A stretch of 64,000 nucleotides of DNA from an uncultured Candidatus Rokubacteria bacterium (lineage in GTDB: Bacteria > Methylomirabilota > Methylomirabilia > Rokubacteriales > DASRDR01). Every line of letters starts with the position of its first letter. Within the stretch, counting starts at the first letter, position 1. The position numbers and the translations under genes are program-made. The stretch lies in contig CAWDVE010000010.1 in the NCBI GenBank assembly GCA_963805625.1, positions 2,080,001-2,144,000 on the forward strand, in the 5' to 3' direction. Positions 1 through 64,000 of the stretch are shown piece by piece. Below the pieces are notes generated by a model. The model was not told the origin of the DNA, did not search any database, and saw nothing but the letters and a program-made list of their open reading frames with translations.

Positions 1-1130
1 GCGGGCTCGTGATCGATCTCTCACCGATGAAGGGCCTGTGGGTCGATCCGGCGGGGCGAACTGCGCGAGCGCAGCCGGGACTCCTCTGGGGCGAGTTCGA
101 CCGCGAGACCCAGGCCTTCGGGCTCGCCGCGCCCGGCGGGATCATCACCCACACCGGCATCGCGGGTCTCACGCTCGGCGGGGGGCTCGGCTGGCTGATG
201 CGCCGACACGGACTGGCCGCCGACAACGTCCTGTCGGCCGATGTGGTCACCGCCGACGGTGACTTCCTTCGCGCCAGCGCTGAGGAGCACGCCGACCTCT
301 TCTGGGGGCTCCGCGGGGGCGGCGGCAACTTCGGGGTGGTCACGTCCTTCGAGTATCGTCTGCACCCCGTCGGACCGATCGTCCTGGCCGGCGTGATGCT
401 CCACCCTGCCGCGAAGGCCCGCCAGGTCCTGGGCTTCTACCGCGACTTCATCGGGAGCGCGCCCGACGAGCTGACGACCATCGTGGTCCTCCGGATGGCG
501 CCGCCCGCGCCCTTCCTTCCTCCGTGGGTGCACGGACAACCGGTCGTGGTCATCGGCGCGTGCTACGCGGGCTCGGTGGAGGAGGGCGAGCGAGCGGTTG
601 CCCCGCTGCGGCGGTTCGGCGAGCCACTGGTGGACCTGATCCGGCCGACGCCGTACGTCTCACATCAGGCGCTCTTCGACCCCACCGCGCCCCACGGGCT
701 CGGCTACTACTGGAAATCGGAGTACGTGCCATCGCTCAGCGATGCCCTCATCGACACGCTCGCCGAGCGGGCCTGGGGGGTCGCGACGCCGGAGTCCTAC
801 ACGATCATCTTCCACCTGGGCGGTGCCGTCGGTCGACAGGATCCGGAGGGATCGGCCTTCGAGGACCGGCGGGCGGCCCATGCGGTGAACATCGACGCCG
901 TCTGGTCCGAGCCCGCCCGCGCGTCCGCGTGCATCGCGTGGAGCCGGGAGCTGTGGGAGGCGGTGCGTCCGTATTCCACGGGCCGTGTCTACGTGAACTT
1001 TCTCGGGGAGGAGGGGCAGGACCGAGTGCGGGCGGCCTACGGCGAGGCCAAGTACGAGCGGCTCCGGGCGCTCAAGCGCAAGCACGACCCGACGAACTTC
1101 TTCCGGCTGAACCAGAACATCCGACCGTAG
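1..1130 (+). CDS. FAD-binding oxidoreductase, berberine-bridge-enzyme (BBE) family, 5'-partial
   Basis: Motifs TGIAGLTLGGGLG, DLFWGLRGGGGNFGVVT and C-terminal YVNF...KRKHDPTNFFRLNQNI. The frame is open to the window edge. Confidence 0.92.
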   Translation, partial: GLVIDLSPMKGLWVDPAGRTARAQPGLLWGEFDRETQAFGLAAPGGIITHTGIAGLTLGGGLGWLMRRHGLAADNVLSADVVTADGDFLRASAEEHADLFWGLRGGGGNFGVVTSFEYRLHPVGPIVLAGVMLHPAAKARQVLGFYRDFIGSAPDELTTIVVLRMAPPAPFLPPWVHGQPVVVIGACYAGSVEEGERAVAPLRRFGEPLVDLIRPTPYVSHQALFDPTAPHGLGYYWKSEYVPSLSDALIDTLAERAWGVATPESYTIIFHLGGAVGRQDPEGSAFEDRRAAHAVNIDAVWSEPARASACIAWSRELWEAVRPYSTGRVYVNFLGEEGQDRVRAAYGEAKYERLRALKRKHDPTNFFRLNQNIRP

Positions 1131-1448
1131 ATCGGGCTGCACACCGGGGACACTTCATGCCGGGGCCTCCCCTGGGCGACGTGAGAACCGAACGGCCGGC
1201 TCCACAACCTGGCTGAGCGGTGGCCAGACTCTCGAACGAGCGGTTCGGGAAGGCGCATCACTTTCTCTTCTGTGGCGAGGGCAGGTACGAAGGCTGGACG
1301 CAGCGCCTGCTGACGGAGATCCCCACGGCCGCCCTGCCGCCCGACCTCCCGGGCCGCCGCGGGGAGCTCCGCGACGCTACGCCTATTTCTGTGCTTCGGG
1401 GAACTCGAAAACCGTGTGGATCGACGCGGAGCCGACCTGACATGCCAC

Positions 1449-1477
1449 GGCCCCGGAACCCGAAGGGTCCCGGGGCC
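1449..1477. terminator. GC-rich hairpin between convergent genes, possible terminator
   Basis: ggccccgg-a-accc-GAA-gggt-c-ccggggcc. There is no U-tract, so function is uncertain. Confidence 0.3.
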
Positions 1478-1526
1478 CGGCCCGCGTCATGCTGGCGGAT
1501 TACTGCGTCGGGTCACTCCGCACGAG

Positions 1527-3077
1527 TCAATTGCGGCCTCTCAGGACTAACTTGGCCGCCGCGCTACTCTGCGCAAACTCGCCGGTCTCGAAGTCGAAGG
1601 CAAACGCCGACACCGAGACGTTCACGGGGCCGCCGACGAAGAGAGCGACTGCCCGTCCGTGGAAGAGAGCTGGCGACGACTGGGTGGTCGCCGTCCACGA
1701 CGCCGTACCGGTGCTGTCGCAGAACACCGATGCATAGAAGAATCCGGTCAGGACCGCCTTACCGTGAGTCTCAGTAAGCTGACCCATAATGGATGCGAAT
1801 ACGGGGCGGTTACAGATCAGCGTGCCACTGACCGTGGCCGCGCCCGTCGTCAGACCGACCGAGCCGAACTCAGACACGGTCAGGAAGACCGCGAGAGGGG
1901 GCGGACCGAGGATGAGGTTGAGTACCAGGTTGCCCGCCGGAGACCCGTAGGGTGACGAGACCATCAGGTAGTAGGTAACCCCGGCGCCCGCGTTGAAACG
2001 AACCCGGGACTGCAAGCCCTGGCTGTTGTCGTTGCATGCAGCTTGGCTGAGCGCGCCCCGGAGACCTGTGTAGACCGACAGGGTGGTGTCGTATTCGCTC
2101 CCAAACGTATTGACCTCCACCCACATATCACTGGCGGGCGTGAAGGTGAACCAGACTGTCCCGGTCTGTCCGAAGCAAGACGGATCGTCGAGCGCCGCGG
2201 TAGCGCCACTGGTGTTCTGGGCGTACGTGAAGGGGATGCCGGACACGACGATCGCGCGGTCGATCTCGTCGTTTGGCGGTGGCGGCAAAGCGACCGTGAT
2301 TCGGGTGAAACGCGTCTCGACCGTACCCTGTCCGTTGTCTCCCGTGAAAGCCACGGCGTAGGCGCCGGCCTGTCCCGGGGATGGCGTCCAGCTGAACGTC
2401 CCAGTGTTGTCTTCATGATCGATGAAGCCGGCGCTGTCGGGTAGCCCGGCCGCGGCGAGCGTCACGTGGCGTCCGTCGATCTCGGTCGCGGTGACGTCAA
2501 AGCTCAGGAGCTGACCCTCGAATGTGGTCGCCGTGGCCGGCGCCACCAGTTCGATGGCAACCGTCGCATTGAACCGAATCTCCCCGCGCAAAGCTACCGC
2601 TGCGCCCTCGCAGTGCTGTTCGAACGTGGCGCGGAAGGCGACGATTTCGTCTCCTGAGCCGTAGGTGACCTCTTTGACCTCAAAGCCCCCCGTCAGTGTG
2701 TTGCAGCCGCGCCCGTCGCCATAGATGTCCAGACCGGGTTGGCCCGGCTCGCGGAACGCAAAGCGCGCTGCGCCGGAGTAGAGGCCCGTGGCGAGGAACT
2801 GGCCGTCGGGTGCGCCGAAGTCCAGATACCACCAATGGCTGTAGTTCGGCGTGTTGAACGCGATCGACACCCCATTGGCGTAGTTTCGCCGTGCAGTGAA
2901 TGAGCCATCTTCCTGGGCGAAGAATGTTGACTGCCCCCCGCCGATGTAATCGCCCGGATCGCTGTCGAGCCAGAGCGACGTCACGGCGGCCGCGGCGTCG
3001 GGAACTTCGAAGCCTCCGAGGAGCACAGCGACCACGATGAGCGTGAAACCGAGCAGGGTTCCCCTTCTCGCCATCAT
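1527..3077 (-). CDS. Secreted multi-beta-sandwich protein (N-terminal SDPGDYIGGG domain, Ig-like domain, PPC-like domain)
   Basis: Signal peptide ending PDAAA. Ig-like segment LSFDVTAT..AAGLP..GTFSWTP. PPNDE...VWFTFTP..NTFGSEYDTTLSVYTG..ACND module. SD-like gaggagagagg upstream. Confidence 0.8.
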   Translation of the reverse strand: MMARRGTLLGFTLIVVAVLLGGFEVPDAAAAVTSLWLDSDPGDYIGGGQSTFFAQEDGSFTARRNYANGVSIAFNTPNYSHWWYLDFGAPDGQFLATGLYSGAARFAFREPGQPGLDIYGDGRGCNTLTGGFEVKEVTYGSGDEIVAFRATFEQHCEGAAVALRGEIRFNATVAIELVAPATATTFEGQLLSFDVTATEIDGRHVTLAAAGLPDSAGFIDHEDNTGTFSWTPSPGQAGAYAVAFTGDNGQGTVETRFTRITVALPPPPNDEIDRAIVVSGIPFTYAQNTSGATAALDDPSCFGQTGTVWFTFTPASDMWVEVNTFGSEYDTTLSVYTGLRGALSQAACNDNSQGLQSRVRFNAGAGVTYYLMVSSPYGSPAGNLVLNLILGPPPLAVFLTVSEFGSVGLTTGAATVSGTLICNRPVFASIMGQLTETHGKAVLTGFFYASVFCDSTGTASWTATTQSSPALFHGRAVALFVGGPVNVSVSAFAFDFETGEFAQSSAAAKLVLRGRN

Positions 3078-3381
3078 CCTCTCTCCTCATCAATGACGGT
3101 CAAGTTTCGCCTAGTCCCGGCACAGCAACCTGTCGTGCAAGCGTCGTCGCAACGGACTCGGTGAGGGCGGCACCCAGAGCCGGCCTTGGCTGGGCCCCCA
3201 TGGAGCCCGGCCGTTCCCTGTGGATCTCCGCTCGTTCCTCCTTTCTCGCCCCTAGTTCAGAGATCGCAACTGAGCCAACGAGCCGAACCCTTCCAAATGC
3301 GTGCCGCATCGTGGCCGTTCGCCGTTTGACAAGGGCGACCCCTCAGCGGGGCGCAGCAGCCGATCGGCTCGCGCTTTCGTG

Positions 3382-3756
3382 TCACGGCGGCCGTGGGGGC
3401 CCGGGCCGGGCGGTGACTCTGGCCATCGATCGAGGCGTCACGGACTCGCGCGCCGCCGCCGAGGGGCCACTCTCCTTGCGGACCATCAAAGTGGCCATGC
3501 AGACCGGGGCGGCCATCAGCGTTTCCACGATGGCGTTCGGCTCGATCGGCCCCGCGACGAGCCACGAGGCCTGACAGTGGACCCGCTCTGCCGACACGCG
3601 GGACGGCCGGGGTGCGGCAGCGCTCGCCGCCGCGCCGGCCCCGTCTTCCCGGAGCCGTTCCCCGGCCCCGCCGACGACCGCGAGGAGGAGCGTCATCGCC
3701 AGCACGTGGCGCCACGCTGTCTTCCTACGGAGTTGCCGACGGCTCCCGACGTCCAT
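3382..3756 (-). CDS. Hypothetical exported or membrane-anchored protein
   Basis: N-terminal basic plus hydrophobic segment. It starts 3 nt after the stop of the upstream lipoprotein on the same strand. Confidence 0.4.
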   Translation of the reverse strand: MDVGSRRQLRRKTAWRHVLAMTLLLAVVGGAGERLREDGAGAAASAAAPRPSRVSAERVHCQASWLVAGPIEPNAIVETLMAAPVCMATLMVRKESGPSAAARESVTPRSMARVTARPGPPRPP

Positions 3757-3759
3757 GTC

Positions 3760-4245
3760 CTATCGGCCTAGCTGGCTATCGGTGGGGCCAAGGGCCGGTC
3801 CACGGGCTGCAGTCCGCTCGCCGTGACGCGATTCCGTCACGAAGGTCACGGCGAGGCCGTTGGATTCGTGGCGGGCCCGGTCCGCGACGAAGAGTGTCGC
3901 GTTGATCGGAACACCCGACCGAAGCACCTGGACGTTGCAGGTCACGACGCCGGTCGTGATGTTCGGGTTGGTGCCGGGCGCCAGGGTATTGATCGGCCCC
4001 GTGATTTGCTCGCCGGACTGGTCTCGCAGTCGACACTCGCCGCCGAAGACGTCGCCCTGGGCGTCGACGACGTCCACGATCAGGCTGACGACCTGGCTGG
4101 TGTGCTGGACGCGCAGGTTGCTAATCGTCGGCGCTTCGGAAGGCCCACTACTGCCGCTACTGCCGCCCCCGCAGCCCGTGAGAAGAAGGAGCAGGCCGCC
4201 GACGAGGCCGGCGGCCGGCCTGCGACTCCCCTGGCTGGCTAGCAT
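3760..4245 (-). CDS. Putative lipoprotein with Ig-like fold
   Basis: MLASQGSRR..GLLLLLTGC lipobox, Gly/Ser linker, APTISNL..VDVVDAQGD. SD ggagg before ATG 4245. Confidence 0.75.
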   Translation of the reverse strand: MLASQGSRRPAAGLVGGLLLLLTGCGGGSSGSSGPSEAPTISNLRVQHTSQVVSLIVDVVDAQGDVFGGECRLRDQSGEQITGPINTLAPGTNPNITTGVVTCNVQVLRSGVPINATLFVADRARHESNGLAVTFVTESRHGERTAARGPALGPTDSQLGR

Positions 4246-4577
4246 CGCAAGCCTCCTGCGGACCAAGCGGTCCGTGGGGCCCGGGCGATCGCCAACGTCG
4301 GTGCCAGGGCCGCGGTCGCCGTGCCGGACGGTCGGTCTGGTTCGGGATCGCCCGAAGACGACTGGGTGGCCCCTGTGGGCTCTGGCTCTGAACGCGACAG
4401 CAGGCTCCCGTCCTCTCGGCGGTCCTCGATGACCTCCAAGCCGGGGAGACCCCGGAGCACGTGCTCGATGGCCGCTCGAAGGCCACCCTGGCCGCGAGCC
4501 ACGATGAACAGGAGCCTCGACTTCGTCGCGCCTGGCTCTTCCCCGCCGCTACCCCGCTCTGGCTCTCGCTCGCTCAT
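4239..4577 (-). CDS. Small hypothetical protein of the LFIVAR...EVIxDRR type
   Basis: Strong SD (gaggagagg) before ATG 4577. Motif LLFIVAR..EVIEDRR, recalled as an expanded family in Rokubacteria. Confidence 0.65.
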   Translation of the reverse strand: MSEREPERGSGGEEPGATKSRLLFIVARGQGGLRAAIEHVLRGLPGLEVIEDRREDGSLLSRSEPEPTGATQSSSGDPEPDRPSGTATAALAPTLAIARAPRTAWSAGGLRC

Positions 4578-4630
4578 CGGCCTCTCCTCTCCCAGCGCCC
4601 AATTGATCGTCTGCGCACGCCTGACGAGAG

Positions 4631-4647
4631 AGCATCCGGGGTGCCAG
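4631..4647 (-). promoter_or_regulatory. Sigma-54 -24/-12 promoter
   Basis: The minus strand reads CTGGCACCCCGGATGCT (TGGCAC, GG-N10-GC), about 55 nt upstream of ATG 4577 and divergent from a sigma-54 activator gene. Confidence 0.65.
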
Positions 4648-4769
4648 CCGAGGACGGCAACCTTGACGCGCACTTACGAAGGCCCCCGATGGTGAATGGG
4701 TGGGGGACGCTGGTCGGGAACTGCGCAGTTTGCGCAAGACCGGCCCAGAGCGCAGTAGAATGCCGCGCA

Positions 4770-7700
4770 ATGGACGCGCTGACCGAGCTGGTCGGCGACA
4801 GCCCCGCTCTGGTGGGCGTCCGAACGCAGGTGACGCGGCTACTTCAGCGCCACCGAACGACGGCGCGGCTGCCCCCCATCCTGATCCAGGGGGAGACCGG
4901 GACCGGCAAGGGGCTCCTGGCGCGGCTCCTGCACCGGGAAAGTCCCCGTGGAAGCGCTCCCTTCGTCGACGTCAACTGCGCCGCCATCCCGGAGGCGCTC
5001 CTCGAAGCCGAGATGTTCGGCTACGAGCGCGGGGCGTTCACCGACGCGCGTCAGGCGAAGCCCGGGCTCTTCCGCGCCGCGCACGGCGGCACGATCTTCC
5101 TGGACGAGGTCGCCCTGCTTCCCCACGGGCTCCAGGCCAAGCTTCTCAAGGCGATCGAGGAGCAGGCGGTCCGACGGCTGGGCAGCACTCGGACCGAACC
5201 GGTCGACGCGTGGGTCTTGGCGGCCACCAACACGGATCTCGCGGCGGCGGTTCGCCAGGGAGGGTTCCGGGGCGACCTCTACCATCGGCTGGCCGTGGTG
5301 ACGTTTACGCTGCCGCCGCTCCGGGAACGGGCCGGGGACGTCCTGGTGCTGGCGGAGCAATTCCTCGCGCGGGCCTGCGCCGACTACCGACTGCCGCCGA
5401 AGACCCTGGCGGCCGACGCCCGCGCAGCGCTTCTCGCGTATCCCTGGCCCGGCAACGTCCGCGAGCTCGCCAATGTGCTCGAGCGCGTCGCGCTCCTGTC
5501 CGACACGACGACGATCACCGGGGACATGCTGGGGCTCAAGGCCGACTCGCCGACAGAAGGATCGGTCACAGGAGCGTCCCCAGGCGGGCACCGGACCCTC
5601 GACGCCATGGTCCGCGACCATCTCGAGCGAGTCCTCGAGGAACACGGCTGGAACATCTCCCGGGCGGCACTGGCGCTCGGCGTGGCGCGCAACACCCTCC
5701 GCGCTCGCATCGCGAAGCACGGGCTCGTGCTGTCATCGTCCCCGCGCCACGGGCCGACTCGCGCCCGAGGCACCGCCGCTCCCTCCGGCGGGCCGGCTGC
5801 CTCGGCGATGTCCGGGACGGCCGGGTCGGCCCCCACCGCGCCCGCGAACTGGGAGTCCCGCCGGCTCGCGTTCCTGCGAGCGGCCATGCCGATGGCCTCC
5901 GACGAAACCGGCGCGTCGCTGACGTACGGCGCCATCGACGCGGTCGCCGGGAAAGTCGGGGCCTTCGCGGGCCAGGTCATCGAACGGAGCCCAGAGGGGC
6001 TCGTGGCGGTGTTCGGCCTCGACCTGATGGAGGACCCGGTCGGCCGGGCGGCATCCGCCGCGCTCGCGATCGGCCGGCTCGCCGAGCGGGCAGGCGCCGG
6101 CATCCGGCTCGGCCTCCACGTCGGGCGCTGCCTCGTGGCGGCGGTTCGAGGGCGCCATGAGATCGACCTCGACGGCAAGCAGAGCGCGTGGGCCAGCCTG
6201 GACGGGGTGCTCGCTGGCGTCGGCCCGGGAGAAGTCCGGGCCAGCGCCGACACGCTGCCGTTCCTCAGGGGCCGGTTCGATCTCGAGGCGGGCGGGACCG
6301 CCGACGCGGCCCCGGCGCCCGTGTGGGTGCGGGGCCGCGCCTCGCCGGACCTCCGGTCCCGGACGCCATTCGTCGGCCGGGAGGCGGAGCTGGCGTTCCT
6401 GAAGGACCGCCTCGCCGCCGCGCGGACCGGCCACGGTCAGATGGTGGGACTCGTCGGGGAGCCTGGCGCGGGGAAGTCACGCCTCGTCGCCGAGTTTCGG
6501 GCGGTCGTCCGGCGCGAGGGACTCGTCTACGTCGAGGGCGCGTGCGTGCCGCATGGCTCAGCGATCCCCTACCTGCCGATGATCGATCTTCTTCGCGGGG
6601 CCTGCGGGATCGGGGCCGGCGACGCGCCCGACGTGATGACGGAGAAGGTCCGCACCACGCTCCGGCTGCTCCGGCTGGACGCGGACGAGACCGCCGCGTA
6701 TCTGTTGCCGCTCCTCGGCCTGGGCGAGGACCCGGCGCCGGCGCTCGCGCCGGACACCGTGTCTCCGCAGGCGCGGCGGGGACGTACGATCGCGATCCTC
6801 CGAGAGATTGCCCTCGCCGCCAGCCGGCGGGGGTCAGTGGTGCTGGTGGTGGAAGATATCCAGTGGATCGATCAGACGTCGGAGGCGTGCCTGGCCGCCC
6901 TGACCGACAGCCTCGCGGGGGCCCCGATCCTGGCGCTCACCACGTACCGAGCCTCGTACCGGCCCACGTGGCTCGAGCGGTCCTACGCGACCCAGGTGGC
7001 GCTTTCCGCGCTCTCTACGGCCCAGAGCTCGGGCCTCGTGCGGAGCCTCCTGCCAGCCTCGGCCCCGGACGACGTCGTGCGCGCGCTCGTCGACCGCGGC
7101 GACGGAAATCCCTTCTTCCTCGAGGAACTCGCCCGGGCGCAGCGGGACGACCCATCCGGTCAGCCGACGTCCGTCCTCCCCGAGACGGTCCAGGAGGTGC
7201 TCCAACTCCGGATCGACCGGCTGCCCGCCGGGGCCCGGCGGGCGCTACTAGTCGCGGCCGTCATCGGTCGCCGGGTGCCGCGCTGGCTCCTCGAGGCGAT
7301 CTGGCCAGGTCCTGACAACCTCGACTCGAGCCTGCGCACCCTCGTCGCGCTCGAGTTCCTCTACGAGCGCGGTGGCGGTGAGCCGGCGTACGCGTTCCGG
7401 CACGCGCTCACCCACGAGGTCGCCTACGCCAATCCGTCCGCCAGCGAGCGTCAGGCCCTGCATGGAGTGGCCGCCGAGGCGCTCGAGGAACGGCATCGAG
7501 CTCGACTGGACCCCGTGCTCGAGCACCTGGCGCGCCACTACGCGCTCTCGCCGCGGCCAGACAAGGCGGTCCACTATCTCGCGCGGTTCGCCGAGAAGGC
7601 GGCGCGGACGCACGCGCATACCGAGGCGATCGGTGCCCTGGATCAGGCCCTCGCCCGCGTCGAGGAACTGCCGGAGCCGGAGCGGGCGCCGCGGCGCGCC

Positions 7701-8891
7701 GATCTGCTGCTGCGCCGGGTGGCGTCGCTGCTCCCCCTCGGCCGGTTCCAGGAGGCCCATGATCGGCTGGTGGCGCCGGCGCTCCAGTCCGTCGCGCCGA
7801 CCGAGGCGGCGCTGGCGGGTCCCTATCACTACCTGCGGGCACGAGTCGCGAGCTTCCTCGGGGCGCACGACGAGGCAACGGAGAGCGCCGAGCGCGCGAT
7901 CGAGGCCGGCCGCCGCGCGGGAGACGTCCGCATGATGGGCAAGGCGCATGCGTTCCTCGCGCTGGACGCGGCGCTGGTCGGCCTGGGCCAGGCCGGCCTG
8001 GCGCACGGGCGCCAGGCGCTGGTGCTACTGGAGGGCACGGCGGAACAGGGGTGGCTCGGCGTGGCGCACTGGGCGATGGGGCTCGGGCAGGCGGCGACCG
8101 GCGAGTTTGCGCGGGCGCTCGACGCCGAGGCCCGAGCCCGGACGATCGCGACGGCCATCGGCGACCGTGCCCTCTTGGCCTCCGTTGCCTGGGCCACCGG
8201 CGCGATCCACGCTGCGGCCGGCGACGGGGCCGCGGCCATCCGTGCCTGCACGGAGAGCCTCGCGCAGGCGCCGGATCCCCTCCAGGCCGCCCTCGCCCGC
8301 GGCTGGCTGGGGTATGCCTACGTGGAACTCGGCGATCCCGCCGCGGCGATCCCGCTTCTGGAGCAGTCGACCCGGGAACTCGCGACGTTCCGGTTCGCAC
8401 GCCACGGCTGGTTCCGCGTGTTCCTGGCGGAGGCTTACCGGCAGAGCGGCCGGCTCTACGAGGCGTCGATGTCCGCGAAGGACGGACTGGCTGCCATGAC
8501 CGCGCCTCGGCTCGCGTACGGCACCGGCTGGGGACACAGGGTGCTCGGCCGCGTGGCGCAGGCCGAGCGCGCCTACGAGGCAGCTGAGGCGCATTTCCTG
8601 GCAGCGCATCGCACCTTTGATGCCATCGCGGCGCGGTACGAGCTGGCCCGAACCGAGCTGGACCTGGCCGCGCTCGCCGAGGCGCGCGGGGACCCTGGCC
8701 ACGCTGCGGCCTGTCGCGCCGCCGCGCAATCGCGACTCAACGACCTCGGGATCCGCCGGGATCCCGAGCTGGCCGACGCTCCGCTCGGGCAGCGCCCCCA
8801 GGATCTGACTGCGACTCGGCGTGAAGCGAGCCAAGCCGGTGACGCGGGCGCGAAACCGTTGCCGGGACCGCCGCAAGGCGAGACGCCGTGA
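4770..8891 (+). CDS. Sigma-54 enhancer-binding protein (AAA+, Fis HTH) fused to a degenerate cyclase-like domain, STAND-type ATPase and TPR repeats
   Basis: GETGTGK, FVDVNCAAIP, EMFGYERGAFTDA, IFLDEV, WPGNVRELAN, and HTH WNISRAALALGVARNTL. Second module FVGREAEL..GEPGAGKS..VVEDIQWID..GNPFFLEEL..YAFRHAL, then TPR-like helices. Likely start is ATG 4770. Confidence 0.9.
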   Translation: MDALTELVGDSPALVGVRTQVTRLLQRHRTTARLPPILIQGETGTGKGLLARLLHRESPRGSAPFVDVNCAAIPEALLEAEMFGYERGAFTDARQAKPGLFRAAHGGTIFLDEVALLPHGLQAKLLKAIEEQAVRRLGSTRTEPVDAWVLAATNTDLAAAVRQGGFRGDLYHRLAVVTFTLPPLRERAGDVLVLAEQFLARACADYRLPPKTLAADARAALLAYPWPGNVRELANVLERVALLSDTTTITGDMLGLKADSPTEGSVTGASPGGHRTLDAMVRDHLERVLEEHGWNISRAALALGVARNTLRARIAKHGLVLSSSPRHGPTRARGTAAPSGGPAASAMSGTAGSAPTAPANWESRRLAFLRAAMPMASDETGASLTYGAIDAVAGKVGAFAGQVIERSPEGLVAVFGLDLMEDPVGRAASAALAIGRLAERAGAGIRLGLHVGRCLVAAVRGRHEIDLDGKQSAWASLDGVLAGVGPGEVRASADTLPFLRGRFDLEAGGTADAAPAPVWVRGRASPDLRSRTPFVGREAELAFLKDRLAAARTGHGQMVGLVGEPGAGKSRLVAEFRAVVRREGLVYVEGACVPHGSAIPYLPMIDLLRGACGIGAGDAPDVMTEKVRTTLRLLRLDADETAAYLLPLLGLGEDPAPALAPDTVSPQARRGRTIAILREIALAASRRGSVVLVVEDIQWIDQTSEACLAALTDSLAGAPILALTTYRASYRPTWLERSYATQVALSALSTAQSSGLVRSLLPASAPDDVVRALVDRGDGNPFFLEELARAQRDDPSGQPTSVLPETVQEVLQLRIDRLPAGARRALLVAAVIGRRVPRWLLEAIWPGPDNLDSSLRTLVALEFLYERGGGEPAYAFRHALTHEVAYANPSASERQALHGVAAEALEERHRARLDPVLEHLARHYALSPRPDKAVHYLARFAEKAARTHAHTEAIGALDQALARVEELPEPERAPRRADLLLRRVASLLPLGRFQEAHDRLVAPALQSVAPTEAALAGPYHYLRARVASFLGAHDEATESAERAIEAGRRAGDVRMMGKAHAFLALDAALVGLGQAGLAHGRQALVLLEGTAEQGWLGVAHWAMGLGQAATGEFARALDAEARARTIATAIGDRALLASVAWATGAIHAAAGDGAAAIRACTESLAQAPDPLQAALARGWLGYAYVELGDPAAAIPLLEQSTRELATFRFARHGWFRVFLAEAYRQSGRLYEASMSAKDGLAAMTAPRLAYGTGWGHRVLGRVAQAERAYEAAEAHFLAAHRTFDAIAARYELARTELDLAALAEARGDPGHAAACRAAAQSRLNDLGIRRDPELADAPLGQRPQDLTATRREASQAGDAGAKPLPGPPQGETP

Positions 8892-10309
8892 GGCTCGGGC
8901 CGACGAGCGTCGCGGGCGTAGCGGTCCTGCTGCTGGCCGCGCTCGGCTACTGGACGCTGTCCGCGCCCGTCGAGGCGGCGCTCGTCTGGGTCGCCCTCCT
9001 GGTCCTCGTGGCCGTGCCCGCGCTGTACGTGGTGCGCGGTCGGCTTTCGGGGCCATCAGCGAGCTGGCGGCGGTGCGCGCACGACCTCGGTCTCGCGTTC
9101 GACGCCGAGCAGGAGCGGATCAGCGGCACCCTCCACGGGCTCGCCGTCACCGCGGGCCTGACCGAGGGCATCGAGGGTCGCACGTGGACACGCATCACCG
9201 TGGACGGCCGCGGCGCGATCCCGCCGGGCTTCGTGATCGGTGCCCGCGAACCGACGGCGCCGGACCGTTCGGTCGTGACCGGAGACGCCCGGTTCGACGC
9301 CGAGGTGAACGTGCAGGGGGATGAGGGGGTCGTCTTGGCCTGCCTCGACGCGCCGACGCGCGCCTGCATCCGTCGGGTCGTCGCCCTGGGTACCGAGCTC
9401 CGCGATGGTCGGCTGCTCCTCGAGACCCCCGGCGATATGCGCGGACGGGGCCAGCTCCGACAGAGCCTCCAGGACATGGCCCATGTCGGAGCGGCATTCG
9501 CCGGGGACCCCGAGCGCGTCTCAGAGCGACTGGGCTACAACGCTCGGACCGATCCGGTGCCCGCGGTGCGCCTGCGGAGTCTCGCCGTCCTTCAGCGGCG
9601 GGACCCGGGCGATTCCGTGCCGCGCGAGGCGAGCCGTGCCGCGCTGAGCGACGCGGATCCGGCCGTCCGGCTCGCCGCGGCCTCGTTCCTGGGGGACGAG
9701 GGCATGACGGTGCTCGCGGAGATGGTCGAGAACGGGCGTGTCGACGGGGGCCTCCGCGTCGAGGCGTTCGTGCTCCTGGTCGGTCGCCTGCCGACGAGCG
9801 ATGCCCTGGGGTGGCTAGAGCGGATGGCCGCGCTCCTCGAGGGTGTGGACCGAGCGGCAGCGGGACGTCTGGTGGAGGCGGTGGCCCGGCCCGTGGAGAC
9901 CACGGCCGAGACGGTGCTGCTGAAGGTCGCGTCACGCGGGGCGCGGCCGCTGCGGGTCGCCGCGGCCGATCTGCTCGGACGCGTGGGCAGCACCCAGGCT
10001 GTCCGGCCGCTCCTCGCGTGCGCGGACGCCGAGTCGGGCGAGCCCGCGGTGCGGGACGCCGCGCGCCGCGCGGTCGCCGGGATCCGGGCGCGGCTGGGCG
10101 CCGCCGAGGCAGGCCATGTCTCGCTCGCGGTCCACGCGGACGCCGCCGGGGGCGTGAGCGCCGCCGATCAACCGGGTGGCTTGAGCCTGGCCACGCCCGC
10201 GCCGATCGGGGTCGAGGCGCCGCCAGAGGACGGCCTCTCTGGAGCCGAAGAGGCCGACGACTGGGATTCGCCGGTTCGGAAGGCCGAGTCACGCCCGAGG
10301 GTGCCGTGA
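8888..10309 (+). CDS. Membrane-anchored HEAT-repeat protein (paralog A)
   Basis: Two N-terminal TM segments. HEAT-like motifs DPVPAVRLRSL, DADPAVRLAAA, LRVAAADLLGRVG. GTGA overlap with the upstream gene. Confidence 0.8.
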   Translation: MRLGPTSVAGVAVLLLAALGYWTLSAPVEAALVWVALLVLVAVPALYVVRGRLSGPSASWRRCAHDLGLAFDAEQERISGTLHGLAVTAGLTEGIEGRTWTRITVDGRGAIPPGFVIGAREPTAPDRSVVTGDARFDAEVNVQGDEGVVLACLDAPTRACIRRVVALGTELRDGRLLLETPGDMRGRGQLRQSLQDMAHVGAAFAGDPERVSERLGYNARTDPVPAVRLRSLAVLQRRDPGDSVPREASRAALSDADPAVRLAAASFLGDEGMTVLAEMVENGRVDGGLRVEAFVLLVGRLPTSDALGWLERMAALLEGVDRAAAGRLVEAVARPVETTAETVLLKVASRGARPLRVAAADLLGRVGSTQAVRPLLACADAESGEPAVRDAARRAVAGIRARLGAAEAGHVSLAVHADAAGGVSAADQPGGLSLATPAPIGVEAPPEDGLSGAEEADDWDSPVRKAESRPRVP

Positions 10310-10379
10310 CCAGGACCCGGCTCCGGAGGCCGGAGCTGCACGAACTTGGCAGCACCATGCGCTCCCGCGGGAGGTCACC

Positions 10380-13300
10380 GTGGAGACCCTGATCCTGGTT
10401 CTCATTCTCCTGGGCATCGCCATGCTAGTCGGACATAAGACCTCAAGCCTCCGCCGCCAGTCCGGGACGGATCAGTCCGACCGTGAGGCGGAGCAGGCCG
10501 GGGGTGACGAGCGGGGCGTATTGACGCGGGATCTTTCGGAGCTGGAGACGGCGGAGCGTCAGCTCGTCCGCCTCCAGGACGCCGGGCTCCTTCCCGCGGA
10601 CATCGTGCAGCGCGTCCGCGCGGCCATCGAACAGCGCCGGCGTCAGCTCCGGGAGACGCCCTCCGACGAGGTGGCCGCTCGGCCGGCCCCCGCCGCCATG
10701 TCCTCGCCGCCGCCCGCTCCGGCCCCGAAGCCGCCTCCGCCACCACCCGTCTGGAAGCGGCTCGAGACCCTGCTCGCGGCGTGCGCGACCGAGCAGGCGG
10801 TGCGACGACTTTCCGAGCGAGACCAGCAGCGCGCTCTGAGCTGGCACGGCCTCTGCGGGTCCAACGAGCTGGCCATGTTGAGCCACCCGGCCCAGCTGGC
10901 GTTAGCCCGGCTCCTCAGCCAGTCGAATCAGGCCGAGAGGGCGCTGGCCGTCTACCGGCGCCTTCTCGCGGGTGGTGTCATGGACCCGGGGACCGCGGGC
11001 ATCGCGATGGAGGCTGGTCGTCTTGCAGCGAGCGAGGGGCGGAACACAGATGCGGTGGAGCTTCTCCGGCGGGCCTTGCGCGGCGATCCCATTCCTGACG
11101 TGCGTCGCGAGGCCGAGGCGCTCCTCTATACACTTGAGGGCCCCGCGCCCGCCCCGGCGCCACCCGCCCCGCCGCCGGCGCCCGCTCCGGCCGTCAGGGT
11201 GGGGCCGCCCGCCGAGAGCCCCGCATCGTCCGAGATCCCGACCGTGGCGCCGCCCGCTCGCGTGCCGGCGCAGCCCGCGTCCTCCCCGGTCGCGCGACCG
11301 CGTCCAGCCGTTCCGGCCCCGGTGGCTCCGAGTGTAGCGCGCCCGGCCCGGCCCCGCTTTACCCCGCCGCGTGTGCAGCGGCCGCAGCGGTCATTCCGGG
11401 AGCTCCTGGCGATGCTGATGGAAGAGCCCTACATCTTCTGGGGCGAGTTCGCCGCGGGCCTCCTCATCGTCGGGTTCGCGACCGGCCTGGCGATCAATGT
11501 CCGCAACACGCTGGGCGAGCACGTCCCGTACTTTCCGTTCGTGGTCCTGGCGGGCATCACCGCCTCGGCGTTCGGGCTGGGTCGGTTGAGCCTCGGACGC
11601 TGGGGTCTCGAGGCGACCGGGCACGGGCTCCTCGTGATCGGTCTCCTCCTGGTGCCGCTGAACTTCCTGGTGCTCACCGCGCTCTTCCCGAGCCGCTGGG
11701 GCGTCCCCGTGGACGCGGCCGCCGCCGCCGTCGCCATCGGCGTGCTCGGGTGGCTGTCCGCGCGCGCCGTGGGGCGGCTCGTGGCCGAGCGGTGGCCGGC
11801 GGTCACGCTCGCCCTCGTTGGCGGGTCGGCCGGCCAGCTCCCGGCACCGTGGCTCCTGGACGCCGACGCGTCGGTCTGGTGGTACTCCGTCGTCGGCGCG
11901 TTGCCGCTCGCCTGCTATCTGGCGGGGGCCGCTCGGTTCCTCCCCTCCTCGCTCCTCGGCGGTCCGAGCCGCGAACCGCTGGGGCCGGCGCGCGTGCGGA
12001 CGATCCTCGGGTTCCTGGCCGCGAGCGCCTTCGCGCTGGTCGTCGGGCTCGGATCGATCGTGGCGCGGGGCAACATCGCGCGGGCGATGGAAGGCGTGGC
12101 GCCGCTCGTCGCGCTCGCCGCGCTTCCACTGTTGCTCGGCGGCCTCGTCGTGCACCGGGGCCTGGCCGACTCGCGGGACCTCGCGGCGTGGCGAACCATC
12201 GGGACGGCCACGATGCTCTCGGCCATCGGGATGATGGTCATCGCCCTGGGCCTCGCCTGGCCCGCGCCCGCCTCGGTGGTCGCGACGGCAGCCGTGAACT
12301 TCACGGTGCTCACGCTCGTGGCCGTGCGCGGAGGCCTGCCGCTGGCACACGCCGCGGCCCTGCCCTGCGGGGCCTTGGCCTCTCTGATGGCCTGGCACTG
12401 GGTGCGCGGCCACCTCGCGGTCCCGCCCGAGGCGCTGGGCGGGGCAGTCCTGGGCGCGCTGGTGTCCGCCGAGAGCGGAACCGTCCTCTTCGGCTTGTTC
12501 CTGGTGATGAGCCTCGTCGCGGAACGGGGGTTCGGCGACCGCCATTCCGATGACCGCCGCTGGTACGACGGCGCCGCGCTGGCCGCCGCGCTCGCGAGCC
12601 TGCTGCTCGTCACCGTGCGAGGCGCAAGCGGTCCCGGACACGCGGCCCTCGTCTACGCGGGCACCGGGGCTCGCGTCCTCGACCTCGCCCGATCCTGGCG
12701 CCGCCGCGACGCCGGTCTCGCGGGCCTCGTCCTGCTCGGTGCGTCGACGCTCTGGGCGCTTCGATGGGGGACGGGGGCTCTCACGAGCTGGTGGGGCACA
12801 GCCGTCGCCGTGGAAGCGCTCCTGATGGGGTGGGCGGCGGTCGAGCTGAGCCGGCCCTCTGACGGCGAGCGGGGCGTGAGCACGTGGCGGCGTGCGCTGG
12901 CGGAGGTGTATGCGTCGCCGCTTCGCTGGTGCGCCTTCGGCTTGAGCGCTGTCGCGGCGGCGCTCGCTGTGGCGGCCGGCAGTGCCGCTTCCGACGGGGG
13001 GTGGTCCCTGGCGCATGTCGTCACCGGTGCCGCGCTGGTTGGCCTCTATATCCGGCTCGCGTTGGCGACCGTGGACCTCCTTGTTGCCCGCGTCGCGGGG
13101 GCGCTCGCCATCGGAACCGTCGTCGCCGCAGCGGGGTGGATCGCGGGCCTCGTGGGCGTCCCGGTCCAGGCCTCCGTGGCGCTGGGGGTCGCCGTGGCAG
13201 GACTGATCCTGCTCGGGGGGGCGCGGCTCGCCGGAGTTGAAGGGACAAGCCGCGGGTCGGCGGCGGCCCCAGTGATGCCGATCATGCCAACCATCGGGGA

Positions 13301-16300
13301 GACGGCGGAAGCCGCCTCGCTGCTTGCGTTGCTCCTCACCGTCTCGGCGCCCACGCTCGGGATCTCCTGGCTCCACCCGGCCACCGGCCTGGCGCTGACG
13401 GCGACCGCCTTCCTCCTCGCGCGGACGCGAGGGAGCCTGCTGACCGGCGCGGGCTCCGCGCTCGGGCTTGGCACGATCGTCCACGTGCTAGCGCTTCAGC
13501 TGGGGGACCGAGTCGTCCCCCAATCGTGGTGCGCCGCCTTGCTGACGCACGCGACGCTGTCCGTCGCCGCCGTCCTGGCGGTCCGGAGGACACGCGGCCC
13601 GGAGCATGAGGACGAGCTCGCCGCGCCCCTCCGCGCCGGGGCGGTGGTGACCTCGGCCCTCGCCGCGCTGCTGGCGTTCGGCGGCACCTGGAGCGCGACC
13701 GTCTACTTGCTGTGGCTCGCGGCGGTGTGGCTGGCCCTCGCGTGATGGAGTACTGGCCGTTGGCGTTCACCGGCTTTCAGGCCGCTCTGACGGCGGCCGT
13801 GTTCCGAGGGGTCGCTGCGTGGCTCGGAAGTCCGGTCGTGTTCGATCCGGTCGCGGACGTCCTCGCACCAGGCCGTTTCCCCGCCTACGTGATCGCGCTC
13901 GGGACGCTGAGTCTCGGGTGGGCCGCGCTGCGGATCCCGTTCGCACGCAGGGGGCGCATGCCCGGTCTCCTGGATCCCGGGTGGCCCCGTGTCGACCGGG
14001 TCGTGCTGGCGGCGCTGGTGGTCGGCCAGCTCGTGGTGGCGCTGGTTGCGGTCTCGGCGGGCGTGGACGCTGAGCTGATGCCTGGCGGGCGATCCGGCGT
14101 GGCACCCGGCGGGGCGGCCGGGGCGGCGCTCCTCGTCGTGACGCTCGCGCTCCTCGCCGCGCTCTGGGAACGATGGCGCGCCGCGGACGTGGCGGGGGCG
14201 CTGGTCCTCGGGCTGACGGGCGCCCTGCTCGCCGCCGGCCGTCACGCGCCGGATCTCGCGGCCGCGTCCGCGCTCCGCTGGAGCCTGGCGCTGTTCGTCC
14301 TGGCGGTCTCCGTTCTCGTGTGGCTGCGCGGGCCGCTCGGTCGGCTCGCGCACGGTGTGGGCGCGCGGATCGAGGAGGGCCATCCCGACCGCCTCGCCTG
14401 GCTCGCCCGGAGCTTCCTCCTGTGGGCCGGGGTCGTGCCGACGATTGCCCTCACGGCCTGGGCCGCGCTGTCGAGCGTCGCCGTCGGGCGCCCGGCGGGC
14501 CCGGCCCCGGGATCGTTCTTCGCCGCCATCGGGCCGACCGTGAGCGGTCTCGCCCCGCTCGCCGTGCTCGTGGTGGCCCTGGTCGGCCATGCGCTGCGGG
14601 AGCGTGCGCCGCGCTATGCGTTCGGGGCGGGGCTGGTCGCGAACCTGGCCGTCACCGGCGGCTACGCGCTGGACGTCACCCTCCGCGGTCAGGCGTTCGA
14701 CGCGGCGGTGTCGCTCTACCTCCTCCAGCTCGCCGCCGGGGTCGCCGCCACGTGGGCCTTGTTGTGGACGGGCGGGCGTGCCTGGCTGACGACCGACCGT
14801 GACGTGGCCGTCCCCACGCTCCTGGGTGTCCAGGTGGCGCTTCCGGTGATGATCCAGACCGCGGTCCTGGCGTGGACCGCTGCCCTCGCGGGGCTCCACC
14901 CTGCAGGGGCGTCGACGGTCACCTACCTCGGCAGCGTGTCGACGCCCACCGCGTGGGTCGTGCTCGGACTGACGATGGCCGCGACGGCCTGGTTCTGCCG
15001 GGTGACCAAAGAGCGCCACGCCATCGATCTCCTGTGTCTCGCCGGCCTCGGAGTCCCCGTCGTGGCCGCCGGCATGGCCGCGCCTCAGGGCGACTGGTGG
15101 GCCTTTCGAGTCCTGATGCTCGGGTGGGCGGGCTACACGCCGCTCGTGGCGGCTCTGACCTGGGCCGCCGCTGCCCGGAGCGCGCGCGCGGCAGAGACCG
15201 GGGAGCTGGCCCGGGTGGCCGAGACGTGGGTGCGCGTGGCAGGTGTGCTGGCGGGCGTGCTGGCTCTCCGCGCGACGCTGGACGGCGGGCAACACGCGTG
15301 GGCCGCCGTGGCGATCGTCATCGCGGGGTCGGGGAGCGCGCTGCTCGGCGTGTGGTGGCGGGCGCAGGGCTGGGCGTTCGCCGCGGCGCTGGCCGGCAAT
15401 CTGGCCGCGTCGCTGCTCGTGTGGCACGTCTTCGTCGGCCGGCCCCTGGGCTCGTGGTGGGTCGAGCTGGTGCAGGCCAACGTGGTCGCATGCTCGGGCC
15501 TTGCCCTAGTGTGGTTCAGCATCCGCGCCGTGCTGGCGCGCCGGGGAGCGCTGCGGCCGCTCCGGGGAGGACCCCTCGAGCTGCTCGTCGGGCTCGGTGT
15601 CGCGGGCCAAACCCTCCTCGTGGCATGGGCGGTCGTGCAACTCCTCGACGTCACCGGCATGCTGGGCGGACTGGGCCGCGCGGGGAGCCTGCTCGGCTGG
15701 GCGGCGTGGTCGATCTCCGTGGTCGCGGCACTCCGCTATGCGCGCGAGGCGCGCCGTGGCGACGCGGTCGCCGCCGCGGCTGCGATGGGGATCTCCCTCG
15801 GGGCGATGGTTGCGGCGACGGTAGCCCGGTTGGATCCCGCGGGGGACGCCGCCCACCACGTGGTCACCCTGCTGTGGACGGCGGTCGGCCTCCTGCTGCT
15901 GATGCCTGGCTGGCCCGCTCGCGTCGGTTCCCTCGTCGGCCTGCCGGCGCCCGTGCCTCCGAGCGAGCGGGCGGCGCTCCGTGCGGGCAGCGGGACGATC
16001 GCCGCGCTCCTGGTGGCACTCGCGTGGCGCGCCGCGGTGCAAGGGGGAGATAACGGGCTCTGGTCGGTGGCGGCCGCGGTTGCCGCGAGCGTGGTGGTGG
16101 GCGCGCTGGCGGTCCGCATTGGCTCGGTGATCGCGACCTACGTGTCCGGGCTGCTCCTCGCGCTCGCGGGAGCGCTCGCGTGGTGGGCACAGCCTCCTCT
16201 CACGCCGGCGGGGTTCATCTACGCTCAGGTCTTCTCGCTGAGCCTCGGCTCCAGCGTCTGGTCGGGTATCGCGGCGGCCCGCCGCGGGCGAAGGGACGCC

Positions 16301-18232
16301 ATGGACGATGGTACGCCCGCCGGCTTTCCGTCCGTCGCGGCGGTCGCCGCGCTGGGGATGCTTGCCATGGTGACCACCGCGGCCCTCGGCGCCGCCCTGA
16401 CCGTGTCACCGTCCCTCGCTGGCCAGAGTGCGCTGCTCGGCTGGACAGCTGTGGTGGCCGCGGGCATCGCGCTCGCCCTCGGCGCCTGGGAGCCCGGAGC
16501 GCGCGCGGTGCAGCTGGGCCTGTACGCGTGGGGGCTCGTCGCGATCGGTCTCGGGCTTTCGGCGCGTGCACCGGCGTCGTCGGCCACCGCGGGTTCCGGC
16601 GTCGTCGTGGCCGGACTCGGCGCGTCCCTGCCGGCCAGCTTCGCGGGTCCCCTCGTCCACGACGGAGTCCTGGCGCTGGCCGGCTACGTCCTGCTGGTGG
16701 CGGCCGCCTGGCGGCTTGCCCCGCGGTTCGGCTCCGCGCGTCGGGCGCTGGGACTCCCGGCCCCCGCCGAGGGGTGGGCCGAGACGTGGCAGCCTGCCGC
16801 TCAGAGAATCGTCGGCGGCGTGGCCGTCGTCCTGAGCGTATGGGTCGCCCTCATGCTGCCCCGAGGCGTCGACCGGCTCGCGGCGCCGCTGGCCGCGGCT
16901 GCGCTGGTCGGCGCCGCCGTCCTCGCAGCCGGCCGTTTGGCTGCCCCGGGGCGCGTGGGAGCCCAGGACCTGACGCTGGCGCTCGCGGTGCTGGCGCTGG
17001 CCGAGCTCGGATGGGCGGCGCTCGATCCGGCCGCGCGGACGGCGTGGCTCGATCGGGGGGCCGTGCTCGTCGGCGCTGTGTCGCTCGGCGCGCTGGCGTA
17101 TGGCCTGCTGGCCCGCGCCCCGAGGGACGCCGCCCTGGGCTGGGAGACCCGCGCGCGCCGCTTCGGTCCGCGCCTCGGCACCCTGGCCGTGGCGCTCGCG
17201 GCGGGCGTCGTGAGCCAGGAGATGATGGCGTTCACGCCCGGGACCGCGGCGGCCATGAGCCTGTCCGGGATCGCGGCGATGGCCGGTGGCTTGGCCGCGC
17301 TGGCCGTAGCGCTCATCTTGTTCGCGGTTGCCCACGGTCCCGACACCTTCGGGCTCGAAGGGCGGTCCCGCACCGTGTACGTGTACGCGGCCGAGGCCAT
17401 CGTCCTGATGACGTTCCTCCATATCCGGCTTGCGTTGCCCGAGCTCTTCGTCTCCGGCCTGATCGCCCGGCACTGGATGTGGGCCACCCTCGGGCTCGCC
17501 TACATCGCGACGGGGCTCGGCGAGATCGTGACGCGGCGCGGCTCGCGGATCGTCGGCGAGGCCCTGGATCGGACCGCGCTCGTGCTCCCGCTCCTGCCGG
17601 ACGTCGCGTTCTGGCTCTTGCCGGATCGGAACTACGTCGCCTACGCCGGGATCTGGCTGCTGCAGGCGGCCCTCTACGGCGGCCTCGCCGCGGCGCGCGA
17701 CTCGAGGGGCCTCGCGATGCTGGGCGCCTCCGCCGCGAACGTCGGCGTGTGGGTCATCCTCGGCCATCACGGGGTCGAGTTCCTGCGGCATCCGCAGATG
17801 TGGCTGATCCCCCTCGCCGTCAACGTCCTGCTGGCCGGCCATCTGAACCGCGACCGGCTGGGGCGGCCGCAGCGGGCAGCGCTCAACTATGCGGGTCTGA
17901 GCCTCTTGTACCTGTCGTCGGCCGCGGATCTGTTCATCACCGGCCTCGGCAACTCGACGGTCCTGCCGCTCGCGCTAGCTGCCTTGTCGATGCTGGGCAT
18001 CGTGGTGGGGATCGTCCTGCGCGTCCGCGCGTTCCTCTTCCAGGGCATGACGTTCCTTGCCTTCGTCGTGGTCACGATGATCGTGCACGCGGTCTGGGCT
18101 CGCGAGCAGCAGTGGCTCATGTGGGTGTCGGGCATCGGGCTCGGGGCGGCCGCCTTCACCGTGTTCGCGGTCTTCAGGAAGTACCGGGAGGAAGTGCTCC
18201 GGCTCTACGAGGAGGTCCAGAGCTGGAGCTGA
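10380..18232 (+). CDS. Giant polytopic membrane protein (about 2617 aa if the break at 13743 is a 1-nt deletion; otherwise two coupled ORFs, 10380-13745 and 13745-18232)
   Basis: N-terminal TM, TPR-like helical region and Pro-rich linker, then WGEFAAGLLIVG and dozens of hydrophobic helices ending HPQMWLIP..LRVRAFLF. Junction gcgTGATGgag. One added G gives the continuous WLALAVMEYWPLAF. Confidence 0.8.
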
Positions 18233-18324
18233 CGCGGCGTGGCAGGCTGTACCGGGCGGAAGGCTGGCCCGGAGTGAGGGCGCGGGGGTTAGAACGCTCG
18301 GCCTAAGACGGAGGCAGCCCGACA

Positions 18325-18693
18325 ATGGTAGCCTCGGCCAACTTCATCGACGCGTTGTTCGACTTTTTGGACGAATTTTTCGACGAGCTCCGGGACTGGC
18401 AGAAGGCCACGCCACATTGGCAGCGTGCCGCGCGCCGCGCTGCTGCGCGGCTTGGGTTCCGCGTCTCGACAGACGGAGAGGCGATCAGCGGGGGGGTCAG
18501 AGGGTTTCAGGTGACGCTCCGTCGTGTAGGGAGCGTTGTCAACCGACCTGATGCGCATAGGCTCATCATCACAGTGGATGGCGGGGGCGCGATTCCCCGG
18601 GACCTCGCTCTCGGGACCGAAAGCGGGGATCCCGAGTTCTTCAGTGGGATGAGTGGCGTGCCCACGGACACCGACGGGGGTGCCGACACCTGA
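18325..18693 (+). CDS. Short paralog (B) of the N-terminal soluble domain of the HEAT-repeat proteins, possibly truncated
   Basis: WQRAA..ARLGF..ISGGVRGFQVT..ITVDGGGAIP aligns with WRRCAHDLGL..ISGTLHGLAVT..ITVDGRGAIP of 8888-10309. SD ggagg upstream. Confidence 0.6.
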   Translation: MVASANFIDALFDFLDEFFDELRDWQKATPHWQRAARRAAARLGFRVSTDGEAISGGVRGFQVTLRRVGSVVNRPDAHRLIITVDGGGAIPRDLALGTESGDPEFFSGMSGVPTDTDGGADT

Positions 18694-18950
18694 TCTGGCG
18701 TCGGGCTGTCGGGCGTCACCCTGGAGCTGCAGCCGACGCCCGCCTGAGGGTTCGCACTGGAGCAAGCCTGACCGAGGCCTACCCGGGTGGCTCAGAGGAC
18801 GGGGCGGAGGCCCTCGGGAGAGTTCGCCAGTGCGGCGGCGGTTGGGGGGTAGAATCGGGCCCGGCTGGGATGGGGTGAGATTCCCGCGAGGCAGGGTCCG
18901 ACGGCGGCCAGGGGCCCGGAGGTGCACGGGCCCGGGCGGAGGGAGGCGCG

Positions 18951-19724
18951 ATGCTGCTCAGACGCATCTCGAACCTGATCCGAGGGTTCCTCACCCTGTT
19001 CGTCTCGGGGGTCGAGAAGCACAGCCCCGAGGCGCTGCTGGAGATCGAGAAGGAGAACCTCCGCAAGCAGATCGCGCGGTACAACAACGGTCTTGCCTCG
19101 CACGCCGGCCTCTGCGAGGGGCTCATGACGCGGATCGGGAAGCTCGAGGCCGAGGATCGGGACCTGCGGGCCCGGACCACCGTCAACCTGAAGGCGGGGA
19201 ACCGCGACGCGGCCGGGCAGTACGCGCTCAGGCTCCAGACGATCGCGCGGGAGCTGGAGGAGAGCCGGCGGCAGCTGGAGCAGGCCGAGCAGACGTACCG
19301 CAACCTCCTCGAAGCGCGCGATGTGGCGGTGGCGGCTGCTCGCGCGAAGGTCGAGGCGCTCAAGCAATCCATCAGCGACCTCAAGGTCAAGCGCGCGCTG
19401 GCAGAGCTGAGCGAGATGGCGAGCGGCATGGTCACCTCGATGGGGAGCGCGAGCGACACGCTCGATCGGCTGCACACGATGGTCGAGGACGAGCGTCAGA
19501 AGGCGGCCGGGCGTGTGCGGGTCGCGCGGGACACACTCAGCATGGCAGACGTCCACCTGAAGGAGGCCGAGCAGCGGGCGCTGGCCGAGCAGGCCCTGGC
19601 CGACTTCGCGGCGCGCGAGGGGATCGCGCTGCCGGCGGCCTCACCGGCGGCGGCCTCGCCGGCGGCGCCCGCGAAGACGATGGGGCCGGCACCCACGCGC
19701 GAGGCGCCCCAGACCCAGGGGTGA
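18951..19724 (+). CDS. PspA/IM30 (Vipp1, ESCRT-III superfamily) protein
   Basis: Amphipathic N-terminus MLLRRISNLIRGFL, xPEALLE hinge, long coiled coils, LKAGNRDAA, DTLDRLHTMVEDER. SD ggagggagg. Confidence 0.88.
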   Translation: MLLRRISNLIRGFLTLFVSGVEKHSPEALLEIEKENLRKQIARYNNGLASHAGLCEGLMTRIGKLEAEDRDLRARTTVNLKAGNRDAAGQYALRLQTIARELEESRRQLEQAEQTYRNLLEARDVAVAAARAKVEALKQSISDLKVKRALAELSEMASGMVTSMGSASDTLDRLHTMVEDERQKAAGRVRVARDTLSMADVHLKEAEQRALAEQALADFAAREGIALPAASPAAASPAAPAKTMGPAPTREAPQTQG

Positions 19725-19758
19725 GCCCGGACGATCATCACCACGATCGGATGACCCC

Positions 19759-21507
19759 GTGAGCGCTGACCGGCGTTCGGGGCGTGCCCCGAGCCCCGGC
19801 CTGCCCGGCTGGGCCGTGGACCTCGTCACCCTCTACGAGAGCCACGCTACCAACCACTTCATCCTCCACGGCAACGTCCACGACCGGTTCCTCCTTCCGC
19901 TGGGAGACGGGGCCACGCTCGGCAGCCTGGCCGATTTCCTGCTCCGGGTCCTGATGCCGCGCTTCGACGTCGTCCTCAGCTACGACCTCGGCAACGGCAT
20001 CCGCGTGGAGAAGGGCGAGGAGCTCTTCGCCCGGTGGCCGTACGTCAAGGAGACCCCGCAGCTTCCGCGGAGCCCCCGGGAGGCGGTCGAGGTCCTGACG
20101 CGCTACCTGCGCTACTGCGCCAACCTCGGACGCCTCGGCCACGATCAGTCGCAGGTGGGCGTGATCGTGCACGGCGCGGATCTGGTCGCGCCCCCGCCAG
20201 CCGGCGCGCTCCACTACGACCTCAACGCGCTCGCCGTCCTCATGCGCGAGTGGAGCGCGAGCACCGAGCTCCTCCAGCACCCGCTTGCCACGTTCCTCCT
20301 CGCGGAGAACCTGAATGACCTTCACCCGCTCCTGGTCCACAACCCCCGCGCGGCGCGGGTCCTGGTTCCGCTCCCGTCGGCCGACGAGCTCACGCGCGGG
20401 CTCGAGGTCCTGGCAGAGCACTATCCGGTGGCGCAGGGCGAGTACGCCGGCCGCGCCGGGGACCTGGCGCAGCAGCTCGCCGGGGCGAGCCTCGGCGCTG
20501 TCGAGAGCCTGCTGAAGGTCAAGGAGCACGCGAAGGAGCCGCTCGCGCCCGCGGACCTCGTGGCGCTCAAGCGCCGGCTCGTCGAGGACGACACCCAGGG
20601 ACTCGTGGAGTTCGTCCAGTCGGACAAGACCCTCGACGCCCTCGAGGGGCTCGAGCGGATCAAGGCGTCGCTGCGCCAGGACCTGGCGCTCTGGCGACGG
20701 GGTGACCTCCAGGCCCTGCCGATGGGCTACCTCTTCTGCGGTCCGGTCGGCACGGGCAAGACCTTCCTGGTGGAGTGCCTCGCCGGCGAGGCGGGCGTGC
20801 CCGTGGTCAAGCTGAAGAACTTCCGGGACAAGTGGGTGGGCAGCACCGAGAGCAACCTCGAGAAGATCTTCCGGCTGCTCCACGCCCTCGGCCGGTGCTT
20901 CGTCTTCGTGGACGAGGCCGACCAGGCCCTCGGCAAGCGCGAGGCGGGGCCGGGCGACTCGGGGCTCTCGGGGCGCGTCTACTCGATGATCGCCGCCGAG
21001 ATGGGCAACCGGCAGAATCGCGGTCGGATCGTCTGGATCCTCGCGTCGAGCCGCCCCGACCTGATCGAGGTCGATCTCAAGCGCCCCGGCCGGATCGACG
21101 TCAAGGTGCCGATCTTCCCGACCTCGACGCCGGAGGAGGGCTTCGGCCTCCTCCGCGCCCTCTGCGCCCGGCGCGGCCTCGCGATTCCGCCGACGGCCCT
21201 CGAGGGCCTCCGGGACCGCATGCCGCCTCTCCTCACGGCGGGGGCGGCGGAGAGCCTCGCCGTGTGGCTCTACCGGGTGGTCCGCACGGAGGGACGGGAG
21301 CCTCTCGAGACGCTCCGCACGCGGCTCGCCGACTACCAGAGCCCCGTCCCTCCGGATGTGATGGACGCCCAGCTCGAGCTCGCGATCCGGGAGGCGAGCG
21401 ATCTCGAGTTCGTGCCGCCGTTCTTCCGCGAGCGGCGCTGGCGCGCAGGCGGGAACGGACCAGTGGGCTCGGCGGAGGTCCGGCCCGGCCGGCCAGGCCG
21501 CTCCTAG
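19759..21507 (+). CDS. Classical AAA+ ATPase with a degenerate N-terminal AAA-like domain
   Basis: Walker A GPVGTGKT, pore loop DKWVGSTESN, Walker B FVFVDEAD, SRH SSRPDLIEVDLKRPGRID. N-terminal HFILHGNVHD segment. Confidence 0.92.
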   Translation: MSADRRSGRAPSPGLPGWAVDLVTLYESHATNHFILHGNVHDRFLLPLGDGATLGSLADFLLRVLMPRFDVVLSYDLGNGIRVEKGEELFARWPYVKETPQLPRSPREAVEVLTRYLRYCANLGRLGHDQSQVGVIVHGADLVAPPPAGALHYDLNALAVLMREWSASTELLQHPLATFLLAENLNDLHPLLVHNPRAARVLVPLPSADELTRGLEVLAEHYPVAQGEYAGRAGDLAQQLAGASLGAVESLLKVKEHAKEPLAPADLVALKRRLVEDDTQGLVEFVQSDKTLDALEGLERIKASLRQDLALWRRGDLQALPMGYLFCGPVGTGKTFLVECLAGEAGVPVVKLKNFRDKWVGSTESNLEKIFRLLHALGRCFVFVDEADQALGKREAGPGDSGLSGRVYSMIAAEMGNRQNRGRIVWILASSRPDLIEVDLKRPGRIDVKVPIFPTSTPEEGFGLLRALCARRGLAIPPTALEGLRDRMPPLLTAGAAESLAVWLYRVVRTEGREPLETLRTRLADYQSPVPPDVMDAQLELAIREASDLEFVPPFFRERRWRAGGNGPVGSAEVRPGRPGRS

Positions 21508-21517
21508 CCGGCGGCCC

Positions 21518-23216
21518 ATGTCCGGGTGGGCGATCGATCTCGGCAACAGCCACACGCGCGTCGCGCGGTGGGATCCCAAGCAGGGCGGCCCGCGCCTCCT
21601 GGAGCTGCCCGCGATCTGTCGGAAGCCGGGCGAGGAAGAGCCGCTCGCCGCGCCCCGGCTCATCCCGAGCGCGACCGACGTGGTCGAGCATCTCGATCTC
21701 CAGGCCCGGATCGGCCGCTGGCCCTTCATCGCGCAGCGCTGGTTCCTCGGACGGCTCGCCTACATCGGGCGCGAGGCGCTCGAGCGGAGCGCGGCGCTCG
21801 GGCGCCCGACGTTCGTCCCGAACTTCAAGCTCTACCTGGACCGCGAGGCCACGCGGCCGCTGGCGCGCGCGGGCGGGCGCGCCTACACGGCGCGCGACGT
21901 CGCCCGGCTCTTCGTGCGGGAGCTCCTGGCGGAGATCGAGCGCGAGACCGGCGAGCGCATCCGCGACGTCGTGCTGACGGCGCCCGTCGATGCATACGAG
22001 ACGTACCGGGCGGAGCTCTCGCGGATCGCGGGGAGTCTCGGCATCCGCCGGACGCGCTTCGTCGACGAGCCCGTGGCGGCCGCCCTCGGCTACGGCCTGG
22101 GCCTCGACAAGGCGCGCGTCGTGCTCGTCGTGGACTTCGGCGGGGGGAATTCGCACCTGGCCCTGGTCGGGTTCTCGGCGCGGGAGACCGAGGCGGGACG
22201 GGCGGAGGTCCTCGCGAAGGTCGGGCGGCTCCTCGGCGGGAACGACGTCAACCGGCTGGTGCTGGCCGAGCTCTGCCGGCGGCTCGAGTACCCGCTCGAC
22301 GAGTCGGGCGACGACGACGAGGCGGCGTTCTGGCAGCGGCTCATGCTCGCCGAGGCCTGCCGCGTCAAGGAGGCGGTCTACTTCAATCCGACGGCCACGT
22401 TCCACGCCACGCCGCCCGCGTACCTCCGCCGGGCCCCGGTCCTCGCGCGCGACGCGAAGCCCTGGGTCGAGTTCACCCGCGCCGACCTCGACGGCCTCCT
22501 CGAGCGGCACGGGGTCTACCGCCTGATCGGCGAGTGCCTCGAGGAGGTCCTGAAGGAAGGGGCGGCCCGCGGTGTCCGCGAGGACGACATCGAGGACGTC
22601 CTGATGGTGGGCGGCTCGACGCTCCTGCCGCGCGTCTACCCGTTCTTCGAGGAGCGCTTCGGCCGCGACCGCGTGCGCGCCTGGCAGCCCTTCGAGGCCG
22701 GCGTCTACGGCGCCTGCGCGCTTCGCGGCGGGACAGCTCAGCCACGCCGACTTCATCGTCCACGACTACGCGTTCGTGACCTACGACGCCAAGACCCAGG
22801 AGAAGGAGTACACGGTCGTCGTGCCCCGCGGGACGCGCTTCCCGACGGCGCCCGACTTCTGGAAGCGGCAGTTCGTGCCGACCTGCGCCCTCGGCGAGCC
22901 GGAGACGCTCTTCAAGCTCGTCATCTGCGAGATCGGCCGGGGCGTGGACGGCGATCGTCGGTTCGTCTGGGACCGGGCCGGCGAGGTCCACAAGGTGGAG
23001 CACGGGAGCGGCCGCGCCGACGCCGTGGTCGTGCCGCTCAACGAGGCGAATCCCGCCCTCGGCTACCTCGAGCCGCCGCACCCGCCGAGCGACCGACGGC
23101 CGCGACTCGAGATCGCGTTCGGCGTGAACGCGGAGCGCTGGCTCTGCGCCACGGTCCAGGACCTCCGCACCCGGCGCGTGCTCATGCAGGAGGCGCCCGT
23201 GGTGCGGCTGCTGTAG
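21518..23216 (+). CDS. Atypical Hsp70-family protein (about 565 aa, frameshift near 22720)
   Basis: AIDLGNSHT, VVLTAP, FVDEPVAAALGYG, VVDFGGG, LGGNDV, LMVGGST. Removing one base at gcc tgc gcg c ttc gives ACAFAAGQLSHADFIVHDYAFVTYD, which continues into ORF 22776-23216 (VVPRGTRFPT..LEIAFGVNAERWLCATVQDLRT). Confidence 0.88.
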
Positions 23217-23224
23217 CAACGCCG

Positions 23225-24702
23225 ATGGGCGACGGTTGGAGCGGCAGCCTTCTGCCGGACCTTTTTCGGTTTGCCGGATTCCTGGCACTGGTGGTGACGG
23301 TCGCGCTTCTCGTCTGGTACTTGTGGCTCTTGTGGCGGCAAGCCCGCGGGCGGGAGTTGCGAGCCCTGGCCCGGGACCTCGGGCTGACGTTTCGGTGGAG
23401 GGGCTCGGTGCCGCTCCTGACGGGCCAGTGGGACGGGTTCCGGGTCTCGTGGCAATTCGGGCGGGATACCGCGTTGGAGGTCCTGGACGTGGTCCTGGTC
23501 GAGGAATCGGAACGGGACCGGATGAGAGGTGGTGGACGGAGTGGAGGGTCGATGGGCAGGGCATTGTCCCGCACGAACTCGTCCTGCGCTCCCGCTTGAT
23601 GCCGAGCAGCGTCGCATGGTCCGCCGGCGACCCGGTGCTCGGCGTGGCCGCGCTGGACAGCCAGACTCGGAGCCTGCTCGCCGCGCTCCAGACGTCCGGC
23701 GTCTCGGTTGCAATCACCGCCGGGAAGGCTCTCGCTCGGACCCCTCACCTGGTCGACGACCAGCGGGCGGTGCGGCAAACATTCACGCACCTCGTGCGCC
23801 TGGTGCGGGGCCTCGCCTTCGAGCCCGCTGACGCACCCCAGCGGCTCGCCCGCCACGCGCATGAGGATCCTGATGGCGAGTGGCGCCTTCGAAGCCTCCT
23901 GTGCCTTCAGGATTCGTTTCCGGGCACCCCCGCTGCACGGGAGGCGAGCCGGATGGCGGCGACTGCGGGCCAGCCGGCACCGATGCGGCTCTCGGGAGCG
24001 GCGTTCCTCGGGGCCGAGGGCGTGCCGTTCCTCGAGGCACTGGCCGCGGATCGATCCGTCGACAGGGACGTCCGTCGTGCGGCGGCTCTCCACGGGGCGC
24101 TGGCGAGCCCCGTGCCCGATGCCCTGCGCCTGATCGCCCGATTCCGGTGGTTCTGGCGGGACTGGGACGTTCCCCAAGCCCTTGCCGATCGCGTCGCGGC
24201 GGTCACCGATGGCGCGCGTGAGCCCGTGCTGCTGGAGCTCGTGGCGGCCGAGGCGCCAAGTCTCCAGGTGGCGGCGGTGCGGGCACTCGCCCGGATCGGG
24301 ACGCGGGACGCGGTGGAGGCCCTCCAGGCCTGCGCTAGGCGCACGAACTCGGCCGGGGAGCTTCCCCGAGCGGCGCGCGAGGCAATCGCAGCGATTCAGG
24401 CCCGTCTCGGTGACGTGGCCGGACGCTTGTCGGTGGCCGTCTCTGACGACGGAATCGGTGGCTTGACGGCGGCCGACCAAGCGCAGGCCGGTGCTCTCTC
24501 GCCTGTCCCAGGCTCCACCGGGTGCTATCAGCCCTCCCACCGACCCACCACCCCCGGACGCGGGCCGCGAGACGCGACGGGGATCGGAGTGGACCCGCTC
24601 CTGACTCCTCCTCCTGGCCAATTCGTTCCCGATCGTGGGCGGCCCTTCAGCGCAACGCGACGCTGTCGGCGTCGACCTCGGCGCGAGCCGGTTGCTCCAT
24701 GA
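23225..24702 (+). CDS. Membrane-anchored HEAT-repeat protein (paralog C), frameshifted at about 23460-23525
   Basis: ATG 23225, 8 nt after the Hsp70 stop, gives a TM plus LARDLGL..LTGQWDGFRV. It continues in the 23236 frame with WRVDGQGIVP, HEAT motifs and AIAAIQARLG..GRLSVA, similar to paralog A. The 3' end is uncertain. Confidence 0.75.
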
Positions 24703-24811
24703 GCCCAGCGATCGCTCGGTGCACGTCGAGCTCGCCCTCGAGCACGCGGGAGAGTGTCGCCGTGACGGGCATGTGCAGGCGCTCGCGCGCGGCGAGCACG
24801 TGGACGATGCG
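24647..24811 (-). pseudogene. gpsA: Duplicate 3'-terminal fragment of gpsA
   Basis: 165 nt colinear with 37735-37899, with about 22 mismatches by hand count. Encodes RIVHVLAARERLHMPVTATLSRVLEGELDVHRAIAGLMEQPARAEVDADSVALR-stop. Confidence 0.9.
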
Positions 24812-24842
24812 GAACCGACGATGAAGGAGATCGCCGCGGGGC

Positions 24843-24938
24843 CTACGCCGCCGGGGGGTGCTGCGTCATGGCGGCCCAGATGAAGCCGACGAGTTCGCGG
24901 GCGAGGGCCGTCACCGCGACGGGAGGACGTTTGCCGTG
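24843..24938 (-). mobile_element. IS110-family transposase C-terminal remnant
   Basis: HGKRPPVAVTALARELVGFIWAAM matches the typical IS110 tail GK..V.vtAiARELxgFiWa. Confidence 0.7.
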
Positions 24939-25346
24939 CCCGCCCTCGGTCGCCGGCTCTACGCGGCGAAGCTCCCACGCGGCCAGGCCGGGGTCGCGTG
25001 GACGCGGTACCGGATCCGCCAGGCCGCGCTCGACGCCGCGGCGCCGCTGGGCCCGCTGCGCACACACTGCTCACGGAGATCGAGGTCGCGCCGGGCTTCG
25101 CGCTCGAGCGCCTCGGCGCGGCGCTCTACCGCCGCCAGCACGCGGCCGGCGCGCCCGGCCTCACGCCGGCCGAGTGGCAGCGGCTCTGGCAAGCCTATCG
25201 GGCGCGCCGGCCGGCTCGGTCGGCGTAGGGCGCCGCCTCACCGGTCCCGGGGCTTGCGCCGACGCCGGCGAGCCGCGCCACGATCTGCTAGGTTCTCAGC
25301 TGACTCAGGCACCGCGCTCGCTGTACGCCGGAGAATGGCTTCCGGG

Positions 25347-25991
25347 CTACTGCTGGCCGTACCTGGGGGAGTACGGGCCGTGGAGCAGCCCGCGGTCCCT
25401 GATCGCAAACTGCGCATTGGCTTGTTCCGCCACACTGCGGGCATGGTCCGTCGAGTAGCCGACGACCTGCACGAGGAGGGCGCCGACCAGGTCGGCGAGA
25501 ATGTTGCCCGACCCGCCGGAGCTGTTCTGCGCGACGATTGTGCCTTCCCAGAGCAGCGTGCCGGTCCGCGTGTCCACGAGCCTGGCCACCGCCGAGACGA
25601 CGGTGGTGCTGGCGAGCACCTGGTAGCGGGTCCCGTACTGCCTGAGGGTGATGTACAGGACCGCATCCGCGCCGATGATCTCGCGGATCTTGTCGAGCGG
25701 CGCCTGGGCCATCTCCCCCGGCGTGGGCAGGCCGTTTTCCTTGAGGAAGTGGTCCACCAAGACCACGGGATAGACGTAGTAGCCCAGCTCGGCCAGCGGC
25801 CGGGTCACGGTGGACAGGTACCCGTAGGTGCCCCTGATGTCCGTGCCCTCGTTCAGCGGCGGGAGGACCAGAATCGAGCGCGGTGGATGTGCCCGGTAGT
25901 TGGTGTAGTCGTACGCCTTGGCTGCGCAGCCCGTGGCCGTCAGCCCACAGAAGGCCGCAAGCAGCCCGATCCCCGCCCAGTGGGCGTTCAT
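25347..25991 (-). CDS. DUF799 / GNA1162-family lipoprotein
   Basis: Lipobox ATGC, YDYTNYRAHPPRSILVLPPLN, PLAELGYYVYPV, GLLHGPYSP. ATGA overlap with the upstream gene. Confidence 0.88.
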   Translation of the reverse strand: MNAHWAGIGLLAAFCGLTATGCAAKAYDYTNYRAHPPRSILVLPPLNEGTDIRGTYGYLSTVTRPLAELGYYVYPVVLVDHFLKENGLPTPGEMAQAPLDKIREIIGADAVLYITLRQYGTRYQVLASTTVVSAVARLVDTRTGTLLWEGTIVAQNSSGGSGNILADLVGALLVQVVGYSTDHARSVAEQANAQFAIRDRGLLHGPYSPRYGQQ

Positions 25992-26329
25992 TTCCCGCCC
26001 AGCCTGGTTAGTAAGCGGTCCATGAACACCGCGGACTCCGGGAATCTGGCCTTCTCGGTCTCGAACTCCCGGCGCGCCTCGTCCAGTCGTCCGATCTGGT
26101 AGTAGAGATAGCCGAGGTGCGCGTGAAATCCGGGCGGCACCGGTTTGTTCTCCGAGCGCGCCTTCTGGTAGTCCTGCTCGAGGAGCTCGATCTGCCGCTC
26201 GGGAGGCACCGCCCCCGGTTTGGCATACGTGGCGTAGACGACGGCCTCGTACTGGCCCCAGGAGTACAGGGTCGGGGCGGCGCACCCCGTGAGCATCACC
26301 AGCACGACCACCAGGCCCGTGTGAGTCAT
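25988..26329 (-). CDS. DUF4810-family TPR-like lipoprotein
   Basis: LTGC lipobox, LYSWGQYE, VPPGFHAHLGYLY, FETEKARFPES. Confidence 0.88.
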   Translation of the reverse strand: MTHTGLVVVLVMLTGCAAPTLYSWGQYEAVVYATYAKPGAVPPERQIELLEQDYQKARSENKPVPPGFHAHLGYLYYQIGRLDEARREFETEKARFPESAVFMDRLLTRLGGK

Positions 26330-26330
26330 G

Positions 26331-27026
26331 TCAGGGCCTGACGGGCGTCCACTTCCCGTGCTCCACGCCTTCGACCAGGCGGTTGACGGCCTCGCGGATG
26401 GCGAGATCCAGCACCTTGCCGTTCAGGGTGGAGTCATACGCGGAGGTGCCGCCGAATCCGAGCACTTCCCGGTTGCTGAGCGCGTACTCGCCGGCCCCCT
26501 GCACCGAGTAGACGACCTCCGAGGTGAGCACGTCGATCACGTTCAGGTTCACCTTGGAATAGGCGACCTGCTTCTTGCCGCTGCCGAGAATGCCGAACAA
26601 CTGGACGTCGCCGACTTCCTTGCGGCCAAACTCCGCCACGTCGCCGGTGATGGCGAAGTCGGCCCCCTTCAGCTGCTGTTGCGCGCGCCGGATGGCCGCC
26701 TCGCGCGCGATCTCCTCCATGTTGTCGCGCTCCACGACGGTGAAGCGGCCGGTCTGCTGGAGGTGGGTGATCAGGATGCCCTTGGCCTGGCCACCCAGAC
26801 GGTCCACCCCGTCGGAAAACAGTCCGCGCAGGTAGTTCGAGCGATTGTCGAACTTGCCCACCACCAGGGTGCTCTTCGGGCCCTGGTACGGCGTGCCCGC
26901 CGCCGCCACCTGCTGAGGCTGCAGGGTCTGGTGCGATTCCGTCGCACAGCCGACCAGTCCGACCGCGAGGGCCGTAGCCGAGATGCACAGGCGACACGAA
27001 CGAGCCCTTCGACGTTTCCTGGCCAT
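26331..27026 (-). CDS. CsgG/HfaB-family lipoprotein
   Basis: LVGC lipobox, VGKFDNRSNY, LITHLQQTGRFTVVER, ITGDVAEFGRKEVGD. Start at ATG 27026. Confidence 0.9.
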   Translation of the reverse strand: MARKRRRARSCRLCISATALAVGLVGCATESHQTLQPQQVAAAGTPYQGPKSTLVVGKFDNRSNYLRGLFSDGVDRLGGQAKGILITHLQQTGRFTVVERDNMEEIAREAAIRRAQQQLKGADFAITGDVAEFGRKEVGDVQLFGILGSGKKQVAYSKVNLNVIDVLTSEVVYSVQGAGEYALSNREVLGFGGTSAYDSTLNGKVLDLAIREAVNRLVEGVEHGKWTPVRP

Positions 27027-28050
27027 CCTGGATCCCTTCTCGCCCGCCGGAACGGTCCGGCCGGGGCGCGACCGTGTTCCGTCGGTCTCAGAACGTGACG
27101 AGGCGGCAGGGCTGCCGGGGCGAGATCCGTGGGCGCGCGGGAGGCGCGTGACGACGTCGAGCCACGTGAGACGAACTGACCCACCCCCCGATGCGCGTCG
27201 CCATGGCGCGATGCCCTCCGTCACAACAGGACGGCTGAGAGCCCCGTCTCCGGCAGATGTCCAGCGATTATGCCGGGCCGCTTCCCCGTCAACAAACCCG
27301 TTTCTCGTGGGCCTCTTGCCACCGAGCACCAAGCCGCCCCCGTGGTTCTGGAGTCTCCAAGCGTTGCTCCTGACCCGCCCAGACATGAGCAAGGACGACG
27401 CCAGGAGAGACCTACTGGACTTTCAAGGGTTTAGCTCTCTGGTGAGACCGGTGATCGAACTGGCCACCCGGTGAGCTGGGGGAAAGCTCGCCACCATGTG
27501 TCGCATCGCGGAGCGACTGACCCCCGGATCTGGATCGGGGTGGGTCTCGGGGTGAAGGAAGGGGCGGCCCGCGGAACCCGGCCTTCTGTCTGACGGGGCG
27601 AAGATTGACCGGACAGTCGCGGGCGCGACACACGTGAACCTCGCGCGACGCCTCGATCGGACGTATTCGTGAGTCTGCGAGGAACGATCCGAGGCTACCG
27701 GCAATGATGTCGCCGTCGGAACAGCGGAAGCAAAATGCCCAGCCGCCTCCCCGTCGTCGCGCGGCGCCATTCCCCGGTAGGACCGGGAGGCGGTCGGCCC
27801 AGAGCCCGGTCCGCGCGGCTCGAGCCTCCCGCCGCCGTTGCCTGGCCGTGCGCCCGCGCGCTACCCTTCTACCCTGCCCTCCTACCCTCTGGACACGGGG
27901 GCCGGATGGGCGAGGGGGAACCGAGAAACGTGGCTAGCACCTCCTTCTAGGTTCCGTAGCTGTCCCGCCGGCGAGATCTCGAGGACGCCTGCCGTCGCCG
28001 CCGACTCCGCCGGGAACTTCCGCGAGCTGTCCCGGTCTAAGGGAGCGATC

Positions 28051-28983
28051 ATGCCGCTGACACCCCTGGTCGCCGAGGCGCCTATACGCGACGCTCCACG
28101 CCAGCTCGACGCGGTGGTAGGCCCGCGGCCCTCCCGCGAGACCCCCGGTCCCCGCATCGCCAGGACGCTGGTCGCGGAGCTCCGGGACCCGCGCCTGTAC
28201 CAGATCGCGTGCCTCGGCGGTCTCCTCCTGTTCGGAGTCCTGCGCCTCGACCTCGAGGTCCGCGCCACGCACGCGGCCGTGATCCTCCTGACGGTGCTGG
28301 TCACCCAGTACGCGGGCACGCGCCTCGGCGCGGTCCCCCGATTCGATCCCCGGAGCGCGCTCATATCGGGCCTCTCGCTTTGCCTCCTCCTGCGGACGAA
28401 CGTGCCGCTCCTGGCAGCCCTGACCGCTGCGGTCGCGATCGGGAGCAAGTTCGTGCTCCGCATCCGGGGGAAGCACGTCTTCAATCCGACGAACTTCGCG
28501 CTCGTGGCCATGATTGCCCTGACCGGCCAGGTCTGGGTCTCGCCGGGCCAGTGGGGGAGTGGCGTCTTCTTCGGCTTTCTCCTCGCGTGTGCCGGTGGGC
28601 TGGTGGTGAACCGGGCCTCCCGGAGCGACGTGACGTACGCCTTCATCGGCTTCTACGCCGCCCTTCTTCTCGGCCGAGCCTGGTGGCTCGGGGACCCGCT
28701 GGTAGTCCCGCTCCACCGCCTCGAGAACGGAGCCCTCGTGCTGTTCACGTTCTTCATGATCTCGGATCCCCGGACCACCCCGGACTCGCGAGCGGGGCGG
28801 GTCCTCTTCGCCTTCCTCGTGGCGCTGGGCGCGTGGTTCGTCCAGTTCCGCCTGTTCCGGACGAACGGCCTCCTGTGGTCGCTCGCCCTGTGGTCGCTCG
28901 CGGTGCCGCTGATCGACCGGCTACTGCCCGGCGGACGCTACGAGTGGCGTCCGACCTCCGCAGAAAGGAGACACGTGTCATGA
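28051..28983 (+). CDS. Orphan RnfD/NqrB-like membrane protein
   Basis: DPRLYQI, SALISGLSLCLLLR, SKFVLRIRGKHVFNPTNF, FFMISDPRTTP. SD gggag before ATG 28051. Confidence 0.8.
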   Translation: MPLTPLVAEAPIRDAPRQLDAVVGPRPSRETPGPRIARTLVAELRDPRLYQIACLGGLLLFGVLRLDLEVRATHAAVILLTVLVTQYAGTRLGAVPRFDPRSALISGLSLCLLLRTNVPLLAALTAAVAIGSKFVLRIRGKHVFNPTNFALVAMIALTGQVWVSPGQWGSGVFFGFLLACAGGLVVNRASRSDVTYAFIGFYAALLLGRAWWLGDPLVVPLHRLENGALVLFTFFMISDPRTTPDSRAGRVLFAFLVALGAWFVQFRLFRTNGLLWSLALWSLAVPLIDRLLPGGRYEWRPTSAERRHVS

Positions 28984-30344
28984 ACGGAAGACGCCTCGTC
29001 ACCGGAGCCATCCTCGCCGTCACCGGGCTGTCGGCCGGGGCAGCGCTGGCCTTCTGTGGCTTCTACGTGGCCAAGGCCGACACGAAGCTGTTCAACCGGG
29101 CGTCCCAGGTCGTGCTCGCCCGCCACGAGGACAAGACCGTCCTCACGATGGCCAACGACTTCCGCGGTGATCCGCGGGAGTTCGCCATCGTCATCCCGGT
29201 GCCGACGGTCCTCGAGAAGGACCAGATCCGGGTGGGAGACCGCGCGCTGGTCGAGCACGTCGACGCGTACTCCTCCCCCCGTCTCGTGGAGTACTTCGAC
29301 ACGAATCCCTGCGAGCGCCAGGTCCCGAGAGCAGCTGCGCCGGCGGGCAAGGTGGACACCGCGGCCAGCGGCGCCGGCCGGCGGCCCGGCGACAGCCTCG
29401 GGGTCAAGATCGAGGCGCAGTACACGATCGGCGAGTACGACATCCTCATCCTGTCGGCGACCCAGAGCGCCGGCCTCGAGACCTGGCTTCGCGACAACGG
29501 CTATCGCATCCCGGCGGGTGCGAGCGCGGTGCTCGGGAGCTACATCAAGCAGAACCTGAAGTTCTTCGTCGCTCGGGTGAACCTGACGGAACAGGCCCGG
29601 CTCGGCTACACGTATCTCCGTCCCCTCCAGATGGCCTTCGAGTCGCCCAAATTCATGCTGCCGATCCGGCTCGGGACGGTCAACGCCGACGGACCCCAGG
29701 AGCTGTTCGTCTTCACGCTGACCCGCAAGGGTCGGGTCGAGACGACCAACTACCGGACCGTGCGACTGCCCACCGGGATGGAGCTGCCGCTCCACGTGAA
29801 GGAGGAGTTCGGCCCCTTCTACCAGGCGCTGTTCGCGACGCAGGTGAAGAAGGAGGACATGCGCGCGGTTTTCCTCGAGTACGCGTGGGACATGGGATGG
29901 TGCGATCCCTGCGCCGCCGACCCGCTATCGACCAAGGAGCTGCGCGATCTGGGCGCTTTCTGGGTGGACGAGGCCGTGCCGGGACCGGGATCCATGCCGC
30001 CGCGCCGGCCGATCCCGCCGCAGGGGCAGGCGGTCTTCATCACGCGGCTCCATCTCCGGTACGATGCCGACCACTTCCCGGACGATCTCGTGTTCCAGGA
30101 GACAGCCGATCGCACAAACTTCCAGGGCCGATACGTCCTGCGCCACCCGTGGACGGGGAGCGACGAGTGCCCGGAGGCGCGGCCATACCGCGAGCAGGTC
30201 GCGCAGCGCCGGGAGAAGGAGGCGCAGACCCTGGCCGCGCTCACCGGCTGGAGCATCGACGACATCCGCCGGAAAATGAGCCTCGGCCCCGCCGCGCCCA
30301 AGCCGGACGAGCGCAAGTGGTGGCAGAAGCTCTGGGGCAACTGA
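28980..30344 (+). CDS. DUF2330-domain exported protein
   Basis: Signal peptide then AFCGFYVAKAD, YSSPRLVEYFD, GEYDILILSA, FMLPIRLG, WCDPCAADP, ITRLHLRY. ATGA overlap, SD aggag. Confidence 0.88.
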   Translation: MNGRRLVTGAILAVTGLSAGAALAFCGFYVAKADTKLFNRASQVVLARHEDKTVLTMANDFRGDPREFAIVIPVPTVLEKDQIRVGDRALVEHVDAYSSPRLVEYFDTNPCERQVPRAAAPAGKVDTAASGAGRRPGDSLGVKIEAQYTIGEYDILILSATQSAGLETWLRDNGYRIPAGASAVLGSYIKQNLKFFVARVNLTEQARLGYTYLRPLQMAFESPKFMLPIRLGTVNADGPQELFVFTLTRKGRVETTNYRTVRLPTGMELPLHVKEEFGPFYQALFATQVKKEDMRAVFLEYAWDMGWCDPCAADPLSTKELRDLGAFWVDEAVPGPGSMPPRRPIPPQGQAVFITRLHLRYDADHFPDDLVFQETADRTNFQGRYVLRHPWTGSDECPEARPYREQVAQRREKEAQTLAALTGWSIDDIRRKMSLGPAAPKPDERKWWQKLWGN

Positions 30345-30744
30345 GACCTCGCGAGGGTGGCGCTCACCGCAGGACCCAGCCTCGATCGTCGCGATTTCGC
30401 CGGACCGAGCGGGCGCCAGCCGAGCGCCTCGGGACGCTCGAGCAGGTCGCGTGCCTGGGGCACCACCGCTCCACTCGGCGGCGGAGCGCGGGCACGCCGA
30501 CGTCGTGAAGGTCCGGGCGGGGCACGTCCACTAGATAGCGGAGACGCTGCGACAACTCTTTCCGGGCGCCCGTGTTCACAGGGCGACCGCCATCCCCGCG
30601 GTCTCCCCGTCTGGCGTTGAAGCAGGGCCGCTTGCAGCGGCCTGGTGCGTTCCGCCCGGGCATGGCAGGCTGGGCTTCCACTGGGGGCCGGTCGTTTCGC
30701 CGGTGAAGCCGATGGGCCACACACCAGCGCAACACGGAGGATCC

Positions 30745-31824
30745 ATGGACGCTCGTCACGCAGACGGCGACTGGACGGTCTCGGCCCATGCGAACGCGCT
30801 TCACCGGGAGGCGGTCATCATCGACGGCCAGGGGGTCGCGCTCCTGCTCCCGGTCGTCCTGATTCCGCCGGCTCCCCTCGACGGGAAGACCTTCCTGGAA
30901 CGCGCCGCCGCGTCTGGCGTGTCGGCGATGAACACAACTCTGGGGCTGGGCGGGATCGCTACCGGCCCCGACGACCTCCGGAGCCTCCTGACCTCGATCT
31001 ACGGCTACCTCTGCTACTTCGAGCTGGAGCCCACCCGCGTGCTCCACGTCCTCACCGCCGACGACGTCGAGCGGGCCAAGCGGGAAGGCAAGCTCGGGAT
31101 CATCTTCGGCGTGCAGGGGCTGGCGTCCAAGATCGACGACGACCTGACCTTGCTCCGGATCCTCCACCGCCTGGGCCTTCGGGTAGCCCAGCTGACCCAC
31201 AACGAGCGCAACGCCTTCGGGTGCGGATGCCTGGAAACCCCGGACACCGGCCTCACCCAGCTCGGCCGGGCTTGCGTGGCCGAACTGAACCACCTGGGGA
31301 TCCTCGTCGACCTGGCCCACGCCGGGCCCCGGACGGCCCGCGAGGCGATCGAGCTCTCGACCCGCCCCTGCGTCATCTCCCACGCCAACGCCCGTGCCCT
31401 CCGCGACAATCCCCGGAACGTCCCGGACGAGGTGCTTCGGGTGCTGGGCGCCCGGGGCGGCGTCCTCGGCGTCACCGCCTACGCGCCGTTCTGCGAGACC
31501 AAGCCCGGCGTCCGTCCGGCGCTCGACGACCTCGTCGACCACATCGAGCACGTCGGCAACATGATCGGTTTCGATCATGTCGGGGTCGGCTCCGACTTCT
31601 TCGAGAGCGAGTCGGAGATCCGCTTCGCCCGCTTCACCCGCAGCTACCCGGCTGCGACGGGCGTGTACACGTCGCCCGCCACGGTGTATGTGGAGGGCTT
31701 CGAACGGATCGACCGCTTCCCGCGGCTCACCGAGGCGCTGGTGCGGCGCCGGTTCTCAGACCAGGATGTCCTGAAAGTGCTCGGGGGCAACTTCCTCCGC
31801 GTGTTTCACCAGGCCTGGCGGTGA
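30745..31824 (+). CDS. Membrane dipeptidase-like amidohydrolase (peptidase M19)
   Basis: QLTHNERN, GLTQLGRACVAELNHLGILVDLAH, ISHAN, PRNVPDE, HVGVGSDF, KVLGGNFLRV. Confidence 0.88.
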   Translation: MDARHADGDWTVSAHANALHREAVIIDGQGVALLLPVVLIPPAPLDGKTFLERAAASGVSAMNTTLGLGGIATGPDDLRSLLTSIYGYLCYFELEPTRVLHVLTADDVERAKREGKLGIIFGVQGLASKIDDDLTLLRILHRLGLRVAQLTHNERNAFGCGCLETPDTGLTQLGRACVAELNHLGILVDLAHAGPRTAREAIELSTRPCVISHANARALRDNPRNVPDEVLRVLGARGGVLGVTAYAPFCETKPGVRPALDDLVDHIEHVGNMIGFDHVGVGSDFFESESEIRFARFTRSYPAATGVYTSPATVYVEGFERIDRFPRLTEALVRRRFSDQDVLKVLGGNFLRVFHQAWR

Positions 31825-32001
31825 GCCCGCGCCCGGTGCTCCGCACGCCGCCCCCGGCGTGAGGAGCCACAACGGTTGTCCGAGGTGCCCAGGTTTGCTA
31901 GTGTGGCCCCTCACGAGCTGCACCGATCCTGAACTTGACCGCCGGCACTCCTCCAGCGCGCCGCCGGCGCCCTGGCGCGCCGGGATGAGGAGGTAAGCCG
32001 A

Positions 32002-33114
32002 CTGGACACGTCTCGACCGGCGACGATCTCGGATCGCCCCCGGCGGGGTGAGGTCTCGCTCCGGCAGCTCCGGAAGACCTACGGCCGCCTGACCGCGGTG
32101 CGCGACCTGACGCTGGAGATCGCCTCGGGGCAGTTCTTCACCCTCCTCGGCCCGTCCGGCTCCGGCAAGTCGACCACCCTCATGATCATCGCCGGGTTCG
32201 TGACCCCCGACGTCGGCACCGTGGTCATCGAGGGACTCCCAATGGAGCACGCGGCGCCCGAGAAGCGCAACCTCGGGATCGTGTTCCAGAACTATGCCCT
32301 CTTCCCCCACATGACCGTGTACGAGAACCTGGCCTTTCCCCTCCAGATGCGGCGAGTACCGCCCGGGGACATCGATCGGCGCGTGGAGCAGATCCTGAGC
32401 GTCGTCCGCCTCGAGCAATCCCACTGGAAGTATCCCTCTCAGCTCTCCGGGGGCCAGCAGCAGCGGGTGGCCGTCGCCCGGGCCCTGATCTTCGAGCCGG
32501 CGGTCCTGCTGATGGACGAGCCCCTGGGCGCCCTCGACAAGAACCTCCGCACCCATCTCCAGATGGAGCTCAAGCACCTGCAGCGCCAGCTCGGCGTGAC
32601 CGTGATCTACGTGACCCACGATCAGGACGAGGCGCTCACCATGTCGGACCGGATCGCGGTCATGAATCAGGGGGCGGTCGAGCAGGTGGGGACGCCCGAG
32701 GAGCTGTACGAGGAGCCGGCCACCCACTTCGTGGCCGGGTTCGTCGGGGAGAGCAACACGTTGGCCGGCACCTTCGTCCGGGCCCAAGCCGACTGCAGCG
32801 AGATCCGCCTGCCCAGCGGGCTGGTCGTGCGGAGCCGCCGCCGTGAGCTCGCGCCCGGGACCGCCTGCACACTGAGCCTCCGTCCGGAACGAGTGGTCCT
32901 GGGCCCCGCCCCCCCGGGCCCCGGGGCACTGCCAGGCCGGGTCCTGGAGGTGGTGTACGCCGGTGACACCATTCGCTACTGGGTGGAGGCAGAGGGCGCG
33001 GCCCGGCTCCTGGCCAAGCGGCCAAACGACGGTCAGGGGCCGACCCTCCGGCCCGGCGGCGTCGTCTCCCTCGACTGGCGGAGCGACGACTGCAAGCTCT
33101 TCGAGAGTCCCTGA
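32002..33114 (+). CDS. ABC transporter ATP-binding subunit, PotA-like (probable CTG start)
   Basis: [35 protein letters not shown] and a TOBE-like tail. The frame extends upstream of 32098 ([11 protein letters not shown]) to CTG 32002, 8 nt after GAGGAGG. Confidence 0.92.
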
Positions 33115-34943
33115 TGGACTCGCGCTCGCCGGCCGGCGGCTCCGCCGCGCGGCGCGTCGGCGGGGGGCCGGCCACCCGGTGGTGGTTCCTGGCCGTCCCG
33201 GCCCTCCTGTTCGTGACATTGGTCTATCTGGTGCCGCTCGCCTCGATGCTGCTCCAGAGCGTCCTGTCGCCGGAACCGGGGCTCCAGAACTTCGCCGAGC
33301 TCCTGGGCAGCCCCGGCTATCAGCGCGTGCTGCTCCAGACATTGTGGATCGCCCTGCTCGCCACGGTGCTCTGCCTGATCATCGGGTACCCAGTCGCCTA
33401 CGCGATCACCCGGGCCGGACCGGTGGCACGACGCTTCCTCATCATCGGTGTCATCTCACCCTACCTGACGAGCATCCTGGTGCGCACCTTCGCCTGGGAG
33501 GTGCTGCTGGGGCGCCTTGGCGCCATCAACCAGGCGCTGGTACTGCTCGGGTTCCAGACCGAGGGCATCCTCCTGAGCCCCGCCGCGGTCATCGTCGGGC
33601 TGGTCCACATCCTGCTGCCGCTCATGATCCTGCCGGTGTACAGCGTGATGCAGGGAATCGACGAGTCGTTGCCACGGAGTGCTCGGGCCCTCGGGGCCGG
33701 ACCGGCCCGGGCCTTCTTCCGCGTGTATCTCCCGCTCACCCTGCCGGGGGTCGAGGTCGGGTGCGTCCTGGTCTTCGTCTACGGGGTCGGGGCATTCATC
33801 TCGCCTCAGATCCTGGGCGGACGCTCGGGGATCATGCTGGGGGTGGTGATCCAGATCGCGATCGACCGCATGGCCGATCTGGGCTTCGCGGCCGCCGCCG
33901 CGTGCCTGCTCATGCTGATCGTCCTGGCGGTCCTGGTCCTGTACCGCACCGGCATGTCCGGCAGCATCGAGTGGCTGGCGGTCCGGGAGTCGATCGCCCG
34001 GGCTGATCGGAAGCCGCGACGCCGCCAGGTTGAAGGCCCGCCGCGACGCGCCCGCATCCTGCCCCGGCTGGCCGACACGGTCGGCTGGGGCCTCGACGCG
34101 AGCGGCCTCTCGCGGCACGGCAGCCTCCTCTGGGCCTTCACCGCCGCGGTGCTGGTCTTCCTGGTCGTGCCGCAGCTCATCGCGGTGCCCATCTCGTTCT
34201 CGTCGACCCGGACGCTGATCTTCCCGCCCCGCGGCCTGTCCACCCAGTGGTACGCGAACTTCCTCTCCTCCGAGTGGCTGTCTCCGGCCACGACTTCGCT
34301 GGTGGTGGCGGGGGTGGTGGCAGTCGCCGCCACGCTCCTGGGGGCGCTGGCCGGCGTGGGCGTTGTACGGGGTTTGAGCCCGCGGGTCGGCGGGGTGGCC
34401 ACCATGCTACTGCTCCTGCCCCTGCTCATCCCCACGGTGGTGGCTGCCGTGGCGCTCTACCTGGTCTTCGTGCGCCTGCGGCTCACCGACTCGGTGCTGG
34501 GCCTGATCCTGGCCCACACGGCCCTGGCCATCCCCTTCGCGTTCGCCGTCATGAGCGGGCACATGCGGAGCCTGGACCCCACGTTCGAGCGGGCCGCCGC
34601 CAGCCTGGGCGCCGGGCGAATCGCCGTGCTGCGGCGCATCGTGTTTCCGCTGGTGCGGCCGGGGGTGCTGGTGGCCTTGTTCTTCACGCTACTGTTCTCC
34701 TTCGACGAGGCAGTGGTTGCCATCTTCCTCTCGGGTATCCGCGTGAAGACCTTGCCGCGTCGCATGTTCGAGGCGCTGCTGCTGGAGAGCGATCCGACCG
34801 TCGGCGTGGTGGCCACGCTCTCACTGGGACTGTCGGTGCTCGTGTTGATCGGGTCGGCGCGCTTCGGACAGGCCGCCGGCACCCGCGACCGGAGGAGCCC
34901 GAAGGTGGGCGGACGCCGCGGGAGCGACGGTCCCGATGAGTAG
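33114..34943 (+). CDS. Fused double ABC permease (PotB+PotC-like)
   Basis: Two permease repeats, each with an EAA-like loop (SARALGAGP, AAASLGAGR). GYPVAY, SILVRTFAW, SFDEAVV. Confidence 0.9.
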   Translation: MDSRSPAGGSAARRVGGGPATRWWFLAVPALLFVTLVYLVPLASMLLQSVLSPEPGLQNFAELLGSPGYQRVLLQTLWIALLATVLCLIIGYPVAYAITRAGPVARRFLIIGVISPYLTSILVRTFAWEVLLGRLGAINQALVLLGFQTEGILLSPAAVIVGLVHILLPLMILPVYSVMQGIDESLPRSARALGAGPARAFFRVYLPLTLPGVEVGCVLVFVYGVGAFISPQILGGRSGIMLGVVIQIAIDRMADLGFAAAAACLLMLIVLAVLVLYRTGMSGSIEWLAVRESIARADRKPRRRQVEGPPRRARILPRLADTVGWGLDASGLSRHGSLLWAFTAAVLVFLVVPQLIAVPISFSSTRTLIFPPRGLSTQWYANFLSSEWLSPATTSLVVAGVVAVAATLLGALAGVGVVRGLSPRVGGVATMLLLLPLLIPTVVAAVALYLVFVRLRLTDSVLGLILAHTALAIPFAFAVMSGHMRSLDPTFERAAASLGAGRIAVLRRIVFPLVRPGVLVALFFTLLFSFDEAVVAIFLSGIRVKTLPRRMFEALLLESDPTVGVVATLSLGLSVLVLIGSARFGQAAGTRDRRSPKVGGRRGSDGPDE

Positions 34944-35026
34944 GGCCGGTGCGCGGGCCAGCTCGACGTGCGAAGATGCGGCGGACCGGTAAGCGCCACG
35001 ACCGGCCCCGATCGAAGGAGACCCAC

Positions 35027-36019
35027 ATGGCCGAGACCAAGGACACGCTCAGCCGCATCGGGGTGTACGTGTTCCCGTGGGGCAAGCAGCCCCCCACCGT
35101 GGAGTCGGTGGTGCGGTTGACGCGACACATGGAGCGGCTGGGACTGGACTCCGTCCAGATGCCCTGGCACTTCACCCTCCCCCCGGCGCGGTTCGGATGG
35201 GGGAACCGGTACCTGCTCGATCCGCTGGTGGTCCTGCCGGCAATGGTGGCCGGCACGACCCGGATCCGCATCGGCCTGAACTCCGGCCTGGTGCCGCTCG
35301 TCCACCCATTCTTCTGGGCCCAGTACCTGGCGTCGCTGGACGCCATGTCGGGAGGCCGGACCATCGCCGGCCTGGCCCTGGGCTGGTGGGAGGAGGATTT
35401 CACGGTCGGGGGCGCGAAGCTGGGCGAGCGTGGGAAACGGACCGACGAGGGACTCGAGATCATCTCTCGGCTGTGGCGCGGCGAGCCGATCGAGACGGCG
35501 GGGCGGTTCTGGGACGCCCGCGGGCTGCGCCTGGATCCCCGGCCCTCGCCCCGGATGCCGCTGTGGATCGGCGGGGGCGCGAAGTCGATCGAGCGAGCGG
35601 CCCGCCACGCCCAGGGGCTCAACCCCCTGCATCCATCCCTCGACGAGGTTCGGACCGTCCTCAGGCCCGGACTGGACGCGGCAGCCTCGCGCCTCGGGCG
35701 GCCACGGCCAACGCTGGCCGTCTTCAACTACTGCGTGGTCATCGAGCCGTCCGACAGCCCGCGCTGGGTTCGGGAGGAGCTGATGCCGACCCTGCGGGCC
35801 CGGCTCCACGGGCAGGAGCCGGACGACTCGATCGTGTGGGGCTCACCGGAACAGTGCGCGGAGCGGCTGGGCAAGCTATTCGACGCCGGGGCCGACTACA
35901 TCCTGTTCGACGGCAACCTGCACGGGTGGCTGCCTGAGCAATTCAGTGAGGAGCAGATGAGCCGCTTCGTGGAGCGGGTGGTGCCGCTGCTCGACCGCCC
36001 GGGAGCCGGCCGGCCCTGA
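35027..36019 (+). CDS. LLM-class flavin-dependent oxidoreductase
   Basis: LDPLVVL..TTRIRIG, ASLDAMSGGR, RGKRTDEGLEII, PLWIGG, GSPEQCAERL. SD aaggag. Confidence 0.88.
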   Translation: MAETKDTLSRIGVYVFPWGKQPPTVESVVRLTRHMERLGLDSVQMPWHFTLPPARFGWGNRYLLDPLVVLPAMVAGTTRIRIGLNSGLVPLVHPFFWAQYLASLDAMSGGRTIAGLALGWWEEDFTVGGAKLGERGKRTDEGLEIISRLWRGEPIETAGRFWDARGLRLDPRPSPRMPLWIGGGAKSIERAARHAQGLNPLHPSLDEVRTVLRPGLDAAASRLGRPRPTLAVFNYCVVIEPSDSPRWVREELMPTLRARLHGQEPDDSIVWGSPEQCAERLGKLFDAGADYILFDGNLHGWLPEQFSEEQMSRFVERVVPLLDRPGAGRP

Positions 36020-36094
36020 CGGGAGGACTCGGGTTCCCGGCCGACGACTAGGACCGATCGGATCGCCGCCCCGTGGCGGCAGAAGGAGAAGACC

Positions 36095-37177
36095 ATGACC
36101 CAGGACGAGACGCGGGCCGCAGGCAATCTGTCCCGACGGGCGTTCCTCCAGCGCGGCGGCGTCGCCGTGGGCGCGCTGGCGCTCCACGGCTCGCTTCCGA
36201 CCGCCGCCGGGGCAGCCGCGGGGAGCCTGGTGTACTCGGGCTTCGGCGGCATCTACGAGCAGGGCATCCGCCAGGCCGTCCTCACGCCCTTCCAGCAGCA
36301 GACTGGCATCCAAGTCGAGGTGACCACCGGCTCTTCCAGCATCGCCAAGATTCGCGCCATGGTCACCGCCAAGCGCACCGAGTGGGATGTGATCGACGCG
36401 ACGGGACCGGCCTTCGGGCAGCTCCTGACCGAAAACCTGCTCCAGCCGCTCGACCTCTCGATTGTCAAGACTTCGGATCTGGCGAGTCCCAAGTATGTCG
36501 GCCCGTACGGGGTCGCTATCTACGCCTACAGCCACAACATCTTCTGGAACACGAAGGTGATCGCCGCGCCGCTCAACAGCTGGGCGGACATGTGGAACGT
36601 CGCCAAGTTCCCCGGCAAGCGCGGGTTCCAGAACGTCCCTTGGTACACCCTGGAGGTGGCCCTGGTGGCCGACGGGGTGCCGATCGACAAGCTCTATCCG
36701 CTCGACGTCGATCGGGCCTTCCGCAGCCTGGACCGGATCAAGGCGCACGCGGCATTCCTGGACCTCAACACGTTGACCAATCTGGTGGCGCAGCAGGAGA
36801 TCGTCACCGGCGACCTGAATCTGGCCCGGGTCCAGAAGCTCGTCAAGGACGGCGTCCCGCTAGCCTACAACTGGAAGGAGACCCTGGTGGACGTCGAGCG
36901 CTGGCCGATCCCTGTGGGCGCGCCGAATCCCGCCCAGGCGAACCAGCTGATCAACTTTGCCCTCCAGCCCGAGCAGCAGCTGCAGATCCTGAAGATCCTG
37001 GGCTACAGCCCGACCGGCAAGGCGGCCATCGCCCGGATCGATCCCGAGCAGGCCAAGGACCTGCCCGGCACCCCGGCCACGGCGCCCCAGAGCTTCTATC
37101 TCGATCCGGAGTGGTGGGCCCAGAACGGCAAGGCGGTGGAGAAGCGGTTCCAGGAGTGGCTGCTCACGGCCCGGTGA
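36095..37177 (+). CDS. Tat-exported ABC substrate-binding protein, polyamine/opine-like family
   Basis: SRRAFL twin-arginine signal, FGGIYE, WNVAKFPGKRG, LEVALVADGV..LYPLDVDRAFRSLDRIK. Confidence 0.9.
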   Translation: MTQDETRAAGNLSRRAFLQRGGVAVGALALHGSLPTAAGAAAGSLVYSGFGGIYEQGIRQAVLTPFQQQTGIQVEVTTGSSSIAKIRAMVTAKRTEWDVIDATGPAFGQLLTENLLQPLDLSIVKTSDLASPKYVGPYGVAIYAYSHNIFWNTKVIAAPLNSWADMWNVAKFPGKRGFQNVPWYTLEVALVADGVPIDKLYPLDVDRAFRSLDRIKAHAAFLDLNTLTNLVAQQEIVTGDLNLARVQKLVKDGVPLAYNWKETLVDVERWPIPVGAPNPAQANQLINFALQPEQQLQILKILGYSPTGKAAIARIDPEQAKDLPGTPATAPQSFYLDPEWWAQNGKAVEKRFQEWLLTAR

Positions 37178-37255
37178 CGGCTCGCGCGGCCGCGCGCGCC
37201 CTTACAGACACTGCTGCGAGAAAGTAGCCCGCGAGGCGGTGGAGGGCGTCGTCGG

Positions 37256-37500
37256 TTAGAGCACGCGGCCGCCCCACGGCACCCTGGGCGAACCGGGAGA
37301 ACCGGAAGGGTCGGAGGTCGAGCGATGGTTTGCCGTCGGTGACGAGCTCGGCGACGAACCGGCCGACGATGGGGCCCATCGCGAAGCCGTGCCCGGTGAA
37401 TCCGGTCGCGAGGACGACCCGGAGGCTCCGCCTCCCCCACGACCGGGATCGCGTCCGGCGCGGCGTCGATGCAGCCAGCCCAGCTCCGCGTGACCGCGCG
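37256..37500 (-). pseudogene. C-terminal remnant of a DAO/glycine-oxidase-type FAD oxidoreductase
   Basis: VTRSWAGCIDAAPDAIPVVGE in one frame, then VLATGFTGHGFAMGPIVGRFVAELVTDGKPSLDLRPFRFSRF in another. There is no N-terminus. Confidence 0.75.
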
Positions 37501-37734
37501 ACGGATAGAAACTGCCGCAGGGAGGGAAGATTAACGCCCTCCACCCGCTCGAGAGCCACGAGGTCGTCGGGCGTCCTGACACCTATCCGTTCGGGCTCAC
37601 TGACGGTGGCCGGGCGCCGCGCACCACGCTCCGACAGTCCCACCCGACGTCGTCCGGGCGCCCGCCGGCCTCACCAGCGCGCGATCACCTGGCGGGGAGG
37701 CGCCGCGCCGTCGCGATCCGACGCCGCCTGACCG

Positions 37735-38767
37735 TCAGCGCAGCCCGAGGCTGTCCGCGTCCGCCTCGGCGCGAGCTGGTTCCTCCATGAGCCCCGCGAG
37801 CGCCCGGTGCACGTCGAGCTCGCCCTCGAGCACCTGGGCGAGCGCTGCCGTGATGGGCATGTGCAGGCCCTCGCGCGCGGCGACCGCGTGGACGGTGCGC
37901 GTCGTGCGCACGCCCTCGGCCACCGTGCCAAGCTCTCGGAGAATCTCGGGCAGCGCCCTGCCCTGCGCCAGCCCGAGGCCCACCCGATAGTTGCGCGAAT
38001 GGGGGGACGAGCACGTGACGACGAGATCCCCCATCCCGGAGAGGCCGGCCAGCGTCAGGAGCCGCGCGCCATGGTGGACCGCGAAGCGGGCCATCTCGGC
38101 CAGGCCACGGGTCATCAGTAGGCTCCGCGCGTTCTCGCCCAGGCCGAGGCCGGTGACGACGCCGGACGCGATCGCGATGATGTTCTTGAGCGCCCCGCCG
38201 AGCTCCACGCCGACCACGTCGTCGTTGGCGTACACGCGAAACCGCGGACTGGTGAGCGCCCGCTGCGCGACCTCGACCACCTCCGGATAGTCGCTCGCCA
38301 CCACGGTGGCGGCGGGCAGCCCCGCGAGAATCTCGGGCGCGATGTTGGGGCCGCTCAGGGCCCCCAGCTTCCGGATCGCCGTCTCCTCGCGCACGATCCG
38401 GGACAGGGTCCGGCCCGTCTCGAGCTCGAGACCCTTGGTCGCGTGCACCACGATCTGGTCCGCGAGCACCACGGCGCCGAGATCCCGGATGACCGGCCGG
38501 GCCGCCGTCGACGGCACCACCGCCAGCACGAGGCGCGCGCCCCGGACGGCCTGCTGCCAGATCGTCGGTCGGCTCGATGCCGGCGGCGAGCCGGATCGGG
38601 CCGGTGTACCGACGATTCGTCCCGTGCTCGCGAATCTCGCGCACCGTCTCGCGGTCGCGCATCCAGAAGCGCACGCCGCCCCCCGCGAGCGCGCAGAGCT
38701 GAGCCAGGGTGGTGCCCCAGCTCCCGCCCCCGAGGACGGCGATCTCCAGCCGGGGCCCCGCGCTCAC
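37735..38767 (-). CDS. gpsA: NAD(P)H-dependent glycerol-3-phosphate dehydrogenase (frameshift near 38550)
   Basis: VLGGGSWGTTLA, ATKGLE, LSGPNIAPEI, GVELGGALKNIIAIASG, GLSGMGDLVVTCSSPHSRN, VAEGV. One extra G at gca gca g gcc gtc. Confidence 0.92.
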
Positions 38768-40446
38768 CGGCGATGGCCCCTGCGCGCCCGTGGCTCGAGA
38801 AACAGGTACCGGTCCAGATCGTAGGCCGCGAGTCGATTGCGGTAGTAGTACACGAGGGCCGGATTGCTGACGTGGATCCGGTCGCCGCGGCGCTCGAGCG
38901 GCGGAGGCGCGTGATAGAGTCCGAGCGCGCGCTCGGCGGAGGCCACGATCTGGGCGGCGTCGCCGCCCAGGTCCGCGGGGAGGGAGAGCTGGCCCGCCTG
39001 GGCCTTCTGTCGCAGTGTCCCGAGCAGCCGGGCCACGCGCTCGGTGAGCTCCGCCACGTCAAGTCCCTCGGCGATGCGTCGCGAGCGCAGGACCCGGTAG
39101 AGATCCCGCTCGCCCGACCGTTCCACGAGCGCCTGCATGACGGCGAAGCAGGTGATGTGCGTTGGCAGGACCGTGTGGCTCCGGTGCAGGCGGTCCACGA
39201 TCGCCGTCCCGAGCTCCCGGGTGTACTGGCGATCCCGGGCCGCGTCGAGCACCGGATGCCCCCCGGCATCGAACACGTAGCGCCGCTCGTCGACCACGCG
39301 CCCGTGCGGGTCGATCGACCGTCCCTCGTCGTCGACCTCGTTCCCGAACGGGTCGAGCGCCCGCCCGAAGCGGACGTGGATCTGCCCGTCCATGGCCAGG
39401 AGGGCCGAAATGAACTTGGCGACGCGCGCGGGACGGCTGACCTCATCGTCGTCGATGATGTACCGGCTCTGGCCCTCCTCCCGGAGGTAGTCGTCGATGA
39501 GGGTCTCGGCCTCGAGCACGACGTGATAGCTGACCGTGGTCGGGACGATGAAGACGCGCGGATGGGGTCGGCCCGCCTGGAGGTTGAGGATGTAGGCCTC
39601 GAGCCCGCACCCGAGCAGGCCGAGCTTCAGCGCCTGCTCGATGGCGCCCGAGCGCGAGCGCGTCCCGCCCGGGAAGAACAGGTTCCCGAGCCGGCGGCTC
39701 AGGGTCGCCACGCAGTAGTTCTTCAGCGTCCGCTTGTAGAGCCCCTCGTCCTTGAGCCGGTCCACCTTGTACGTGCCGAGCTGCTGCAGGAAGAACCCGA
39801 GCAGCGGGTTCGCGAACAGGTTCTTGCCTGCGCCGTAGATGAACCGTGGCAGGCCCACGCGCTGCAGCACGTACCCCACCACCAGCGAGTCCATGTGCGA
39901 CGCATGGGTCGGGGTGCACACGAGCGTGCCCGCCTGGGCGAGGCGCGATAACGGCTCGACCGCCCCGTCGATCACGAGGCGCGTGTCGAGATCCTCGCGC
40001 TTGAGCCCCTCGAGTAGAAGGCGCGGCAGCGAGGTGGCCGAGAGGAGCAGCGACAGGAAGCCCGGTGCGAGCCAGGAGACCAGGGCGAACATGCGCGGAT
40101 CGAAGTGGCCGCCGATCTCCGCCGCGTAGTGCTCGCACAGCGCGTGGGTCGCGGCCTCGAGTCGGGCCGGGTCCCGGGACTGGATCGCCTCCTGCGCGCG
40201 CTCGAGCACGCGCGCCTCCGCGTCGTCGGGCGGATGGGTCCGTGCCCGCCGGTCGGCGTGATAGAGGCAATCGTTCAGGGTCTCGTCGAGCGCCTCCCGC
40301 CCGGCCCGGGCGCGCACGATACTCTCCTCCGCCGAGCGGCGTGCGGCTTCCCGCCTGACGGCGACCTCATCGAGAGCTCCCACCGGAACCGGCATGGACG
40401 GCCATGATACCGACGCCCCTCCCGTGTGGTCAAAGCCGGTGGCCAT
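38764..40446 (-). CDS. Glycerol-3-phosphate / 1-acyl-G3P acyltransferase (PlsB/PlsC superfamily)
   Basis: HX4D motif PTHASHMD, YGAGKNLF, FFPGGTRSRSG, KLGLL. Coupled to gpsA. The exact start is uncertain. Confidence 0.88.
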   Translation of the reverse strand: MATGFDHTGGASVSWPSMPVPVGALDEVAVRREAARRSAEESIVRARAGREALDETLNDCLYHADRRARTHPPDDAEARVLERAQEAIQSRDPARLEAATHALCEHYAAEIGGHFDPRMFALVSWLAPGFLSLLLSATSLPRLLLEGLKREDLDTRLVIDGAVEPLSRLAQAGTLVCTPTHASHMDSLVVGYVLQRVGLPRFIYGAGKNLFANPLLGFFLQQLGTYKVDRLKDEGLYKRTLKNYCVATLSRRLGNLFFPGGTRSRSGAIEQALKLGLLGCGLEAYILNLQAGRPHPRVFIVPTTVSYHVVLEAETLIDDYLREEGQSRYIIDDDEVSRPARVAKFISALLAMDGQIHVRFGRALDPFGNEVDDEGRSIDPHGRVVDERRYVFDAGGHPVLDAARDRQYTRELGTAIVDRLHRSHTVLPTHITCFAVMQALVERSGERDLYRVLRSRRIAEGLDVAELTERVARLLGTLRQKAQAGQLSLPADLGGDAAQIVASAERALGLYHAPPPLERRGDRIHVSNPALVYYYRNRLAAYDLDRYLFLEPRARRGHRR

Positions 40447-41220
40447 TCACGCTCCGAGGGCCCGCGTGGCGTGCCAATCTGCGTTCGCAAGGATGTCTCG
40501 CCTGCCCGGCGTTGGATGAACACCGGACCTCCGGTGTTGGGCTCGGCATCAGGCCACAGAAGCTACTGACATCGCCGCTTTGGTAGGCGAGCGCTACGCG
40601 CGACCGTCCACCGGCGGAGTCTCCCGCCCGGGGTCAGCCCCCGGATCACCCTCGAGCCGTCACGCGACCGGGATGTTCCCGATGCTCGAACGTCGGGGGG
40701 CCTAGGATCCCCACTGGAGCGACACTCCGAACGGGACGAGTTCTAACCACTGCGGTGTCCGCCACCTCCTCTCCGGGAGGGGACGGCCCGGTCGCCGACA
40801 AGCGGCTCTACCCATGCCGCCCCGTCCGGCCCCGCGGCCTGGCCGACATCCAACAGGTCCGAAGGAAGGGCGCTCCATCTCGTCCCGCGAGGGTTTGATG
40901 ACCCGCACCTCAGCGCAGCACCACGCTCTGCAGGGACCGGATGCGCTTGCCCGCGAACCCGCGGATGCTCTCGGGCGCGCCCCCAGCCTTGAGCACGTCG
41001 GCCTCCAGCACAGTCGGGTCGAACACGACGCCGGTCTTCTTCGTGATCTCCCTGATCGGCATCTACTCCAACCTGTGCGCTCTCCCGTCGTGGTACAACA
41101 GGTCGAGGTCGTAGTGCGGCACGTTCGCGTGGGCGGTCGAGGCGTACAAGGCGAGCGCGAGCAGCATGGAGTCTCCTTCGGGAGGCGGCGCACGTTATCC
41201 TGGAAACTCCGGAGACTACC

Positions 41221-42588
41221 ATGTCATCCCCCACCGAAGCCCCGCGCCCCAAGGCCGTGCTCGTCGGCGTGCAACTTCCAGGCGTCACCGACGCGGAACA
41301 GCGGTCATCGCTGATGGAGCTCAAGCGCCTGTGCAAGACGCTCGGCTTCGAGGTCGTCGGCGAGGTGACCCAGAAGCGCAAGGGCCTCGGCGCGGCCACG
41401 CTGCTCGGCGAGGGCAAGCTCGTGGAGCTGGCCGCCTGGACCGGCGGCACGGGCGTCGTCCCCAAGGGACCCCCCGGCAAGAAGAAAGTGACCGAAGAAG
41501 ACGAAGAGGAGGACGAGACCGAGCCGCTCCACCTCGACGCGCCGCCGGCGCCGACCGGGGAGCCGCGCGCCACCGTCGTCGTCATCGACCACGAGCTGTC
41601 GCCTCGCCAGCTCCACCACATCGAGCGCGCGACCTCGGCCGCGGCGGTCCTCGATCGCACGGGCGTGATCATCGAGATCTTCCACCGGCACGCGTCGAGC
41701 CGACCGGCGCGCCTGCAGGTCGAGATTGCGCGGCTCACGTATGTGGCCCCCCGGTTGCGCGAGACCGGTGGCGGCGAGCGCCAGCGCGGCGGCATCGGGC
41801 TGAGGGGCGCGGGGGAGTCCTCCGTGGAGCTCGATCGCCGCAAGATCCGCGACCGCATCTCCGAGCTCAAGACGGAGCTGGCCGCCATCGACGACGAGTC
41901 GAGGACACGACGGGCGAGGCGTCAGGCGGCGCTGCGCGTCGCGCTGGTCGGGTACACCAACTCGGGCAAGTCGTCGCTGATGCGCGCCCTCACCGGCTCG
42001 CACGTGCTTGTCGCCGACACGCTGTTCGCGACCCTCGACACCACCGTCCGTGCCCTGTGGCCCGAGACTCGGCCGCGTATCTTGGTTTCGGACACGGTGG
42101 GTTTCATCAAGAAGCTCCCGCACGACCTCGTCGCCAGCTTCCGCTCGACGCTCGACGAGGCGCTCGAAGCGTCACTGCTGCTGCAGATCGTCGATGCGGC
42201 CGACCCGGTCTTCCGCGCTCAGATGCAGGTCACCCGCGAGGTGCTGGACGAGATCGGCGCCGGCGACGTGCCGTGGATCCTCGTCCTCAACAAGATCGAC
42301 AAGGTCGCCCAGACCGATCGGGAGGAGCTGTTGAAGGAGTTCCCGGCCGCGCTGCTCGTCTCGGCCAAGGACCCGGCGGATGTCAGGCGCGTGCGGGACG
42401 CGATCATCAGGACCTTCGAGGCGAAGATGACCGAGGTCGAGCTCGTCGTCCCGTACGACGCGGGTAGCGCGATCGGCGAAATCCACAAGGTCCACGTGAT
42501 CTCGGAGTCCTACGAAGGGGACGGCGTGCACTATCGAGTGAGGGCCCCCGAGGCCGCGATCGAGCGGATACGGGCGATGCTGCGCTAG
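41221..42588 (+). CDS. hflX: GTPase HflX
   Basis: DRTGVIIEIF, ARLQVEIARL, GAGESSVELDRR, GYTNSGKSS, LFATLDTT, DTVGFI, NKID. Confidence 0.95.
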   Translation: MSSPTEAPRPKAVLVGVQLPGVTDAEQRSSLMELKRLCKTLGFEVVGEVTQKRKGLGAATLLGEGKLVELAAWTGGTGVVPKGPPGKKKVTEEDEEEDETEPLHLDAPPAPTGEPRATVVVIDHELSPRQLHHIERATSAAAVLDRTGVIIEIFHRHASSRPARLQVEIARLTYVAPRLRETGGGERQRGGIGLRGAGESSVELDRRKIRDRISELKTELAAIDDESRTRRARRQAALRVALVGYTNSGKSSLMRALTGSHVLVADTLFATLDTTVRALWPETRPRILVSDTVGFIKKLPHDLVASFRSTLDEALEASLLLQIVDAADPVFRAQMQVTREVLDEIGAGDVPWILVLNKIDKVAQTDREELLKEFPAALLVSAKDPADVRRVRDAIIRTFEAKMTEVELVVPYDAGSAIGEIHKVHVISESYEGDGVHYRVRAPEAAIERIRAMLR

Positions 42589-42874
42589 AGGACGCGGTCG
42601 ATGCTCATCGGGGTGCTCCAGAGGATCTGCCCGAAGGCCCTGTGGATTCTGGCTCCCGCTCGCTTTCCCGCAGCCGCGGTAACAGCTCGCCTACGCGGGG
42701 AAGCTCTTCGCTGGCGGCACGCGTGATGGCAGAGACCGCGGCATCCAGCAGGGATTTCACCGAATCCTCACGCACCGCGGCGAGACTCGCAAACTCAGAA
42801 ATCTCAACCGACGGGATGGCAGGTGGTGTCTCCAACGTGATTCGAACTCGTGTTTCAGCCTTGAGAGGGCGGTT

Positions 42875-43040
42875 GGCCACCGTGACGCCGTCCTTGGTAA
42901 TGGTCGGGCTGCCGTACTTCTTGTCGATCACCACGTTCCGGCCCTTGCGGCCCAGTGGCCTTCACGGCCTCCGCCAGGATGTTGACGCCCCGCAGGAGCG
43001 CCGCCCGCGCCGCCTGGTCGAACATCAGTTGCTTCGGCAT
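42875..43040 (-). pseudogene. groL: 5' fragment of groEL (about 55 codons, internally frameshifted)
   Basis: [29 protein letters not shown], then [24 protein letters not shown], after which homology stops abruptly. Confidence 0.9.
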
Positions 43041-43356
43041 TCGCCGGTCCTGCCTCTGTCCTTCGTCGGTGATCGGTGTGAGTCTGGAGCGCCGTGGCGC
43101 GGGGGAGTCGTTCCCCCAGGATTCCCAGGATGTCATGAAGGAGCCGAACCATGAGGCGAAACTCAGGGGACTCTCGGACCTGGGGAGCTGGCAGAGAGCG
43201 GAAGCCATCGAAAAGGGGGGCGGGATAAGATGCCTGGGCAAGACAAGGGTGATTATGCGGTCGCCCGGGGATGTGCCGACGGGCTTGAGCTGCTCTTCAA
43301 GAAATGAGCGCGTCGACCGCACCATGGTATCGGCGCCGTCTGCATCGCTGACGTGT

Positions 43357-43995
43357 TCAGGGTCGCCTCGCGACGTCACTCCCCGCGCGATCTTTCGCGA
43401 TCGAGATGCCTTCGATGTACAGAACAAAGCCGAGTGCTCGAGCCTTCTCCAGGTCTGACGTCTTGATTCGGTACACGTTCATCGTGCCCGTCGACGCGCC
43501 GCACATCCGCGGGTGTTGAATTCCGTCCGATTTCTTCGCCTGTGCCTCGACGGCGATGCTCGCGGCACGCAACTCCTTCTCCATTTGCTCCAGGGACACG
43601 GGTTGACCCATTTCACATTGCAGGCTCCCGTCATACTTCGCGATGTCGATTGAGGGACTGTCATACATCCAGGACTGAAATCTCTTGACTCCCTGTGGGT
43701 CAGCCGGTATTCGTGGTAAATCATCCTTCGCAATCTCGTAGACGTTCGCGATGCCGGTCGGGGCTCCACACAGGGCCATGATGAAACCCGGCACGACTCG
43801 CTTCTCGCTTGAGAGGACTGTGATGTTGACGGCCGTGAGCTCCTTCGCCATGTCATCCAGGGGCACGGCCTGCCCCATTCCGCATTGAAGGCCGCCATCG
43901 TACCGGAATACCCGGACGGTGTCGGCCGACAATCCCGGCCCCGTCATCACGACCGTGAATCCTGCCACCAGGGTAGCGAGTCGCCAGGTTCGCAT
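43357..43995 (-). CDS. Secreted protein with two tandem Cys-pair domains
   Basis: Signal peptide. Repeat YDGGLQCGMGQAVPLDDMAKEL..CGAPTGIANVYEI / YDGSLQCEMGQPVSLEQMEKEL..CGASTGTMNVYRI. SD ggagg. Confidence 0.8.
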   Translation of the reverse strand: MRTWRLATLVAGFTVVMTGPGLSADTVRVFRYDGGLQCGMGQAVPLDDMAKELTAVNITVLSSEKRVVPGFIMALCGAPTGIANVYEIAKDDLPRIPADPQGVKRFQSWMYDSPSIDIAKYDGSLQCEMGQPVSLEQMEKELRAASIAVEAQAKKSDGIQHPRMCGASTGTMNVYRIKTSDLEKARALGFVLYIEGISIAKDRAGSDVARRP

Positions 43996-44084
43996 CGCGT
44001 TCCATCCTCCCGGTGTGTCCATTGGCAACGACCCGCGGCCGATGGCGTCCACCGGCAGCGAGTCGTGCTAGTTCACTGCGACGC

Positions 44085-44250
44085 CTACGTCGATCCCAGC
44101 CGCTCCTTCCCGACGCTGCGATGCCATCGCCACACGCCGACGACCAGCATCGCCGCCAGCGCCAGGAGGCCGGTGAGACCAAGCCAGCGCTCTGCCCGGT
44201 GCACATCGGCCATGATGGCGTTGATCTGATCCGTGAAGAAGACCGCCCTG
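44085..44250 (-). pseudogene. Probable C-terminal remnant of a DedA-like membrane protein
   Basis: FFTDQINAIMADVHRAERWLGLTGLLALAAMLVVGVWRW resembles DedA C-termini. There is no credible N-terminus. Confidence 0.4.
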
Positions 44251-44340
44251 GGAGCCGAGACGAGCCGGTCGCGCCGACCGGCGAAGTCCGCCGGGCCCGG
44301 GCCGCCAACGTATGCCGTCTTGGCTCCATCGCATGGGTCG

Positions 44341-44607
44341 CTAGCCCGCGTGCGCCGGTGCGGGGCCGGGGGATCCATGCCCGCTGTCCCTCACGATCCG
44401 GTAGAGGACCCACCCGCTGGCGTCCTGACCGCCGAGGCGCTCCGCCCGCTCGAACAAGCTCAGGCGGCTTCTTCGCGGAATCGATGGATGCTCCGCGAGC
44501 ACCGCCTTCCGCCCGAGCCGGACGGCCTCCGTGGGTAACGGCGCCTCGATGCGGTAACGCGCCAGGATCCCTCGCCTCTCGTTGTAGAACTGCATCACCC
44601 AATTCAT
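44341..44607 (-). CDS. Hypothetical protein (88 aa)
   Basis: Protein-like composition (MNWVMQFYNERRGILARY..GWVLYRI), SD gagggg, and co-directional with the Hsp20 operon. Confidence 0.65.
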   Translation of the reverse strand: MNWVMQFYNERRGILARYRIEAPLPTEAVRLGRKAVLAEHPSIPRRSRLSLFERAERLGGQDASGWVLYRIVRDSGHGSPGPAPAHAG

Positions 44608-44674
44608 CGCCGACCCCCTCGTGCGACCCTGCGGCGTCCTCGGGCCGTGACCGCCGGTGACTCCACGGCCGTCC

Positions 44675-44830
44675 TCAGATGCGACCCGTCATGAACAGGA
44701 CAATGCGCACCAACAGCACGAGGCCGACGCCTCCGCTCGGGCCATAGCCCCAGCTCCGGCTGTGCCCCCAGGTCGCCAGCGCCCCGAACAGCGCGAGAAT
44801 CAGGACGACGATGAGCATCGTGGGCAGCAT
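44675..44830 (-). CDS. DUF3309-family small membrane protein (51 aa, not in the ORF track)
   Basis: MLPTMLIVVLILALFGALATWGHSRSWGYGPSGGVGLVLLVRIVLFMTGRI. SD ggaggag. Confidence 0.85.
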   Translation of the reverse strand: MLPTMLIVVLILALFGALATWGHSRSWGYGPSGGVGLVLLVRIVLFMTGRI

Positions 44831-44937
44831 CAGCTTCTCCTCCGGAGAGTTCTGGCCAGGTCCTCGGCGACTCCCAAGGAGCGCGAAGGCCGAGGCGCGT
44901 CCCGGTCGACACCGGCACGGGCCTCGACCTCCGTGGA

Positions 44938-45384
44938 TCAGGCGGCCTTGACTGCGATCATCTTCCGCGTCGTCACTTGCGGCGCCGGGATCCTCACCTC
45001 GAGCATCCCGTTCGCATGCTTCGCCTCCACGTGGGCGACGTCGACGCCCTCGGGGAGCTGGAAGCTCCGCTGGAACGCGCCGTATGCGAGCTCGCGGACG
45101 AAGTAGTCCTGGCCCGCGGTATCGTGATCGGCCTTGCGCTCACCCTTGACGGTGAGGACGTTGTCCATCCAGGACACCTCGACGTCCTTCGGATCCACGC
45201 CCGGCATGGCGAGCTGGATGACGTAGGCGCCGTCGTCGATCCGCCCCTCAGCGGCGGGAAGCCACGCGGGGGCACGCGGGGCGGCCTCGTCCGTGGCGCC
45301 GTTGAAGAACTCCGGGAACAGCGCGTCGACGTCGTGGTGGAAGTGGAACTTCCGAGCGGGGGACCAGCGAAGCATGGTGGTCAT
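44938..45384 (-). CDS. Hsp20/alpha-crystallin small heat-shock protein
   Basis: WLPAAE, AMPGVDPKDVEVS, LTVKGERK, RELAYGAFQRSFQLPEGVD, NGMLEVRIP. Confidence 0.93.
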   Translation of the reverse strand: MTTMLRWSPARKFHFHHDVDALFPEFFNGATDEAAPRAPAWLPAAEGRIDDGAYVIQLAMPGVDPKDVEVSWMDNVLTVKGERKADHDTAGQDYFVRELAYGAFQRSFQLPEGVDVAHVEAKHANGMLEVRIPAPQVTTRKMIAVKAA

Positions 45385-45430
45385 GGTGCTCTCCTCTCAA
45401 ATACCTCAGTACCCAAAGACTCAAACTAAC

Positions 45431-45778
45431 TTAGCCGCGGGTGAAGAACTTCTGCACGGAACGCCCAACGGACTTCATGCCATCCCAGATGGACTCGCCG
45501 AAGCCCTGCGCGCTTTTTTCCAGCTTCTCGCCGGCGGGCCTGGACTCCGTGCCTGCAGCCGTCGCGCGCCGCTCCACCTCCGTGGCGCCCTCCGTCAGGG
45601 TCTTGCCGATGCCCTTGGCTGTCTCTTGAACGCCCTCGACGATCTTCCTCGCCCCGTCGGCCACGGAGTCGGCGGGCGGCCTCGCCTGGGCGCCCGCGAG
45701 GCCGGCGCTTCCGGTAAGGGCAAGGAGCATCACGACCGCCGTTAGGCTCCACGCCCTTGGTCCTGTGGCACTCATCAC
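45431..45778 (-). CDS. Exported amphipathic-helix (LEA/apolipoprotein-like) protein
   Basis: Signal peptide then GARKIVEGVQETAKGIGKTLTEGA..GFGESIWDGMKSVGRSVQKFF. SD aggag. Confidence 0.7.
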   Translation of the reverse strand: MMSATGPRAWSLTAVVMLLALTGSAGLAGAQARPPADSVADGARKIVEGVQETAKGIGKTLTEGATEVERRATAAGTESRPAGEKLEKSAQGFGESIWDGMKSVGRSVQKFFTRG

Positions 45779-45801
45779 ATGTCTCCTATGCTGAATCGCT
45801 A

Positions 45802-45845
45802 TACTACTGTCCTAGTACAGTAGTACGCATAGTCAATTCTGTCAA
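45802..45845 (-). promoter_or_regulatory. Promoter with overlapping palindromic operator (stress-island motif copy 1)
   Basis: Minus strand TTGACA-N14-TACTACTGTACTAGGACAGTAGTA, with perfect 9-bp arms TACTACTGT/ACAGTAGTA. Confidence 0.75.
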
Positions 45846-46058
45846 GTACCATCTCGCCTGCGTGGGCGCTTCGGGGTCGATGGTCTCGACGCCCGACATC
45901 GATTCCGGGACGGCGCTGCGTCTCCAGTCTGCGCCGAAGCCGCGGCGCGCTGCCCTCCTGCGAACTAGCCTCTGTGGAGCTCGCGGTCACCGCGCCGCGG
46001 GGATCAGGCTGGGCGCCACCGGCGGACCGCAGCCACAGGATGTACAGTGTAAAGATTC

Positions 46059-46964
46059 ATGCGGAGCATGTGGTCGCTGCTGGCCGCCACCTTCCGGGAC
46101 TGGTTTGAGGATCGGGCACAGCGTCTGGGCGCGGCTCTCGCCTACTACACGATCTTTGCGCTGACCCCCGGCCTCGTGCTGGTCATCGCGTTGGCGGGAG
46201 TCCTGCTCGGCCAGGACGCGGAAGGCCAGATTCTTGGGCAGATCCGCGAACTCATTGGGGAGCAGGGCGCGGCCGCGATCGAGGCGACGACTCGGAGCGC
46301 GCGCACCGAGACCCTGGGGGTAGGGGGAACCGCGCTGGCGCTCTTTCCTCTCGTGTTCGGGCTATGGGGGCTCTTCGGCGAGCTTCAGGATGGGCTCAAC
46401 ACGATCTGGGGGGTGACGCCGAAAGCCGGGCGCCGTGTGATCGAGATCGTGAAGGAGCGCTTTTGGTCGTTCGCCATGGTGGTCGGCATCGGGTTTCTGC
46501 TCCTGGTGTCGCTCGCGATGAGCGCCTGGCTCATCGTCGTCGGCACCTACTTCGGCCAACTCCTGCCCGCGCCGGCCGCGGCGCTCGAACTGCTGAACTT
46601 CGTCATTTCGTTCGGCGTGATCACCGTTCTCTTCGCCATGACGTTCAAGCTGCTCCCCGACGTCACGATCGCCTGGCGGGATGTCTGGCCGGGCGCCGCC
46701 CTGACCTCCCTCCTCTTCACCGCGGGCAAGTTCGTCATCGGCCTCTATCTCGGGAAGAGCGCCGTGGCCTCGGCATACGGGGCCGCTGGCTCCCTCGTCA
46801 TCATCGTGGTCTGGGTCTACTACTCGGCGCAAATCCTGCTGTTTGGCGCCGAGTTCACCAAGGTGTGGACGAAGCGGCGGGGTTCGGGGTTCGTGCCGGA
46901 TCAGACGGCGAGGCCGGTGACGCGGGAGGCGCGAGCCGAGCAGGGCCTGGGGCCACGGTCATGA
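46059..46964 (+). CDS. YihY / virulence factor BrkB family membrane protein
   Basis: RLGAALAYYTIF, LQDGLNTIWGV, FKLLPD..WRDVWPGA, YGAAGSL..WVYYSAQILLFGAEF. Confidence 0.93.
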   Translation: MRSMWSLLAATFRDWFEDRAQRLGAALAYYTIFALTPGLVLVIALAGVLLGQDAEGQILGQIRELIGEQGAAAIEATTRSARTETLGVGGTALALFPLVFGLWGLFGELQDGLNTIWGVTPKAGRRVIEIVKERFWSFAMVVGIGFLLLVSLAMSAWLIVVGTYFGQLLPAPAAALELLNFVISFGVITVLFAMTFKLLPDVTIAWRDVWPGAALTSLLFTAGKFVIGLYLGKSAVASAYGAAGSLVIIVVWVYYSAQILLFGAEFTKVWTKRRGSGFVPDQTARPVTREARAEQGLGPRS

Positions 46965-47166
46965 GATCGCGCACAAACCGAGGGCCGTGATAAAGAAACT
47001 GAAAAGGCCTGATGGCGCATGGCAGGCGTCTCGCTGACGCGAGAAGACCAGGGCACGCTGGGGGGCATGTGCGCGATTGTCCTCGCCGCAACTCTCCCTT
47101 GCGCCGGTCCGCGATCCCACTCGATCCACCGATTTGCCTTCAGTGGTCGAGGTGCACGGCGACCGT

Positions 47167-49195
47167 TCAGTCCGACAGGAGGTGGATGCGCGGCCGCACG
47201 TCGTCCTCGGCCGTCGACCCCCAGTAGCGCAGGAGGATCGCATAGACCAGCAGACCGGTCTCCCCCTCCCCGAAGAACAGGAAGCGAAACGCCTGCCGGG
47301 TCAGATCCTCGCGGGTGAGGCTGAGGAAGATGCTGATCGGGTCCACCATCTCGCTCAGGTAGGCGATCGTGTTGGCGATGGCGATTGCCCCGTGCACCTC
47401 GATGACGTAGTCTCGCCCTTCCCGCCGCACCTCGACCCCCAGCGGCGCCAGGAACTCGCTGCGGTTGTCCAGCAGGTTCACGTGCACGAAGGCGAGCGGC
47501 TCGTCGATCCGGTAGTACCGGCGGATCTCGGCGCTCTTCCCGGACCCGGGTCTCCGGCGATCGGGCCTTCATGGGGACCATGTGCACCTGCTTGCCCACC
47601 AGCGCCGGGCCGAGCTCCGCCGACGCCTGATCGATGAAGTCGGCCTCGGACACCCGGATCTCGGTGGCCCGGACGGACCGGCTCACCGTGCTCACCACGA
47701 GCACCAGGAGGATGAACGCGCTCCCGATGATCACCCCGTCCGGCCGCTTCACGCAGTTGTCGACGAGCGTGTACGCGAAGACGACGGTCATCGCCCCGAA
47801 GTACACGCTGGCCGGCCGCCGCTCCTCGCGCCACAGGGCCAGCGTCACCGCCAGCGCCGCCGACAAGATCAGCGCGAGCACGCCGGTGGCGTAGGCCCCG
47901 CTCTGCGCCTCCACGCTGGCGCGGAAGACCAGCGTGACGACCACGTTGATGACGAAGAGCACGAGGACGAGCGGGCGGGCCCGCACTGCCCACGCCGGCG
48001 CCATGCCGAACCGCGGCAGGTAGCGCGGGACCAGGTTCAGCAGTCCCGCCATTGCGGAGGCGCCGGCCAGCCAGAGGATGAGGATGGTCCAGAGGTCGTA
48101 GATCGACGCGAACCCAGCGCTGAAGAACCCATGGGCGAGGTGGGCGAGCGCACGCCCGCTCGCCGGCCCCCCTTCGCGATAGTCCGCGGGCGAGATCAGG
48201 AGCGTCGTCACGACACTCGAGAGCACGAGCATCACGCTCATGATGGCCGCGGCGGCGACGAGGAGTGTGCGCGTGTGGCGGATCCGGCCGAGGGGTGGCT
48301 GGGCGCCGCGCCGCGGCTGGGCATCGGACGCGCCACCGTCGATCAGGGGCATCACCGAGACGCCGGTCTCGAAGCCGCTCATCCCGAGCGCGAGCGTCGG
48401 GAACACCAGGAGAGCGCCGGCCGCGATCGTGCCCCAGTCGCCCCGCTCCAAGAGGGCGCGGTGCCAGCCGCTCCACAGCTCCGGCCGAGCGGCGATCTCG
48501 CCGAGACCGCGCCCGAGCACGACGAGGCTCAGCACGAGGTACGGGATGGCGACGACCGCGGCCATCCCGATCGCCCCCCGGAACCCGAACAGGAACACGA
48601 CGGCCAGCAGGGCGAGGAGGATCAGGGTGACCCCGATCTGCGCATCGCCGAGGAACGGGTGCAGGTACGGGTTCTCGATGGCGTGCTTGGTGGCGTCCGC
48701 GGCCGACAGCGTCATGGTAATGACGAAGTCTGTGGCCGCGAACCCGAGCAGGATGAGCACGAGGAGCTTGCCGCTCCAGCCCGGGAGCAGGTTCTCGAGC
48801 ATCGCGATCGACCCCTGACCGGCGTAGGAGCGGCGCGCGACCTGGGCGTAGATCGGTAGGGCACCGAGCAGCGTCACCAGGACGAGGACGGACGTGGCCA
48901 GCGGCGCGACGGCGCCGGCCGCGAGGAGGGCAATGCCCGGCTGGTAGCCGAGTGTGGAAAAGTAGTCCACGCCCGTGAGCCAGAGCACGCGCCGCCACGA
49001 GTGCGTCTCCTGACCCGCCCCGTCTCCGGCGCCATGGAGGTCGCCCACGCCCAGCAGCCATCGCCCGATGGCGGAGCGCGACTCGCGCCGCTGTGGCAGC
49101 GTGTGCCCGAACGGGATCCGAAGGCGGGCGTTATGGCTCACGAGCGTTTCTTGCCCGCGCGCCACGTGGGCCGCGACCATGGGCCAAGGTCCCAT
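47167..49195 (-). CDS. APC-superfamily amino acid transporter-like protein (frameshift near 47545, start uncertain)
   Basis: VLWLTGVDYFSTLGYQPGIA, GFAATDFVITMTLSAADA, SGFETGVSVMP, QSGAYATGVL. The C-terminus continues in ORF 47167-47487 (FLFFGEGETG). Confidence 0.85.
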
Positions 49196-49444
49196 TAGCG
49201 TGACCCCACCGTGCCGGACATACTTTGTCGACGCCTCGCCTGGCCCGGGTGGAGTCCACCCTGTCGTAACGCGACGCGACGGGGCGGCCCCATGAGACCT
49301 CTTCTGGAATCACCATCGGTGATTCCGTGGGCGGGGGCCCCTGTCGGGGCGCCCGCAACAGGAACGACGCGCCGCGTCGGCTAACGAGCGGGTGCCCGTC
49401 TGCGAGCAAGAGCGCGCGCGAGGTAGGCGCGGCGACCCCGGGCG

Positions 49445-49693
49445 TTACCTGAAGACGCCGAAGGCCCGCAGGATGACGATCAGCACGACCGCTCCGACCA
49501 GCGAGACAATCCAGTTCGCCAGGGTGCCAGGTGCGGCGATGCCAAGGGCGCCGGCGGCCCAGTGCCCGATGAGGGACCCAACCACGCCGACCACGATGTT
49601 CGCGATCAGCCCCATCTGGGCGTCGGTCTTCATCATCTGGCTGGCCAGCCAGCCGATGACGCCACCGATGATGATGGCCACGATGAAGGCCAG
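49445..49693 (-). CDS. GlsB/YeaQ/YmgE (transglycosylase-associated) stress membrane protein
   Basis: IIIGGVIGWLASQMMKTDAQMGLIANIVVGVVGS..SLVGAVVLI. SD ggaggtg followed by in-frame CTG 49693. Confidence 0.88.
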   Translation of the reverse strand: MAFIVAIIIGGVIGWLASQMMKTDAQMGLIANIVVGVVGSLIGHWAAGALGIAAPGTLANWIVSLVGAVVLIVILRAFGVFR

Positions 49694-49727
49694 GGTTCAC
49701 CTCCCATTGTGTGAGGGCGGTGACGAT

Positions 49728-50897
49728 CTATTCTCGTCGTTTCAGCAGGTCCGCCACCAGCCCTGCACTGCCTGTGTGTTCCAGCCAGTGGCGATACCCG
49801 ACGGACAGGATCGCGACGGTCGGAATCGCCAGAAAGATTCCCGACACGCCTGCCAACGCCGCGCCGCACAAGACCGCCACGATCACCGCGAACGGATGGA
49901 GGGGCATGCCGTGTCCGATGATGCGCGGGTAGACGACGTAGTCGTGAACGATGCGCACAATGCCCAAGAATACGACGACTTCGAGGACTTGCTTCATCGA
50001 GGAGACACTGGCGATCAGCGTCACGATCAGCGCGACGACGAGCGGGCCGAGCAGCGGAATGAATTCGAGGAGGCCCGAGACGATGCCCAGCACGAGGGCG
50101 TAACGCACGCCGATGAGGGAGAAGCCGATGGTGCAGATCGTGCCGATCAACAGGCAGGCGATCAGCTGCGCACGGATGTACACGGCCAAGGTCGCGTTGA
50201 TGTCCTGAAGGAGCTCGCGGCCGCGCCAGCGCCAACGCCCCTGTGGGAGCGTCTGCAACGCGATCGCCCGAAAGCTGGCCGAGTCTTTCAGGAGGAAAAA
50301 GGCGAGAATCGGTATCAACAGGAGCCACGGGAGAAACCCGAGCAGTTGGATGAGGACGTTGCCGAGTCCCTCCGTCACATACGTCCCTGCGATTTCGACC
50401 GCGTGCGTCGCACTCTTGTTGATGGCATCGCGGACGGTGGCTGGAAGCCGGTACTCTTCATAGGAGGTGGTCCACCCGAGCACCCGCGAGCGCGCACGAT
50501 CGAGGTACATCGGCGCCTCCCGTGCGAACTGAGTGATCTGAGTGCCAACTTGGGGGAGCAAGAGGGCGGCCGCGAGCGCAAGGGCCCCGAGGATGAGGAG
50601 ATACACGACGCCAATGGCCAGCGCACGGGGCATGGCGTGCGCACGTCCTCGCACAGTGAACGGACGGCACGCAAACTCCACCAGCGGCGCCAGCAGATAG
50701 GCGAAGAAGATCGCCAGCACGACGAGCAGGATCACGCCTCTGAGCGCGTAGAGAAGCCACATGGTCGCCGCAACAACCAGCAACATGAAGATCACACGCA
50801 AGAGGGCCCGCGTCTGTGACCATGACGCACCCGCCACGGCCGTCGTGGCGGGGTCCCCGACCTCTTTCGTATCGCTCACGACTGCGCTCCGCAGCAA
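49728..50897 (-). CDS. AI-2E family transporter
   Basis: FFAYLLAPLV, PILAFFLLKD, YIRAQL, LLEFIPLLGP, YPRIIG..LHP, GIFLAIP. Confidence 0.92.
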   Translation of the reverse strand: MLRSAVVSDTKEVGDPATTAVAGASWSQTRALLRVIFMLLVVAATMWLLYALRGVILLVVLAIFFAYLLAPLVEFACRPFTVRGRAHAMPRALAIGVVYLLILGALALAAALLLPQVGTQITQFAREAPMYLDRARSRVLGWTTSYEEYRLPATVRDAINKSATHAVEIAGTYVTEGLGNVLIQLLGFLPWLLLIPILAFFLLKDSASFRAIALQTLPQGRWRWRGRELLQDINATLAVYIRAQLIACLLIGTICTIGFSLIGVRYALVLGIVSGLLEFIPLLGPLVVALIVTLIASVSSMKQVLEVVVFLGIVRIVHDYVVYPRIIGHGMPLHPFAVIVAVLCGAALAGVSGIFLAIPTVAILSVGYRHWLEHTGSAGLVADLLKRRE

Positions 50898-50915
50898 AGC
50901 CGGCCCGCGCCGCCT

Positions 50916-51110
50916 CTACTTCTTCTTGAGTGTGTCGACGGCCTGGTCGATCCGCTCGCCAGCCTTTTCGAGTGGTCCCTTCCCGCTCAACTTGTCCAGA
51001 GCTTTGTCGAGCTTCTCACCCACCTTCTCGGCCGGCCCTTTCTCGCACCCCACCACGACACCGCTTCCCATCAACCCGAGGCAGACCGCCCCTACGACGA
51101 ACTGGTTCAT
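50916..51110 (-). CDS. Small stress-type lipoprotein with a GPAEKAGEKID-like repeat
   Basis: VVVGC-EKGPAEKVGEKLDKA..KGPLEKAGERIDQA. SD aggag. Confidence 0.75.
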   Translation of the reverse strand: MNQFVVGAVCLGLMGSGVVVGCEKGPAEKVGEKLDKALDKLSGKGPLEKAGERIDQAVDTLKKK

Positions 51111-51342
51111 CACGTCTCTCCTGTCTCTCAACAAGCGGACGCGTTTGAGGACTCGCTCGGGCGTGGGCGGGGCCGACAGCGGTGTTCGAGTGTTCTGCGA
51201 TCGAACCCAAGACCGCTGATCGCGCCCTCGTCCGCCTGTGGCGGTGACCACCGGCCTTCCCGCCGTAACTTGTACGAGACCTCGCCGGGCCAGCGGCACC
51301 TTCCCGGGACCGTCGAGCTGCCCGGGATCCAATGTCTCGTCC

Positions 51343-51486
51343 TCATAGTCGGCCCGATAGGGCCAAGATAATGAGAATGAGAACGACGAGACCGACGCCA
51401 CCTCCCAGGTACGGGCCGCCATACCGCCAACCGCCAGGGACACCGACAACAAGCAGCACGATGAGGATGATGAGCAGTAGATTCAT
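51343..51486 (-). CDS. DUF3309-like small membrane protein (47 aa, not in the ORF track)
   Basis: MNLLLIILIVLLVVGVPGGWRYGGPYLGGGVGLVVLILIILALSGRL. SD aaggagg. Confidence 0.75.
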   Translation of the reverse strand: MNLLLIILIVLLVVGVPGGWRYGGPYLGGGVGLVVLILIILALSGRL

Positions 51487-51941
51487 GGCCTGGCCTCCTT
51501 CAGAGCTGATTGGAGTGATCCGACTGGCTTCGTGATGGCGTCGGCAATCGGCTGCGAGCTGTATTTCGGGCAGTAGGCACTCGCGGTCTGCGACGCTTGC
51601 ACCAACTCCTGATCCGTCCGATAGCTATAGCTCTGGCTGGGAGGGATCGGCGCCGGCGCCGGAACCGCGGTCCGCACGCATTCAAAGAGCACGGCTTTAC
51701 TTCCGTCTGGATTGTTCGTCAGGCTGACGGTTCGCGGGACCGTCTGATACTGACTGCAATACGTCGTCCCGTTCTGGTTGGCCTGAAGCAGTTCCCGGTC
51801 AGTTCGGTAGTTGTAGGTCACGCTCGGGTTGCTCGACTGCACCGGCTGTTGCGACGAGGGAAAGGTCGCACAGGCCGCAAAGGCCCCGGCCGCGAACAAT
51901 GCGACTGCCGACACGTTCACCCAGCGAGCGATCCTGACCAT
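51483..51941 (-). CDS. Lipoprotein with a duplicated YxYRTDxEL..YC module
   Basis: FAAC lipobox. YNYRTDRELLQANQNGTTYCSQY / YSYRTDQELVQASQTASAYCPKY. SD ggagg. Confidence 0.75.
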   Translation of the reverse strand: MVRIARWVNVSAVALFAAGAFAACATFPSSQQPVQSSNPSVTYNYRTDRELLQANQNGTTYCSQYQTVPRTVSLTNNPDGSKAVLFECVRTAVPAPAPIPPSQSYSYRTDQELVQASQTASAYCPKYSSQPIADAITKPVGSLQSALKEARP

Positions 51942-52036
51942 CTGAAGTCCTCCGTCACTCTTTCGGTGTCGAGACCATGGAAGTCACCCGGCTCAGCTTC
52001 GGAGTAGAAGCTCCTGGCAGTCACATCAGATCTCAG

Positions 52037-52076
52037 ATTGTATGAGTACACTCGTACACTAGTACGATTCCGTCAA
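52037..52076 (-). promoter_or_regulatory. Stress-island promoter motif copy 2
   Basis: Minus strand TTGACG-N14-TACGAGTGTACTCATACAAT. Confidence 0.6.
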
Positions 52077-52141
52077 GCGGCCGCAGAACCGCATGGAAGG
52101 TCAGAGGCTCGGCCGGCGGCTCCCCGCTGGCGCCATGGCAC

Positions 52142-52182
52142 TTGACAGGATCGAAGGACTGTATCACTGTACTAGGACAGTG
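52142..52182 (+). promoter_or_regulatory. Stress-island promoter motif copy 3
   Basis: TTGACA-N14-TATCACTGTACTAGGACAGTG, upstream of the DUF3309 gene at 52216. Confidence 0.75.
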
Positions 52183-52215
52183 GCAGTTGAACGATGAAGG
52201 AGGAAGGATACGCTG

Positions 52216-52371
52216 ATGATTACCATGGTTCTCCTATTTGTCCTGATCCTCGCGCTCCTCGGAACGCTCCCGACGTGGGGGCACAGCCGGAACTGGGGCT
52301 ATGGACCGAGTGGCGGCGTCGGCGTCGTGCTCGTGATTCTTCTCGTCCTGTTCTTGTCTGGCCGTATCTAA
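52216..52371 (+). CDS. DUF3309-family small membrane protein (51 aa, not in the ORF track)
   Basis: MITMVLLFVLILALLGTLPTWGHSRNWGYGPSGGVGVVLVILLVLFLSGRI. SD aggaggaagg. Confidence 0.88.
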   Translation: MITMVLLFVLILALLGTLPTWGHSRNWGYGPSGGVGVVLVILLVLFLSGRI

Positions 52372-52909
52372 GGGCGGCCGCGAGTCACAGGCTGACAGAG
52401 CCCAGTCCTGGTCCGCCAGACACCTGACGACGCCGTTCGAGCGCGTCATCAGAGGGGCGCGTCCCGTATCCGGAACGAGCCAGTCACCTGGGCGTTGGCT
52501 CGAATACTGTGGCGCCAGTCGTCGAGGATCCTGGGCAGAACGGACGCGGCCGGGAGGACCCGGCACGGCACCGAAGCCGGGCTGGTGTGGACTGAGGCCG
52601 TCCCCAAGCGGGTAAGCCGACAACCCGCGGGACCCCGGAAAGGGGGAGCCGTAGCCGAGAGCGGCGTTGACAGTGCCAGCGACGGCGGCATCCCCTGACC
52701 TGACGGTCCACACGACTCAATGACGGAGGGACGAGGACTCTGCGTGTGGGGCAGGAACCCGACGGCCCGATGACTCTCCTCGCCGAAGCCGCTGCTTCTC
52801 GGACGGCCCACGTCGAACCTGCGAGTCGAGCCGGCGTGGCTCGCGAGCGGCTCCGGGCCGTCACCCCTCGCCTGGGCGACGGCCGCTCCCTGCGGCCGGG
52901 TGGCTCCGT

Positions 52910-55152
52910 GTGACGTGGGCCCGCGTGGCCGCGAGGCTGATGGCCGCGTGGTGGCGTAGTGCGGCCTGCGTCGCGGCGCCGCTCCTAGCCCTGCTCCTCC
53001 TGCCCGTGATGGGTCTCGCCTACCACGTCTTCGTCGACCGCCGCGGACTGCCCGACATCGAGCCCTTCATCCGCTTCACGCCCCCGGCGATCGGCGAGGT
53101 CTATGACGCCCAGGGCACGGTGCTCATCAGGCTGGCGCGGGAATATCGGCGCGTCGTGTCCTACGACGAGATCCCGCCCGTCCTCCGACACGCCATCCTC
53201 TCGGCCGAGGACAAGAACTTTTTCACCCACGCCGGCGTCGACTACCGCGCCTTGCCCCGGGTGCTGCAGAAGGGCGCGCGCGCTCCCTGGCCGGGTGGGG
53301 CACCGGCGACGCGGGGTTCCGGATGCTCCTCGGTCAAGGGGGATCGACGCTCACGCAGCAGCTCGTCCGCGGCTACTTCCTCCAGAGCCTGACCAGCCGC
53401 GAGGGTGCCGACGTGCTGGTCCGCGACGGCCTGACGCCACGCCTCCTCTCCACGGCCCTCGGCATCTCCGCCACCAACAAGCTCCTGCGGAAGCTGGAGG
53501 AGGTCCGCCTGGCCCTCTGGCTCGAGGCGGAGATGCGGCGGCACTACGGCTCGCAGGCGAGCGCCAAGCGCGAGATCTTCGCGCGCTACGCCAGCTTCAT
53601 CTACCTGGGCAACGGCCGTTACGGCTTCGCCGCGGGCAGCGAATACTACTTCGGCAAGCCGCTCTCGAGCTACGAGCCTGAGGACGCAGGGAAGGCGGCG
53701 CTCCTGGCCGGGATCATGAAGTCGCCCCGAGACTACGCCCCCGTCCCTGGTGATCCGAGACCGCTGCGCCGCCGCAACCAGATCCTGGCCCTGATGGCGC
53801 GCAACGGCTACATCTCCGAGGCTCTCGCGACGCGGGGCCAGGCAGAGCCGATCCGCATCACGGTCCGCAGCGCGGTGAAGACCCACGCCCCCGCGGCGAT
53901 CGAGCACGTCTTCGACGAGCTGAAGCGCCACGGCGGCGCGCGCTTCGGGGTCGGCGACTTGGTGCAGGGGCGGATCTCGGTCCGCTCCACGGTGGAAGAG
54001 CGCGTCCAGACCACGTCGTCAACGAGGCCCTGGAGACGGGCCTCGCGCGCTACGAGCGGCGCCACCCGAGCGCGAAGGGGCTGATCCAGGGCTCAGTGGT
54101 CGTACTGCGGAACGCGGATGGGGCGATCCTGGCCGAGGCGGGCGGCCGGACAAGTCTACCAGGACCGGTACATCCGTTATTCTGACTACAATCGCGTCAC
54201 CGACTCGCGGCGCCAGGCGGGGTCGGCATTCAAGCCACTCCTCTACCTCGCCGCGTTCCGCCAGGGCCTCGACCTCGACACCACGGTCCCCGACGAGCCC
54301 ATCGGCGTGCCTTTGGGTGCCAACGACGGCGTGAAGTGGATCACGAACTACGACAAGCGGTTCAACGGTCTGATTCCCGTTCGCCAGGCGCTGGCCGAGT
54401 CGCGCAATGCGGTGGCCGTCTGGCTCGCCCGGGAGATCGGCGTGGGCGAGATCATCCAGACGGCCCGCGAGCTAGGGATCCACACGCCGCTCCAGCCCTA
54501 TCTCAGCACGGCGCTCGGGGCGTCCGAGGTCGCGCTCCTCGAGCTGGCGAGCGCCTACCGGGCCATCGCGTCAGAGGTCCTGGCCGAGCCCTACATCATC
54601 GCGCGCGTGCACGACGCCTCCGGTGGAGTCCTCTACGAGGCCCCTCGCCGCGTCCGGGAGATTGGGTCCCCGAACCTGCGTCTGATCCAGGAGGGGCTGC
54701 GGGGCGTGGTCCGCCTCCCGAGCGGCACCGCTCATGCCCTCGACGGGCGCGAGTTTCCGATCCCGGTGATGGGGAAGACCGGCACCACCAGCGACTTCCG
54801 AGACGCGCTCTTTGTGGGCTCGACCTACGGCCGGTCGGGGATCACCGTGGCGGTGCGGATCGGCTTCGACGACAACCGCGTGCTGGGTGACCAAGAAACC
54901 GGGGGGCGCGCCGCGCTCCCGATCTTTCGCGAGATCATGCTCCGGGTCCACCGCGACGAGCTGATGGGGCCGGTGCCGGAGTTCCCCCTGGCGATCGAGC
55001 AAGGGATCGACCAGTACCTCGCGCGGCGAGCCGCGCGGGAGACAGGCCGCCAGGAGCCGTCGCGGCCCGCTCGCGACGACGGGCGCATCGCCCCGCCTTC
55101 CGCTACCCCATCGGTGACGTTCGCCGACACGCTTCTGCACCACTCCCGGTAA
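52910..55152 (+). CDS. Class A penicillin-binding protein (transglycosylase + transpeptidase), three frameshifts at about 53280, 54010 and 54150
   Basis: SAEDKNFFTHAGVD, QGGSTLTQQL, RKLEE, IYLGNGRYG, SxxK (GSAFKP), SxN (ESRN), KTG (GKTGTT). Confidence 0.88.
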
Positions 55153-55276
55153 CCGGCAGCTGCCCTCTCCCCGCCGTCGCCGGCCCTTCGCTCGTTCTGA
55201 AGTCGTGCCTTAAGCCTTGGGGGCCGGAGTCGTCACAATGGTCACGAGCGGCCGCGTCGTGAGGCACATCGCAATC

Positions 55277-55306
55277 TTGACAAGGGGAATCGACCAGCGC
55301 TAGTCT
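55277..55306 (+). promoter_or_regulatory. Sigma-70-type promoter upstream of the diguanylate cyclase
   Basis: TTGACA-N18-TAGTCT. Confidence 0.5.
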
Positions 55307-55527
55307 GGCCGCGATCCCCGCGATCGAATTGTCTCCGCAGAAGGGGGAGACGCCGATGTCAAAGGATCGCGCGAGCTACGGCGATTTCGCCAGCCTCGTT
55401 CCTCCCTCTGTGTGTTTCGTTTCGCGTCTGACTCACGTCGCGCGTTGGGGTTGCGCCGACGCATCCGGTGAGGCCAACTCAATTTGCTCGCGGTCTCGTT
55501 CTGCCTGTAGGGAAAAGGGTCCCGCAA

Positions 55528-57015
55528 ATGCCCGATGAGAGCACCAAGCCCACCAAGCGCACGTCGGCGCAAGAGAGGTTGCGGGCATCCGAACTTCGTT
55601 ACCGCCGGCTGTTTGAAGCCGCCCGAGACGGGATACTCATTCTCGATGCCGCCTCGAGAAGAATCACCGACACGAATCCCTACATGGTGGAGTTGCTGGG
55701 TTTCTCGCGCGACGAACTCATTGGGAAGGAGCTCTGGGAAATCGGTTTGCTTACGGATGCTCAAGCCAGCCAGGACGCTTTTCGAGAATTGGAGCGGAAA
55801 GGTTATATCCGTTACGAACACTTACCGCTCCGAACCACTGAGGGGAAAACCCGGGAAGTAGAGTTTGTCAGCAACGTCTATAGGGAAGACGGCCATCAAG
55901 TCATTCAATGCAACGTTCGCGACATCACCGATCGCAAACACGCGGAGGAACTCGTCCGCCAGACCAATGACGAGCTGATGGCGTTGGTGGCTGAACTGCA
56001 GCGGCGCGACAGAGAAATGCAGTTGCTCAATCACATGACTGATCTGCTTCAGGCCTGCAATACGCAGGAGGAGGCCTACCATGTGATTGCGATGGAGGCG
56101 GGGGAACTCTTCGCCGGGCAGAGCGGCTGTGTCGCGATGTTGCAGGCGTCGGGTCAGCATCTTGAGACGGTCGCGCTCTGGGGCGATAAGGCGACAGTGG
56201 AGTCCAGTTTCGCATTGGAAGAGTGTTGGGCGCTCCGGCGCGGGAGTCCTCATGAAGTCATCGATCCCCGGGCTCGGTGGCTGTGCACGCATTTTGTCCA
56301 TCCAATAGAGACGGACTACTTGTGTGTGCCGTTGATGGTGCAGGGGGAAATATTGGGGCTGCTGTGTCTCGTCGGTGCGGCCGCGAGGCGAGGACCCCGT
56401 CAGGTTAGCCACCAACAACTCGCCGTGATGGCCGGCGAATCGATCAAGCTGTGTTTGGCCAACTTGAAGCTGCGCACGAAGCTGCACGAACAAGCGACCC
56501 ATGATTCCCTGACCGGGCTGTTCAACCGGCGCTACTTGGAAGACACGCTGTGGCGCGAGCTGCATCGGGCTCACCGCCGGAATGCCCCCCTGGGAGTCGC
56601 GATGCTCGACCTCGATCACTTCAAGCGGTTCAACGATACGTTTGGGCACGATGCCGGCGACTCGCTGTTACGCGAACTGGGGCAGCTGCTGCGTGAGAAG
56701 CTGCGGAAGAGCGATATTGCATGCCGCTATGGTGGCGAGGAGTTTGTGCTCATCCTGGCGGATTCCTCGCTGGAGGACACTCGGCAACGTGTGGAACAGA
56801 TCCGCGGACTGATCAAGGAACTGAAGATTCGCCACGGCGACCAACGACTCGCTCCGATCGCCGTGTCGGCCGGCGTGGCCGCGGCGCCTGAACACGGCGC
56901 CACCGCGCCTGACTTACTGCGCGCGGCTGACAATGCCCTGTATGCCGCCAAGCAGGGCGGACGCGACCGCGTCGTGGTCTACCAAGCGACACAGTCATCG
57001 TTCGGTCAGCCTTGA
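55528..57015 (+). CDS. PAS-GAF-GGDEF diguanylate cyclase
   Basis: SELRYRRLFE PAS, a GAF-like region, HDSLTGLFNRRY, DLDHFKRFNDTFGHDAGD, I-site RKSD, RYGGEEF. Confidence 0.95.
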   Translation: MPDESTKPTKRTSAQERLRASELRYRRLFEAARDGILILDAASRRITDTNPYMVELLGFSRDELIGKELWEIGLLTDAQASQDAFRELERKGYIRYEHLPLRTTEGKTREVEFVSNVYREDGHQVIQCNVRDITDRKHAEELVRQTNDELMALVAELQRRDREMQLLNHMTDLLQACNTQEEAYHVIAMEAGELFAGQSGCVAMLQASGQHLETVALWGDKATVESSFALEECWALRRGSPHEVIDPRARWLCTHFVHPIETDYLCVPLMVQGEILGLLCLVGAAARRGPRQVSHQQLAVMAGESIKLCLANLKLRTKLHEQATHDSLTGLFNRRYLEDTLWRELHRAHRRNAPLGVAMLDLDHFKRFNDTFGHDAGDSLLRELGQLLREKLRKSDIACRYGGEEFVLILADSSLEDTRQRVEQIRGLIKELKIRHGDQRLAPIAVSAGVAAAPEHGATAPDLLRAADNALYAAKQGGRDRVVVYQATQSSFGQP

Positions 57016-57049
57016 CCGGTGCCGCGACGCGGTGCCGGCGGCGAGCCTC

Positions 57050-57135
57050 ATGGCCGCCCTCGTCGAGGAGGCGCGACGCCGGGGGCGGCCACGCGATCGA
57101 GCGATCTTTCTTCTCCTGCGCTTTACCGGCATTGG
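57050..57135 (+). pseudogene. Tyrosine recombinase/integrase fragment
   Basis: MAALVEEARRRGRPRDRAIFLLLRFTGI matches box I (RDxAi..ll..TG.R). It breaks at the catalytic Arg. Confidence 0.6.
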
Positions 57136-57353
57136 ACATAGGCGTCCCGCGGGCCCAGTTCGTGGTCCTCGGTGCGGATCGACTGTGGAGCACCCTTACC
57201 CAGCGGGTCGCGAACCGGGCACCAGGGAGCATCGCGATCCTTCTGATCCCGGGCACGAGGACGCAGCCGAGTGCGGGGCGCAGCGCGCGAGCAGAGGGAG
57301 GGTTGTCCAGCGGGCCGAGGAAGGTGCATCTCACCTCCGGCGCCAGCCGGCGG

Positions 57354-58358
57354 TCAGCCTCCCCCGCCCCGGGGGCGGCCGACGTCGCGGACGGTCCCGC
57401 TCCCCTCGAGGGGTGACGACGCCGGCCCGTCGAGGGCGATCTCCGCCAGCACCCCGTAGTGATCCGACGGCCACCGGACCTTGCCTGGTCCGCTCGGCTC
57501 GTGGAGGACCACGCGGCTCCCGACCACCCGGCCGGGCACCCGCTGTCCCGGCGCGAGGAACACGTAGTCGATCCGTCGACGAGCGGTTGACCGCGCGACC
57601 TCCACGTCCTGCCCGTCGGTGAAGCCGGGCGCCCCTGGGTTCACGAGCGCGAACGCATCCACGAAGCCGGCGTCGTGCGTGAGAAGCCTCACGGCCGGCG
57701 AGGTGTGGGGCGCGTTGAAGTCCCCCATCACCACGGTAGGGAGCGGCCCCGCGTTCGCCCGGACGAGGTCGGCAACCGCGCGCGCCTGGCAGACATCCCC
57801 GGACGTGTGGGCCGAGAAGGCGGCGAGCTGACCGCCGGGGGTCTCGAGCTCCGCGAAGACGACCACGCGCACGTCGAACGGCCGCCCGCAGCGCGGCAGC
57901 TCGTAGGCTCGCCAGCGCGTAATCGGGAACCGGCTCAGGAGCGCGGGGCCTTCGGTGAAGCCAAGCACCGACGCCACCGCCCCGCGCATGTGCTCGCTCC
58001 CGAACGGCTTGGTCGCGGCGGGCGCGTAGACGTAGTGGTATCCGAGGGCCACCGCCAGGCGGGCTGGCACGTTCCCACGGTGCCGGCCCGTCGACGCTTC
58101 CTGGAGTCCCACGACGTCGGCATGGAGGGCGCGAAGCCCCTCCACGGCCAGGCGGAGTCGCCCCTCGAGCGCCTCGTCGTCGCCGGTGAGCTCCGAGAAG
58201 ATCCCGCCGTGCAGGAGATTGAACGTCACGAAGCGGAGCGTGAGCGGCGCCGGGCCCGCGGGTCGCTCCGGGACAATGATGCCGGAGCCGGCTCCGAGAA
58301 TGCCCAGCGCCGCCCCCGCGACGATCAGCGTGCCGCCGACCCTCGCCATGGGCTCCAC
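57354..58358 (-). CDS. Endonuclease/exonuclease/phosphatase (EEP) family protein, N-terminally anchored
   Basis: FVTFNL, DVVGLQE, LLSRFPI, VMGDFN, RIDYVF, PSDHYGV. Confidence 0.92.
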   Translation of the reverse strand: MEPMARVGGTLIVAGAALGILGAGSGIIVPERPAGPAPLTLRFVTFNLLHGGIFSELTGDDEALEGRLRLAVEGLRALHADVVGLQEASTGRHRGNVPARLAVALGYHYVYAPAATKPFGSEHMRGAVASVLGFTEGPALLSRFPITRWRAYELPRCGRPFDVRVVVFAELETPGGQLAAFSAHTSGDVCQARAVADLVRANAGPLPTVVMGDFNAPHTSPAVRLLTHDAGFVDAFALVNPGAPGFTDGQDVEVARSTARRRIDYVFLAPGQRVPGRVVGSRVVLHEPSGPGKVRWPSDHYGVLAEIALDGPASSPLEGSGTVRDVGRPRGGGG

Positions 58359-58524
58359 CCTCCGCGCGGTCGATCGGGCCGGCGCCTACTTCCTGGGCTT
58401 GTCGCCGCTGAAAAGGCCGATGACCCTGTGCCCAGCGTACTTGATCGCGCTCCGCGGGGCCTCGCCGAAATGCCTCACGCTTCAGCCCGGCAGGCCGTCG
58501 AGGGACAGCCCGCCTCCCTTGAGG

Positions 58525-58667
58525 AACTGGCGCAACCGGCGTCTCACGTCCGCAGGAGAGGGGAAGTTGGATCAGGTGGGGGAAAGGTGAAGGGAACAGC
58601 GGAGAGGGCGGTGGATACAGTCAAGGACGCTCTGACAGGCAACAGAACCGAGCGCCCGGCCAAGTGA
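58525..58667 (+). pseudogene. CsbD-family remnant
   Basis: NRRL..EGKLDQVG, then after a 1-nt shift in a G run GKVKGTAERAVDTVKDALTG. No intact 5' end. Confidence 0.6.
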
Positions 58668-58821
58668 TGAGAGTGGACCGACAGATAGCGGGGAGTGGAG
58701 GCCGAATAGCAATAGCCCGCCATCTCGGCGCTCTCGCCTTTGCGTTCTCTGCGCATGAAGTCGCGGCCCCCGGCTGGCGCCCCGGGCGGGCCTGGCGGTG
58801 GTCAGCCGGGGGTGAGCTGCG

Positions 58822-59094
58822 TCACGATCCGGCGGGCGCCCGGGTCCTCGGGGCCATCGCGTGCCGCTCGAGCTCCCAGAGATGGAAACACTCGACGTGC
58901 AGTTGGAGCGGTTTCCGGCCCTCGGCCAGGCTGATGCCCTCGATCACCCACTCATCCTTGGTGATGATGATCTCGCACGCGTCGCAGCTCTCCCCGTTGC
59001 CGGGGCCGCCCCAGACCCGGGGGATGCTGTTCGTCGGGAGCGTGCCGTTCGCGAGCTTGTGACGGATGAGCAGCTGGAGACTGTGTTGCTGCAT
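58822..59094 (-). CDS. Small CxxC..HxxC putative zinc-binding protein
   Basis: IRHKLANGTLP..RVWGGPGNGESCDAC..LHVECFHLWELER, recalled as an expanded family in Rokubacteria. Confidence 0.75.
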   Translation of the reverse strand: MQQHSLQLLIRHKLANGTLPTNSIPRVWGGPGNGESCDACEIIITKDEWVIEGISLAEGRKPLQLHVECFHLWELERHAMAPRTRAPAGS

Positions 59095-59328
59095 GAGATC
59101 CCCCGGTGTCCACGCGGCGCACGACGCCAGATTCACCGGGGTCTTGACGCCAGACGCGTCACCCAAGAGGCCGGGGTGCAGGCACCGCTGAGGGTAGCAC
59201 GCGCGGCGGATTGGCGATACGGGCCCTGGGACCCCGCGTCGGCTCCGACCCACGCCGGATGGCCGTCTGGCGCCCGTCGCCGGGCCGCGGTAGGGTCGGG
59301 CGGGGTAATCACATGGAGGGGGTCCACG

Positions 59329-59508
59329 ATGCGTCGAATCTTGCTCGCCATCCTCGGGAACGCCGCGGTGGTGGTCCTGCTGCTCGCCGGGACGGAGCTC
59401 TTCCCCCGACCCCCCGCGTGGGTGCTGTGGGTGGGTGTTGCGGACGAGACTGACCCCTTCGTGCGGTGGACCAATGCCGTCGAGACCTTCGGCCAGAGTG
59501 CCTGGTAG
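59329..59508 (+). CDS. Small membrane or exported hypothetical protein, possibly truncated
   Basis: SD ggaggggg. MRRILLAILGNAAVVVLLLAG..AWVLW. Confidence 0.45.
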   Translation: MRRILLAILGNAAVVVLLLAGTELFPRPPAWVLWVGVADETDPFVRWTNAVETFGQSAW

Positions 59509-59542
59509 ACGGCGCTAGTGTAACCACCGAGGAGAGACGGCA

Positions 59543-59785
59543 ATGGCCCATCGGATCACGTTCAAAGAGATTCGAAGCGTTCTCTCTCTGATGGCGCCGC
59601 CTCGCATAAGGACGAGCGGACGACGGCTGCCACGCGGACCGTTCCGGGACGCAGCCGTAGCGTGGTACGCCGCCTATGAGGACTTCACGGACCCGGGCAG
59701 CGGGATGGCGTCCTGGACCCAGCTCGTCGCTGCGACTCACAAGCTTCTCTCGGAACAGCAGAAGAGATATCGGCAGGAGTCGTGA
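59543..59785 (+). CDS. Hypothetical protein (80 aa)
   Basis: SD gaggag and protein-like composition. Confidence 0.5.
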   Translation: MAHRITFKEIRSVLSLMAPPRIRTSGRRLPRGPFRDAAVAWYAAYEDFTDPGSGMASWTQLVAATHKLLSEQQKRYRQES

Positions 59786-59875
59786 ACAGAAGACGCGGTC
59801 TGAGAGAGGGCAGCGATGCAACAGATTCGGTAGTGGACGAGGCGACGCCCATTCCGGGCACCGAGCACATGCGCC

Positions 59876-61405
59876 TCAGATTCTCCGATCAACCGGACCA
59901 AACGGGCCACACGAAAAGCGAACGCGCTGGAGGATCTTCTTGCCGCCGCGCGTCTGGAGGCTGTGAGTCGGAAGGAGTGAACTGTAGGGCGCCGCGGTCT
60001 TCCGTGTCCCCGGGCGCTTGGCGGTCGGCATGGCGATGGCGCCATGCTCCAGCAACGTTCCGACGAAGTGATGGACCTCGTCGATGGTCGTGTGCGCATT
60101 CGGCAGGTGGCCCAAGACGACGGCTCGTGCGGCGCTGGCGCCGACGAGCACAGACTCGACGGCGCGCACGACGACTCCCTTGAGGCGTCGATCGAGCTTC
60201 CCCAGGGAGATGTCGCGTCGATGGACGGCCTTGGCGACGGCTTGGCCGCCGACCTTGTGGGCGGTCACGGTCAGCCGGCCGCGCGAGGCGCCGATGCGCG
60301 TCAGGAGATCGCGACGGGCGGCGGCGGGAAGGCGTGCCGTCCCCGTCGCCGCGTCTACGGCGGGCGCGGGGCCGGCCAGCCCCGACGTCGGGGCCAGCAT
60401 CACCGTGCTGCCGATCGCGATCTGGTGACCGGCGAAGGCGTCGCGAATGGCCGCATGATGAGCGCCGCCGCTCGCAGTTTCGTCGGCAAGCATCATGGCG
60501 CGGCCGACGGCCTGGAAGAAGCGCGGGACCTCGGGCGCGCCCTGGACGCCGGCGATCAGCAGCCGACCCGCCGTCTGCGCCGCCGCGAGGAGCCCCTGCT
60601 CATTCTGGGCCGGCTGGCCCGCGAAGATGTTGCAGAGGGTGTCGTAGAAGCAGCCGGTGAAGATGCGGCTGTAGCTGTGCGGCTCCGACGTGAGGGCCGC
60701 GGGAAGGCCAGCCGGCGGCAGGGTCACCGGGATCTCCCACTGGAGCGTGTTCAAGGCGCGGCGGGGCAGCGACTGGGGGTCATTGGGATTCTCGAGTCGC
60801 ACGCCTTCGGCCACGTCCTCTGCCAGGGTCTCGAGGAAGTTCGCGACTCGCAGTTGCCCGCTGCCTTGGAACAGAGCCTGACGCGGCCCCGCGTCGAAGA
60901 GGCTCACGAGCAGGGCCATGCAATCCGCGAAGGCTTCGTGGAACGCGGCCGGCTCCGGGTACACGCTCGCCCACAGCTCGGGGCGGATCGCGTCGAGGAG
61001 TGCATGCCCGACCTCGTGCGCCACCGCGTCGGTGCTGGCCGCCGGATAGGTGTTCCGGGCGGCAGTCTCCCAGCCGAAGAACGCGACGGCCGTGCGATCG
61101 TAGTGGGCGTTGAGCCCTCGTCCGGCGTCGTGCAGCAGCGGCAGCAGCCGCTGGCCGTTCTGCCAGACTTGGGGGAGCGGCGCGAGTGTCCCCCAGGCCT
61201 CGAGCGTCGCCAAGGCGGCTTCCCGACACTGCCAGAAGCGAAACTCGGCGCTGTCCACTGGATAGACCGCTTCCGGGATCGCGACGGCGGAGTCGGCGTA
61301 CTTGAAGCCCACCTGCGGGCCGTTCGGATCCGGCCGCGGCGGCTGCTCTCGCGGCGGCAGGAGCGCTAGCGCGAGCGGGTCGTTCGGGAGGAAGCGGATC
61401 GGCAT
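59876..61405 (-). CDS. Gluzincin metallopeptidase (M36/M4-like), no signal peptide
   Basis: LNAHYDR, DAVAHEVGHALLD, third ligand FHEAFAD, EPHSYSRIFTG. SD ggagggag. Confidence 0.85.
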   Translation of the reverse strand: MPIRFLPNDPLALALLPPREQPPRPDPNGPQVGFKYADSAVAIPEAVYPVDSAEFRFWQCREAALATLEAWGTLAPLPQVWQNGQRLLPLLHDAGRGLNAHYDRTAVAFFGWETAARNTYPAASTDAVAHEVGHALLDAIRPELWASVYPEPAAFHEAFADCMALLVSLFDAGPRQALFQGSGQLRVANFLETLAEDVAEGVRLENPNDPQSLPRRALNTLQWEIPVTLPPAGLPAALTSEPHSYSRIFTGCFYDTLCNIFAGQPAQNEQGLLAAAQTAGRLLIAGVQGAPEVPRFFQAVGRAMMLADETASGGAHHAAIRDAFAGHQIAIGSTVMLAPTSGLAGPAPAVDAATGTARLPAAARRDLLTRIGASRGRLTVTAHKVGGQAVAKAVHRRDISLGKLDRRLKGVVVRAVESVLVGASAARAVVLGHLPNAHTTIDEVHHFVGTLLEHGAIAMPTAKRPGTRKTAAPYSSLLPTHSLQTRGGKKILQRVRFSCGPFGPVDRRI

Positions 61406-61455
61406 GCGAGTGTCACTCCCTCCCGAACGCCCGTTGGGTCACCGAGCCGACGCGC

Positions 61456-62799
61456 CTAGGGACCGGTGTAGGTGACGGTCAGATCGTAGGCGCCCGCTGT
61501 GTAGCCGTGCACCAGGACAAAGGCGGTCGTCTTCCCCGCCGGGACGTCGAGCGCGCAACTCTCCGATGGCCCGCTGACAAAGGGCCGGCACGCGTAGCCG
61601 TTCGAGCCGCGCGTCGGGGCCTGGCCGAACTGGACGTACAGATCGGGATCGCCCGGCGCGGTGCCGTCGCCGATCATCTTGACCTCGAAGCGCGTTCCGG
61701 GCGAGACGGTGAAGGCCGGGTACGACTTCTCCTCGCCGTTCGCCACCCGCTGGTCGTTGAGTATCTTGACTTGCTGCTGCCCACACCCCGGCGGTGTGGT
61801 GGCCGCGACCTGACAGGCCCCCGGATTCACCACGAGGCTGGGATCCATCACGAACCCGGGCGCCGCCCCGTAGAGGCACGCGGCGCCATTCTTGTCGAAG
61901 TTGGTGAGGGTGAGCGACCAGTCCCCGGCGCCATTGCACTGCGGATAGTGCATGACGGAGAAGCTGTCGTATGACGTGAGGGGCCGCCAGTCGTTGTCCT
62001 CGAAGCAGGTGCCGGACTCCGGACGGGTGTGCTCGTGCCGCCACCCCAGGGTGTGTCCGAGCTCATGGCGAAGGATGCCGACGAGCGACAGCTTGCCGCC
62101 CGGGTCGAGCTGGAATGCGGTCTCGTCGATCAGCACATTGCGATCGGCCCGAGGCTCGTTCGGGAAGAAGGCCCGGGCGAGGTATTCTCCGTTCACGTTG
62201 ACGGGCCTGACGTCGAACACCACGTTCGCGTTGCTCGGGGTGCAGGTGGCGTCCTGAGAGGCGACGTACACGTAGGCGACATCGGCCACCTGCGACCACG
62301 CGCCGGTCGCGGCCTGCATGGCGCTCACGACACTCGCCTGGCGGGTGCCAAAGGTCGTGCTCACGCAGTACATGATCTGCTTCTTCTGGGTGCTGTTCCA
62401 GACCGCGTCTTGTCCACCCGATCGGTGGACGATCAGCCGCCCCGGCTGGGTTTGCGGCGGCTCCCGCTGGATGCTGGTCTCGAAGAACTCTCGGAGCTGC
62501 TTGCGATCCGAGATGGCGATGTCGCCGTTCACGATGTACTTGCCCCCCGGGAACGGCTCCTTGTAGACGGACCGCTCGAACTCTTCGAAGGTCTTGGTCG
62601 CCCACACGGCGCGCTGGGCTCGGTCCTTCCTCAAGACCTCGGCGCGCGCCTCCTCGATCGCCTCGGGCGTCGCCTGCACCACGGTCCCCGTCGTCGGCTG
62701 GATCTTGGAGCCGCCGCCCCTCATGGTCTGGCAGCCGAACACGACCAGGCCGAGGACGCACGCGAGCAATACCCACGTGGATCGAGCGCGGTTACGCAT
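61456..62799 (-). CDS. Metzincin metalloprotease lipoprotein (M57/matrixin-like) with C-terminal PPC domain
   Basis: VFGC lipobox, YIVNGDI, HELGHTLGWRH, Met-turn SVMHY, PPC motif GDPDLYVQFGQAPT..CRP..ESC. Confidence 0.9.
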   Translation of the reverse strand: MRNRARSTWVLLACVLGLVVFGCQTMRGGGSKIQPTTGTVVQATPEAIEEARAEVLRKDRAQRAVWATKTFEEFERSVYKEPFPGGKYIVNGDIAISDRKQLREFFETSIQREPPQTQPGRLIVHRSGGQDAVWNSTQKKQIMYCVSTTFGTRQASVVSAMQAATGAWSQVADVAYVYVASQDATCTPSNANVVFDVRPVNVNGEYLARAFFPNEPRADRNVLIDETAFQLDPGGKLSLVGILRHELGHTLGWRHEHTRPESGTCFEDNDWRPLTSYDSFSVMHYPQCNGAGDWSLTLTNFDKNGAACLYGAAPGFVMDPSLVVNPGACQVAATTPPGCGQQQVKILNDQRVANGEEKSYPAFTVSPGTRFEVKMIGDGTAPGDPDLYVQFGQAPTRGSNGYACRPFVSGPSESCALDVPAGKTTAFVLVHGYTAGAYDLTVTYTGP

Positions 62800-62826
62800 G
62801 ACCGTTCTCCTTTGTGCGACGGGATG

Positions 62827-63225
62827 TCACTGCTTGGAACATGGCTCCTCGACAACGTTGAGCAGATCGACACCTTTCCCGATCTCGCGCGCGCGTTCCA
62901 GCATCTCCCGCGCGCGCGCCGCGTCCGAGAACTCGGCGCACAGGCGTATCTCGCCCTCGAGACCGATGCGGGTTTGCTGGAGCTGCGCGACCTTGCCCTC
63001 TCGCCGGGCATCCTCGAGCATCGTCCACACCGCTTGCCACGCCCGCGAGGTCGCCTCGGGAACGCCTCGGCCTCGCGAGAGCGCATAGACGGCGAAGGCG
63101 GCCGGGCCGGCTCGTTCCCCCCCGTCGGTTCGGACCGGTATGGCGCATCCGGCCGCAGCCGTCCATGCGCTGAGGAGCCATACGAGCCCAACACGCTGAT
63201 ATTCCACGGCTGTCACGTCGTCCAT
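62827..63225 (-). CDS. Small lipoprotein, first gene of the protease operon
   Basis: AAGC lipobox. YALSRGRGVP, RIGLEGEIRLC, EEPC. Confidence 0.7.
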   Translation of the reverse strand: MDDVTAVEYQRVGLVWLLSAWTAAAGCAIPVRTDGGERAGPAAFAVYALSRGRGVPEATSRAWQAVWTMLEDARREGKVAQLQQTRIGLEGEIRLCAEFSDAARAREMLERAREIGKGVDLLNVVEEPCSKQ

Positions 63226-63311
63226 ACGCTCAGATAGGTCCATTTGATGCGCCGCCGCGTCCCAGGCAGTGTCAAGGGTGGCGCCGTCTCCGCTGCTGAA
63301 CCGCTCTGAGA

Positions 63312-63333
63312 AGCGAGATTCGCGCCAACGAGG
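63312..63333 (-). promoter_or_regulatory. Leftward sigma-54 promoter (outer inverted repeat, left arm)
   Basis: Minus strand CCTCGTTGGCGCGAATCTCGCT contains TGGCGCG-N4-TCGCT (GG-N10-GC). Confidence 0.7.
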
Positions 63334-63507
63334 GACGTCGAGCCGTGAGAACGGGATTGTCCCGCCGTGACGGCGCTTAGTCCCCTAACCTGGTTGGGAC
63401 CGCAAGGGCCCACTCTACGACCGGTGCACAGAAAGCAGGGCAGTGCGGTCCGCGGCAACGACACGCTCCAGCCTAGACCGTCAGAGAGTTCGATGAGTTG
63501 GAGGACG

Positions 63508-63549
63508 CTGCACTGTAGACTGTGCACCCTGCACTGTAGACTGTGCACC
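63508..63549. repeat. Tandem 21-bp direct repeat, each unit containing the palindrome TGCAC-N8-GTGCA
   Basis: CTGCACTGTAGACTGTGCACC twice, exact. Confidence 0.95.
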
Positions 63550-63700
63550 CTGCCGAACCCAGCGATTCTCCGATCGTTCGGGTGCATGGAGGCGCCCGTC
63601 GGGGAGCACCCTGCCCTGTTTTCTGTGCACCATCCCGAGAGTGCGTGGTCCAGCATGATGCGGACACAGCAGGCAGACCGGCGCTCTCCGGGTGGCACAG

Positions 63701-63722
63701 CCTCGTTGGCGCGAATCTCGCT
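63701..63722 (+). promoter_or_regulatory. Rightward sigma-54 promoter (outer inverted repeat, right arm)
   Basis: CCTCGTTGGCGCGAATCTCGCT is the exact reverse complement of 63312-63333. Confidence 0.7.
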
Positions 63723-63789
63723 CCCCCACGTGGGTCGTACGACTGGACCACACCTCGAGCGTCTCCCCGGGTCGATCAAGGGTCGCCAC

Positions 63790-63880
63790 GCGAAGGGAAC
63801 GGCGACCAGCACGGCCACGGCACTCACTGTGCGGGCAGGATCTTCGGCCGGGACGTCAAGAACACGAGGATCGGCGCCCC
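63790..63880 (+). pseudogene. S8 (subtilase) serine peptidase fragment
   Basis: GNGDQHGHGTHCAGRIFGRDVKNTRIG is the subtilase catalytic-His motif. The Asp and Ser motifs are not present in the window. Confidence 0.75.
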
Positions 63881-64000
63881 GCCGTCGACGCATTCCCATT
63901 CCGAATGGCACCAACCACGGGGGGCGCGATGATCACCATTCTTCCCACTTCGCAATCCGCAACGGCGGCTCATGTCGTTGGCACGACGCCGGCGCGGACC

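Follow-up and report, generated by a model that had tools for sequence, protein, structure and literature searches.

A PspA-AAA+ pair and a lidless Hsp70-TM-HEAT pair: two separately conserved modules joined in one gene cluster of a soil Rokubacteria bacterium

Do a PspA-family protein, an AAA+ ATPase, an Hsp70, HEAT-repeat proteins and a giant membrane protein, encoded side by side in a soil Rokubacteria bacterium, form one self-contained membrane-remodelling machine, or does their cluster join parts that are conserved separately? We analysed a window of 64,000 nucleotides of this genome, in which the core cluster occupies positions 8888..24702 with all genes on the + strand. The seven co-directional genes of the original prediction are all present, together with an eighth that lies outside its bounds:

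4461..8891, + strand: sigma54-type enhancer-binding AAA+ and Fis-HTH protein fused to a STAND-like NTPase and TPRs (Pfam)
8888..10309, + strand: TM-HEAT protein A (HEAT-A), 473 aa (Pfam HEAT_2, 35.3 bits, over the cut-off)
10380..18232, + strand: giant polytopic membrane protein, about 2617 aa, about 46 hydrophobic segments
18325..18693, + strand: TM-HEAT gene remnant, 122 aa (family profile positions 22-91 only)
18951..19724, + strand: PspA/Vipp1-family (ESCRT-III superfamily) protein, 257 aa (Pfam, profile comparison)
19759..21507, + strand: Cdc48/VAT-like classical AAA+ ATPase, 582 aa (Pfam AAA, 82.3 bits)
21518..23216, + strand: lidless Hsp70-family protein (Pfam HSP70, 85.8 bits; intact homolog P0001)
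23225..24702, + strand: TM-HEAT protein C (HEAT-C), a paralog of A (35% identity over 288 aa)

Remeasurement reproduces the tight spacing first reported for the core, with gaps of 34 nt (PspA/AAA), 10 nt (AAA/Hsp70) and 8 nt (Hsp70/HEAT-C), and gives wider gaps of 70, 92 and 257 nt 5' of it. A Pfam search of the cluster genes also agrees with the original prediction that dnaJ, grpE and pspBC are absent from the cluster; dnaK and dnaJ genes are present elsewhere in the genome, where four DnaJ domains score over the cut-off. The eighth gene, whose likely start is near 4770, overlaps the start of HEAT-A by 4 nt, and its product (Sigma54_activat 195 bits, HTH_8, AAA_16 and TPR in Pfam) has three paralogs in the genome at 45-46% identity. 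A scan for promoters and terminators was uninformative: it found 0 sigma70-like sites, and 2 terminator-like ones where 3.7 would be expected. In an expression search, one RNA run contained 5% of the words.

Three genes (giant, Hsp70 and HEAT-C) carry frame breaks in the assembly, about which the original prediction was silent. The break in the Hsp70 gene, a single extra base at 22721, looks like an assembly error: contigs of 6 public runs from 3 studies lack the base, and the homolog P0001 (565 aa, 95% identical) has no break, so that we rejected a pseudogene. The break in the giant gene at about 13743-13745 is likewise a likely assembly error. Homolog P0121 reads through it, 100/120 homologs match both halves, and a contig of run X4 that covers the break has 615 letters for 614 bases, with one gap there; two coupled genes, as the TGATG at the break might suggest, were rejected because P0121 and the 100/120 homologs form one chain. 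HEAT-C switches frame between about 23460 and 23640, a switch that none of the contigs listed from public runs bridges.

The PspA-family protein scores 31.8 bits against PspA_IM30, just below the Pfam cut-off of 33.9; 49/50 aligned relatives match this family at E<=1e-3, and profile positions 1-196 match solved Vipp1 (E 2.4e-14) with helices 0-5 covered. The genome contains no other match to the PspA family. The protein combines an N-terminal amphipathic segment with a C-terminal helix, a flexible linker and a KTMGP motif. A K[TS][MI]GP-type C-terminal motif is present in 55/63 AAA-linked PspAs and in 0/8 PspAs from AAA-negative genomes, a small control set (n=8) in which PspA clade is a confounder. 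The motif also ends the PspA of the planctomycete genome G444, which is 25% identical to that of the window. Judged by sequence, this conserved tail after a flexible linker resembles an ESCRT-III C-terminal motif and might be called MIM-like.

In the adjoining ATPase, the C-terminal half retains Walker A (GPVGTGKT), Walker B (FVDEAD), a pore loop (KWVG) and an RPGR arginine finger. The N-terminal half is probably a degenerate AAA-like one; its alignment to the C-terminal half places Walker B and the finger in register by a weak match (E 0.006, probability 3%), and the match of VAT to the ATPase profile begins at profile position 192. The best solved relatives of this profile are VAT, Cdc48 and p97, and Vps4 is missing from the best 60 of 262. 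Model scores rank CDC48 (67 bits) above FtsH (63) and CdvC (33.5, against a cut-off of 650); the score of 67 bits compares with a Cdc48 cut-off of 802, and the protein has one active ring only, not an N domain plus two. Pfam gives no match to an MIT domain in the ATPase at E<=0.05, the N-terminal 280 residues being of another kind. Orthology to Vps4 was thus rejected on the absence of MIT, the low CdvC score and the nearest solved structures, and the analogy first drawn to a Vps4-type ATPase gives way to a Cdc48/VAT-like enzyme without an MIT domain. The locus still shares with ESCRT-III/Vps4 (CdvB/CdvC) an ESCRT-III-fold polymer gene beside a classical AAA+ with an intact pore loop, and a short C-terminal motif after a flexible linker, but differs in lacking MIT and in its two-domain Cdc48/VAT-like layout and RPGR finger.

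PspA adjoins the AAA gene in 65/80 of the closest AAA loci, spread over several phyla, and 10 of the 15 loci without a neighbouring PspA have <2 kb of upstream sequence. The pair is therefore conserved, but it is already in print as a predicted pair: as far as the accessible parts of their paper go, Ravi et al. 2024 (PMC11237479) describe PspA with a gene pair of 'inactive classical AAA + classical AAA' and propose the ESCRT-III/Vps4 analogy for it. Like the pair in those parts, that of the window places PspA next to a classical AAA+ of apparently two domains, with no Walker motifs in the N half; unlike it, the window locus has no TM-'Snf7', ABC or OmpA partner and has the lidless Hsp70 and TM-HEAT. 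Related AAA loci carry 2-TM coiled-coil, ABC and OmpA/solute-binding partners as listed in that paper. The tail motif is unmentioned in its accessible parts, as is DnaK in the main text and Hsp70 in the supplement. Bare PspA-AAA pairs are common, the 2-TM coiled-coil partner being missing in 18/64 loci, and hence no anchor appears to be required. That TM-HEAT must stand in for the coiled-coil protein is not supported, since those 18/64 loci do without that partner and the inspected ones among them have no TM-HEAT. Folding the PspA C-terminus with the AAA, as originally proposed, gave a score of 0.56 for AAA(10-562) with PspA(165-257) against 0.00 for the best control, with runs sharing at least 41% of contacts and a partner pLDDT of at least 55. 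The mark used is reached by 116/157 solved pairs and 2/215 mismatched pairs, and scores of <=0.60 at the mark belong to 18 of the 157 solved pairs and to both mismatched pairs; the predicted complex thus gains weak support from this model.

The second pair consists of the Hsp70 and the TM-HEAT proteins. The Hsp70 resembles DnaK in having a nucleotide-binding domain, a linker (DFIVHD, aligned to that of DnaK), a beta substrate-binding domain and catalytic Lys/Glu/Asp (K104, E184 and D206, invariant in 117/117 sequences), and its predicted structure matches the DnaK/Hsp70 family with a Foldseek E of 1.7e-30. We take these three residues to correspond to K70/E171/D194 in DnaK numbering. It differs from DnaK in being only about 19% identical (80.7 bits against the DnaK model, cut-off 648), in having no dnaJ/grpE neighbours and in lacking the alpha-helical lid: the predicted structure of P0001 ends in a strand at 553-563, and its C-terminal domain is all-beta. 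Asn replaces Thr in both phosphate loops of the window protein (GNSHT, GGGNSH), perhaps implying that its ATPase is weak. The protein belongs to a separate subfamily of about 565 aa. Searches for this subfamily found 3 loci in metagenome contigs (one with usable flanks), only one match in plasmids (29%) and, in viral contigs, 32 pattern matches of which none was confirmed.

TM-HEAT adjoins Hsp70 in 11/11 other Hsp70 loci, in a gene-order survey that left out Myxococcota, a phylum from which several Hsp70 homologs are named. The predicted association of Hsp70 with HEAT anchors is therefore upheld as a conserved pair, but the constant partner of the Hsp70 is TM-HEAT and not PspA. HEAT-A has two N-terminal hydrophobic helices, an alpha/beta domain (54-209), HEAT repeats (about 205-407) and, in its disordered tail, three copies of G-x-[LV]-S, and HEAT-C has the same GxLS-type repeats. 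Such tails, with 2-4 repeats in 25/25 copies, are the best-conserved region of the family, though disordered. Foldseek found no match to the HEAT-A model (pLDDT 83.6) at E<=0.001, and an ESM Atlas search returned only unnamed or HEAT_2 clusters; a VIA search likened the alpha/beta domain to TtfA (6t84; Z 11.3, rmsd 4.5, 148 residues) and SycN/YscB (1xkp_B; Z 8.5, rmsd 2.6), at 10-14% identity to these TtfA/type-III-chaperone folds. CesT/Tir-type chaperones are reported as recurring PspA partners in the accessible parts of PMC11237479. TM-HEAT shares with the CesT/Tir-PspA pairs described there, and with mycobacterial TtfA, a type-III-chaperone-like alpha/beta fold near PspA, but carries it in one chain with a membrane anchor, HEAT repeats and a repeat tail. 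By itself, this modelled likeness is no evidence of function. The gene at 18325, originally called a short HEAT paralog, has neither a HEAT repeat nor a membrane segment and is a remnant. Neither the Hsp70-TM-HEAT module nor its link to PspA is described in the literature covered, which did not extend to the majority of subscription journals or to the web tables that accompany Ravi et al.

PspA-AAA and Hsp70-TM-HEAT are thus two separately conserved modules joined in one cluster. What is new is that both occur in the same order in a planctomycete genome, together with enriched AAA co-occurrence. In G444, PspA, AAA, a DUF433/DUF5615 pair, Hsp70 and TM-HEAT follow one another in the window's order; its AAA and Hsp70 belong in trees to clades other than those of the window, and both loci are without the usual 2-TM coiled-coil partner. 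The predicted synteny of PspA, AAA, Hsp70 and HEAT hence recurs in G444, but 0/80 of the closest AAA loci, 64 of which extend 3 kb or more downstream, contain this Hsp70, a TM-HEAT or the giant gene. We think it somewhat probable that an accessory island joins the two modules in one envelope-stress pathway, neither module needing the other and the giant gene being a passenger. That the modules likely serve one stress pathway follows from the occurrence of the same order in one unrelated bacterium, and a functional link between them would rest on two loci, the window and G444.

The strongest competing explanation, which we consider unlikely but well worth weighing, is that chance brought together in one island three accessory cassettes with no functional relation: PspA-AAA, Hsp70-TM-HEAT and the giant gene. 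A window-type Hsp70 occurs anywhere in 0/50 genomes of the closest AAA loci, PspA-AAA is absent from the flanks covered in 9/10 other Hsp70 genomes, and the modules lie apart in G729, a sister of G444 in both trees, as in 8 more genomes. (Contigs C400 and C392 of G729 were rejected as adjacent, and so as a third linked locus, because their ends do not overlap and another gene lies 5' of Hsp70. We take that gene, by its motifs, to be queG-like.) A toxin-antitoxin-like pair parts the modules in G444, and the cluster region is lineage-specific: 250 further genomes from the phylum contain no PspA match, 110 relatives no Hsp70 match, and among the listed DNA matches to 5 same-genus genomes none falls within about 8.7-24.8 kb. 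Against chance, however, G444 arrived at an identical order of the four genes with members of other clades, and adjacency in 1/10 genomes would be unlikely under random placement within a few kb. Moreover, TM-HEAT copies stand on both sides of PspA-AAA in the window, and gene order is maintained in related strains of several soils, whose contigs span giant-PspA and AAA-Hsp70. The AAA family (E<=1e-30) is also found in 9/10 Hsp70 genomes versus 65/350 background genomes (35/200 and 30/150 sampled), and at a strict cut in 5/10 versus 40/344, although kinship among the genomes and their size inflate these counts. Only 3/9 of the co-occurring AAAs, on short loci, are seen with an adjoining PspA, and G906 and G1139 have a distant AAA type with other neighbours.

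If one envelope-stress pathway is served, PspA would, by family analogy, polymerise on stressed membrane, and the ATPase would assemble into a ring. The dead N-terminal half of this ring would bind PspA by its C-terminal helix and K[TS][MI]GP motif, much as the MIT domain of Vps4 does with ESCRT-III tails. The active half would then thread the PspA chain and pull subunits out of the membrane-bound polymer. In the other module, GxLS repeats would occupy the lidless peptide-binding groove of Hsp70, tethering it at the membrane, and the variable chaperone-fold and HEAT domains would select client membrane proteins or complexes. Where both modules are present, the tethered Hsp70 would help to assemble or dissolve PspA or PspA-protected membrane complexes, as HSP70B does with Vipp1 in chloroplasts. 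A bolder version, tentative and rather improbable as a whole, is a bacterial ESCRT-III with two ATP machines, in which a half-dead Cdc48-like ring would recycle the polymer through its MIM-like K[TS][MI]GP tail, and a lidless Hsp70 tethered by interchangeable chaperone-fold/HEAT adaptors would site PspA in place of the coiled-coil anchor, the pairing having arisen at least twice.

A single machine integrating all seven genes, with the PspA polymer as the target of both ATPases and with the HEAT and giant proteins as its recruiters, is improbable. The co-directional, tightly packed core agrees with it, as do the repetition of four of the genes in G444, a contig of run X10 that joins the giant gene directly to pspA, and the report, in the accessible part of PMC13051332, that HSP70 remodels Vipp1 oligomers. 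The modules are mostly found apart, however, and of the HEAT genes one is only a remnant, in whose place the X10 contig has 185 other bases. The giant gene, queried from the window, has no match in G369, G491 or G444; its family is mostly named from Planctomycetota, where it occurs in 5/200 genomes, 1 of the 5 with AAA versus a background of 34/195, and cluster-type neighbours are found at none of the 5/5 other loci. A link of the giant to either module found no support in neighbours or co-occurrence, nor did its proposed role as recruitment platform. The protein, which has a weak TPR-like patch at 173-237 and no internal repeats by self-BLAST, is probably a passenger, and as regards it the seven-gene reading is largely refuted; with Hsp70 in 0/80 AAA loci and 0/50 genomes, the self-contained conserved machine first envisaged is not supported.

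Least probable of all is a conflict or anti-phage system with TM-HEAT paralogs as sensors, Hsp70 as ATP-dependent switch and PspA-AAA as membrane effector: it would suit the patchy distribution, the high divergence of TM-HEAT (median identity 27% vs 58% among Hsp70s), the arrays of up to 12 TM-HEAT ORFs (G491), the contigs of three runs that depart from the window immediately behind the start codon of HEAT-C, as a swapped cassette would, and the HSP70 genes of other conflict systems (PMC7159879). Among the PADLOC 2023 models, however, the AAA domain is matched only by IetA (93 residues) and the sigma54 domain only by RtcR types, Pfam reveals no toxic effector such as a nuclease or TIR in the cluster, and the neighbours in G444 are housekeeping genes.

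How PspA/Vipp1 polymers are disassembled in bacteria is a question that Liu et al. 2021 (PMC8281802) left undecided; according to a 2025 review (PMC7619361), bacteria appear to lack a Vps4-like ATPase. A predicted answer is offered by the PspA-AAA pair, and the conserved PspA tail motif offers a specific mutation target for testing ATPase recycling. In chloroplasts, HSP70B-CDJ2-CGE1 acts on Vipp1 (cited in the accessible part of PMC13051332), so that HSP70B is likewise an Hsp70 paired with a PspA/Vipp1 protein; it is, as described there, a full DnaK with a J-protein and an exchange factor, whereas the window Hsp70 has no lid and no J-domain neighbour and always comes with TM-HEAT. Because Hsp70-TM-HEAT is repeatedly linked to PspA-AAA, a bacterial parallel to the action of HSP70B on Vipp1 is suggested, and with TM-HEAT one unexplained Hsp70 subfamily gains a constant partner.

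The cluster genes lie where the original prediction had placed them, all co-directional according to ORF lists, third-position GC and Pfam, and the core gaps are indeed 34, 10 and 8 nt; those upstream of the core measure 70, 92 and 257 nt. An eighth co-directional gene, identified from its ORF and Pfam matches, shares 4 nt with the beginning of HEAT-A:

4461-8891, + strand: sigma54-type activator-HTH fused to a STAND-like NTPase and TPRs, with a GAFTDA loop

Three full-length paralogs of this activator at 45-46%, and many partial ones, are present in the host genome (G000), and it may possibly parallel the control of pspA by PspF. Three genes (Hsp70, giant and HEAT-C) are frame-broken in this assembly. 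An extra single base at 22721 splits the Hsp70 gene; it is omitted in contigs of public sequencing runs X1, X4 and X10 and of X1, X2, X5 and X7 (six runs, three studies), and a near-identical X3 contig has 415 letters against 416 bases. Moreover, the homologous protein P0001 is an intact copy (565 aa, 95% identical to the window's), and 118 of the best 120 homologs listed match both halves. The frame break of the giant gene falls at about 13743-13745, where an X4 contig has one base more; given that its homolog P0121 reads through and that 100 of 120 homologs align to both halves, the predicted giant membrane protein of about 2600 aa stands as one chain of about 2617 aa, in which a crude hydropathy count marks about 46 hydrophobic segments. 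In HEAT-C the reading frame changes somewhere from about 23460 to about 23640, and none of the listed contigs of public runs bridges the switch. The description of HEAT-B as a short HEAT paralog does not hold: its 122 aa lack a membrane segment and align with the family profile at positions 22-91 only. An X10 contig running from the giant gene to pspA has 185 bases in its place.

The cluster region consists of accessory DNA. PspA has no match at E<=1e-20 in 250 further genomes from the phylum, and Hsp70 has none at E<=1e-60 in 110 relatives, while in 40 relatives the ATPase finds only matches of about 30%, to the ATPase domain. Two of five same-genus genomes match window positions 1-1156 at 97-98%, and nothing among the matches listed for the five falls in the interval from about 8.7 to 24.8 kb. 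In related soil strains, contigs connect activator with HEAT-A, giant with pspA and AAA with Hsp70. Because contigs of X1, X2 and X7 depart into other sequence at 23227, directly past the HEAT-C start codon (23225-23227), the data suggest that related strains carry a different gene downstream of Hsp70; the gene at this position behaves as if it were an exchangeable cassette. The stretch at about 24840-25240 has no Pfam match and is probably a repeat or an insertion-sequence remnant marking the right edge of the island; it shows 82-90% matches elsewhere in same-genus genomes, with many loose contig ends. The next genes, assigned by Pfam, are common to three of the five same-genus genomes at 80-84%:

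25347-27392, - strand: GNA1162-like lipoprotein and CsgG-like lipoprotein genes

For PspA, the profile match to Vipp1 has E 2.4e-14. In the ATPase, the Walker A, Walker B, KWVG pore loop and RPGR finger motifs are all intact, and VAT, Cdc48 and p97 are the best solved relatives of its profile. Identification as Vps4 was rejected, no Vps4 being present in the best 60 of 262 solved relatives and no MIT domain being detected by Pfam. The N-terminal half of the ATPase aligns weakly with the C-terminal half (E 0.006), with the Walker motifs lost. PspA + AAA neighborhoods have, as originally noted, already been reported in comparative genomics: Ravi et al. 2024 (PMC11237479) pair PspA with "inactive classical AAA + classical AAA", which this module fits, and the PspA-ATPase core is a known prediction rather than new. 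A genome search confirmed at least 494 ATPase relatives among at least 599 candidates, and the best 80 were kept. The PspA gene is present in 65 of these loci, and 10 of the 15 negative loci have <2 kb of upstream sequence; L037, L047, L050, L083 and L087, whose ATPases are close homologs, lack PspA over at least 2 kb of upstream sequence. Profile counts place a 2-TM coiled-coil partner in 46/64 loci and a vWA gene in 18/64, neither of which occurs anywhere in G000. The host also has a second two-domain AAA+ gene (G000:C10:106574-108334, +; family profile E 6e-38). Loci L131 (G906) and L132 (G1139) hold a distant member of the ATPase family with other genes on either side and no PspA in their 1.5-kb flanks; this is a different system.

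ATPase-linked PspAs have a C-terminus in which a helix (closest clade: ALADFAAxEG) is followed by a variable linker and then by a short motif, [KR][TSAQ][MIL][GS], found within the last 30 residues of 55/63 proteins; G245 and P246 are conserved at >=90%. The motif was seen in none of eight PspA-family proteins from ATPase-negative genomes (6 of 40), a small control confounded with clade. No solved complex of such an ATPase with a PspA is known to us. Folding the AAA protein with the PspA C-terminus, as originally proposed, gave a score for ATPase(10-562) + PspA(165-257) above the controls (0.56 versus a best control of 0.00), but the support is weak: the score mark is reached by 116/157 solved and 2/215 mismatched pairs, and scores <=0.60 include 18 of the 157 solved and both mismatched pairs. 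Shared contacts were at least 41% and partner pLDDT at least 55; the interface is not given.

The Hsp70 falls into a subfamily with a length of about 565 aa (of 8000 scored, 1302 match at E<=1e-30, the best 120 listed), and its model (pLDDT 88.7) contains a nucleotide-binding domain, linker and beta domain, with the lid absent at the end. K104, E184 and D206 are invariant (117/117). The window protein has GNSHT and GGGNSH where most copies have GTTN[TS] and GGGT; since these changes touch what we take to be T11/T12 and T199 in DnaK numbering, its ATP hydrolysis may be weak. The subfamily was found in 3/401 Planctomycetota, 5/301 Acidobacteriota, class samples of 56 and 151 (two each, one new genome apiece) and one metagenome contig with flanks, giving 11 loci in all. 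At all 11, a gene for a membrane-anchored HEAT-repeat (TM-HEAT) protein adjoins Hsp70 or lies within 3 kb, and up to 12 diverged TM-HEAT ORFs follow it in a row (L102/L103, G491:C36). At locus L115 (G822:C23), the lidless Hsp70 is followed immediately by an array of up to eight diverged TM-HEAT ORFs. Median identity in the TM-HEAT family is 27%, and the best-conserved region is the tail (0.56 versus 0.47 and 0.38), which carries 2-4 G-x-[LVIM]-[ST] repeats in 25/25 copies. Because Hsp70 beta domains bind short hydrophobic extended motifs, these repeats are likely to serve as a tether for Hsp70. In the HEAT-A model (pLDDT 83.6), membrane helices are followed by an alpha/beta domain, HEAT repeats and a disordered tail; the alpha/beta domain resembles TtfA (Z 11.3, rmsd 4.5, 148 residues) as well as two type III chaperones, SycN/YscB (Z 8.5) and SycT (Z 7.8). 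According to Ravi et al. 2024 (PMC11237479), CesT/Tir-type chaperones are recurring PspA partners, which fits this predicted fold and speaks for a link between the two modules. Hsp70-TM-HEAT is a module separate from PspA-ATPase. Our literature search, incomplete in coverage, found nothing on this module, its PspA link or the PspA tail motif; related literature comprises PMC7619361, PMC10936438, PMC13051332, PMC9239133, PMC8281802, PMC11019930 and PMC7159879.

The giant protein, originally assigned to the same machine, is most likely a passenger. Its unnamed family, whose members are mostly labelled Planctomycetota, occurs in 5/200 sampled genomes of that phylum; the ATPase is present in one of these five versus a background of 34/195, and the fetched flanks of other giant-protein loci contain no PspA, ATPase or TM-HEAT. 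No giant protein turned up in G369, G491 or G444. In a related strain (X10 contig), however, the giant gene and pspA are still neighbors. Homologs in two closed Planctomycetota genomes (L169, L170) lie a few kb from short genes whose N-terminus looks pilin-like by eye.

The predicted PspA + AAA + Hsp70 neighborhood recurs in the planctomycete genome G444, where pspA, ATPase, a DUF433/DUF5615 pair, Hsp70 and TM-HEAT follow the order of the window. The G444 PspA (25% identical to the window's) carries EKTIGP, its ATPase is 36% identical, and G444 falls in other clades than the window in both FastTree trees (35 and 68 rows, covering one third of the closest ATPase loci). G444 and G000 both lack the coiled-coil partner; G729, the sister of G444, keeps it and has the modules apart. 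In addition, the ATPase family (E<=1e-30) is present in 9/10 Hsp70 genomes versus 35/200 and 30/150 sampled genomes, centres excluded, and at E<=1e-70 in 5/10 versus 40/344 (Fisher p 0.004, ignoring kinship and genome size); PspA is seen beside the ATPase in only three of the nine co-occurring genomes. Against such a link, none of the best 80 ATPase loci, 64 of which have at least 3 kb of downstream sequence, contains a window-type Hsp70, TM-HEAT or giant gene (two have a DnaK-like gene, 27%), the Hsp70 is absent from all 50 genomes searched of the 80, and PspA-ATPase is absent from the fetched Hsp70 flanks in 9/10 genomes. The link between the modules, resting on two loci, is therefore suggestive and not obligate. 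The junction of PspA-ATPase with Hsp70-TM-HEAT is new, and has been seen twice.
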